In this document: piece by piece, positions 1-64,000 of the stretch
How the letters are laid out: every line of letters begins with the position of its first letter
How positions within the stretch are numbered: position 1 is the stretch's first letter
Assembly: GCA_012295275.1 (NCBI GenBank)
Contig: CM022671.1
Location: 32,984,001-33,048,000 of the forward strand
Direction: 5' to 3'
Length of the DNA: 64,000 nt
Source: Chrysomallon squamiferum
Taxonomy: Eukaryota > Animalia > Mollusca
Translations under genes and position numbers: made by a program
Notes under the pieces: generated by a model
Seen by the model: only the letters and a program-made list of their open reading frames with translations
The model's database searches: none
What the model was told of the DNA's origin: nothing

Positions 1-353
1 TGAACAAGAAGCTGGCTTGGAAGGATTCCGAGATCACCAAACTGACGGCCGAGGTGGAAGTTCTGAACGAAGAGGTTGCCATGCTGCGGCAAAGACTGTC
101 GCTAAGCCAGGAAGGAAAAGGCGAAATTGCAACAAAATGGGAATATCCTGAAGAAGGAAGGCCCAACGGTATCGATTTTGATGATCATACGCAGCAGTTC
201 CGCGGAAACGGTTTGAAGAACAATTTAAATGTCTATTCACAGCGATTGAAAGGACACCAGAATGAAAAACGAAACAGAGAGAACGCACCATTGTCAAAGG
301 CGAAGAGCATGGACTATCGCCGACCTACTACGTCAAACTTGGACACAACCTGA
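1..353 (+). CDS. 3' end (terminal exon, 5'-truncated by the window) of an unidentified coiled-coil protein gene
   Basis: Frame open from position 3 (NKKLAWKDSEITKLTAEVEVLNEEVAMLRQRLSLSQ...) to TGA ending at 353; heptad-like pattern; markedly more GC-rich than the AT-rich sequence that follows. Confidence 0.6.
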   Translation, partial: NKKLAWKDSEITKLTAEVEVLNEEVAMLRQRLSLSQEGKGEIATKWEYPEEGRPNGIDFDDHTQQFRGNGLKNNLNVYSQRLKGHQNEKRNRENAPLSKAKSMDYRRPTTSNLDTT

Positions 354-1037
354 TTTTCAGTAAACAAAAATACAAGTGTAGCTCGAATTAAACAAACATT
401 GTACAAAGATTTTTTATAAAATGTTTGCTGCTGTTTTCGTTATATCAATGATCTTATGTAAATGTTTTATAGTTAATTAAGAAATAAATTATATTATTTA
501 ATTTCATATTAAAAAAATAAAAAAATTAAAATAAAAAAATAAAAAATGTTTAAGTCACCCTCTCATCATTCAAATGTTTTATTGTCAACAGCAAATAGTT
601 TTAGTGAAACGGGCATTTTCTGCTGACGTTTTCATCAGTTTTAGATAAATTGTTGTTAATAATAATAATAATAATTAAATAGGTACGTTAAATTCAAAAA
701 TTATAAAAGTAAATGATTAGGTAATATCTATCTATAGTTAGGTAATATCAACTGTTTTATATTAGTAATAAAGATGGTGTCATTATTCTATTACTCGTTA
801 GTATTATAAAAATATTTATAATTAGCTTTACTTCCACTCAGGAAACTAGATTTTTTATATTATTATTATTTTCTTAACTTTACTTTATTGATTTATTGAT
901 TTATTTAATTTTTATTTAGAATTTATTTATTTGTGTTTGTTTAACCTATATTTACAAACCCATTTCGTCAGCGAAATATTGAAATTCACGATGGCTTATG
1001 CTCCACTCATTTCTTTTTCTTCTTTTTTTGAATCCGG

Positions 1038-2402
1038 TATAAAAGAATATTTGTTCCAACCCATGCATGGAGGAACTAATATTTGGCGAATATTAATTCC
1101 CCATTCTTAGGGGGAATTCATAGAATTAGGGTGAAATTTTCTAACTTGGATAACGATACATTTTTTCAAATGAATTTTCCTCGATATTTTCGTGCCAGTG
1201 TATTCTGTCCTCAGTGTTTTGATAACTGGAAATAAGAATTAGAGAAATAAAAAGATAAGCTGGTTGCAGAAGGAAAATTAATACAGTGCCAAAGTGTTAT
1301 GATTGTGTTAAGCATAATTCTCAAAACCTATTCAGGGAAATTTATATTTTTGTCTCCTAAATACACCAAAATTCACCATATTCACCCCCCCCCAGCAGAA
1401 CTTGGTTTTTGTGGTGATCAACATTTGCCACCAGTTCCTGACCAGTTCTTCAGGATACCTTAACATCCACTCTTGTATTTCCTGGATCAACACCTGAATT
1501 TAGGATGCTGAGGTCTATGATAATGCAGATGTGAGCTCCAAGCAATATGTAAAAAAAAAAAAAAATAAAAAAAAATTAGCAAAAGATATATGAAGAGGTG
1601 TAACCCTCTAGGTGTTGTCTTGGCTAACTTGTTGTATTGTTGACATTTTACGTATGAGCACAACAGACATTAAAATCATCAAACATGCCTTTGCATGAAA
1701 AATGGCTCCTTAACCTCTGCCATTTTCTCACAGGCAAAATGTCCTGGTAACTCAGCATCATGGACAGACTGTAGAATTAATGTAGAAGTCCATCTTGTAC
1801 TGAATTGCACCGAGTTTAGGAGAATCCTCCGGGTATTTTCCTTCAGTCACATAGGCCAGGAGCTTGTTAATCCTCCTCATCATAATCAGATGTATATCAA
1901 AATCAAAGGTCTTGTCATTGGACTTACTTTGACACTTCAGGTTCAAACACGTGACTCGGTTCCTGGTATCTAGAAGAAAAAAGTTCAGCGGCTGTGTTAG
2001 TGTAGCACTTTAATAAAAAGTCTGAGGCACAATGCAATGTTTCAAAGCAAGGGCATGCATAGGCCTAGAACAGGATTATAGATAATAAAAAAATCACTAA
2101 TGATAAATGGATTTAGGGATGAATGTTTTAACCTTCATTTAAAAAACGGGAATATTCCTATTTTCAAGATGGGAGTAGTGGTCATGTACCCAAATATATC
2201 CCTCGGTTATTTCTTCACCTATCTACAATTTTAAATGTGCTTTTGTGAATCTATCTGCAGTTGTGTTTAGTCAATTTCAATAGACATACACTGTATTCTA
2301 CAAACACAATACATAGCTATACCTGAAAATAATGACAGAGGGGAGGAAACAAATATTTGTAAGGGTGACAAATATTTCAGGGGAAACAAATATTCTCTGA
2401 CA
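1038..2402 (-). mobile_element. Decayed Ginger-like (Gypsy-integrase-related) DNA transposon remnant
   Basis: CCGG direct repeats at 1034-1037 and 2403-2406; imperfect TIRs TATAAAAGAATATTTGTT / revcomp TGTCAGAGAATATTTGTT; frameshifted minus-strand fragments LLAYVTEGKYPEDSPK, SVQDGLLH, LILQSVHDAELPGHFACEK...EPFF, KGMFDDF, VKCQQYNKLAKTTP resembling an integrase H2C2 zinc-binding domain. Confidence 0.7.
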
Positions 2403-3445
2403 CCGGTACTGAACTTTACATTTTCATGATTTTGCACAAATCAAATAAACTCAGTTTATTCATGTTTAGAAATATTAACTATATTTTCCAAATGTCAGGG
2501 GCAACATAAAAGCAAGAAGAGATTTATTCCATATTTTGAACTGATGTTATATATCAAATAATCACATAATAAATTACATAATAATAAATATATATATTTT
2601 AGTTTAAAACGAAATATATAAATCAAGGAATCCTTGGATTTCATTAACCATTCTAATATTGCATTAAAAGATAATAAAACAAATTTTAAAAATCAAACTT
2701 TATTCAAAATAAAAATTCAGTTTCTTTAGATTAATATTTGCTGATATGTATGCATCAAATTTTTTTTTCTTCTTTTATTATGTTTCTGCAGACATTTTTC
2801 AATACCAACCTTAAAATAGATATATTAATAAAGGTACTAAATGTCTTTTAATGAAAAAAAAAAAAATCTGCATGTTTTTGTACAAAAACACGTTTGCATG
2901 TTCGGTTGTTGATTTTAAGATCATAATAACTTAATTTTTAGTCACTATACAAGGAGACTAGTGTTATTTTAAAACGTATACTTTGTAAAACAAAAACAAT
3001 CTTTTTATTTTTTCCAGTTGGTGTGACAGTATTCTGTCTTTAGATTTTATTTTGGCACACAAGTGAGTCAGAAGTGGTTACACAGATGGAAAACAGATTA
3101 TGAAAATAACACAAAGTCAAATGAGCTGAAGAAATATATACTGCCAATACCTCTGATGAGTTTTATAATAACTAACAAATGCAACATTATGAAAATTCTT
3201 GAAAATGGAATATTTCTCTTATGATGTGTGTGTTTCTCTGTTTTCATGTGGTTATTTCTTCCATTTTCCTTCATTTGCTTTTATATCCAATGTTTGCAAG
3301 ACATCCAGTTTTTTTCAAATTTGTTTCTACTTAATTTCTTTCTGCATGATGCCCATTAAACATCCACTTAAATACAACTAGTTGTTTTCAGTTTGTTCTA
3401 AGTTGGTATCAGGAATGTTTTAATTTTATTCAGCTGTTACATATT

Positions 3446-6400
3446 TCAAGTTTTATCTGACTGTTTTGTTTGTCTCTCCACCATCTTCTTCTTCTGGTTT
3501 TCCAGGAACTGTTTGAAGGATGCTGCCTCCCTTAGCTCATCTTCATCTAAATAAAATAACAAAACAAAATCAGGTATCAAACAAAAAGCCAAATTAGAGG
3601 GAGAAATCAATCAAGATTCAGCCATGAATGTTGCTGTTGAAATGTGAACAGAAAATATGAAATCAAAAAAAAAAAAAAAAATATGACTTAAGAAAATGTG
3701 ATTTATTTGGCAATGACTAAAAACATATTTTTATTCATTTCAACTAAAGACTACATAAAATTTAAAAGTCTTATATTAATTTTGTAATCTAAAATTATTT
3801 ATGATTTACATGAGTTAACCCATACACCTGTCTAGAAACAACATTAAGTACACCAATAAAGTTATATTTTAATATCTCTCTAAATGCTGAATAACAAACT
3901 AACCCATTTCTGGTCCTGCTGTTCCAACAAATTCATCATCAGAGTCCTCTTCTTCCTGCCCTGGCATAACCACAATCCCTGCTGGCCTCATCTGTAACAG
4001 TTCATCTGAAAAAAAACAAAGTGAAAACAGTAACAACTTGCATGGCAGAAACAGTTTATGTTTTTGATATATTTCAAATAATCTACAACTTCATCTGTCT
4101 TTGTGCTTTAGTTATGTGATTCATAATTAATATGTTTAAAAGACGGACCATTTTGAAACGCATATACATCTGAATATATATTAAAAAAAAAAAAAAAAAC
4201 GGGAATGATTGTAACATAATTCAAATCATAAACATCAAACATTGAACCCTTCTTGAACAAATTCAGAAAATGTCTGATGTAGAAATAAATACGACAGAAA
4301 TTAACAAAGAAACATTTAAAACACAGCTGTTTAAAAAACATAGCTATGTTTATGGGTGATCACAACAGACTTCATATATTAAGTTCATCTGTGCTCTAAC
4401 TGAATTTCTTCTCACCTTTAACACTAGCAGTGTTCCCACCAGCAATGTCTGCCTTCACTCTCTCCATCTGATCTTTCTTCTGCTGTTCATGTTCTTCTTC
4501 TTTTTCCTTCTTTAACTTTTCATAATGTGGTTTGTATTCACTGAAAATGAAAATTACCAGAAAGTAGAGAAATAGCAGTATTAAAAAACATATATAAATT
4601 AATTAGAAAAAAGGGGAATAATAAACAAGCAATGAATGATAAGTTATTCCACAAAGGCCATAAATGACTGAAAATGTGACTAATGATCACATCTTATTTG
4701 ACAATAGGAACAACATACAAGTAATATTAGTCATTAATTTCATATGACTATGATAAAATTAACATGTAGAGGTAATAAATATAAATATGTACTGCACAAA
4801 GGGAGTTTATATGCTGATAAGTGTGGTACTAATTTGATAAATGGAGGTTATACATGGACAAACACAGTACCACTAAAGGGAGATTATACACTGTGGTGAT
4901 AACTAACGAAATGAAGGGAGGTAAATCACTGGTGCTTTACCTTTCATATTCCAATGCTGCTTCATCAATTTTCTCAAAGAATTCCTTCATACCCTCTCCT
5001 GTAACAGCCGACACTCCCACAGACTAGAGGAAACGGTCATTAAAAATAATTACTGTATTTTTTATGTAAATTTTGTGTGTGTGCACATGTACATGGTGGT
5101 ATATGTGATGTAAACAGATAAGCAAAAAAACAAAAACAGATCTAAATAAACAAAAAAAACTGATGTAAACAGATCTAAATAAGCAAAAAAACTTGTATTT
5201 TAGTTCGGAAAGTTGAGAAAAAATATTGTTTTTATTCAGTATCTCTTAAAGAATATCCAATATCATTTGATTTTTGGCTTTCCTCATTTTAGATTGTTAT
5301 ATATTATATATTCCTTCAATTAAATCTAATTTTTTTTTTTTTCCATTTGGAAATTTATTTCTATCATTTTAAAAAATAATATATATATGAAAAGATGATT
5401 AAAATTTGTAAAAATTATGCATGCATTGTGTATGTGGTCTTTTTCAGTTTCTAATTTTTTTTCAAATTATTGTAATTTTTTGTTTGTTTTTTGTACCATG
5501 AAAAGATGATCTTTCACATTTAACCTAAACTGTTGAAACAAAACAAGTTTACCTTGATATTTTCATAAAATTCATCCAAGACTAAACTCATAGATCTTGT
5601 CAGATTAGACACATATGATGTCTCCTGTTCCAAAGCATCTTGGAAAGATTCAAAATCAGTCATCCATTCTACAGCGAAACTATTACTTACAATATCAATC
5701 TGAAATAACACAAATCAGAAATCAACGGATGAAATAATTTAAGAAAAACTGATATTTTATGGATATGGCCAATATGGGCTTTCTGAACATGGAACATTTA
5801 TTCAAGCTCTGTGATCACTGGTTAATCCACTATTTGTATTACTCCTGTCAAAATTTGATATTCAGCAGAGTAAGAAACAGCAGTCAGCCTTGCATTAGAA
5901 ATCATTCTTTACTTCTAGAAATAACAAGGAACCATATGATCAAGATTTATCTTTTGCTTGAAACAAAACAATAAATTATATAATATATATTTTGTCATTT
6001 AATATTTTCTTTTCAATTAAAATCTCAAATGAGGCAACTATTAACTAACAAAAGTATTATCATTTTTAAATACTGTTAAACTATATTTTTAAAAACATGC
6101 TGTAGGATTACCTTATTCATTGCTATTATAAAAGGAAGTTTTGTTTTGTACAAGATGCTGCAAGCATATGTCATGTTAGACATAAATGTAACAGGGTTCA
6201 CACTTCGAGAGGTATCCATTACATACACAATCACTGTCGGGAACATAGAAGCCTGAAGAAAAATAACAATAACAACAACAACAACAACAACAACAACAAA
6301 AATAATAATAATAAAAGTAATAATAATAATAGTAATAATAATATAGAAAAACATTTAAAACGAAAATGAATGAAAATAACACTGTTATACCATGTCATAT

Positions 6401-8840
6401 CAAGATTCCCAATTTTTTCCTGTTATTATTATTTTATAATATGGTTGGTTATTTTTGTAACCAGCATCCATATTTGACAAAATAATACAATGACAGCCAT
6501 ATTGCACATTTAAAAAGATACTTACTAATGTTTCAGTGATAATGCTGCCTGACGCTGACCAAGTGAACACTTCTATTTGTCCTGGAGTGTCTATTATTAC
6601 ATGTCTGATAAATGAAATTTAAAAAACAATAAATACATAAACAACTTGCACAAATTAAATACACTTCATAGATGTGAGTTTCACAGCCTAAAAAAGATTA
6701 GTAATAAAATTTTAAAAAAGTTTTCATATTCCTACTAAACACTGTTATTTTTCATCCTTTATCTATTGTATTTTGATCAAAATTTTAGTTTTTTTTTAAA
6801 TATGTTTAAGGAATAATTTTAAAGCAATAACAATAGCTGTTTGAAAATGAGGTGACTTTTTCCCAGTTAAAATAAATAATTGACTTACCTTGCCTGCTTC
6901 AATCTCTTATCAATAAACTCAATCACCTGTTTAAGAAATAAAAATAAAAATAAAAGCAATAAAAACAACACACTTTTAAATCAAGATACAACTAATTTGT
7001 CATATTAATGAACTTCATGAACTTGAGTTTTTATTCCAGACTTTTTTTCATTTATTATAGTGGATTAAAGAGTAGTCATTTGATATGTAACAGATTATGG
7101 AACTGATGTTTAACAAGATCTTAGCTGCTCCAATTTTCTATTTCTAACTTAAAGCTTTAAGGGATGAAGTTCAGTAGATTAAATGCAGGCCTCAGGCATG
7201 AACCTCATCAGTGCATCAAAAGGCTATTTCCTGTACTCCAGTTAGTGTTGTGTGGCCATGTACTGTTCCTTTTTTCCTGAAGTTTGTTTCCTTGTTTCTT
7301 TTTTTTTTTGGACTGGTGTATTTTTATTAAAATATATAAAAAATAACTAACTTCATTTTCATAATGAAAGAACATTTACAATTTTTTTTTCACACTCACC
7401 TGATCAAATCGAGTTGCAAACAGATTTAGGGATGTGACAATTCCTCCATTTGGACCCAAAGAATAACTAGATGTTAGTTAAGTGAAAAATGTTATAGCCA
7501 TGTTTTTTGTGTATGCATAATCAACTCTTATAATGTATCTTGTGGAGATATGTAGGAACCAAATTAAAAATGAAAGGGGTCACCGCTTTTAACTTAAAAA
7601 AAAAAAAATTGAAATGAATAGTGCTGTGTCCTGTTTGGAATCACTGAATTATTTCCATTTTGCCATGTGTAGAACAATTTTGTGATAGGATACATCATTG
7701 AATTACTGTCAGATGTTATATAAATATGATATATAGAGCTTTATAGGCACAGCAGAAGTTATTTAAGTCATGATTATTATATTATGAAGACTAAACCATG
7801 TGTAGCTCATTTGTGTATGCTCTGAAAGGATACTGTTTCATAACCTCTTTATAGTTAACAGTATCTCGAATATCTGAAAAATGAAAATAATAGTTTAACT
7901 GTTTAGCAACATGTCAGTTAGAATTTCAAAATCATTTGTTTCAAACATGGCTAAGACATTAAATATTCCAACACAGAAATTATGAAATGAAAAATTAAGA
8001 TTTTATAGTATGAATTTCCATTATAATCTCATTTATATAAACACACAGTGTGACAGAATAAATGACAGAATGTTGTATTCAAACAAACTGTAATCACAGC
8101 TGTATATATATAATTACTCTCAAGACAAAATGTGTAATCAAATATTCAAAAAGAACTAAACCATAATAATTTACAGTATATATGTATGTATCTATTAATC
8201 AATTTACCTCTCATACAATTTGTTAATATACTAATACTGGTAATAGTAATATCAAAAAAATTTATATAATTATTAAAAAAAAAAATAACACTGGAAATTT
8301 ATTTACCAATATTGGCTGGAAATGGCACTTCATGTACAGCTGGATCCAAGTTAATCACATATGGTGGCAACTTTCTTGCATGTAAGTGTGCAGTAATTCT
8401 CTAAATGAAACAATAAATATAATTTGGCATATATGATATAAAAAAACACTTATGTGCATTGTCACGATTGTACTATGTATTTTTTAAAATAAGGTATATT
8501 TAAAAAATATTATTTGGAATATAATATGAAATTTATTCTTCTACACTCTAGTCCAGATTCTAACACTATCTCAAAAGATTTTTAATTATATAATATTATA
8601 AATATCGAAATTATATAATAACGAATATACATCGCCAAAAGTAGAAAAAGTACAAACCTGCACAAAAGTTGTCTTTCCAGAACCTGCCATTCCTAAAACA
8701 ATGACACATATCGGTTTACTGGTGGGAATACTTTTTTCCGTACTGCTGTCAGCTTCATCTGAATTTGACTGCTCTACCTTCGGAAAATTCACATCATTCG
8801 TTTCGCGAACTGGCGCATCACATGCAGCATACTCGGCCAT
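3446..8840 (-). CDS. GPN1: GPN-loop GTPase 1 (XAB1), 12 coding exons
   Basis: Exons 8840-8658, 8400-8307, 7873-7834, 7466-7400, 6926-6889, 6604-6526, 6252-6112, 5699-5553, 5023-4941, 4540-4416, 4005-3904, 3546-3446; all phases compatible. Motifs GMAGSGKTT (P-loop), [20 protein letters not shown] (GPN loop), [30 protein letters not shown], acidic tail. Confidence 0.96.
7467..7833 (-). other. U12-type (minor spliceosome) GT-AG intron in GPN1
   Basis: Donor reads GTATCCTTTC on the minus strand (plus strand GAAAGGATAC, 7824-7833); branch-like TTCACTTAAC about 12 nt before the AG acceptor, with no polypyrimidine tract. Confidence 0.88.
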
Positions 8841-9170
8841 TCTTCTTTTATGTTTATTGTAGTTTCCTCCAGTTCTTTCTGAACAACGGTAGGTGTCAAA
8901 AAGGGACTATTAACTATGGTGATAGATATATATTTTTAAAATCTGTTATGATATAATATTCTACTTTCTAAATACTTTTTTCTTGCGGAAGGGTATGTTA
9001 TTAATTAATTAATTAATTAATTTAAATATTTATTTTTCACATACGGTATAGAAAAGATTTTGGTCGAACCGAACCGGTCTACTTACTATTAACTACAGGA
9101 ACCAGTCGAAATATGATATTACTTTTGGTTTCTCCGGTCATGTGATTTGTTCGTAATACATAAAAGGGAA
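8841..9170. promoter_or_regulatory. Bidirectional promoter region between GPN1 and HPS4, with an M-box/CLEAR-like GGTCATGTGA at 9136-9145
   Basis: Start codons diverge 330 bp apart (8840 / 9171); local CpG enrichment; TCATGTGA E-box about 25 bp upstream of the HPS4 ATG. Confidence 0.65.
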
Positions 9171-10443
9171 ATGGCGAAAAACTGCAGGTTTGGTTTAACG
9201 TTTGTTTTGCTTTTTTCTTTAGTGACAGTCTTACACAAACATATAATACTGTTTCTTTTGTGTCATTATTATTTTAAATAAATATTTCAGGAAAACTGAC
9301 ACTCACACTGTGACACACTGACAGTGACACCAAGTTGAACATGTTCATAATTATTACTATTAGTATTACTATTACTATCACTCTTACTATTAGTAATTGA
9401 ACTAATTCAGGTTTAGAATTTAAGAAATTGATTGTTAGGCGTTGATTTAGTTAATATTTATCATCTAACCAGTACACATAAAGAAAATGTATGTAACAAT
9501 TTTTTTAAAATCTTTTTGTAGTATGTTCATCTTTGACCATACTGTTTTAAAACGAGAAGAAGATGATTTGAAAGATGCTATTCTGTACTTCTGTCCATAT
9601 AACGTAAGCAATTAAGTTCTTCTATTGTCCATTTAACCATTTTTAGTGTCTGACAAAACCCTTTTTTTTTTTTTTCTTACATTAAAAGTATAATATGATG
9701 GTTTAATTTAAAAATTGCAATATATTTGTTTACTTCAAAATGTACGATCGGTTGTTTTGTGTCTGTGCGTGTAAACAGGAAGACTGCCAGTCATTATAAT
9801 AAAATATAATAACAAGCCCAAGTATATGGTCAAATTAGTATGTCAGATTTATTTATTCATAATTGTTTTATTTGATCTCTAGGCTACTGGATAAATCTTT
9901 CCAAATTTGTGTGCGTACAATAATTTTTTTTATTTATTACATCACATGTCTGAAATGTTTATTTTATAGTTTCATTTTTTTTGTTTTGTTATTATAATTT
10001 ATTATTATTATTATTATCCATTTATTATTATTTATTTATTTATTTTTAAAAATGACGATTGCATTTTGTTTGTATGTTGTTTTTTTTTTTTTAAATTGTA
10101 TTAAAGTTATAAAAGTAATATAATGGATTTACATATAATAATAATTAAGATTGTAATTTACAGGTTAGCAGTGATGGCCAGTGTGCTCTGGTTGGAAAAA
10201 TTATTGGTATATCAGATTTCTTAACAGAAATGCTGCCGAAATCTCCACCAAAAATAATTAAACTGCAAACAGAAAAATTTGCAATGAAAAGAACAGGTTG
10301 CTATAGCATAGTAAGTAATTCCCAGTTCAGATCATAAAATAATTATAGTTATACTTCATATGTTATATAAATACTAAATAGATTATTCATTTAATCTGTA
10401 TCTAAGAAAGCAGTAACTGAATATTTGTTTTAATAATTCATTT

Positions 10444-10524
<81 letters not shown>

Positions 10525-13260
10525 GATGTACGTATAAACAGTTTCATATAAACAGTTCATTTTAAAATATATGTTAACATTAAATTTATTTGATTCTTTT
10601 CAACCAAATGGTGATTGCTATTTATTTCTATATTTGTGTGGAAATTACATGCTGTTAACCGAATGCTTGATTCTTACTGATAAAAATCTGCCTCATACTC
10701 CTTATTTACAGGGCCTGGGTGGCAGTCTTTCTGTGGCTGATAAGTTTTTGCTTGCACACTTGGAGTTTGTATGGAATACTTTTGTTTTCTTCCAGGGTGG
10801 ATTGTCAGCTATTAAACAGGTATCAAACTTCTTTGTCCAGTTAAACTACACTTTCTTACTGATTCTTATATGATATCATCATCAGATAGTTATGTAAATA
10901 TTGCTATGTTATTGCTACAGCTTTACTGTGACATCATCTTGACTGAACAAAGTTTTGGTTTATTTTTGTATGCTGTTCTGTTAAGCTACATAATATATCA
11001 ATTGAACAGTACTAGATCGTCTCTTGTAGGTTTGATCACTGATATTTCTCCCATTTCAAACACTGTCCCTTAAGTTATTTATGTTCTTTCATGTAGGCAG
11101 AACAAAACAAAATGTATTTTTTATTTCTAAGCAAAGTTCCCATGAAATGGCACTAAAAATATATATAACAAACACCTTATAACTGTTAAATTGTTTTTAG
11201 GTATTTTAAGCATTGCTTATCACACTTTTGTGCATCACATTCCTACTTTTTATATGTGACCTTTGGTGTGTGTTTACATTTGTAATGATGTATCACTTTT
11301 GCCAATATTCCCATATACATGCATGACATTATTTGCTTGATTGATTATGTTGTCTTACATCGTGACTTGTTCATGATGCTTGTTTTAAATACACTAATAA
11401 CTACATCAGTGATAACAGTATTGATAACTAATAGTAGTACTTCCTTGTTATGTAATTTACATATCTGCCACAGTTTTACTTATGTTATCTATCCAGTTAT
11501 AAATTAATTATTTTCACACAGACAACAACATTTATTATCACATTTAATTAACCGTTTTCTTAAACTGCTGATCACTAGCAAATATTGATTGATTGAACTG
11601 TTAATGAAAACAGTAATGTCAGTAATAATTAATCATTAAACCATAATTTTTGGATGTTTTACATTTATATAAAGTTTGAAATTATGTTTGTATAGATATC
11701 AGGAATCTTATCAAGCTTGTGAACATGTGTCAGTGTGTGTGCATGCATGCATGTATGTATATCCTAAATCAACAGCTCTAAAACACTCTTTATTACTTTT
11801 TGGTCAATTTACCTCATATAATACATGTAGCCATATAATATGTGTTCTTGGATTTTTGTTAAGAATTGCCTGAAACAATTTCATGATATATGTTTCTTAA
11901 TTATCAGATTTTAAAATATGACTTTTTTAAAAATCATGATTTTAACAATTTTGTCATATTTATCTAACTTATTACAGTTGTAATTTCATTTCCCCCATCT
12001 TTCCAGCGCTACAAAAAGCAGATGTTTCTACAAGAGTTGTCAAAGATATGGAATATCTATCTGCCTTTTTGTCAGTGTTACAGTGATAACTTATCCCAGG
12101 CATTTCAAGTTCTTCCTACAGTTAAGTTAGATAAAGTAAGCTTGGTTGCTTTTTAACCTTCAAATGCTAGCTGTATTATTCTTAGCCTTGTGGACAGTCA
12201 TTACAATAAATATTCATAGGAAGGTTTCCTCAAAAATTTGTTGTTAAACTTATACCTTCAATACAATTTTAAAAACATTTTGTATAGTTTCAGATTATTA
12301 GTTTATTATTAAGCTCAAATCTTTGCTAATAATGAAGTATTGCAAATATATAATAAAAAAAAAAGAATAAGCTGATTAAATGTTTGAAAACTAATGTTTA
12401 TTCCAGTTTTGTAATGTTATTTTGTGAAGAAAAATGCAATAATAATGCCTATTAGATGAAGTTCATAAATAATTACTGTATAATACTTTATCTGTGATAA
12501 CAGCTGTCATTTAAGTAACTGTATACTTTCAGAATGATGGCAATGTGTTTCTTCATGCATCTCACATTTTACAGAGAAGTTGCAGACAGGATTCTGTGGT
12601 GCTTGGTGGTGCTTTAGTGTATGACAGCAAGTAGGTGTTTTAAAAACACTGTATCCAGAACACTTAGAATATTTTCACATATAATAAATTAAAACTTTCT
12701 TTCTTTCTGAAATTTGTTTATTTATTTTATTTTCATTCATTAAGGTATGTATATTTTATTAATTACTTGATTCATATTTTTGATAATAATATTTTATTTT
12801 ATGTTTTGTTTTATTTTATTTCATAAATAATCAAAGATTATTTTCCAGCCACAAAATCAAATCTGTTTCTATACATAGGTAATTCATTACAATGTAAAAT
12901 GTCTTTAATTATCCTCCAGTAAATATAATCTGAATTTCTCTTTTTTGTCCATTTTAGAGTGATTTGTACACAGTTATCACCAGAAATCACAAAAAGATTT
13001 TTATTACTGAAACCACAACAGACTCATGTAAGACATTAAATTAAAGCAATCTCATTTATTGATTTACATTTAGTTTGCTACAGTTTATTTCAGAACCATC
13101 TTTCCCTTAGACCTAACTGTTTATTTTACCTATCTGTAAATAAGAGAGAGGGTGAACATTTAGTACTGAATTGTTTATACAGAGTTCTGATATGCAACAA
13201 CTTACATTCATATACATACTTTATATATATATATATATATATATGCATATAGGTATACCT

Positions 13261-13309
<49 letters not shown>

Positions 13310-16300
13310 CATTCATTTTAGTGTGTATAAAAATGTGTATGTAGGCCCCAAAAATTCAGTATACAATTAATATTTATTGCTATATTATTGTAATTTGCAT
13401 GATGCTGTATCAAATATTTTGTGTGTGTCATCCAGATGTTTTATTATTTTTTATATAGCTTCCATGTCTGCCAATTAAAGTAGGCAAGTGAATTTTAATT
13501 TTTAAGAATTTTACTTATTTTTTTGTTTTAAATAGATAATCTAATTTACTGTGAACGACTTTACACAGAAATACACGAATGAAATAATACAAATTAAAGT
13601 TCATTCTTATGATTTTTATTACAGTGTGACTAAAAATTATTTCAAACTTTTCAGAGTAATTTAGTGAAATACAGAGTATATTTTCTGGTGTAAATTAATG
13701 TGTCCTTCATAAATAACAAATATCATAAATTTCAGTTACTTCACTCTCAGAGTAATATTTTCAGCTGAACTTGAATTCAAATTGATTTTAAAAATAAAAG
13801 AAAACCTAAAACTAAATTATAGATACCACTCTTCAAAACCTGTTTTTTAAAGATATTTTATTTATAAACTGTGGAGAATTTATTTTTAGGTACTCCATCT
13901 ATTTATATAATGTGTTACATTCATTTTATTTTTACATTTAGACTTTGAAAAACCAGAATCTTTAAGGTTGTTGAGAGTATTTCTGACAGAGAAAGAATAC
14001 AGACAGATAAGTGTCAGAAGAACAAAGTCAGTGAAGAAAAAGAACACTGGTGCATCTTGTGCTAGTCACTTTGATAGTGACATCTTTCTTCAGGATGGAT
14101 TGAATCTTACAACATTACCCACAGTTCATTGCAGCACAGCTTCTGCCATGGAAACATCTTTTGATTTCTCAAAATATCAAGATTCAGCACCTTTGCCTTG
14201 TGAATCTGTCTCAACAATGACTGAAAGTAATAACGGTAAAAATGAGATCTGCAAAGATGGTGAAATGCAGACATCTGACCGTGAGAATCTGCCAAGTGCT
14301 TCTTCTGTTAAGGTCAGTTCTTCAGAAGGAAATAGTTGTAAGACTGTGAATGTTTTTGATGAATCCTTGATAAATCAGCCTAGATTAGAACAGTGTCACA
14401 ACAAGCCCCTAAATATACACAAGAACGAACCACCTTCAAATGAAATAACATCTTCTGTGGTACATTCTAAACCTGAAACCTATGACAAAAATTTTAAATC
14501 ATTAAGAATTGAAGTATCTGGAACAGAGAAAAACAAAAAAATCATGGAATTGTCTTCTGATAAGTCTAGTGTTGAAAAATGTCATGAACCACACCCAGAA
14601 CATTTTAAAGTTCACCATGTGGGTTCTGCTACAGCATCTAAAAGTAGTGTTGAGAACAGTTTAAATAGTGGTAGTAAAGAAAACACAGGAAATGAACAAG
14701 GTGCCAATGATAGGACAGACAATACATATTGTTCAGAAACACAGGGAGACAAAGTGAAGATAGAGAAAGAACATGCTTCAAAATCACAAAATGTTAGGGA
14801 CAGTAGAGTCAGTAAACATGGTTCAGATTCAGAAGACAATACAAACAGTAAGCATGGTTCAGATAAACAGGACTATACAAAGAGTGAATGTGGTTCAGAA
14901 TCACGAGACGACAGTGCAAACAGTAAACATGGTTCAAATACACAGGAAAATGATAATAAAAACAGTAAACATAGTTCAGATTCACAAGACAAAAACAATA
15001 CAAATAATGAACATGGTTCAGATACACAAGACTGTCATAATACAAAAAGTAAACTTGGTTCAGATACACAGAAGAATGATAGTACAAACAGTAAACATGA
15101 TTCAGATACACAAAACAGTGACAATACAAACAGTAAACATGAGTCAGATACACAAGACATTGACAATACAAACAGTAAACATGGGTCAGATACACAAAAC
15201 AGTGACAATACAAACAGTAAACATGGATCAGGTACACAAGATAATGACAACATACATAGTAAAGCAGGTGCCAGTGAGAGCAGAAGTGAACTGAAGCCTC
15301 AAACAGATAATGTTCCTGGTGAATGTATGGTTTCTCCACCATTAACGGTTGTTGATCACATGTACCATGGTCTGATTGCATCTGGTAGTATGTCATCTTA
15401 TTCTCATTCATCAAAGGATAACTCCTTTGAAGCCTTAAGTCCTGAAAGTCTTACTTCCACATCAGAAGAGAAAACATCTTCACACAAAGAAAGTTTTCAT
15501 TTTTCACAATCATCTGATGTTTCAGCAACACCAGTTCAACCTGCAGGTTCATCTAGTGAAGGGGAAAAAATATTTCCAGTATTGTCAGGTGACATTCCTC
15601 ATAGATCAAACAGTTACAGGATCAAGACAAATGAAGAAGAATGGAACCCTGCAGCAGAAGGACTTGTTGACCTTGTTCTGTATGTACAAGGTCATTCCAA
15701 CATGCTACTGCTGCTCCTGCTAGACAATGGGTGTACATGTGACAAAATTCTAATCCGCAAACTGGTAAGTAATTATTACTTAATGATTGAATATATTCTA
15801 ATAACATTTACATTTTATTATTACAAAATATCAGATGTAGGGCATGAGATTTCTTGTAGTGCAATGTAATGAGAGGAATCTTATTGGAACTAATATATTT
15901 CAATTATTGTTGAAACCAAAATTCTAAATCATTCTATAACTATTATTGATTCAATAAAATAATTTTTCAGTTGAAATTTGCTTTGCCTAACTTAGCAGAA
16001 CTGGATTTCCAGGTAAAAGACTTTGACCAACAACCTCAGAATGAAGCACAGGTAAATGTGAGTTCAGTAGAAAACATTTAGAGTTATTTTATTTAACAAG
16101 TATACACAAGCTGTCTTATTTCAAATTTAGTTTGAAGTTTTGAGACAGTCATAATGTATAATAATGTTCATGTTTTGTTTCATATTATGTGTTGGTTACT
16201 GTTATTTTCAGTTATCACCAACTGGAAATTATCACAAATTAAAGTCAGCATAGCTTGCTGTTGTAATAATGACCTAGATATATTTCCATTGTTGTAAGCT

Positions 16301-17815
16301 AGACAGAGAAACCAAAACATTAAGAACATTAAATTGAAAATATACTCAGGATATGAAATGTTTAACTATCTGTGGTATTAGATACATGAAAACAAATTTA
16401 TACATGTGCATCAATGTGTATTGATATAATAAATGACCAATGGTATTAGTATGAATTGGTTGAACAGTTTATGTATACATATAACAACACAGATTTTTGT
16501 ATTATAATACAGCTGCATTGTTGAGACACAGCTGTATGTAACTGTTGTTTTTCTTCTTCTGCTTTTTGTTCACTTATTGACTACATGTCAAGGTCAGCAG
16601 TGACTATGAACAAAACTGTTCTCTGCAGATCACTTCTTGTGCCATACAGCTTCTTCTGGAGAGTTGCTGTAGTTGCCCAGGTAGTCTCCCTTGGTTCTAT
16701 AGATGTTTATACAGTTTTGGAATTATTGTTTTCATTTCTTATTGTTTAATATTTCATCTTTTCTTTTAAAATATTTTTCAGACTCACAGAAAAAACTACT
16801 CTTTTTTGAGAAATGATCCATTTTCTAAAATTATGACAGGTAAATCTGTAGTTGAATGAAAACTTTTAGTCAAACTTTTAGTTTTTCTTTTATATCTTCA
16901 TTATCAATGAATTAATAATGGTCTTTGTTGCCATATCAATGAAACATTCAGGGTTTCTTTTTTTTATTAACATCATGAGTAACTAGAATTAAGAGAATTG
17001 CAGTTTATGATATGATTATTCAAATAACTGCACTATGATAATAGTATGTTTTCAGATGCATGTAAAACAGTTCACTTACAAATGTACAAAATGATTTAGG
17101 GTTCTGATATCACTGCATGTACACAAAGTTTACTAAAACCTACCCTGCTATATTTTTTGTTTACAGGTAATGTGATGGATTCTGTAACTGGAACATGTCA
17201 TGAGTTTGTCGACACAGCAACAAAGATTCATGAACATTTTGAAGAATTAGATACAATGACTGAGGCTACATTCTGGTATTAACATGTTCTGCTAGTTGAT
17301 TTAATGACTGTTTACTTTTCTTTTCTTTTTTCTTTATTATTTTTTTATTATTACTATAATTATTATTATTTTTTTTTTTCTGGAGGGTTTTATATGTAAT
17401 ACTTACTGTATATTAACTGACACCTTAACTTTAAAATAAATAACTTCTTATAAAAGTAGCACTGATTTTAATTATATATTTTAAAGATTTAGATATGCAG
17501 CAATTTTTACAGTGTTGCTGCTTATGTTGCTCCTGTAGTTGGTTAATAAATTTCTTAGCTCTCATGAATTTAAAAAAATAAAAAAATGCTGATAAGACCC
17601 AGTTTCATTAGATTGATCAATTTTTATTTTATTTTTTCAGTTCTCATAAGGCAGCTGTCTATGGTCATAGGTCGGTGAACCAGGAAACATTTTTTCAGCT
17701 GAACAATCCCAAACAGCCACCTGGCAGGTACCCCACCTCCAAGGATGAAAGCTTCACCCTGGACACCACAGCCAGGAAAAAACTTCAGACTGACCATGAT
17801 ATTTCTTTGTTGTAG
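9171..17815 (+). CDS. HPS4: Hermansky-Pudlak syndrome 4 protein (BLOC-3 subunit), 13 coding exons
   Basis: Exons 9171-9187, 9522-9603, 10164-10310, 10712-10819, 12007-12135, 12533-12630, 12958-13027, 13459-13483, 13942-15764, 15971-16051, 16782-16839, 17167-17275, 17641-17815. Longin-like N-terminus FIFDHTVLKREEDDLKDAILYF, FLHASHILQ...LGGALVYDSKVICTQL, C-terminal AVYG...QETFFQL...ARKKL...ISLL*, as in the HPS4 family. Confidence 0.88.
10446..10521. repeat. (CT)n microsatellite
   Basis: Uninterrupted CT dinucleotide run in HPS4 intron 3. Confidence 0.95.
14805..15270 (+). repeat. Coding tandem repeat in HPS4, about 42-bp unit (NTNSKHGSDTQNSD), roughly 11 copies
   Basis: Recurrent AACAGTAAACATGGTTCAGATACACAA within the 1.8-kb exon; frame stays open throughout. 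Confidence 0.9.
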
Positions 17816-17962
17816 TCTATAACAGAAATAAAATAATAAAAAACTGGGGTTGAAGTTTTTTGTGAGGCCATGTCAAAATAATATTTGAATCACATATGAA
17901 AAAATATATTGTCGTTACTGGTATTATTAATATTTTTGAGCATTATTACTTAAATTATTGAC

Positions 17963-18008
<46 letters not shown>

Positions 18009-18084
18009 TTAATTTCATAATCATATCTTTAATTAATCTCAATGCCATCATCACATCATAGTCATGGTCATTGTTGTTGTTACA

Positions 18085-18135
<51 letters not shown>

Positions 18136-18881
18136 TCATTATTTTATCTTTTATCAATAGCTATTTCTGGATTGAAACCAGTTCTTCACAACTGTAATGT
18201 CATAATTTGAAAGTCTGAAAGATTATTTTCTGAATGTAAAAATCTGTATATAATACAACAAAACCTCACAAATAGTAAATTAGTCAGAGTCACTGCAATT
18301 ATACATTTCTTTTTGTGATACCATTAGCAAAACAAATGTTTGACTTTTAATAATTAAAAGTATATCATGAAAAGTCACTGAATATATCTTCATTTTAAAA
18401 AGCAGTATTAATAATTTAGGCATAAAGTTTGTAACAGTCTTTAATGTTATTTTTTAACATGTCCAGGTCTATTTATGACAATAAACATAACTTTTATTAC
18501 TCAACTAGTCTTGTATTTACTATTACTATAGCATTTGTTCTTAGCATTTTCAGATACTATTATTTTGTGATTTCAGAACAGTATTGTTTGTTGAGTAAGA
18601 AAAATAAAGTGCTAAAATCTGAATTTGCTGGTTTTTTTTTTTTTTAACTTGTATTGTAATTTTATTTTTTCCCTGAACTTGCTAAAAAAATAAAATAAAA
18701 ATATAATTTAATATATATAATTATATGAAACATTTGCAAAACTTTATGACTACTGTTTTTAAATGATAAATTATTAAATATGCTTTGGATTTTCTAAATT
18801 GTTATTATTATATATATTTTATAAAATTAATATAATAACCTATAAGAAATCTTCAGTAGCAGTAAAAAAAAATGTCTATGA

Positions 18882-18922
<41 letters not shown>

Positions 18923-19260
18923 GAGTGTGTGTGTTTGTATGATACTAATGTTATATAACCAAATTAAAAGAATTTCATTTATTCTTTAACTCGGTAATAA
19001 CCGGTATTTCATTACCCATTCGGCATTCGCCATTGTTCTTTTAATTTCATTATTATTATTTGTTTTCTTTCGTTTATTTATTTTTTTATTATATTTAATT
19101 AATTTATTTATTATTGTTATTAACTAAAAAACAATAAATAAATAAATAAAGGATTTATTAATTTATTCCCTCGGTCAATTGAATTATTGTTTTTCGTTTC
19201 GCCTCAGAAACGTCCCTAATTTTAAATTACCGCGGTTTAAAGTCACGTGATAAAAGCAAC

Positions 19261-22200
19261 ATGGCTTTCTGCTGTGCAAGTAAGTTTCAACAATTCTTTT
19301 CCATTGTACTTTGTCACATGCTTTTAAATATGATAATAAAAGGTGATAGATTTGTAAAAAGTTACCTGCATCTGAGGAATTAAAGTATTTATGTATTAAA
19401 ATATTTTTATATTGTTATATTGTTTTAAAACGTAATGCCATGTGAATTGTTCATAGTATCAAGTATGAATTCTAAAATATGGGAGATAATTCTAGCTTCA
19501 AATTATTTTCTTTTTATCGCAGTTTCATGTTATTTATTACACATTACAAATGGTTCCGGTATATACCATGAAGAGTTTCTCAGTTTTGTATGTAACAGTA
19601 AATTAGGGTAAAATACAGCAGAAAAACGGAGATTATTAAATTTAATAGTCGTACAACTAAGTACTAGTGTCGGTGGTTTTACAGTACACTGTACAGTACC
19701 GTGAGTACGCTGTACAGTGTACTGACTTACTACTCTACTGCTACAAGTATTAATCAAGTAATAATCTAAATGTACTTGGCCCTACCCATCATTATTTTCA
19801 TGTTATTATTGTATTCAGCATATGAAAGCATAATGATCATAATAATGTTTTTAAAATTAACCTAAAAGATTTTGTATCCATTTAGGTTCCTTTAATTAAT
19901 AGTATTAACTATTATTATTTATTATTCGGTTTTCCTGAATGAATGTTTTACATGTCACCAAATTTAAGATGATTAAGTGGTTAAATATTTCTTCTTTCTC
20001 CAGTCAGTAATGAAGTGCCTGAACATCCTGTTCTCTCTCCAGTCTCAGGACATGTTTATGAGAAGAGACTCATTGAGAAATTCATACAAGAAAATGGGAT
20101 GGATCCAATGAATTCAGAAAAGCTGTCAGTAGACATGCTAATTGACATCAAAAGTATGATTTCTAACATCTCTGTTGAAGTGTTTATTTGTCAAATGTAA
20201 ATTTGTATATTATACCTCAAGAGTTCCTTAAGAATGAAAAGATTAAATTGGGAATTATAGAGAATTATAGCTATAAATTAATGCTACATTTGTCATCATG
20301 AACTTAATATTTCAGAATTTTGGTGCTCAAACATTTATTTTAGGCAGATTAAACATGCAAGTTAATAAAGTTTTTCCATGAGTGCAATGGGCCACAAAAA
20401 ACTAAGAGACTTTGTGTTCAATTAATTTATGTATTAACTGTGATTGTTCTTGTAACCAACTTAGTTCATTCCACTGATATTATTTCAGGTTCCCCACTTG
20501 TCAAACCTAAGCCACCTTCTGCGACCAGCATTCCAGCTATTCTGAAGTCACTACAGGATGAATGGGTCAGTCATACTTGAGCAGAAATATTAAATCTGAT
20601 TAGATTACATTTATTAACAGCAGTCTCTATTTTAGTGGTAAAGCTGAGGAGTCACATGTTACAAGCTACTTCATTTCTGATTCAGTCATAGAGATAATTA
20701 GGAATAACATTTCATTACAGTTTAGTAATTAACTGTTAATATTTGATTGAACTTGTTTAAACACATTTTTATTTTTTTTTTATTTTTTATACTTGATGAT
20801 GCCTATATTATTAATAATTTATTGTATAACAACAGAGAGGTACCTACCTCTTTTTTTTTTCTTCAGGATGCTGTTATGCTGCACAGTTTTACTTTACGTC
20901 AGCAATTGCAAACTGCCAGACAAGGTGAGTTAAAAATGGGTTCTCAATAGAGAAAAATATGCACTTTTATTTTTTAAACCACATGCTTTTTTCCTTTTTT
21001 GTTTTTTTTGCTGTTTTAAAAAAAAAAGTTATTGTAAATATCTAATAATAAATTTTGTTTTAATAATGATGTGATTTATTTTTTTGTCTAATTTGTACAT
21101 ATGACTTAAAAACGTAGCATTTTGTTTAATACTGATATTTTTCAGTTGTTGAGGTTTGCTGATTTTCTGTTTGTTTTTTATACTGTTACAAAGTAAGAAA
21201 AAGTTCTTATTGAAGACATTTTAGCTCCCAAACTTTAAATTTTTAAAAAATAATAATGATAATAAACAACTAATGCCTATATGTTTCAGAATTATCTCAT
21301 GCTCTGTATCAGCATGATGCAGCTTGTCGTGTGATTGCTCGTCTTACAAAGGAAGTGACTGCAGCCAGAGAGGGTGAGAAACAGTCTATATCTTATCAAT
21401 TTTAAGAAAGAGAATATGAGTGTTAATAAGAATTCTCTTTATCATCACTGACACATCAGCAGTGTCATTAATGCTAATTTTACATATCATCAGTGATGTT
21501 GTAGTCACACCATTGTCCTTTTCATTACAAATTCTCCAGTTGTATCTAAGCCTGTCATTGTTTTGACCTGTCAGTTCATTATCACTGGCAGATGATTATG
21601 ATATGTTAATCAGTTTAGATTCACCTGTAATATATTATTTCTAGTTTAAAAAAAACAACAAAAAAACAAATTATCACATTCTATCAGGTCGATGAAATAT
21701 CTTATAACCTGCCATTTTATAAATGTTGGAAAATACTGCTATTGTTGCCAAAATATGTTGTCGTTACTATTATTATGTTATCTTCATTTTTAGCTTTGGC
21801 AACACTGAAGCCCCAGGCTGGAATAACTGCCGGAACAGCTGGGTATGCACCTCCAGCACCTGCACCTGTAAGTAAAATACAAAACACCTAAATCAAAGTC
21901 ACCCATTCATGAAGTACTAATAACACTTCAGCTAGATATGCAATAATGTACCCACTGTAATATATTACCAGTGAGTAATTTTTATTCCTTTTGATGGTTG
22001 TATTCAGAAAACATAAACTTTTATTCCTGCAGTAATGAAATATAAGATCAGAAAAAATAATTGTATTTTAATACTGAAATATTTGTGATTGTATTTGTTG
22101 GATGAATTAAAATAAAATCTGAAAAAGTAAAAGTTGATTTATTTGTTTTTAATTCTAGGTGTATGCAGCAGAAGCTGGACCTGAGGCTGCCCAACAACCT

Positions 22201-23485
22201 GTTGAGGAGGCCGGCATGACCGAGGAAGTTGTACAAAAAGTAGGTCATATGTAAAATATATTGAAAATGATATTAAACTCTATAAATCCATCCATACCAG
22301 ATAAATATGTTGTTTATGGATGTCATTAATGTTAAATTTTATTATCTTGAAAATTGTTTACAAAATTGTTTCAGATTTGTTTCATTTAATGAGAAATTGC
22401 TAGTTTATTTTTGAGCAAATAAAAATAAAAATGACTATTTTTAAAATTACTCATGGTCATTAGAAGTGAGATTTGAAATAAAAACTGTGTCTTTAATTTT
22501 TCATATTTAAATATTTTTCTTATTCTGTAGCTTCAAGACAAGGCAACACTGTTGACAGCTGAACGTAAAAAGGTAAATCACAATGCAATAAAAATGTTTA
22601 TTTTCTTGTTAGCTTAAATTGTGTAAATTTTATTCTTATTACTTTTTCTTTTTTCCTGTTTTTTTGTTTTTGTTTTTGTTAAATAAAAGTATTTCTTCTT
22701 ATTAGTTAAAATATTTTATACATAAAGACTATATTGTTATTTTTTTAAATTATTGTTATTATTATTTTATATTTGCACCTGCTTTGTTAAATTAAATTCC
22801 TTTCAGTTTTAAGGTCATTGAGTTCATATATTATTATTCTTTTCTAGACCAGTACATTTTAAAAACAAATTTTATTATTACTCTCTATTATTTCCAACAT
22901 TCAATACCTTCTGGGTTTTTTCAGAGAGGTAAGACTGTACCAGAAGGCCTGGCTATAGTTGAAGATATAAGACAATACAGACAACTGGCTTCACATACTG
23001 TAAGTAAAAAAACACATAAGTTCTATTATAGTTAGGTTATACCTAATATACAATAACATTTTAAAATTACATGATTTTTGAGATATTCATGCTAAACATC
23101 ATTTTTGTATTTCAATTTTAATTCAGTCTATTTTTTTTCAGTTGTTATACTACAAATTGTTAAAAGAACACATTTACAAAAATTATTAATTACAAAAGTA
23201 AATTACCTTTGGGTTATTGATAAAACCATGACTGACATTGGATGACTATCAATATTTTCATATATAAATAGTGATTAATTATAATTTATTTACAGGGATT
23301 ACACAGTGCCAGTATTCCTGGAATTCTTGCTCTTGATCTCTGCATCAGAGACACATCCAGAATTGTCACTGGTTAGTCTCACTTTTATTTCATTTATATG
23401 TATGCATGTGTATTTTTATATCTTTCTTTTTTTCTTCTTCTTTTTTTTTGTCTTTTCTTCTATATCTATATCTATCAGTCTGTCT

Positions 23486-23527
<42 letters not shown>

Positions 23528-26500
23528 AAACATTTTTTAAATTGATTTGAGTGTGTTATTTCCTTTTAGTAATATTTGTTGAAATAATAGTTTGTAATTT
23601 CCAGAGTAAGACATTTATTACAATTTGATAGTTGTTTTTATTATTACTGTTTGAAATTTTAGGAGGGAATGACAAGAATGCTGTAGTCTTCAACAAGGAC
23701 ACTGAGCAGGTTATTGCCATTCTGAAAGGTCATACTAAGAAGGTCACCAGTGTCATCTATCACCCAGAGGAGGTTAGTTATGAGTAAATTCTTTTATTTT
23801 AGTAATGTTTGTATTTATCACATTATTTTGCCAAAATACAGAGAGACAGCTACATGAGCACAGATAAACTTGCATATGCACATGTGTAGACTTATATGTG
23901 CTAATTTTACTACTTTAATTCCTTATGTCTAATGGTTCTAAAATATATATAGTACATACTGTGTGAATAAGTGTATATGCATTTCAGATGTTTGACAGAT
24001 AAAATGACTTGTTTGTTTTAAACTGATAACTGTTAAATTTTCAGGAGCTGGTATTCACGGCATCTCCAGACAACACCATTCGTGTCTGGGGTGTGGCAAC
24101 AGCTCAGTGTGCCCAGGTGATTCGAGCCCACGAGGCTCCTGTCACTGGAATCAGCTTGCACGCAACTGGAGACTATCTGCTCAGTTGTTCTCTAGATACA
24201 GTAAGAATACATACATAGCATTACCTATAAAACTGTATTTAAAACATCAGTGACAGTCATTTTACGTACACTGATACAGATTGTGGTAGTGAATACGTAA
24301 TAGGCCAAACAGAATGGCCATCTCTTTGAAATCAAAATGCTGGCAATTTACAAACATAAATATTAATATAAAATATTGTTTTATCTCTCCATTTTCCTTT
24401 TTCTTGTTACTACTGCAGCTTAGTGTAATTAATAAAGTAAAGGGAAAAATAATATGTAATGAAATATTAAAAACTTTGTTTATTTTTTTTTTAAAGCAAT
24501 GTTTATGTTTAAATCTAGGAAATATTTTGCTACTTCAGTTTTAAAACAAAATAAAACACTGTAACTAGAGCCAGTAACTGACAACAAAACATAAAAAAAT
24601 ATGTTGCAAAACCTAATTAAACAGAAAGCCACTAAAATATTTAAGTTATGGATCAAGTTACTAATATCTTAATAACTCCAAAACATAAAGTATATTTCAG
24701 TAAAATACAAGTTTACATACAACTTTTGTAATATCCACAGATCTGGTTTGTTGATGTATTTACAATAATAATGTTTTTGTTTCTTAATGTTTGCAGAACT
24801 GGGCATTTTCTGATATAAGAACTGGACGTGTTTTAACTAAAGTTGGTGAGACTTCAACACAGTCGGCTGCTGCATTGACCTGTGCACAGTTCCATCCTGA
24901 TGGTCTGATCTTTGGCACTGGCACTGAAGACTCCATCATCAAGATCTGGGATTTGAAAGAACGTACCAATGTAGCAAACTTCCCTGGACATCAGGGTCCC
25001 ATCACTAGCATTTCCTTTTCAGAAAACGGTTAGATACACATACACACATTTTGTTTAATATTTGTTTACACTTTTATTCCAGTTCATGTACTGAGTTACT
25101 ATACCAAAAACAATAGGTTGTATAGAGGAATTAAAAAAAAGATGAATAATCTGAAAATATATTCAAATCCTGGTCGTTTTAGTAAGCCATTGTAAAATTT
25201 TCAGATCATTGATGTTTCAGGTTTTTGTTATTCATTTGTGTCAGTGAAAAAAGTATCACAAAAAAAGAGAAAATGTTGGCTCTGTGTATTGTTAAAAAAG
25301 GCAGCCTGTGAATATAATTAACAGAAAGTACAAAATTTATTTACTCTTGTTGTTTTTATCATCGAAGTCACATTGTAATAATATATCCATTGTTTAATCC
25401 ATATTTATTTTCTGTTACAGGTTATTATTTGGCAACATCTGCTGAAGATTCGGTTGTTAAACTGTGGGATTTGCGTAAACTGAAAAACTTCAGGACAATA
25501 ACCCTGGATGAAAAATATGAGGTGAGACCAGTAACTCAAGAAATTTCTAGTATTTAAAATTCAATTTTGTTCATATTATGTTTAGTGCTTAATAATAATA
25601 GCAGTATAAGAGTTCATCACCTGTTAAATGCTATTTCCAAAAGGTTGGACATTATAAACAGTTAATATTTAAAAAATAGCATTTAATGGTTGTTACTATT
25701 TGTTTTTTGGAGGTTTTTTTTGTTTGTTTGGGGATTTATTTCAAATGCCATTTTTTGGTGCAGGCATGACAAACATATACTTAGAGATTCATTTCATATA
25801 ATGAGTGACTTTTTAAATATAATTTTAGGTGAAGAATTTGTGTTTTGACCAAAGTGGTACTTACTTGGCTGTTGCAGGCACTGATATCAGGTAAAGTTTA
25901 AAACAATCCAAAATGTGAATTTTCTCTGTTAGTTGTTTCACCATTAATTGTGAGTGCTCGATATAAAATAAAGATTTAAACAGTAGCATCAATCATTTAA
26001 AATAAATCATTCTAAATGATGTTACTTAAACAGTGTAATATGCACATTTAAATGTTTTTTTTCATATTTATTTTTTATTTATTCCTGGTGAATGTGTACA
26101 TAATTTTAATTTAATTTTGCCATAGGATAACTCTTCTAAAAACTAAACAGTTTGTTTCCACAACATATTTTTTTCAAAGTTATCCATGTTTCTATTCATT
26201 TTTAGTATTAACAAACAAATACTTCATCACATAGGAGAATAAACCATTTTAGTTTAATCCTCTGTCTTAAATATGCTAATTTTGTAAGTTACAGTTAATC
26301 ATATTATGGAAGAGAATTGAGTGCTTTTTATATTGTCATGAATTTAATATGGGTTAAAGTTCAGTTTTGTAAATAATACTTAAGCATGTCACTTTTTGTA
26401 TTATCATCAATTTAATATGTGTTAGTGTTTTGTTTTGTAACAGTTAAGCATTTCGATACAGTGCTTTTCATATTATCATCTGTTTAGTGTGTGTTAGTAC

Positions 26501-26669
26501 TGTAATAATGGTGTTGTGTTTCAGGGTTTACCTGTGCAAGCAGTGGAGTGAACTCGTCGTCCTAAATGACCACACAGCAGCAGCAACTGGTGTACGCTTT
26601 GGTCACAACGCATCGTTCATCGCATCTGGAAGTATGGATCGATCTCTGAAGTTCTTTGGGATGGCATGA
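19261..26669 (+). CDS. PRPF19: Pre-mRNA-processing factor 19 (U-box, coiled coil, WD40), 16 coding exons
   Basis: Exons 19261-19279, 20004-20153, 20489-20565, 20867-20924, 21290-21373, 21794-21867, 22159-22239, 22531-22572, 22925-22999, 23296-23371, 23663-23772, 24045-24200, 24797-25028, 25421-25521, 25829-25890, 26525-26669; phases compatible. [26 protein letters not shown] (U-box), [55 protein letters not shown]. Confidence 0.97.
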
Positions 26670-28738
26670 GCATAAAGAAGGAACATAACTTTGTTTCCAT
26701 GACGATATTTACATCAACATCATCCCATAGATTCAAGTTGGCACAAAATGGAGAAAGTTTTTAACTGAGATGCTGAATGCAATATGTGGCATGTTTTTTG
26801 TTTTTTTTTGTTTTAAAAATGTTCAGCAGTGGTGTACATTCTTTCTGAACTAATAGAGTCCCGGGTACCATTAATTTTTTTCTATATTTAACTGAGAAAC
26901 AAACTGTTGGTGTGTAATGTTCATTTTTATCAAAGATGATAAAAATCTTTTGAGTCCACTACTGCATTCAGTGACTTAATTATTATGAATATTTATCAAC
27001 TTTATCAAATTCATTTGTCAGTCAGACACAGTAAGTATATTTCATTCATGCACTTTTCTTCAGGATGTGTTGCTTTGTTTTGTTTTGTTTTCAGAGAAGT
27101 TAGCAAAAATGTGTTGTGGGCACCTGGAATACTGTCATCATGTGACACATTTTTGTCGTAAATGTCTGCTGGTCATTATCATTTTTACCAGTCATAAATT
27201 AAGTTCATATTAAAAATTTCTAATGACATTACAATCATTTGGCAATATCATAATATACTTGGCAGAAGTGACAATAAAACTAAAACAAATAAAATAAATC
27301 ATGTATTTTACATTTTATTGCATTGGTTCATATTTTAGTATGTCATTATCAAGTTTTGTTTGTTTTTTCATTTTATTATTAGTAGTAGAGTCATGATAAT
27401 GGTTATAGCCATAAAACAGTTATTTCAGTCTTCTCTATAAATTATACATAAAAATACTTTTTTAATTGATTCTGTAACAGATTACCCTTTTCTCACTCAC
27501 AGAAGTGCTTTATATAATAAAGTTCACAATATTAGGACATGGTGTACTAAACTGATTTTAAGAAATTTGATCAAATAGTTACATAATTACAGCATTGTCA
27601 CAGAAATGGAATAGTACTAATTCTGTTAATGTTTGTGATGTTATGTAATGAATGAATATTATAAAATTCACATCAGAAAGATCTTGTCATGATGGTTTTG
27701 AGGGGGGGGGTCACTTTATTACTTGAATTATTCATTTAACCCATTATGAACAAAAGAAGTCCATATCATTCATGTGCAGTTTTATTTGATTTTTATTCTT
27801 TTAATTTTTTTCAGAAAAATTAAAAATTGTTGTTTATATCCTGGTTGAAGATAGATCTTATTTCCACAGTAGAAACTGAGAAAGAAAAAAAATCCTAATT
27901 TACATCTTAACAAAAATTATAAAATGTTATAAAAATTACAACTGGACAAATAATTTATGGATATTCTTGTGTATTCCATGAATGGTATTCCAAAAATGTC
28001 TTAAAAATATACTTTTTGATGTGAATTTAAACATGTGGATTAAGGAAACTGTTAATTGTGTTAAGCCATTTTGTATTATTATGTTAAAAAAAAAAAATCT
28101 GTTTTAATTTACATTTCAGTTTGAAAAAGAAAAATTAATAATCATAATGTCTTCATATATATATCACCATCATCTCTTTTACCAATAAATTTGAAAACAT
28201 TTTATTGTGTTTAATTTTTATATGGTTCAACTATCCCATATCTCGAGACATATCACAAATCTACCGATTTTATTTGTAAGAATAATTGAAAAAAAAAAAA
28301 AAAAATGTAGCACATACAAATGATTAATATTTAAAAAATCTGAAAAAAGTTGGTTAGATCGGTTTTACTGATTTTGAAAGCTGGACTGTGGACGTGTATA
28401 TGTATATGTATGTTGTAAAGCAATTGTTATTTATTATTTTTCAAGCTTTCTCATATTTTCTTATGTTACATTTGTACGAGAGGTAGGTTCAAATGGGTAA
28501 ATAATCAAAATGAAAAGGTTCGGATTTGTCCGCGTATTCGGCCGAGATAATCCGAATGGTCACGATCAGCTTTACCGTACTGGGTCAGCGAAACTCACGG
28601 TTTTGTTTATCAAGACTAAGTTAACTACAAGCATATCCGCTCTACAAAATTAGTGTTTGTAAAGTTTTAAAATAGATGTTAGCAAATTAAGTTAAGCCGA
28701 TAGCCTACATCCAGTTTATCGAACTCTGAGCATATCTT

Positions 28739-29146
28739 TTATGTGAAATAAATATTTGCGATAAAATTATTAATCAGAAAGATAAACAGCAGAAACGACA
28801 CTTGACATCTTGATGATGAATCTCTAGCATCGTGGAAGTTAGTACAAGGATCAGCTGCAATAAATAAAGATAAATCGTTAGTGACAGGCAAATGTAGAAA
28901 AATATATGGATGTTTAAATATGTTTGTGTATATACATACATACATATATCTAATATTTACTCTCGCATCTCAGATATAAATATGAAAGCACTAAAACGTT
29001 ATTCTGATAGTGAGATGTTGTTTAGTAACAATTCATATTCAATGCAAAATCCATTGAATTTTATATTACGTAATAAAATAAACAACTTTAATTAATTTCT
29101 CCCCTCCCCCACAAAAAGTCGATAAAGCCTCTGTGGCTGTTTTATT

Positions 29147-29203
<57 letters not shown>

Positions 29204-29890
29204 TGGTTTGCACTGATCACAAGATAATGGACAGTGTGCTGTAAAATATTCCGCAGCTGACCCATGAGTGGTCTTATTGCAAAAGCCACGGGATGCAAAC
29301 CACGAGCAATATTCAGCGTAGTCCATACAGTTCCCAGATTCATCTTAAACATAATTAAAAACAAAGCGTAATTGAATAGTTTTATATAACTGCTAATGAT
29401 ACGAATACTACAGCCAATGTAGTATAAAACAGTTACTACTAGTACTACCAAATCCTATCGCTACTGCAAGTATTACTTATAATACTATTACTGCCATTAC
29501 ATTATCATCACCACTATTGCTATTGTAGAAGTTAATATTGTTGAAATTGTGGAGACTATCACAGTAATAATGTTGATGTTTTTAGTTTTACTTTGATTTG
29601 TAAAATGTTATACGTTGGCACTACCTCTTCTTTTGATGGAAATATACACATAACCGGAAGCAAGAAAGAAATTAATGTAATATGTATTATAATATAAATA
29701 CCCATGTCACACATGTTGCAGGTTTTTGTACAGAATACACTCATCCTTGCTGCATCGGATTCGCATTTGCCATTTTTCTTCAATGATGGACATATTTCTA
29801 ACAGATCCTCACACTTCCGGTCTGCAAATAAGTAAATATTTCATGTACAAGTTTGTGTGTGTGTGTGTTTACACGCACGCGCATACAGTG

Positions 29891-29921
<31 letters not shown>

Positions 29922-31505
29922 AACACAGTGGACTCTGTGAAAACTGGCCTTTAACTAAACCGGCATGATTTCAAAGTCCAGTCCATTTATTGTAATCTAT
30001 TATGAACACAATTCTGTCTAATCTGGATGCTGTCAACTTCGGATTTCGGATATAAAGGCCAGAACAAAACATCGGAACACAATCATACAAGTACGATGTC
30101 TTAAACAACAGCGGAATTTTGCACAGGAGATGAAATGATCGCGCTTCTTTGAAGGTTTAATAAACCACGAGTCTCGGATCTGTACTAACGTTTGTTCGTT
30201 AATTATAATTTTTACTGTACAATCAATTAAATCTAGCAATGTAATTTAAAGTATTTGACATTTTAAAACGTGGTGATCATTACTGGGAATTCTATGAAAC
30301 CAAAATTTCGCCAGAGAGTAACGACCATAAAATTCAAAAACATGAATGAATTGACGATACACACAATGATCGAACTTATGATTAAAAAATATATATATAA
30401 TAAATAAAATAAAAATAAGTCTTTTGCAGATTTTTGCATTCGATGATAAACATAATAGAGGAGTTTGCTTTGGTGAAAGACTATTTCACAACTGACACTT
30501 GATATACATTTAACATTTGTACAAAACATATTCCAATTTCTTGTTATTTTAATCTTTATAAAACGACACTCTGACTAATACGGCTTATCTCACTGGTCCC
30601 AAGTGGATCCGGTATCTACAAAAACCACTGTGTATAAATGCAGATATACCTGCATACACTCGCATACATATAATTAACATATAATTTTTAAAATGTTCAA
30701 AAAATCAAGTTACTATACTCACTGGTATCTATTGTTGGAGTACGTGTCGATGTTGTAGGTGGTGTTCTGGTAGAAGGTGTGATGTGTTCATCTTTACACA
30801 ACACGAGTGGGTTATTCAAATCTCCTGGACAATAACACTCGCAGTCCTTTCCTTGAAATCCTTCTCCAGGGCAAGTTCTTGTTTTACAGCCCCCTACAAT
30901 TAGAACAATTTTTATTAAACAAAATTTTAATAATAATACAAAATAAAACCAACGATACGTAAAGCGGCCTGGTTACATTCATAAATTGACAGCAGTGGAT
31001 CCATATATATATTATAGGTTGACTTAAAAGTAAAACAAGTGTAACCATGACAGGCGTACTTTAACTTTCAACTATTGAAATCACTTGTTAGGTAACTGAC
31101 TTAAATAAGGCACTTGGACGTTAAACAGAAATAAATCTTTATCAGACAGAACTGAAAGATAAACACTCACCTGTTTCAGCACAGTTATACATCAAGTTGG
31201 CCAGTTTGATGTCACGGAAGCTGAGGCCATGTCTTTGCCCTATTCTTTTCTGAGCTGCAGGATCTATTGTTTCGATAACTTGAATTCCATAGAGCTGATG
31301 TAACAATTATATAATGTAACAATATTACAGTAATGTGTGTGTGTGTTACAGTATTAAGAATTATTCTTGAAATGCATATTTATGTATTTTAATGCTTTCA
31401 TTACTCTGGTATGTATTATCATAGCAGTGTCAAGTATTCAAGAATTGTATGTAATTATCTTAATGTTATTAATTATTCAGGCAATGTATATAACTTAGAA
31501 TTATG

Positions 31506-31555
<50 letters not shown>

Positions 31556-32046
31556 TATTTAGGATATATATAAATTTCCTAGATAATTCACAGAGCTATG
31601 ATACATAAATTTCCTGAATAATTCATACTGCAAGATAGATACATTTTCTGAATGATTCTTAATACTTATAAACGTACAATTCCTGAATAATTGATACTGC
31701 TGTGATATACACATTTTCCAGTACTTATGTAGGTGCAACTACTGAATACTTCATACTGTTATGATATATATATATATATTTTTTAAATACTTTTATACAT
31801 ACAATTCCTGAATAATGCATGATGCTGTCATAATCGTACTCCACACTTCTGGCGTTGATATGTTCACGTCTGAACTTATTAAACTGTGTTTGCAAACTAG
31901 AAGGCAGCTTATTGGTATTTAATACACGTATGTAGTCATCTCGATCCGGTCTAGCGTGTTCGTGAATCCAGCCAACTGCATGGCCAATTTCATGAACAAT
32001 AACGCCAACTGACTAGAAATAAAACAAAATTGTCTTATACTACATG

Positions 32047-32115
<69 letters not shown>

Positions 32116-32169
32116 CTGCTTTTAAAATATTATCCTTAAGAAAAATATTATAATGATATATAAGGTATA

Positions 32170-32268
<99 letters not shown>

Positions 32269-35200
32269 AGTTTTAGTTATAGCAAAGTGCCCACATACAG
32301 ATATTGTTAAACATTAACAAATGGCTGTTAAGATGACAACATTTAATTTTGAACTATTCAAGAAATCAATATTTTATTGCTTTAAGAATGAATTTTTGAG
32401 AATTGGGCGCGTAAATCATTACGGAAACCGAAAGAGAACTAACAGAAATCAAAAAAAGTTAACTTTTAGAACTTTGTTCAGTCAGGAAAAAGAAAGTGGG
32501 CAAATTACAGTGGCGACTCATCTATGAGAGTAACAGGATTGTGGAAACAAGGAAGGAAACGGGATTGTCAGCTCACCTCCTGACGCTCTTGTTTGGACCA
32601 ATCAGCCATGGCAACCAGAAATGAGATACACAATAGGAAAAACACTAACCGAACTACATATCTCGACCTCAAATACACAGTCAGACAGAAAGACAGAGAG
32701 AAAAAAGACACATACACATACATATATACATGTATTGTTACAAATATATACATACGTACGAAAGTCTGTACACATAACTGCATAAACAAACACAAAATAT
32801 ACATACACGTACTGAAATACATCCACATCTACAAAGCACATATTTATATACCTTAACATACACACTCAAATACACTTAAACACAAATTAAAAGACAAACT
32901 GGTATGTTCGTACAAACATAGAAACAAATACATACTCCAAAACACGCCCCACTACACAAACGTTTACAGATGTAGTCACAAAAAATACCTACTTAAAACC
33001 AAGTAAATCACAGAAAACATAAATAAATAAATAAATAAACAGACAAAACATACAAAAAGAACTCATATTTGTACACAAGTATATTACTGTATACACAAAT
33101 ACCAACAAATACGTTATTTGTAAACAGACATAAACAAACACATACAATTACATATAATCACAGAGACGCATAGTCAGAAATATATGCACAGGAACACATA
33201 TACATATGTACATGTATACATACACACAAATCACGTACATACACAATTCTCACCTCAGTAAATATATACTGACAAAAACACCTTCAAACACAACTACACA
33301 CATACACGCACCATTACATAAAACTATATAGAGATGAACAAAGAAAATAGGACATATACGTACATGCATACACACTGACTCTCACAAACGCATACTTATA
33401 TACATATATCTATACACACACACACACACACACAAACATATATAAACACGTATACATACACACAAACATACTCACAGATACATACGCACACAATTACATA
33501 TAAAGAAATACAGATGTACTTATATACACAGAACACGTACGTGCACACAAATGCACAACACATGCACAGAAGTACAGATACACTGAAGCACGTACATGGA
33601 ACACAAACATACAATTTCATAATTTAAAGTAAACGGCCTTTAAACTTTCCCACAATATTCAGTTTCACATTGCATTTTCAATTTATATTATCCTACGAAA
33701 TGAAAAAAAACCCTAGCTTTTGATCAGTTCACATTTGATCTAATTAGTTTTAAATTTCTAATAAAAAAAATTCAAAAAGTTTATCAAGAGGATTGGTCTC
33801 AAAACTGCAGCATCCGAATTGCTTTATGCATAAAGAGTATAGATTACAAACCTCGAAACATCCTGGAACCAAATTTATTTTCTGAGTACCGCCAATCCTG
33901 CCGAGATGAGAACTGCATCTGTAAGTACAAATAATTTGGTAATAAAAGGCTATAGCAATGTGCAGGAGTTATATCTAGTAAGAATTTACGAACGATAAAG
34001 ACGAGGCATTCTCAAAGGGGATCATATAATCCCTGGTGGGTGCTGACATTTATGAAAAATATAAGAAAGGGGATTTTTGCTTATCTGTTCATATTGTTTC
34101 TTTGTTTCACAGGGAATCCTGGAAATGTAACACTAGCACAAATAATAGTGTAGTATTAGTAGCAACACCAGCAATAGTGAAACTAACGATATCAGTGTTA
34201 TTATTGTTATTATTATTGGTAGTGGTAGTAGTTGTAGTAGTAGTAATAGTAGCAGCAGCAGCAGTAGTAGTAGAAGTAGTAGTAGTAAATTAATGTGACT
34301 TAAGAAAAAACCCTGACCATTTATTTATTTATTTGTAGCATACCCAAAACGACGTTCAAATTTTATTCTGTCATGCTGTGTGGAAGATGGTTTGAACGCT
34401 AAGCAGGTATATTTCTCCCACGTACTAAAAGCTTGCGAAATGATCTGACGTTCTGTGTTATCTGAAAAAAAGTATAACTTTTAAAAATGAAAATGTTAAA
34501 AATAATAATAATTTTCACTTGTACGTATAAATTAAATAATATCTTATCCCTTTTTCTTACGAACATTTACTTTTCGTATATAAATTATCTTAAAAGAAGA
34601 AAGTAAGAAATGTTATATCTTACGACGCGCTTCACTTATTTTTAATCTGCTAAATGTAATTAACAGCCATAGAAATAACATAAGAACAGACTTTAGACAA
34701 GCTAGTGATTAATACAAAGGAATCTTTTACCATCCACCTTTCCAAAGAAAGGGAAGAAAAAGCCATGATTTTACAAAAATATTATTAATTAGATAAGATA
34801 GACTGATGTAGTTAATTATATAACTCAGCCATGGAGCACCGGTTGGATTGTAAAATAACATGTTATCACTGAAGTGAAAGCTCTACCACTATGATTTATA
34901 GTAACAGATGATTTTACAAAACGTACTGTATTCTGCCGATATTTCATAATACACTGTGGCATTCTCCCATAGTCTCGTGTTAGTTGCAATAGCTTTTCTT
35001 CTAACACGATCCGATCCAGATCTGAAATTCCAAAATATTCCAAATACAGACTGATAAGTAGATACGTATTTGTCTATGTATGTATGTATGTATGTATGTA
35101 TGTATGTATGTATGTATGTATGTATCTATTATAGGATTTGAATATTCTATATCTTATGATTAGACCCTGCACATAGTCAGTATTTGAGAACGCAGTGGTA

Positions 35201-36961
35201 CAGGAGGTAAAAGTCGAATCGCGATTTCATACACTCCGTAAGATGGCTGACGAGACTAGAACGTATGGCACCCGAATCCGGACGACGTTACCGTTCGCTG
35301 ATCAAGATAACCTGAAAAAAAAGGTTGCTCAACAACCGAGGGTAATCATCGCTTCCCATGAAGCACGCCGTTTTCTTTTTCTTTTCTTTTTTTCTATTTT
35401 TGTCATTCGTCATTTTTGTGTGCATATATTTTTTGAGGGAAACCTGGCACTGGCAAGTATGTTTGTTAGGATTTCAGTATTCTCTATCTTAGGAACGCTC
35501 TGGCGCAGTGGGACAAAGACCAATCATGACCTCACAAACAATGTCAGACGTCGCTGCCGAGAATCAAACGTATGGCACTCATTCGCCCGCACCCCGATAG
35601 GACGATGTTACCGTTCGGCCATCACGAAACCTTAAATAAGCTGCTTAATAACCAAGGTTTTCATCAGTTCCCAAGAAGCAACGCCTTTCTTTTTTGTCTT
35701 TCATCCTTTTTGCGTGCTCTATTATGGGAAACCTGTTATGTATGTATTTATGTAAGTATGCATGTGCGTGCGTGTATGTGTGTATGCATGCAAGCATGTG
35801 TGTATGTATGTGTCTTTGTATGTATTTATGTAGGTTTGTATGTATGTGTCTTTGTATGTATTTATGTAGGTTTGTATGTATATATGCAGCTTATTAAGAA
35901 GTAAAACGAATTTGCCTTCATCGTATACATACATACATACGTGGAAAGTATATTCGTTTTACTTTTTTTAATGTGCTACATACATACGTATGTGTACATA
36001 CATACATACATACACACTTACATACACATATAGACATCCATCCATATATACATACATAAACAGACACATACACATTTATGTTTATCGTAAAAAATGTCAC
36101 AATGAAAAATAAGGTAAATTATCGTATAAAATATGATGTTGAGAAATAACATAAACTTACACTGATCGTATAAAATGTCACGTTGGGAAATAACGTAAGT
36201 TTATATTTATCATGTAAAATGTCATATTGAGAAATAAAGTAAATTTATGATTATCGTATAAAATTTATGTTGAGAAATAACGTAAATTTACGTTTATTGT
36301 CTAAAAAGGTCACGTTGAGAAATAACGTAAATTTACGTTTACTGTATAAAATGTCACGTTGAGAAACAACGTAAATTTACGTTTATCGTATAAATTGTGA
36401 TGCTGAGAAGTGCCTGAAACTTACATGTATTTCATAAACTCTGTCATGTTGAGAACAATATCTAATTCTACCAAAAACTCGATCCCTCCTTCATGTGTCA
36501 TGTGAACAAGATCAAACATCGTAACTGGAACAAATAATAATAATAAAAAAAATAATGACGTTATCTGAATAATTATTATAATTATGTACATCTACGTTTG
36601 TATAGCTATTTGAATGTATATATGTGCGTATATATCTATGACTTGTTTATGTACTTACGTGACCGACTCTTAAAAGGCTATCGGTACATACATCCGTCAA
36701 GGAAATGATGATTCAGATATAGGAAGAAAGCACTAGATTACAGAACAGCTTCGCTACGGCTGCTGTCATCTCCAGTATAGTAAACTGTTGTACGATATAC
36801 AGTGATGACTTATCTGTTCTAGAGTTAGATTATCAAAATGTTTTAATGCAAATAATGAAAGAGAATGACAGAAAAAGGTAAAATTAACTCGGAAACATAC
36901 TGAAATTTCTGTTATTATTTTGTATACAAACAGACGAACATATATACATATACATTTATAA

Positions 36962-36993
<32 letters not shown>

Positions 36994-37968
36994 GTGCATG
37001 TACATACATTCATACACGATCAGGACACTTACCGTCTTCAGCGGCCGACATTATAATTTCATCAATTGATCGACAAATCACAGGCTTCTGTTGAAAGCAA
37101 GAAATATAAATACTATTACAACCAATACTAATACTGACCAGTAATACACAAATATAAATACTATTACAACTAATACTAATACTCACCAGTAATACACAAA
37201 TATAAAGACTATTACAACTAATACTAATACTCACCAGTAATACACAAATATAAAGACTATTACAACTAATACTAATACTCACCAGTAATACACAAATATA
37301 AATACTATTACAACTAATACTAATACTCACCAGTAATACACAAATATAAAGACTATTACAACTAATACTAATACTCACCAGTAATACACACATATAAATA
37401 CTATTACAACTAATACTAATACTCACCAGTAATACACACATATAAATACTATTACAACTACTGTCATTACTACTAATATTACTAGATTACCGCTAATATA
37501 CAAATATAATTACTATTACAACTACTGTCATTACTACTGATATTACTAGATTACCGCTAATACACATAATATAAATTACCATCATTACTACTAATATTGA
37601 GAAATTACCACTATTAAACAAATATAAATACTATTTCAGCTATTATCATTACTACTAATACTACTAGATTATCACTAATATACAAAGATAAATACTATAA
37701 CAACTACCATCATTACTACTATTGCACATATATAAATACTATTACAACTATCATCATTACTACTAATATTACTAGGTTACCATTAACATACAAATATAAA
37801 TATTATTATAACTATCAATAAAATTAAATCATAAAACACAAAATCGTTCAGTCAACATAAATTAAATCAAATAGGAAAATTCATGCAAATGTTGCAAAAA
37901 ATTAATAAAAAATATACCTGCATGCTGCATAGCATCATGCATAAGCACAGTGCTGTTTTGAAAGACAT
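28739..37968 (-). CDS. Astacin-family (M12A) zinc metalloprotease with EGF-like module, Thr-rich linker, two ShK domains and hydrophobic C-terminal tail; 12 coding exons
   Basis: Exons 37968-37918 (signal peptide), 37087-37033, 36524-36425 (ELDIVL prodomain), 35021-34927 (RVRRKA, LWEN), 34461-34344, 33918-33852 ([11 protein letters not shown]), 32012-31803 ([19 protein letters not shown]; SIMHY Met-turn), 31294-31171 ([21 protein letters not shown]), 30893-30723, 29821-29702, 29343-29203, 28854-28739; all phases compatible. Confidence 0.92.
29926..30630. mobile_element. Possible non-autonomous pogo/Tigger-like element in an astacin intron
   Basis: Imperfect inverted termini CAGTGGACTCTGTGAAAACTGG / revcomp CAGTGGTTTTTGTAGATACCGG; no coding capacity; TA target duplications not cleanly preserved. 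Confidence 0.45.
32049..32263. repeat. (TA)n and (GA)n microsatellites
   Basis: TA run at about 32049-32111 and GA run at about 32173-32263. Confidence 0.95.
36070..36424. repeat. About 43-bp minisatellite, 7-8 copies
   Basis: Unit TTTATCGTATAAAATGTCACGTTGAGAAATAACGTAAATTTACG repeated up to the astacin exon 3 donor. Confidence 0.9.
37103..37815. repeat. 48-bp minisatellite (about 7 near-perfect copies, then degenerate copies)
   Basis: Unit AATATAAATACTATTACAACTAATACTAATACTCACCAGTAATACACA in astacin intron 1. Confidence 0.9.
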
Positions 37969-38808
37969 CCTAAAGACGTTAGAATCTGAACTGTGAATTA
38001 CAAAACTACGCCTAACAGTTAAATTTATATGCCTTACTGCATGCATCCGTAACTTATTCAGGATGTGCGTGTTTGTCACCAACAAGTATCAACAAATAAA
38101 GTTTAGTGTCAGTTACGGATCTATGGGGTTCCTGGGTTCATCCTCATTTGGTCAATTGTAAAATTATCGTAAAATTCTGTCTATCTATCTATCTATCTAT
38201 CTATATATATATTTGTCATGGAGAAAGGAATTCCACATATTAATATTATAGTATAGCATGAATGACACTTAAGATTTTACTTCTCAGCGTTACATTTTAC
38301 ATACATTTTAAGGTTCAGTTTAAATTTTGTTCTAGTGATAGAAGTGTGACGAATGCAGATATAATTATCTATACACTATATACATAATATCAGAGGTTTT
38401 ACCGCTATCCTATGTTCTAACGTTCTGGTTGAGATTCACTGATATAGTTATTACCGCAATGTTTCGGAAAATACTATCGCCTTATTTAGAAAACAGTTCA
38501 TAAGCTCATAAGGGAAACTAATACATTTAAAAAAAGTTTTGATGTTTTTTAACAATCAAATATAGTTTCCATAAATCATAATCGTCATGTGTGTGTGGTA
38601 GTATTAACATGTGTCTATTGAAATTTTAATAAAGATGAAAAAAATTAACTTAAAAATTAAAAAAGAAATTTACTAATTTTGATATTCATTGATATTCAGA
38701 AAATGTATTCAGTCACTGAAAAGACACCAGACTGCAGTCCACTTTTCAAAATCTGTATAACTTTCAAAACAATTTTCTTCAGATTTTTTAAACATTATGT
38801 GTCATTCG

Positions 38809-39064
38809 CAGTGGCATGCAGAATGGGGGTGGGGCAGAAGGGGTTGTGGCTCCGGGCTTCCAATCAGAGAAAAGAACTTAGTAAAGTTGGTTGATTTATA
38901 TTTAAATCAAATAAATCGTTTATTTTATGTTTTATCTGTGTTTAAATATTCAAAATATCTTCCTTTCTCATAATATTTCTCAGTTGTAGGCCTTACATTG
39001 GAGTCTTTGGGGCATTCAATCAAGAAGTTGGCCCCGGGCATCACCAGACCTGTGCACGCCACTG
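38809..39064. mobile_element. hAT-like MITE (256 bp)
   Basis: Termini CAGTGGCATGCA / revcomp CAGTGGCGTGCA; flanking 8-mers GTCATTCG and ATCATTTG (6/8 match); the paralogous site near 28316-28330 lacks the insert. Confidence 0.7.
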
Positions 39065-40308
39065 ATCATTTGTGTGTGCTACAATTTATTTATTTATTTA
39101 TTTATTTATTTTAATTATTCTTAAAATACAAAAATAGTCAGTAGATTTGTGGAATGTCTCCAGATATGGGACAGTTGACTTATACAAAACATTAAACACA
39201 AGGAAATCGTTTCAAATTTATTGTAAAACAGATGATGGTGATATATATATATATATATGAATACACTGAAATGCAAATAAAAAGAGAACAATTTCTTTTC
39301 ATTATAAAACAAAATGTCATTAGAATATTAATATATTATCTATGAAATGTAGTTTCTTGAATCCAGATGTTTAAATTAACATCAAAAAGCGTGTTTTTAA
39401 GACATTTCTGGAATACAATTCATAGAATATGAAAGAATATCCATAAATTATTTGTCCATTTATGATTTTTATAACATTTTATAATTTTTTTACTTTGAAA
39501 ATTACTTATCTATCTTCAACCGGGATATAAACAACAATTATTTAGTTTTTCTGAAATAATGAAAAATCAAATAAAATTCCACATGAATGATGACTTCTTT
39601 TGTTCATCATGGGTTAAATAAATAATTCAAGTAGTAAAGAGAAAGAAAAAAAACAACAACAGTGAAGTCAAAGTCATCATGACAAGATCTTTCTGATGTG
39701 AATTTAATAATATACATTCATTACATAACATCACAAACATTAACAGAATTAGTAGTATTCCAGTTCTGTGACAATCTAATTATATACCATTACTTGATGA
39801 AATTTCTTAAAATCAGTTAATGACACCATGTCCTAATACTGTGAACTTTATTATATAAAGCATTTCAGTGAGTCAGAAAAGGGTCATCTATTATAGAATC
39901 AATTAAAAAAGTATTTTTATGTCTAATTTATAGAGAAGACTGAAATAACTGTTTTATGGCTATAACCATTATCAAGACTCTACTAATACTAATAAAACAA
40001 ACAAAACATAATGACATACTAAAATAGAAACTGATACAAACTAAAATGTAAAATAACTGATTTATTTTATTTGTTTTAATTTTGTACACAGCACTTTATT
40101 AGTTCAGAAAGAATATACACCATTGGTAACATTTTAAAAAAACAAACCAAGAAAAACCAAGAAAAACCAAAGAACCCCCCCCAAAAAAAAAACCCACCAT
40201 GTATACCATTCAGCATCTCAGCTAAAACTTTTCTCTGTTTTGTGCCAGTTTGAAACTGTGGAAAAATAAATATTGTCATGGAAACAATGTTATGTTCTTT
40301 CTTTAAGT

Positions 40309-43300
40309 TCATGCCATCCCAAAAAACTTGAGAGATCCATCCGTACTTCCAGATGCGATGAACGATGCGTTGTGACCAAAGCGTACACCAGTTGCTGCTG
40401 CTGTGTGGTCATTTAGGACGACGAGTTCACTCCACTGCTTGCACAGGTAAACCCTGAAACACAACACCATTATTACAGTACTAACACACACTAAACAGAT
40501 GATAATATGAAATGCTTAAATGTTATTTACAAAACAAAACACTAACACATAATAAATTGATGATAATACAAAAAAAGCACTTAATTCTCTTCTATAATGA
40601 AATGCTTAACTGTTATTTACAAAACTAAACACTAACACATAATAAATTGATGATAATACAAAAAGCACTTAATTCTCTTCTATAATGAAATGCTTAACTG
40701 TTATTTACAAAACTAAATACTGACTCATTAAATTAACAATAATACAAAAAAGATCTCTTCCGTAATGAAATGCTTAACTGTAATTTACAAAATTAACATA
40801 TTTAAGACAGAGGATTAAACTAAAATGGTTTATTCTGCTATGTAATGAAATACTTGTCTGTTTATACTAAAAATGAATAGAAAAAATCTGTTGTGGAAAA
40901 AAACAGTTTAGTTTTTAGACCAGTTATAATAATAACTAAATGTATTTGAAACACTGAATGAAACTGCTATTTAAAACACTGTGAACTGAATTTTACTTGT
41001 TTCTTGGCAGAAACAGGATTTTGTAAAATAAGAAAAAAAAAACATATTTAAATGTGCATATTACACTGTTTAAGTATCATCATTTAGGAAGATTTATTTA
41101 AAATGTTTGATGCTATTGTTTAAATCTTTATCTTATATTGAGCACTCACAATTAATGGTGAAACTGCCAATACAGTGAAAATTCACATTTTGTTTATTTT
41201 AAACTTTACCTGATATCAGTGCCTGCGACAGCCAAGTAGGTACCACTTTGGTCAAAACACACATTCTTCACCTAAAATTATATTTAAAAAGTCACTCACT
41301 ATTTGAAATAAATCTCTAGGTATATGTTTCTCATGCCTGCAAAAAAAATGGCATTTGAACTAAAAACCCAAACAAAAAAAAAAACCCTCCAAAACAAATA
41401 GTAACAACCATCAAATGCTATTTTTTAAATATTAACTGTTTATAATGTCCAACCTTTTTGGACATAGCATTTAAGAGGTGATGAACTCTTATACTGTTAT
41501 TATTATTAAGCACTAAACATAATATCAACAAAACTGAATTTTAAATACTAGAAAGTTCTTGAGTTACTGGTCTCACCTCATATTTCTTGTCCAGGGTTAT
41601 TGTCACAAGGTTTTCCAGTTTACGCCAATCCCACAGATTAACAACTGAATCTTCAGATGCTGCCAGATAATAACCTGTAATAGAAAATAAATATGGATTA
41701 AACAATGGATATATTATTAGAATGTAACTTTACTGTTTTTGTAACTCAGTACATGAACTGGAATAAAAGTGTGAACAAATATTAAACAAAATGTGTGTAT
41801 GTGTATCTAACTGTTTTCAGAAAAGGAAATGCTAGTGATGAGACCCTGATGTCCAGTGAAGAACCCTATGCAGGTATGTTTTCTCAAATCCCAGATCTTG
41901 ATGTTGGAGTGTTCAGTACCAGTGCCGAAGGTCTGACCATCAGGACAGAACTGTGCACAGGTCAATGCAACAGCTGCACCAACTTTAGTTGAAACATGTC
42001 CAGATCTTATATCATAAATAGCCCAGTTCTACAGTATTTAAAAAACAAAAACATTATTATTGTAAAAAAAATTTATTACTTCTATACACATTAAAGATAC
42101 TAAATATTTGGGTATTACAAAATATATAGGTAAACTTTGGTTTTACTAAAGCATACTTTACAAATAAAATGTTTTAACATGTTAGGAAGCAGGTTTCTAA
42201 TTTACACATGTTAATGGTTTTCTGTTTATTTAACTTCGTATTGTAATAAGAAGAAAATGTTATATTTTGTTTGAACAACTTAAAATTAACATGACAGACA
42301 AAACAAGTGAAACAGATATTGAATACTGATTTTCTAAATGTTTTAAAACTAAAGTCTGCAACATGTGGCCTACATTTGAATATAAACATTATTCTAATAA
42401 AATAGACAATTTTTTATATTTCATTACATGTTATAATTATTCTACCCTTCAACAGTAACAGTAAAATGGAAAATAAAGAGATGAAACAATATTACATATT
42501 AACATTCATCATGGCCAGCATTTTGTTTTTAAAATGATGGCCAGACTGTTTGCCCTGTTAGTCATGGCCTGTGTATAACACTGATGTTTTAAATGCAGTT
42601 TTATAGGTAATGCTATGTATGTATGTATTCTTACCTTATCTAGAGAACAACTGAGCAGATAGTCTCTAGCAGCGTGCAAGCTGATTCCAGTGACAGGAGA
42701 CTTGTGGGCTCGAATCACCTGGGCACACTGAGCTGTTGCCACACCCCAGACATGAATGGTGTTGTCTTTAGATACTGTGAATACCAGTTGCTGTAAATTT
42801 AACAGTTATCAGTTTCAATTTATCTGTCAAAGATATGAAATGCATTATACAATTATTCGCACAGTATGAAATTATATATATATATATATATATACCTACC
42901 TACCTACATAAACACACACACACACACACACACACACAAAGAAATGAGAATGAAAGATTAGACATTAGGAATTAAAATACTGGTGCAAGATAACTAGAAA
43001 AATTAGTACATATATTTGGCTTATTTATCTATCTCTCTGTATTTCGACCATATAATGTGATAAATACAAGTATTACCAAAATGAAAGACTTTGCTCATCC
43101 CATATAACTGACCTCCTCTGGGTGGTAGATGACACTGGTGACCTTCTTAGTATGACCTTTCAGAATGGCAATAACCTGCTCAGTGTCCTTGTTGAAGACA
43201 ACAGCATTCTTGTCATTCCCTCCTAAAATTTCAAACAACAATAATAACAACAACCGTGCAATTGTAATAAATGATATACACTGGAATTTATTAATTATTA

Positions 43301-43943
43301 CTTCAAATATTACTAAAAAGATCTAAACACACACAAACCAATTAAGAACAAGTTTATATATTTATATACAGATAGATTGATAGATAAAGGAGAAAAGAAG
43401 AAAAAAGACCCCCAAAAAGATATAAAAATAGGCAGTGCATACATACAAATGAATTAAAAGTGAGACTAACCAGTGACAATTCTGGATGTGTCTCTGATGC
43501 AGAGATCAAGTGCAAGAATTCCAGGAATACTGGCACTGTGTAATCCCTGAAAATAAATTATAATTAATCACTATTTATATATGAAAGCATTATTAGTCAC
43601 TGACGGCCAGTCATGATTTTATCAATAACCCAAAGGTAACTGACTTTTATAATTAATAATTTTATTAAGTTTTTAGATTGCAAATGTGTTCTTTTAACAA
43701 TTTTGAGTATAAAAACTGAAAAAACTGAAAATGAAATAAACTGAATTAAAACTGAAAATTAAAAATGATGTTTACCATGATTATCTCAAAAGTCATGTAA
43801 TTTTAAAATTCTGTTGTACATTAGGTATATAACCTAACTAAAATACAACTGATGTATGTTTTACTTACAGTGTGTGAAGCCAGTTGTCTGTATTGTCTTA
43901 TATCTTCAACTATAACCAGGCCTTCTGATACAGTTTTACCTCT
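40309..43943 (-). CDS. Partial PRPF19 paralog (exons 9-16, WD40 region only) with intact frame; no start exon of its own identified
   Basis: Exons 43943-43869, 43546-43471, 43222-43113, 42790-42635, 42028-41812, 41674-41577, 41271-41210, 40453-40309 sum to 939 nt (312 aa + stop); all GT/AG sites retained; the only exon indels are in-frame (15 nt, 3 nt). Homology is certain, expression is not. Confidence 0.65.
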
Positions 43944-44705
43944 CTGAAAACCCATAGAAAATATTGAATGTTAGAAATAGCATAGAATAATAATAAAATT
44001 TGTTTTTAAATTTACTATTCTCGTACAGAACAATGATATGTAAACTCAATCCCTTTAAAATCTGTATACAAAAAATAAACCATTCCAGTGCATGTTTGTG
44101 TCTGTTGTTTATCAAAACAATAAGAAATAACTTTTCTGCTGAAGTATTGTTAAACAGATTCATTTATTTTGTACCAATTCATTATTAGCTAGACAAAAAA
44201 CAAATTGTGACACTCCTTTGCCTATGGTTAGATTTCTAGTAATACTGAACCAGTTAACAGACTCTTGTCTGTAACTATCCATGCTTATTTGGTTTGTGCT
44301 TTTCTAGGATGACAAACTGGTGGATCTGTATGTAGTACATTGGAACTAAAAATTGTTATTTAGAAAACAAATTATGGGTGAAATTCAAAAACACATGAAA
44401 ATTAAATTTATGATGAAACAAGTGAAACCAGAAATGAAACAAATATCACTATATATTAAAGACTTTATATGTAAATTTAAAAAAATATGTTTTGAAAGCT
44501 ATAATACACTGCTGCAAATTATAAATAAAAATCACTTCCACGTCTCTCGCATTCCAGCAAATTAAAAATAATAATAATAAAAAAATTAAAAAACAGTTTA
44601 TATTCATCTATATATTTATATTATTAAAGATGAAATTTTCAAGAGCTTATTTTTCTTCGTATTTTCTTGATGTACTTCAAAAAACTGTGCAAAATTTATG
44701 CTTAC

Positions 44706-46793
44706 ATAAACACAACCCTTCACCAATACAGCACCATCTTCATAGTCTTTGAGAACTGGCCAAATAAAGTAACTGATTGGCTTTCCATGTGACTGACAAC
44801 ATGACCACCACAACTTGTGCTTTTCACCATCAAATGTGTTGTCCTGTGTTGAAAATGTCATTGGTGGTTGTTGGATCACCATTTGCCATGTCAAACGAAT
44901 ACTTTCCTTGAGGAACTGGTTCACTGACTTGTGTCTGGAAATGTGTTTTGCAATGTCACTGAATTCAGCACTGAGGGAACGTTTAACAATCTAAAAGGCA
45001 GACGTATACATTTTGTAACATTTTAGTATCTGTCGTTAATAAAATGTTAGGTGTTGTTGGGGTAAAAAGAAAAATTTCAGAAAATGGGAGGAGATAGTGG
45101 CACAATTATTTATAAAAATAATATTAGTAATGAAAATAAATCTTTTCTTTAATATGAAACTTTTTAAATCATGTTTTATATAAAACTAATATTTATTTCT
45201 AGATGAATGCAGAATTATAATAACTAGTGCATTCATGAAAAAAATTCTGTAGAAATAATACATTTTTCAGTGTTACTTTTAATTATCTATTACTTACCTA
45301 AAAAAAAAGCTTCAGTATTTACATGTTCAGAGGTTTGTCGTAATTGGAAGCGTATTGCATGTGTCATTTCCTCCGGAAGTTGAGGGAGATCCCTACCAAT
45401 ATCTCTAATGACAGCCGTCTGCAATTTAATTATTACAAATGTAAACACTGGCTTGAAGTGAAAACAGCCCAGTGGATTATCCACCCAAGATCCATGCATT
45501 CTTATTATGTCTCCATAGGATTTCTTTTTAACCTACATTTTTAATAAAACTATACATCCACTGATGTAAATAAATTTACTAAATGAACTGAATTAATAGT
45601 ACTTATTATCCTTAATAATAATAAAAATAATTACAATAAGCTTTTTGTATAGCTTTTTTTTTTCATTAATTAGATAAACACCTTCCAATAACTTCAGCCT
45701 TTAATAAGTTAAATAAGTATAACGTTATCTAGTACATACAGCCAATGGTGGATTTCTCAGCAGCTCTGCTATAGCTAATTCCAGATTCTGGTAGATGGCT
45801 AATGTTGTATCATATGATGCCTGAATCAAATAAAATGTTATTGGGTGAGCAGAATGAAACATTATTATGTCTGATTTTAAGACTGTTAAAATAGATTTAT
45901 TTTTATTTTTAAATTTAGTTACTGTTTTACTCACTCACACAATGTCACTAACTACTGAAGAACTACTAAAACTGTATTGTGAACATTAATTCTAAAACTA
46001 AAAGTTATTATATAATTGTATGTGGTTTTAGTTTTTAATATATGTTGTAAAATGGATATTGCTGAATTTTGATTATGAGAAGACATTTTGCAATACAGTC
46101 TACACGCTGAAAGACTGTGAAGATTTAACTAATTACATATTATCAAGCAGAAAGTTTCTGATCAACGACCAGACTGATTTTAAAGCAAGGTTAAAAATCG
46201 TAATCATTAAAATAAAAACGAAACACTTTTCGCATTCATAAATTATGAGTTAATGTGTAAATTAATTTAAAGTGGAAAACAAAGAAAAAAGCATCCACCC
46301 ACTCCTGACTCTCTAACATGTAATACTTCTCAACGACATCTAGGGCGACATCTTTCGTTGATGTTTTCTGTTTCCTGATTACCTGTTCTTTGTCTCGGCT
46401 TCACATTACTTATCAGCCTTAAAGGGAGAAAGAATTTTATAGCTTGGGTGAAAAGAAAAAAGATATTTATAAATATTAATAGTATGCTTAAAACAGTCCG
46501 TTTGGGATATTAGAAAACAAGAAAAAATATTCTTATAACGTTTAATATTAATTTTGTTGTAGTTATTATTAAATGAACTATTGCTTATTTTATTTTAGAT
46601 CTTAACACATTCATATTGATTAATAATTATAATAATAATAATAATAATAATAATAAAGATAACTCATTATATGTAGAGAATAAAATAGTTATTATCAGAT
46701 ATAATTATGCTCCCTTTATTGTATTAATTTTTATTATTATTATTCTTTTTTTTTTTTTTTTTTTGTTGATGTTATTTATTTATTTATTTTTAA

Positions 46794-46864
<71 letters not shown>

Positions 46865-48107
46865 GAACTCATTTCAGTTTGTCATTTACATCTATCACAG
46901 TGATTGCGCTCTCAAAATTTTCATTCATACTTTTGTTTGAGTGATTCATTTTCGGTTTTGATTGAGGAGAGACTGGTTTCTAGGTTTTCCAAATCTCTTC
47001 TCGCTTTTTCTGCTTCTTTTTTAGATTCTTTGAGCTCTGTCGTGAGACGTTTGCACTCATCCTTCAAACTCTGCAGCTCTTTCTCTGTCTTGTGCATCTT
47101 CTCATTCTGTTGTTTGAGACATTCATTCTCGTTCTTTAGTCGTTCTATAACCGTTTTCATTTGACCTATATCATGTGATCCCTGACCTAGTCATAGGATT
47201 TTAATAATTAGATGATAATTGTGAAAGGTAAGATTTCACTGATAATGATTATCACAAGATAATGAAAAGATTAGTTAAAAGAATCTCTAAATAATAATAT
47301 ATTATTAATAACAGATATTATAAAATATAGTATATTATATACAAAGAAAGGATAAAATATATTATTTTCAGTAGGAAGGACAAAAATAATAATAATAATA
47401 ATAAATAAATAAATAAATAAAATAAAAATAAAAATAAAATATTTAAGTTTGCATCACAAAGAGAAATACTCTCAAAAATTATGGTCATCTATATACCCTT
47501 TTTTGATTATACAATAGCAAGACTGGTAGCGGACCTTAATTTGTGGGGCTCTGAAGCTTTAACTGTTACGGGGGTGCTTCGCAAAGAAGACTGGGTAGTC
47601 ATCGTTTTCTTCTATGGCTTGTTCCGCAGATATCAGTTATTGATTCGAATTCTGAAGTCAAGTTAATTAAAGTTGTTTCTGAGGTCTCTCTTTGTTTAGG
47701 AGCTCTGAAGCTGAAGCTTCATTAGCTTCATAATATGTGTCTTTAATATATAGATGAAATTGAAAACAAAGATGATTAATTTGAATTTTATATATATATA
47801 TATATATATAAAATTCATACCAGTGCTCTTGATAGGTATTTCCGTTTCTTTGTATTGTCCTATACCAACATGTTTCCGAAGATTCTCATTTTCCACCGAC
47901 AACTGACTGATACCCCTACTGTGTAAATGTCGTGGTGTGCCTGAATTTGATATTCTTTGGTTTATCCCCAGCAATCTGCACACACAGTTCCACACCATCT
48001 GCAGGCAATCCATTTGTGGGTCTTGCTTCTGCTTGAGGACGTCAGCAAGGCTAGCACGGAAGTTACGAGCCTCCGCAATCAAATCACTTTTGGGTTCATT
48101 CTATCAC
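44706..48107 (-). pseudogene. Coiled-coil + MIEAP/SPATA18 C-terminal-domain gene, copy 1 (disrupted)
   Basis: Exons about 48107-47821, 47186-46931 (coiled coil), 46417-~46290 (ENINERCRP/DVVEKYYMLESQEWVDA), 45820-45740, ~45532-45298, 44990-44706 (FLKESIRLTWQMVIQQPPM...ISYFIWPVL...VLVKGCVY). Lesions: ATG changed to GTG with a small deletion and TAG relative to copy 2, frameshift at about 46341, phase mismatch at the A-run 45300-45308. Confidence 0.75.
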
Positions 48108-48635
48108 AGTTCAGTTACTGTAAATAAATCATTATACACTATATGACAACGAGCACAAAATAGCGCACGCGCACACACACACACACTCTTACGTAAACAT
48201 GTATCTATTATCTATCCAGTATCTTTCTTTCTGTCCAGTATCTTTACAATACAATTCCAATATCTTGACCTTAATGGCCTAAGCTCTATCAGTAGAAGTA
48301 AACAGCGTGTTTTCAAGGAACACCCAGACAGTATACAATAACATCTGCTTTGTTTGAAATTATAGTGGTCGCATATATTTCATTGAAGCAGACGTTGTGC
48401 TTAAAGTTGTGCTATGGCTAAAAGAGAACTGGCGTCAACGCTGAGGAAAGAAAACTTCAATAAAATGATACATTGCCTTGAATTTATAATGGGAAATGGT
48501 TATTATCTTGCGGGAAATATTGGTTTAAGAGTGTATGTGTTTTCAGTTACTACTACTAATAATAATACAATGTCCTGCTTTAATATTGTACCGTTTCTAA
48601 ACAAAAAAAAATCATTTACACAGCAAAATACGTAA

Positions 48636-48638
<3 letters not shown>

Positions 48639-48706
<68 letters not shown>
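48639..48706. repeat. (GA)n microsatellite in the MIEAP-like/HSPA12 intergenic region (copy 1)
   Basis: GA run with the same flanks (ATACGTAAGC...TATTTGTAAAG) as the run at 60173-60348. Confidence 0.95.
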
Positions 48707-48710
<4 letters not shown>

Positions 48711-51700
48711 TTGTAAAGTGTAGAACAGCATGTTACTGACAGTTACATTTTAAAACGACAAATAGTAGAATGCAGTATTGTTAAGCAGGCTTGCTAAAAT
48801 TATAAAACCAGTAGAGTAGATCGAATAACATAGGGCAGAAGACAAGGAAATATTAATTTAAAAAAGAAATTATTTGAATTAAATCTTACCTTCTATTTGC
48901 AACGATCATGCAAATAATTCAACTGTCATTCACAAATGTATCGGATGATTAATTCCGAAATGTCCAAGACTGAAAGAATAATTTATTCGCGCAAGTGTAA
49001 AAGAAAACGTTTGATTTAATTGAATATTACAACACAGTTATGGACTTTAATCATTGATCTGTTTGGGCTTATTTCGTAATCATCACGTTTACAGTAAGTT
49101 GCCCACGTAAAAAAACCAAAAGAAAACCTTTGACCTTTTTGAAAGTAACATCACAGATGTGGACCTTTAATCAGTGATCTGTTTAAGCAGGTTTCGAAAC
49201 AGCCACGTTTACACTAACTTGTAAAAGAAACAAATTTGTTAAAACATCTGGTACAGTTTATTTATTCACATTCAGTTAGTGGATTAGAAGAAAGAAAACT
49301 CGATTTGTCTCCAAGTTTAATATTAATGAGAATAGCGTTATTTCAGATTTATTCCGATATAACACTCAACAAAGATGGCCGAAAAGGAATATGAAGTCGT
49401 CGTCGCCATAGACTTCGGTACGACATTCAGCGGTTACGCGTACTCATTCACATCGAGCAAAGAAAATATTTACATGAATAAAAATTGGGGAGATGATCAA
49501 GGATTTCAGATGCACAAAACTCCTACATGTCTTCTGCTAAAACCTGATGGCGAGTTCGAAGCTTTCGGCCTTGAAGCCGTGTCCCGATATAACGATCTGG
49601 AAAACGACGAGGCAGCTAATTACTACTACTTCGACAGGTTTAAAATGAAACTGCATAGTAACAAGGTGAGTTGCATATTTTTAAAATATCCTCTGATTTG
49701 CTTAATATTTCAGCTGAGTCTAAATGCTAAAGATATCATTAATTTGGAGCATTTCAACCATAACGATTACGGCTTTTTATCTAAATCACAGTTTGTGCAG
49801 TATGAGTTAGAAATGTATAATAAAAATAACAACAACAACAACATTTTTGTTATTTATTTTCTGCTTTTGGTGTCTAAGACTGTAACGTAGAAAGTTCCAA
49901 TCAGTCTCGGTACCACTCTGGCAAAGGAATGTTAAAAGACCCTCTATGTGGTCTTTCCTTGAGCATAAAAGCAGAGGTGACATTTTTGTTAGGGTGATCA
50001 GTTTTGAACAGGACAGACGGATAGTTTTTTGTTTCTGTGGATCTGTTTAAGTAACTGAAAGGTAGTTGTTGGCTTTCCTACAGGCATATATTTAACCATA
50101 TGTGTGTGTGTGTTTTGACGTATTATAAGGATTAGATGAAGGACAGTTGGTAATCTGAGATCAGATCGATCAATGTAAACTGTAGGCTATTATCTCTAAA
50201 ACAGGGGGTGAGAATAGCGGGGAATCTGTGGTCAACATTGACCATTAGTATTTGTAAGCATCGATACCACAGTAGTTTTATTATTAACTGATTGCCACCT
50301 CAACGTTCTGCTAAGCAATACGTTATTTTAATCTCACATATTGAGAATAGTTTGCATATTCAAATACATATTGAGGTGTGCTATTTTACCTCGACAGATA
50401 AACATATATAACGCCCTAAATTCTTTACTTATGTGGTGAGCCAGTAAAAGCTGGCGTGAAACTGTTTGTAAGCTTACTCGGTAAATAACTATTATTATGT
50501 AATATATAAGACAAATATTCTTTAAATCTAAACGTGTTGTTGTGTTTCTAGTGTATTTATCGTTGGCCAAATGTAAATATATATATCACCTTGTTCCCTG
50601 AATACCCATGGAGCCTAACCAAATCTGGTAGCTTTCAGGAATGTATATATTGAGCTGTTTGTTGAGGAATGTTGCGGGGTTCTAATTTGGTTACGTGACG
50701 GGTCGCATGCGACTGCGTTTACGCGCCGTGTCAAAGACTATGTAAATCAGCTTTAGTCTGTTTTAAACAGTAGGCATTAGACATGGACTTCTACAACCGC
50801 TAATATTCCTCATAGAGTCGCATCGACTTTTGTTCGTTCTTCTACCCTACATATTTATCTGTAATAATATTGTCATACTGTAATTTAGTCTCATGATAAA
50901 ATATAACTAAATCCATTTCAAGTTACAGTTACACCTCTGCAGTTAAATAAGTATAAGCTGTTGGTTTATGGAGTAAGATTCGTGTATGTTTAGTAACAGT
51001 CAAGTAAATATAGAATATAAATATCACAGAAACATATACATACATATTAAAGATTATCTGTAATATCTAATAATCCCACTTAATGCCAGGTAAAGACAGC
51101 TAGTCGTGTGGTTATTGGGAAAGGCAATGGCCAAAGGGAACTAAATCTAGTTGACTGGCCTGTACAATATAAGCGCTACATGCGCTAGAAATCAGTGCGA
51201 CAGAGACCCCCACCCTGGCTTAGTCAGAGAGCGTGCCTGTCGCAGACGTGCTTCACAACAATTCGCTCTGATTAGCATATACATCTTTTTTTCTGTCTGT
51301 CTGTCAAAAATCAGTCTCTTTCATTCAAGCGCCTTTACAGCAACAGAAATACATGCATACATACATACATTGATATGTACATGCCCATTCTCAAAGCTGA
51401 ATTGTACTGACGGTTCCTTCTTTACCATGTCAAAAGTCACTATACAATACGATTTTGTTTTCAGTGTATTGTATATGCAGTCAGAAAATTACACATGATA
51501 ACAATGTGTTTGTAACGTTAAACAAAATGGTTTATACGAGCGAAGTCACAACTCGGTTCATAAATAAATTAATTACTGTAACAAGTTTAACAGTATTATT
51601 TTTCATGTTTAAAGATTTATCTAATCTTAGAGGAATTTTTTATTATTTCTGTCGACGAATTTTTGTCACTTTATTACGTGCAAGTAAGTAAAAAAATATT

Positions 51701-52809
51701 AAATATTAGGAAATGCTGATCAAGGTTTTGTATTATCATACGACCAGAAAGTAGTCCGATTAAATTCGATGACAACAAAGGCGAAATAAACACAGTTTAA
51801 GCAATTTATTATTTTTATCATCGACACTGAAAAAAAATCACGTCTGAGCATTCCATCGTATCTAACTACATTTTAAACGATACTATGATAAAGGTTTTAT
51901 TGAATGTATGGACCACAACATCGCTAAGTTATCTCTACGTAATGATCGAAGCAAAAACAAAATAATCTACGTTTTCGGCAGCGTTTTCTTACAATAGGTT
52001 GCTAATATTTGAAAGAACTTAGCTGTACATACTTTTTGTTATAATTACGACCAAGCACACGACATTTTCACTGATAAGACCCAGGAATAGGAACTTTGCT
52101 TAGACAACAATAATGGCGAAGACAAGATATTATATTTTCATGGACATCAAATAAAATGCGTTTACTAATATTCTCAGCGATAATAGGGCCCACAAAATTG
52201 GTAATAAATGTTCGTGGTAAGATCGTACTTTCCACCGAGTTTAAGATGTTTCAATCGCTTGGTATGCACGACCTCCAGAAGTAGCGTTGTAGATCAATTT
52301 CCAGAATTTCCAGACTAACAGTCTATATAATAATTTAGGACACAGTATATTTCTCAACTAGATCACTTTTAAATATTTCAACAGAGATATATTTAATTTT
52401 CTTCACAATATCATACAGGAGCAAAGAAAAAAGAAATGGAAAAAAAAAAAAAAAAAAAAAAAGATTAACCAAAAAAAGATAAGTGCCTTTAATCTCTAAA
52501 ATTATATTATCAAGCAGATCAGGTGTTTAACTTTATTTACACAAAATATTAACAAAATTCTCCTCTCAGCAACAGTTTTTCAGGTTCGCAAAAATCGTAT
52601 AATCGAAAAGAAGTCATTATGGCATGTTGTTATGTCATATCATCAAGTACTGACTTTAAATTGGATGTTTATTTGTATATATATATACATAATTTTTAGC
52701 TAAGTCAGAATGTTAATTTCATATGATGCACTTGATATCCTGAACACTCCATACTTACACTACATTTTAATCAAATACTGTCTGTGATCAAATACTGCCT
52801 TTTGATCTA

Positions 52810-52844
<35 letters not shown>

Positions 52845-53725
52845 TTTCGTGCGATGAATTTAATATCCTGAACACTCCATACTTTCACTACATTTTAAGG
52901 TAATTATGACAATTTAACAAACTTTGATCACAATATTTGTTTCAATAAATTACGATAATAAAGCTTTAAACAACAGGCCAAACATTCGAGAAATTTGGCA
53001 GTACTCCATTTCTTTTCAAGTTATCATAAATATACAGTGTTACTTTTTACCTGTGATGCCTATATACCTACTCTCTATAATGTCTAAAAAATATAATAAT
53101 TATTATTTTTTGTAAAAATCGCCAAGTTTAAAATTTGGAAGGGAAGATACTTTCCTGTTTTTGCTGCTAGTTGATTTTGTGATGGACGTTTGGAAAATTA
53201 AAAATACTGATAGAACAGCAAAAACAGGATGCAGAGTGATCCAGATGGTTTCGAATTTTTTAATGTGTTGTATTATCGAATGCTTTATGAATTTCTTTGA
53301 ATTTTAAAACTTATCATGAAATAAACTGTATTTGTGCCATGTAAAAATTTGGTTTTCTAATTGCTTCCAAGATTATATTAACATAAAAAAAAATAATAAA
53401 AGGACCCTGATTGAATCTTACTGATTATCCTTCAATAAAATATTTCAAGTGTTTAAGCAGCCTGTCTTCATCAGTTAATCAGCTTAATACACGTTTTTTT
53501 TAACATCTTGTTTTATTTCTTCTCATGTCATCAGTCACATCCGATCACACTGGGCTGTTTTAAGATACTGACCTTTAACATCAACAGTTAGTATCACACC
53601 ATCTTCTAGTTCTTAAATTTATAAAAAAAAAAAAAAAAAATTGTAAGACATTCCATTAATATTTCCATTTAAAAGTTTTTTCTTCAAAATATTGCCTTTC
53701 TGTCACAGATCAACTCACCTTTTGA

Positions 53726-54016
53726 GAATGTAATCTCCTCTGTTTCATCTATTCCAGGCTTTGTAACATTCTCTGTTTCATCTATTCCAGGCTTTGTAAC
53801 ATTCTCTGTTTCATCTATTCCAGGCTTTGTAACATTCTCTGTTTCATCTATTCCAGGCTTTGTAACATTCTCTGTTTCATCTATCAAAGGTTTTGTAACA
53901 TTCTCTGTTTCATCTATTTCAGGTTTTGTAACCTCTCTGTTTCATCTATTTAAGACTTTGTAGCATTCTCTATTTCATCTATTCCAGGCTTTGTAACCTC
54001 TCTGTTTCATCTATCT
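53726..54016. repeat. 33-bp minisatellite, about 8-9 copies
   Basis: Unit CTCTGTTTCATCTATTCCAGGCTTTGTAACATT repeated head-to-tail in HSPA12 intron 1. Confidence 0.93.
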
Positions 54017-54129
54017 CTTTGTCATCTATATTAGTTTCTACAACCATATATACATTAATATGTTAGATATAAAATGTTTCTTTGTCAGTTTGTTTGTTTG
54101 TTTTTGCATGTTTTACACAACAAAAGATT

Positions 54130-54196
<67 letters not shown>

Positions 54197-54276
54197 TGTT
54201 AGTGAACTTCAGCATGTACTGCATTTGTTTCGCTCACGATTTTCGTGTAATAAATGTTTGAAATCAATCACACACA

Positions 54277-54313
<37 letters not shown>

Positions 54314-54424
54314 CGAGAGACACAGACAAAGAGACAGATAGGCAATAAATAAAACTGATAACCTTATCCCGAATGAACTTTTGTATAAACTAGCAGTAAT
54401 GAACTTCGAAAGTTGAAACGTTGA

Positions 54425-54494
54425 CAGTAGAAAACCTCTGAAACTCGAACTATTTTACTGGCACTTTCACGTTCGAATGATCGAACTTTGACTG
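54425..54494. mobile_element. Short pogo-like MITE remnant, shared with copy 2 (about 62468-62537)
   Basis: CAGT...CTCGAAC and GTTCGAA...TGACTG-TA inverted ends; present at the homologous position in both HSPA12 copies, so it predates the duplication. Confidence 0.4.
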
Positions 54495-57400
54495 TATTTC
54501 TTTTCTTTTCTTTATTTTATTATTATTATTTTCTTATTCAGAGTTTAAGTGTAGATACAGTTATCGAAGATGTCAACGGAAAGACTAAACTAGCGGTGGA
54601 CGTGTTTGCCAAATCACTTAACTACATTAAAGAACATGTGCTTGGTGCCATAAGTCGTCATTAGGGTTATGACCCCAACCCTGACACCATTCGCTGGGTT
54701 CTCACTGTTCCGGCAATCTGGGAGGAAAATGCTAAACAGTTCATGAGAGAAGCTGCCTATATGGTAAGATTAAAATTATAGGCGGATATGATGAATTGTG
54801 AAATATTGTGCCTTAAGATATTCAAGAAAAATCATTAAAATTCAATATATTTATTCAAGTTTGGAGATGAATCTTTAAAAACAAAAATTGGATATTTAAA
54901 TTTATTTATTTATTTATTTATTACAAATATTACATTCAGAGAAAATATGACGTTTATTTATTTATTTGTTATTGTTTCGCCATCAGGCTAGTCTTATATC
55001 AAAAACCAACAGTAAACAGCTTGTTATTGCACTAGAACCGGAAGCAGCATCTCTACACTGTCGCCATCTGCAAGTCACGGATTTCGTGGGTAACAAGGAC
55101 AACGCTTTAGCGGTTAAACCAACTTTTGAGCCGGGCACAAAGTATATTGTGATAGACGCTGGTGGTAAGAACACATTATTTAATTATATGATATTTTAAA
55201 ATGAAAAACTTTTGAATAACTAAAAAAGTTTTAAAAATAGGAATAAATTTATTTTTATGTTCTAAATTAATTTACGTTGTAGGTGGAACCATAGATGTTG
55301 TGGCGCACGAAGTTATAAAAGATGAACAAGTCGGAGAACTGTTTCAAGCCACGGGTGGTGCGTGGGGAGGAATTACCATCGATCTGCAGTTCCAGAATTT
55401 GATGGACAAAATCTTCGGCACGATGTTCATGGCCGAATTCAAACGAGCTCACCCGAAGGATTATTTTGAACTCATGCTTGACTTTGAGATAAAGAAACGA
55501 GGAGATTGCGAAAGCATCCGAGTGTCTTTACCCTACAATTTCTGCAACTTCAAGTGCGATGACACGTCCGTTCAGCAAGCGATAAAAGCCTATGCAACTG
55601 AAAACAACAATGAAGTGAAATTTTCCTCAGGGAAACTGGTTCTAACAGCACAGGTTGTGAATTCCTTCTTCAGAGACACCCTTCTGCAGATTAATGATCA
55701 CATCAAGGGCTTGCTAAAAAAATCCAAAATTAAAGATGTAAAATATATATTCCTTGTTGGTGGTTTCGGCGAATCGCTAAGACTTCAGAACTCCCTAAAG
55801 ACCCATTTTGGTGAAAGACTTACTGTTTTGGTTCCAGAAGAGGCTAATTTGTCTATAGTACGTGGTGCGATTTTGTTTGGTCATGATCCCAGCTGCATAT
55901 TTCAGCGAATATGTCGCTTTACGTACGGAGTTGATTACGCTCCACATTTTGAAGAAGGAAAATATCATGAGGATCTCAAGCTCATCGCAGAAGGTGTCAC
56001 TTACTGTAATCATGTTTTCCACACGTGGTCAGAAGCAGGCGATATCATACCTTATGATAAAGTTTGGCAAGGAACGTATGGTCCGATGTATACTAATCAG
56101 GATCGTATGCAATTCGATATGTTTCGATCCAGCAAGAGAAACATCAAATACACTGACGAGGAAGGCATGGAGAAATGCGGTTCTGTCATAGTTGAAATGC
56201 CAGATCTTACAGGGGACAAGGAAAGAACAGTCGACCTCGAAGTAACGTTTGGAGGTACAGAATTGAAGGTTGTAGGAACAGACGACAACACCAAAATTAA
56301 ATACGAAACATACATAGACCTTTTATCAAATTAGTATGTATTTGCTGAAAATGTTACACTTTGATCAGGTAACCAAGCACATTCTTGGAATGATGGATAG
56401 AAAGTGTGAAAAGAACTATATTTAAGACTCCATGGAAATGATACAAAATCTGTGTATTTACATACAAATGCTACAAACCAGAGAAATTATTTTAAATACA
56501 GTATATTAGCTATAGTATTTAGAAAATACTGTTTTTTTTGTTTTTTTTTTTTTTTAAATTTGCATTTAAAATATTAAGAAGACATGGGTTTCGAAACATT
56601 TTGACATTTTAGGCAGTGTGTCAAATTATATACTTAACATTGTTAAATCATTATAAACACTTTATTTACTATTTTACTTTAGTAAATTAGCATCATCTTT
56701 GCTGTGAAACTATATGTGTGCCTTTTATTTAAATATCACTATTATAACAAGATTGTAATAACCTTAAAATACTAAATTTGTAAACATTAATATGTACTAT
56801 ATCTTAATCTTTAATATGTATCAATAACCACGTTAATATCTCGGTTTGTTCAGGACCAGGTTTTCTCGGGTTTTTCTTGGTATATTTATTTGGGTTATAC
56901 TTATTCTTTGTGAAAATTTTGTATGAGATGAAATTTTAATACTGAATTTTTATAACTGCGATTTGTTTGAATGTGTTAACAGGGCAGACAGAAAACGATT
57001 TTTTTAAAAATTAAATTGAAAAAGTGATTAGTTTAAATGTATTAGCTGATCTATTTGTATTTCTTCCAAGACATAATAAAATATTTATTTTTGATTCACA
57101 ATCTTTATTTTTAGCTTAATTTCATCATCATTACATACAACGATATGCATACATACAAAAAAACCTGCATACATTCATAGTAATTTTATGTGGCTGTAGG
57201 GTGGGTTTTCTTCTGTTTTCTTTTTGTTTTAACAGACTAAATCATTAATTAAAAATATCTTTAGATACTAATTTATCCAAATTTGAGAAAACTAAATTAC
57301 CAGAAAATTTTTATAATATTAATATGTATCTTTAAATACAGTTTCATTCTTTACATTTTAATATATCTAAAGACTCTGTCAAAAAAGTTGGTTAATTCAG

Positions 57401-58528
57401 AAATCCAGGTCACCTCTACTTCCACCTTCTCAGATATGCTTGTGTGTACCCATACAAGTAAAGTCTACAATGGTTAGCAGTGTGTCTACAGAAAATTCTA
57501 ATTAGACATTAAAACACAAAGGCATTTGATCATTGATAAATTAACCAGTTTTAATTAAATATATTTTAGTAATATATTTTTAACTTTCATATTAAACTTT
57601 CAGTGAAAGATTCCTGAAGGTAAGTATAGCATTAGTATTCTTGCAGTACTGGTGTTGCATCCTTTCTATTTGGGTAAATAAATTATGACAACATCATGTG
57701 TTTATGCATATTTACCAGATACCCACATGCTCAAAATCTTATATAAAGTGATGTAACTATGGCCATTGTACAAATAAAGAATCTAAAACAAAATATTTAA
57801 AAAAATAATTATAATTATAACATTCTTATTTCAAATTATATAACAATGAAAAAAAATGAAAAGAAATGAAATATTCTTTATGTATTCAGCATACTTTTAA
57901 GATATATTTTAATTAGTTTTTGTTATCAGCTTTAATTAATAAATATGATTACAAGTAAAAATATCTGGCTTGACTTGTAGTTGTGACATCACTGTTTGCT
58001 GAAGGAATGCAACAACCAGTCTGCTCTTCAAGTGATAACATCCAGTTTTAAAGAGGTAAAATGGCCACATTCACATTTTTGTAACAGTATTATTCTATTG
58101 TCATAATATATTATTAATTTAAGTTTATGTTACTCAAACCAAATAAAAGCATAACGATATTTTTTGGAATCTGATGTCTTTGTGAAGTGATGTTTCTAAT
58201 GCTAAAATCATGTCTGCTCCCTATAAATAAATAATTAATACACACTTATTAAACAAAACAAAAACAATTCATATATTTCACATTTGTTCCTATAACATAA
58301 ATGCATACAATTATACACATGGTATAATTTAATAATTTATGTAGTGAAGGTCAACTTTATATAGTCATATAAAAACATTTTTTTTTCTACTTTTATATAA
58401 TACTAACAATACTACTAATAAATCAACTTAAATATTCTTATGATGTTTAATATTAATTTTGTTGTAGTTATTATTAAAATAACTGTTGCTTATTTTATTT
58501 TAGATCTTAACATATACATATAGATTTA

Positions 58529-58575
<47 letters not shown>

Positions 58576-58754
58576 TAAAAATAAAGAGAATTCACTATAA
58601 AAAGAGACTAAAATAGTTATATATCAGATATAATTATGCTCCCTTTATTGTATTAATTACTATTATTATTATTATTATTATTACATGGAACTCATTTCAG
58701 CCTGCCATTTACATCTATCACAGTGAATGCGCTCCATAAAATTTTCATTCATAC

Positions 58755-59893
58755 TTTTGTCTGAGTGATTCATTTTCGGTTTTGATTGAGGAGAGACTGG
58801 TTTCTATGTTTTTCAAATCTCTTTTTACTTTTCTGCTGCTTTTTCAGATTCTTTGAGCTGCTTCTTGAGCTGCTTCTTGAGACGTCTGCACTCATCCTGC
58901 AAACTGCTGTTGATCCTCTGCAGCTCTTTCTCTGTCATGTGCATCTTCTCATTCTGTTGTTTGAGATATTCGTTTTCGTTCTTTACTCGTTGTAAATCCG
59001 CTTTGAGTAGACCTATATCATTTGACTCCTGACCTGGTCATATGATTTTAATAATTAGATGATGACTGTGAAATGTAACAATTCATTGATGATTATTATC
59101 ACAAGATAATGAAAAGATATGTTAAAAGGATCTCTAAATAATAGTATATAATTTAGAATAGAAAGGACAGAATATAATATAATATCTACAGAAGAAAGGA
59201 CAAAAACCACAACAACAACAAAATACCACAAAGAACTCCTTAAGTTGCATCACAAAGCAAAAACTCTCCAATTATTATTATTATTTATATACTCTTTTTA
59301 GATTATACAATACTAAGACCAGTAGAGACCTTAATTTGTAGGGCTCTCAATTTTGATTAAAATGTTGAAGTCCAGTGAATTAAAGTTGTTTCTGGGGTCC
59401 CTCTTTGTTTAGGGGCTCTGAAGCTCAAACTTCATTAAGTTCATAATACATAAACTTCTGTGCAACACATAAGTACATGTTTTGTGTCTTTAATATATAG
59501 CTAAAATTGAAAACAAAGCCGATTAATTTGAATTTTATATATGTATATATATTTCATACCAGTGCTCTTGGCAGGTATTCCCCTTTCTTCGTATTGTCCT
59601 CTACCATCATGTTTCCGAAGTTTCTCATTTTCTAGCTTTAATGTCTGCAGTTCCCCCCACAACTGACCGACACCCGCACTTCGTGAATGTCGAGGTGAGC
59701 GTGAATGTCGAGGTGAGCCTGAATTTGACTTTCCTCGGTTTTCCGCCAGGAGGCCGTCCACGATGTACAGCGCCGTCTCCAGCAGATGATGCGTTTGTGG
59801 ATCTCGCTTCTCCTTGAGGGCCTCAACAAGATGTGCGCTGAAGAAACCAGCCTCCACAAACAAATCACGTTTGGCTTCATTCGATCCGCTCAT
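58755..59893 (-). pseudogene. Coiled-coil/MIEAP-like gene, copy 2 (exons 1-2 only)
   Basis: Exon 1 59893-59560 with intact ATG; exon 2 59033-58755 has a 1-nt deletion relative to copy 1 giving TAA at 58827-58825; downstream MIEAP-domain exons not found before the duplication boundary. Confidence 0.75.
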
Positions 59894-60170
59894 AGTTCAG
59901 TTACTGTAAATAAATCATTATACACAATATGATAACGAGCACGAGATAGCGCGCGCGCCCATACACTCTTACATAAACAGGCATCTATTATCTACCCAAT
60001 ATCTTTTTTTCTGTCCAGTATCTTTCCAGGAAAAAAAAATCTTCCGGGAAATATGGATTTAAGAATTTATGTGTTGTCAGTTTATAATAATAATAATAAT
60101 AATACAATTTTCTGTTTTAATATTGTAACGTTTCTAAACAAATTCGTTTACCCAGCAAATACGTAAGCGC

Positions 60171-60353
<183 letters not shown>

Positions 60354-60878
60354 GTAAAGCGTAGAACATAGCGTTTCGTTACTGACAGTTACATTTTAAT
60401 TCAACAAATATTAGAATGCAATATTACTAACCAGGCGTGCTATAGTTATAAAACCAGTACAGTAGATCAAATAAGACAGAACAGAAGACAAGGAAATATT
60501 TATTTTAAAAACAAAAACAAAAAATCAGTTTGAATTAACTCTTACCTTCTATTTGCAAAGATCATGCAAATGTTTCAACTGTCATTCACAGATGTATCGG
60601 ATGCTTAATTCCGAAATGTTCAAGACTAAAATAATAATTTATTCCCGTAAGAAAAAGTAAAAGAAACACAGTTGTGGACTTTAATCTGTTTGACCTGGTT
60701 TCGAAACCACCTGAGTTACGGTAACTTGCGTAAGTTTTTATCTTATCAGCGGGTACAATTTATTTATTTACATTCAGGTCGTGGATTAGACGAAAGAAAA
60801 CTTGATTTGTCTCCAAGTTCAATATCAATTAGAATAGCGTTATCTTCAGATTTATTTCGATATAACTATCAAAAAAAT

Positions 60879-62352
60879 ATGGCCGAAAAGGAGACGTCGA
60901 CATGCTTTAGATACGAGCAAAGCCGACGACGCTGTTGTCGTCAGTGCAATTAAATCACCATTGGTCGACACAACGCCAGAATCAGAAGGGGCAGCGGAAT
61001 ATCAAATCGTTGCCGCAATCGACTTCTGTACGACATTCATCGGTTACGCGTACTCATTCACATCTAACAAAGAGGCTATTCACGTGAATAAAAACTGGGG
61101 ACACACACAAGGATTTCAGCTACACAAAACTCCTACAAGTCTTCTACTAAAACCTGATGGCCAGTTCGAAGCTTTCGGCTTTGAAGCCGTGTCCCGATAT
61201 AACGATCTGCCAGACGACGAGGTAGCTAATTACTACTACTACGACAGATTTAAAATGAAACTGTACAATAATAAGGGCAGTTGCACATTTTTATAATAAT
61301 CTCTACTTTGCTTAATATTCCAGCTGCCTCTAAATGCTAGTATTAATTTGGAGCAATTCAGTCATTCATAGGCATTTCGAGCATAACGTAACTATTACGC
61401 TTTTTCTCTAAAACATAGTTTGTGCAGTATGGCTTATAACTTGATAATAAAAATAACAACAACAACAACGACATTTCTGTGATTTATTTTATGTTTTTCG
61501 GGTCTTAGACTGTCTCCGTACCACTCTGGGAAAGGAATGTTAAAAGATCCCTATGTGGTCTTTCCTACAGCATAAAAGCAGAGATTATATTTTAGTTAGG
61601 GAGATCAGTTTTGCACTGTACAGGACAGACGTGTTGCTAATTGTCAGCTGGACTGTTATATTGTTCCAGCTGACTTAGGTAACTTTAAGTTTTTACGGCT
61701 TTGTTTAGGAAGGAAGGTGTTGTGGCTTTCTAACAAGTATCTATGTAACTATGTATCTGTTTGTAACCGGCCGTGTAAGCACTTTAAGCTTACTCGCTAG
61801 ATAACTATCATTATATCATATAATACATATATATTCTTTAAATCTAAACTGGTGTTATGGTGTCTCTGGTGTATTTAACGTTAGCTAAATATAAATACAT
61901 ATATGACCTTGTTCCCCGAATACCCTTAGAGCCGAGCAAAATCAGAAGGTCAGTATGTATATGGAGGAGTGTTTGGTGTAGGAGTGTTACGCCCGTTGCG
62001 GTGTTCTAATTTGTTTACGTAAAACGACTGTGTTAATTACGGGTCATATGCGACTGCGTTAGACACCCCGAGACAAAGACTTCGGTAAAGCAGTTTTTGT
62101 AACGTTTGTGTCATCTATTCAAGTCTTTGTAACATTCTCTCTTTCGTCAATTTCAGTTTTTATAACCATATATACATTAATACGATAGGTACAAATTGTT
62201 TGTTTGTTTGTTTGTTTTTTTATTATTATTTTTTTATTATTATTAATATTTTCTTCATTTTTTTTAGTCAACTTCCGCATATACTCCATTTGTTTCCCTG
62301 ACTTTTTTCGTGTAATCAATGTTTGAAATCAGGCAAAGACTATACTAACACA

Positions 62353-62397
<45 letters not shown>

Positions 62398-62404
62398 CAC
62401 ACAA

Positions 62405-62454
<50 letters not shown>

Positions 62455-64000
62455 GTTGAAACGTTGACAGTCGATAACCTCTAAAATGCGGACTATTTTA
62501 CTGGCCCTTTCAAGTTCGAATGATCAAACATTGACTGAATTATTTTCTTCTTTTACTATTATTATTATTGTTGTTGTTGTTGTTATTGTTGTTGTTATGA
62601 TTATTATTATTATGATTATTATTATTATTATTATTATTATTATTTTTCTTATTCAGAGTTTAAATTCAGATATAGTTATCGAAGATGCCAACGGAAAGAC
62701 TCAGCTGGCGGTGGACGTATTTGCCAAATCACTTAACTACATGAAGAAACATGTGCTCAGAGCCATAAGTGCTCATCTTGGTTGTGACCCCAACTCTGAC
62801 ACCATTCGCTGGGTTCTCATTGTTCCGGCAATCTGGGACGAAAATGCTAAACAGTTCATGAGAGAAGCTGCCTACAGGGTAAGATTAAAATTATAGGCAG
62901 ATATTATGAACACATGTAAAAATTGTTAAAATTCTAGATATTTATTCGTTTAAAAACAAAAATTGGATATTTAAATAAATCCATTTAAAAAAATAATAAT
63001 AATAATAATAATAATATATATATATATATATATATAAACAAATATTACAGTTAGAGAAAATATATTATTTTTATTTATTTATTGGTTATTGTTTCGCCAT
63101 CAGGCTGGTCTCATCGCAAAAACCAACAGTGAACAGCTTGTTATTGCACTAGAACTGGAAGCAGCATCTCTACACTGTCGCCGTCTGCAAGTCACGGATT
63201 TCGTGGGTAACAAGGACAACACTTCGGCGGTTAAACCAACTTTTGAGCCGGGCACGCTGGTGGAAGAAACGAGGAGAATGCGAAAGAACCAGAGTGTCTT
63301 TACAGGACAATTTCTGCAACTTCAAGTACAATGGCATGTACGTTCAACAGGCGATAGAAGCCTATGCGACTGAGAACAACAATGATGTCAAATTTTCTTC
63401 AGGGAAACTCGTTCTAACATCACAGGTTGTGAATTCCCTCTTCACAGATGCTTTATTGCAGATTAATGATCATATCAAGGGCTTGCTAAAAAAAAAAAAA
63501 AAATTAAAGATGTAAAATATATATTCCTTGTTGGTGGTTTCGCCGAATCGACAAGACTTCAGAACTCCCTGATGACTCAGTTTTGTGGCAGAGTTAACGT
63601 TTTCGTTCCAGAAGAGGCCAGTTTGGCTGTAGTGCGTGGCGCTGTTTCATTTGGTCATAATCCCAGCTTCATATGTCAGCGAATATGTCGCTTTACGTAC
63701 GGAGTTGGCTCCTATCTACCTTTTGAAGAAGGAGAGCATCGTGGAGATCTCAAGTTCGTCTCAGATGGTGCCACTCTCTGTAAACATATTTTCCAAACAT
63801 GGGCAGAAGCAGGCGAGGTCATAGGTTATAATGAAGTTTGGCGTGAAGAGTACATGCCCATAATTACTAATCAGAAAGGTATAATATTCGATTTTTTTCG
63901 ATCCAGCAAGAGAAACATCAAATACACTGACGAGGAAGGCATGGAGAAATGCGGTTTTCTTGCAGTTGAAATGCCAGATCTTACAGGGGACAAGGAAAGA
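60879..64000 (+). pseudogene. HSPA12: HSPA12-like copy 2, pseudogene (3'-truncated by the window)
   Basis: ATG at 60879 reaches TAA at 60953 (frameshift); DFGTT changed to DFCTT; intron 1 donor GT changed to GG near 61276; exon 2 at 62657-62878; deletions at about 63255-63262 join exon 3 to mid-exon 4; expanded A-run near 63488-63503 shifts frame. Confidence 0.9.

Follow-up and report, generated by a model that had tools for sequence, protein, structure and literature searches.

A probable chimeric gene joining a Mieap-like exon to a partial PRPF19 duplicate in Chrysomallon squamiferum

Two PRPF19 copies beside Mieap-like and Hsp70-type genes

The window, the whole 64,000-nt stretch of Chrysomallon squamiferum DNA analysed here, contains a complete PRPF19 gene and, 14 kb away in inverted orientation, a copy of its exons 9-16 that spans 43943-40309 on the minus strand (Table 1). 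Pfam detects the U-box and the Prp19 coiled coil in the parent, which is 84% identical to Lingula PRPF19 and is represented in RNA by a spliced contig with parent-type letters. The duplicated segment (22807-28388 versus 44060-38735) starts in intron 8 and so is without the U-box, which only the parent carries; the tetramer-forming coiled coil (PF08606) is encoded in parent exon 5 and lies outside the segment, and no second copy of exons 6-8 was found within the 64,000-nt window. Set against the U-box, coiled coil and WD40 architecture that PMC8869861 gives for Prp19, the duplicate retains seven WD40 repeats, with about 84% identity to the parent over exons 9-16, but has neither the U-box nor the tetramer coiled coil and has another 5' partner. 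The Prp19-type WD40 domain (PF24814) was the top family in 5/5 duplicate exon frames scanned.

The coding part of the duplicate is 939 nt long (312 aa and a stop) with no internal stop or frameshift, GT..AG ends are present in 7/7 introns, the exon-9 acceptor is also kept, and the only exon indels relative to the parent are two losses, 15 nt in exon 13 and 3 nt in exon 14. The initial annotation, which had described eight exons with an open 312-codon frame, intact splice sites and exon indels in multiples of three, was right on each of these points, and also on the decay around them: the non-coding parts carry 666 differences in 3750 aligned columns and 61 indels, of which a quarter have lengths divisible by three, and a MITE-like element has inserted in the 3' flank. 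The AATAAA words it saw retained are indeed kept, at 40071 and 39852, but they carry little weight because 8 such words occur in 1.6 kb of AT-rich flank. The duplicate's own protein was absent among 27 protein-search matches.

The duplicate exons share their strand with a Mieap-like gene and occupy what was once its 3' UTR. The last exon of that gene scores 63.9 bits against PF16026 (cut-off 27) and a coiled-coil exon lies upstream. The gene resembles Mieap/SPATA18-like mollusc proteins exon by exon, with a coiled coil followed by the MIEAP domain; the closest relative is LOC121375364 of Gigantopelta aegis, at 69% across the last exon. It differs from them in that its stop is bypassed by a splice and its 5' half is broken, and 0/154 relatives carry WD40 repeats. 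Pfam, NCBIfam and PDB sequences gave no name for the exons of the head-to-head neighbour, and tblastn matches them to an annotated 'Hsp70 family protein'; from its motifs we take the gene to be HSPA12-like. As had been claimed, all four neighbouring duplicated genes are disrupted, namely copies 1 and 2 of the Mieap-like gene and copies 1 (stop at 54662) and 2 of the Hsp70-type gene.

Table 1. Coordinates of the features in the window.
Feature	Position	Strand	Remarks
Parent PRPF19	19261..26669	+	16 exons, 513 aa; U-box, coiled coil and WD40
Inverted partial PRPF19 duplicate	38735..44060	-	intron 8 to 3' flank; matches 22807-28388
MITE-like insertion	38809..39064		256 nt, 12-nt inverted ends; in 3' flank
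Stretch deleted in one DNA run	40147..40376		230 nt; removes last 22 codons and stop
Duplicate exon 16	40309..40453	-	includes stop
Duplicate exon 15	41210..41271	-	
Duplicate exon 14	41577..41674	-	8/33 residues changed; 3-nt deletion at invariant Ala
Duplicate exon 13	41812..42028	-	21/72 residues changed; 15-nt deletion in variable loop
Duplicate exon 12	42635..42790	-	9/52 residues changed
Duplicate exon 11	43113..43222	-	zero amino-acid changes
Duplicate exon 10	43471..43546	-	zero amino-acid changes
Duplicate exon 9	43869..43943	-	phase-0 acceptor; Mieap-like exon spliced onto it
In-frame ATG	43953..43955	-	12 nt before exon-9 acceptor; not in parent; 316 aa from unspliced 5' end
Fusion intron	43944..44705	-	762 nt, GT..AG; RNA joint 43943|44706
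Last Mieap-like exon	44706..44990	-	open, 95 codons, in frame with exon 9
Mieap-like exon	45298..45418	-	+1 frameshift in T run
Mieap-like exon	45740..45820	-	open
Mieap-like exon	46290..46417	-	2-nt deletion near 46336; last ~25 codons and donor lost
Mieap-like coiled-coil exon	46931..47186	-	open
Mieap-like first coding exon	47821..48117	-	sister copy's start codon is GTG here; 5-nt deletion
Hsp70-type gene	49375..56334	+	head-to-head with Mieap-like gene; internal stop at 54662

Frame survival and change in the propeller

The two PRPF19 copies have diverged by 12% at synonymous and 18% at non-coding positions. That the second copy is an assembly artefact, such as a misplaced second PRPF19 haplotype, is highly improbable: the nearness of the two copies and nothing else speaks for it, this divergence speaks against it, and it is refuted by DNA contigs of duplicate type from other studies' runs (for example X2, which has 4 differences and no gap across 41782-42733).

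Neutral evolution of the copied exons is rejected by simulations, though a deletion variant occurs in one run. Joint survival of the frame and splice sites, which the initial annotation had suggested comparing with neutrality, is rarer than chance: its neutral probability lay between 0.0003 and 0.08 in 12 of 16 parameter sets (indel/substitution <=0.12), with zero of 3000 simulations retaining both in two of those 12 sets, about 0.001-0.012 at the best-fitting sets, and about 0.003 for exons 12-14 alone. The suggested dN/dS comparison is divided, at 0.17 in exons 9-11, 15 and 16 versus 0.84 in exons 12-14 (Fisher p=0.013) and 0.59 overall, and for exons 12-14 the excess of change reaches significance only with a neutral rate per lineage below about 0.09. 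Of the 43 changed residues, 39 are derived in the duplicate.

It is possible, if unlikely, that the locus is a transcribed pseudogene, with read-through from a broken Mieap-like gene, noise splicing, and a frame left open by chance and by gene conversion from the parent. The overall dN/dS, near that of a neutral copy of a conserved gene, fits such an origin, as do the patchy non-coding divergence (0.03-0.33 per 300-nt bin), the broken state of all four neighbours, and the failure of changes to avoid Prp19-invariant columns (22/138 versus 21/174, p=0.33). Null alleles, named in the initial annotation as grounds for rejecting a functional gene, may also exist: one X7 contig (depth 21.8, side 50) carries the 230-nt deletion that removes the end of the frame, as an allele or a paralog, and one X8 RNA contig starts at 40377, beside it. 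But exons 12-14, too divergent for fresh conversion, keep their frame and splice sites, and exons 10-11, flanked by introns that are 12-18% divergent, show 0 amino-acid changes. The generic WD40 score described below, far over neutral, is a further difficulty for a pseudogene, which can still be a true account of the locus as it stands today if the loss of function is recent.

Seven WD40 repeats are found in both copies, and against a generic WD40 profile built from 73 bacterial repeats the parent scores 135 bits versus 122 for the duplicate, a score that compares with 82+-11 in neutral simulations and was reached by 0/1000 of them and by 0/500 in each of 9 further neutral settings. The Prp19 profile behaves differently, with the duplicate scoring 523 versus 506-510 under neutrality, a nearly neutral-sized drop that 14-37/500 simulations reached. 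Near-invariant Prp19 residues are changed at 22/138 positions, mostly in exons 12-14, versus 3-8 of about 143 in three true PRPF19 orthologues. Losses of large hydrophobic residues to polar ones (4/46) are not below the neutral expectation (4.3), and D379H and T417A, the latter with a one-residue deletion, presumably remove a tetrad residue in two repeats, judged by the WD40 consensus. We think it likely that selection kept the propeller fold while the Prp19-specific surface changed, making this a candidate remodelled binding propeller.

Splicing of the last Mieap-like exon onto exon 9

The exons of the duplicate contain no start codon, the sole Met among the 312 residues being the penultimate one, and a splice in RNA now supplies them with a 5' partner. 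In run X8 the joint 43943|44706, with CT..AC ends, links the last Mieap-like exon to exon 9 in frame; it is carried by 1 contig at depth 3.9 whose shorter side of 28 letters falls under the bridge threshold of 31, and it is absent from 2/2 runs not labelled as RNA (X7 and X2). The 5' part of the intron is former Mieap-like 3' UTR and its 3' part (from 44060) is PRPF19 intron 8. Its donor is weak (1.7 versus 5.8-12), which together with the low RNA depth would suit a transcribed pseudogene. This donor had been pointed out before the RNA result was known. Another X8 contig, identical to 44706-44807, starts exactly at the donor, and two X9 RNA contigs depart from the same donor onto sequence like PRPF19 exon 7, of which 23-30 letters are visible past the joints; in the longer contig 23/30 letters match in one run, in register and in frame with PRPF19 exon 7. 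Sister fusions at this donor therefore exist, joined to exon-7-like letters as far as read. X8 and X9 come from one study. Within exon 9, X9 shows parent letters only, and the 15-nt deletion of the duplicate is present in an X9 contig with exons 12 and 13 spliced together; duplicate exon 12 is without cover in X8, where contig gaps prove nothing. Spliced RNA of duplicate type, one of the checks initially suggested, is thus present.

The Mieap half of the window copy is not intact, having lost its start, ~25 codons and the frame at two places. Both frameshifts are real, in that X2 contigs cross both sites without an indel there, and RNA contigs over the two sites are in frame (4/4 and 4/4), those over the joint of the 45298..45418 exon being 4/4 one base shorter than the window. 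The window's own frameshifted exons are without cover in either RNA run, where again gaps prove nothing. Exon skipping was considered as a frame rescue and fails from Mieap exon 3 onward (phases worked by hand). Contigs from sister copies are in frame at every joint seen, each too short to link joints, and no RNA contig runs from an intact 5' Mieap half into the propeller. The last Mieap-like exon itself has evolved near neutrality (10 non-synonymous versus 7 synonymous codons, 20 differences used), with 8/10 of the non-synonymous changes derived in the window copy, though only 2/23 near-invariant residues changed; rows for Mieap exons 2 and 3, which were either out of frame or wrongly aligned, were left out of the residue comparison. 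In an expressed Mieap-like copy without the fusion (23 differences in 189), the stop follows directly after 44700 and the 3' UTR matches 44392-44532; relatives mostly end in GCVxAS-stop, and the window reads GCVY and then GT.

A stand-alone propeller of 316 aa, begun at the new ATG at 43955 on an unspliced 5' end and serving either to decoy Prp19 partners or to compete for them, seems quite unlikely to us. The ATG is in frame and missing from the parent, but a comparable one would arise by chance about 1 time in 5 (about 0.18). An unspliced X8 contig spans 43916-44128, but its depth matches that of intronic contigs elsewhere; at depth 3-6, unspliced contigs reflect DNA or nascent RNA in the libraries. 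The four clear breaks all fall in 5' Mieap exons (about 0.03 if evenly spread), a point in favour of this reading. The duplicate retains the Tyr equivalent to human Y405, a residue of PRPF19 involved in RPA binding according to PMC5587784, and the three pocket-1 Lys. The eroded Prp19-invariant residues, on the other hand, speak against binding of the old partners, and the exon-9 acceptor is used by an upstream exon.

A probable chimeric gene family and the Mieap domain

From what is directly observed, namely the arrangement, the splice (1 contig, with two sister contigs leaving from the same donor) and the uneven pattern of substitution, we consider it probable, with some room for doubt, that the eight exons form the 3' half of a chimeric gene. 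An inverted copy of PRPF19 exons 9-16 occupies what used to be the 3' UTR of a duplicated Mieap-like gene, whose last exon is spliced in RNA, in frame, onto exon 9, with selection likely keeping the propeller fold while the Prp19-specific surface changed. A WD40-only gene, as initially proposed, is at the least not the best reading of exons that have no start codon and sit in a Mieap-like 3' UTR. The accompanying idea of a new gene rather than a simple pseudogene stands, given the spliced duplicate-type RNA and a fold kept against neutral expectation; the propeller is probably not used alone, since the RNA joins it to the last Mieap-like exon. Both parents of the chimera persist, PRPF19 in the window and the unfused Mieap-like copy in RNA.

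We infer that a donor arose in a Mieap-like copy immediately ahead of the former stop codon, that the first fusion probably started at PRPF19 exon 7, and that the window copy then lost exons 7-8. An intact product would be ~740 aa long, with a long coiled coil, a helical bundle, a GrpE-like head and a seven-bladed propeller. Its Mieap half would stand in for the U-box and tetramer-forming half of Prp19, and the protein would therefore be an oligomeric adaptor whose rewired propeller binds new clients, predicted to have neither ligase activity nor a place in the NineTeen complex. The window haplotype cannot make this full protein because its 5' Mieap exons are broken; the locus may encode a 371-aa form from the first in-frame Met of the last Mieap-like exon, at 44882, or be a recently inactivated member. 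The function is probably carried by sister copies with unbroken Mieap joints. We read the whole as a young chimeric gene family whose window copy is probably shortened or recently inactivated.

Judged from the sequences compared, the combination of Mieap and WD40 is a new domain pairing. Among the matches listed, literature searches returned no work joining Mieap with Prp19/WD40, nothing pairing 'mitochondria-eating' with WD40, no such PRPF19 paralog or chimera, and nothing linking SPATA18 with GrpE-like, DUF641 or IRKI; a single paper mentions Mieap together with GrpE. No long Mieap relative (750-2140 aa) passed among 7990 candidates scored, which is weak evidence; a metagenome protein scan gave 88 stretches, none confirmed, and a metagenome DNA pattern scan gave 0. 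The closest parallels are CHRFAM7A, GTF2IP1/4 and HYDIN2, where, as described in PMC6169893, a promoterless 3' part of a conserved gene is likewise spliced from an unrelated upstream duplicate. Compared with those cases as described there, the duplicate here is older (12% synonymous divergence) and present in several copies, is joined in frame to a whole upstream domain, and has a remodelled surface rather than a near-identical truncation. In the Drosophila 'Tinkering loci', too, a cluster of duplicated, partly broken gene pieces yields a composite transcript, according to bioRxiv 10.64898/2026.08.09.743762; here one donor lies 14 kb off and the cluster is a tandem array.

Structure prediction suggests that the Mieap C-terminal domain folds like GrpE. 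For the model of the last Mieap-like exon only GrpE stood among the top rows (VIA Z 6.0, 5.7, 4.9 and 4.6; next 2.4), with all Z under 8 and rmsd of 4.4-6.6 over 72-85 residues, and the top 6 Foldseek rows were all GrpE at E-values of 0.06-2.2, none significant; searches with the whole Mieap-like protein were filled by its coiled coil. The order of coiled coil, bundle and beta head appears similar in the predicted model, but the likeness is one of predicted fold at 7-13% identity. When half of the Hsp70-type nucleotide-binding domain was modelled together with the Mieap domain, the complex scored 0.28 (mark 0.34), a value that weighs neither for nor against binding. In bivalves both the Mieap and the Hsp70 family have expanded, according to PMC8382680. 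One might speculate, as an improbable extension, that the Mieap-Prp19 fusions represent a GrpE-like co-chaperone of the neighbouring HSPA12-type Hsp70 that captured the Prp19 substrate receptor, positive selection having retuned blades 2-5 to bring new clients to the chaperone and not to ubiquitin, in a small, fast-evolving family of full-length members. If so, the Mieap proteins as a whole would be GrpE-type exchange factors that have gone unrecognised.

When an essential spliceosome gene is copied in part, the copy should either decay or prove toxic to the complex. The one described here appears to survive by fusing to an unrelated stress-gene duplicate, with its old binding surface shed and its fold kept, so that a new domain pairing can be seen between birth and decay, in several copies and with a divergence that allows dating. 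The 43 changed residues mark what the Prp19 propeller needs beyond folding. The Mieap domain is widely expanded in molluscs and poorly understood, and a GrpE-like predicted fold beside an Hsp70-type gene gives it a testable function.

The inverted PRPF19 copy and the survival of its frame

The parent PRPF19 encodes a protein 84% identical to those of Lingula, Littorina and Plakobranchus. Together with the match of the Mieap-like neighbour to Gigantopelta aegis, this indicates a mollusc and probably a gastropod. As the initial annotation had described, the inverted copy of its 3' part holds exons 9-16 with a 312-codon frame still open, GT..AG ends at 7 of 7 introns and two deletions that are both in-frame; the exon-9 acceptor is also kept, and the four neighbouring duplicated genes are, as had been stated, all broken (4/4). 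In its non-coding parts the duplicate differs from the parent at 666 of 3750 columns and by 61 indels. Neutral simulation, proposed earlier as a check on survival of the frame given this intron divergence, makes joint survival of frame and splice sites unlikely by chance: its probability is 0.08 at the mildest setting, and it falls to about 0.001-0.012 when each lineage has diverged by 4.5-6% and indels run at 0.06 per substitution. Exons 12-14, too divergent for fresh conversion, were considered separately: under neutrality, the combination of 43 non-synonymous changes without a stop, two indels both divisible by three and 12 intact splice bases has a probability of about 0.003. Half or more of the duplicate's words are present in 4 of the 9 runs listed (three studies in all), and the DNA run X2 covers 41782-42733 without gaps, at 4 differences; the duplicate is present in other animals.

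Features of the window and of the Streptomyces plasmid loci used for comparison
Feature	Position	Strand	Remark
Coding exon end	1-355	+	at window start
GPN1-like gene	~3400-8841	-	label presumed from translations; head-to-head with HPS4-like gene, upstream of PRPF19
HPS4-like gene	9520-17815	+	label presumed from translations; 1.8-kb exon with 42-nt repeat at 14706-15263
PRPF19	19261-26669	+	complete, 16 exons, 513 aa
Astacin metalloprotease	29560-35125	-	zinc motif intact, C-terminal ShK-like domain; between the two PRPF19 copies
Inverted copy of PRPF19 3' part	44060-38735	-	begins within intron 8
Tandem direct duplication	46525-56334 and 58430-64000		Mieap-like/Hsp70-type head-to-head pair; ~12% divergent
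Minisatellite	37102-37842, 36076-36455, 53729-54017		units about 48, 42, 33 nt; flank and Hsp70-type intron
Exon-like pieces	44309-44330, 46094-46190, 57960-58056	+	no family match found
Coiled-coil proteins after Streptomyces Hsp70	L009:6070-6804, L010:6070-6792, L011:6079-6789, L012:6076-6807		unannotated

Probable selection on the propeller

The comparison of dN/dS with PRPF19 gave a divided answer, 0.17 in exons 9-11, 15 and 16 (5 non-synonymous, 9 synonymous) and 0.84 in exons 12-14 (43 non-synonymous, 16 synonymous; Fisher p=0.013 versus the other exons). Among 19 homologues (8 of 27 matches, partial or distant, were left out), more side with the parent than with the duplicate at 39 of the 43 changed residues. 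Columns invariant in Prp19 are not spared (22/138 changed versus 21/174 of the others), unlike in orthologues, so the duplicate has left Prp19 constraint. On a generic WD40 profile for which 8 bacterial proteins supplied 73 repeats, the duplicate scores 122 bits, the parent with the same deletions 135, and neutral mutants with equal numbers of changes per exon 82±11. None of 1000 such mutants reached 122 bits, and nine further settings, which varied the mutation bias and the half of the profile used, each gave 0 of 500. The simulations place changes uniformly along each exon, but the real ones are clustered: 27 nt of exon 13 hold 12 base changes. The Prp19 profile score drops almost to the neutral level. 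Judged from sequence, the propeller is predicted to have kept its fold and lost its Prp19 family surface. Hydrophobic-to-polar changes (4/46 versus 4.3 under neutrality) and new prolines (0, p=0.07) are not separable from neutral. The exon 13 cluster, at 41857-41883, turns an invariant Prp19 stretch into one fitting the general WD40 pattern, and several of its codons differ at 2-3 positions. Against the 43 changes observed, neutrality predicts 21-39, according to the neutral rate assumed locally, and positive selection on the duplicate is suggested rather than established.

Splicing of the Mieap-like exon onto exon 9

The initial annotation had envisaged a gene using the Prp19 propeller alone, and this now seems unlikely. 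The sole Met of the 312 residues is last but one, so the start must lie upstream, and a Mieap-like exon (PF16026) on the same strand ends 762 nt upstream with a phase-0 donor, which was recorded before the RNA data were examined. One of 17 contigs of the RNA run X8 (depth 3.9) splices this exon onto exon 9 at 43943|44706, with CT..AC ends; its shorter side has 28 letters where 31 were asked for a bridge, so that this contig by itself is marginal. Contig alignment did not find the joint in the DNA runs X7 and X2. A second X8 contig is identical to 44706-44807, starting at the donor, and in the RNA run X9 two contigs diverge from the window at this donor. The longer of them goes on with a match to PRPF19 exon 7 that keeps both register and frame, 23 of the 30 letters visible agreeing in one run. 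A second exon 7 was not found in the window; the X9 exon-7-like contigs therefore represent sister copies or alleles. Another X9 contig, spliced 12|13, lacks the 15 nt that the parent has in addition and shows 5 differences. Both RNA runs come from one study, with 8 contigs per run in one table and differences taken among the rows listed, and unspliced contigs at depth 3-6 indicate that the libraries contain DNA or nascent RNA. That the duplicate is no simple pseudogene is supported by a frame kept beyond neutral expectation, the retained generic WD40 score and the existence of spliced RNA.

At 80% likeness, both RNA runs contain an unfused Mieap-like copy (23 differences in 189 letters) with a stop directly after 44700 and a 3' UTR matching 44392-44532; the fusion intron (43944-44705, -) is therefore composite, former 3' UTR up to about 44060 and PRPF19 intron 8 beyond it. 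Close Mieap relatives mostly end GCVxAS-stop, the window reads GCVY and then GT, and the donor was probably made by a change in the next-to-last codon, at which the unfused copy's letter is absent from the listed differences. The fusion donor is weak, scoring 1.7 versus 5.8-12 for parent donors on a matrix trained on the latter. Depth columns in X9 nest (unfused copy, a copy with 12 differences, one with 6, the window), and the depths of these copies sum to those of the two exon-7-like joints. This contig arithmetic suggests a single fusion at PRPF19 exon 7, then further copying, then loss of exons 7-8 in the window copy.

The Mieap half in the window has lost its start codon, 2 nt near 46336 and about 25 codons with a donor, and has an extra base at 45300. 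Every RNA contig that crosses either frameshift keeps the frame (4/4 each) and X2 DNA carries both frameshifts, which are therefore genuine; expression comes from other copies. At 45300 the window's A is a C in X7 and X2, so that the frameshifted exon ends in a stop there. A full fusion, which would have ~740 aa, cannot be made from this haplotype. The frame stays open over 407 codons counted from the last Mieap-like exon, over 371 from a Met at 44882 and over 316 from an ATG at 43955 (chance origin 1 in 5). All four breaks fall in 5' exons (chance near 0.03), which weakly suggests that the 3' part continues to be maintained. Against this, null alleles, named earlier as evidence against the gene, may exist: X7 DNA carries a 230-nt deletion at 40147-40376 with 16 filler letters that removes the last 22 codons. 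An X8 RNA contig starts at its breakpoint, and the deletion marks a truncated allele or paralog, possibly transcribed. We regard present function of the window copy as rather doubtful.

Hsp70 neighbours and a candidate adaptor

In models of the last Mieap-like exon (44706-44990, -; pLDDT 90) and of P0028, a coiled coil and a helical bundle are followed by a beta head like that of GrpE. For the exon, the four best of 12 VIA rows are GrpE (Z 6.0-4.6, next 2.4), as are all top 6 Foldseek rows, at E-values (0.06-2.2) that are not significant. In both tandem blocks the Mieap-like gene lies head-to-head with the Hsp70-type gene, which we take to be HSPA12-like. All four Streptomyces plasmid loci examined (of 8 matches) carry a related Hsp70 and, within 10 nt, a coiled-coil protein of ~240 aa with a tail faintly similar to that of Mieap (W.SCD; hhalign 33% and 6%); profile searches were not significant. 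This protein is a possible bacterial partner of this type of Hsp70, and a co-chaperone role for the Mieap half may be taken as a lead, not a result.

Passages of PMC8869861, PMC5587784 and PMC3046128 describe the Prp19 U-box as needed for ligase activity, the coiled coil as forming a tetramer and binding CDC5L and SPF27, and the propeller as binding RBM22/Cwc2 and RPA. Since the fusion lacks the U-box and the Prp19 coiled coil, its protein would neither ubiquitylate nor join the Prp19 complex. The C-terminal domain of human Mieap drives mitochondrial concentration, with lipid binding proposed (PMC10845071); the Mieap half would supply a long coiled coil and such a domain. That duplicates truncated at the 5' end can be rescued by fusion is already known (PMC6169893), and the window gene, neither a Prp19 nor a plain pseudogene, works like a CHRFAM7A-type chimeric duplicate. 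A chimeric origin with past selection seems to us reasonably probable. The Mieap-like neighbour is closest, among the matches listed, to Gigantopelta aegis. Neither WD40 profile finds a WD40 in 154 Mieap-family proteins (4 plus the best 150 of 305), and among the matches listed four Atlas feature rows hold no WD40 family and the literature no Mieap-WD40 fusion or GrpE link. The product would most likely be an oligomeric adaptor with a retuned propeller, and both the pairing of Mieap with WD40 and the pattern of a kept fold with a changed surface are, within reach of our searches, new.
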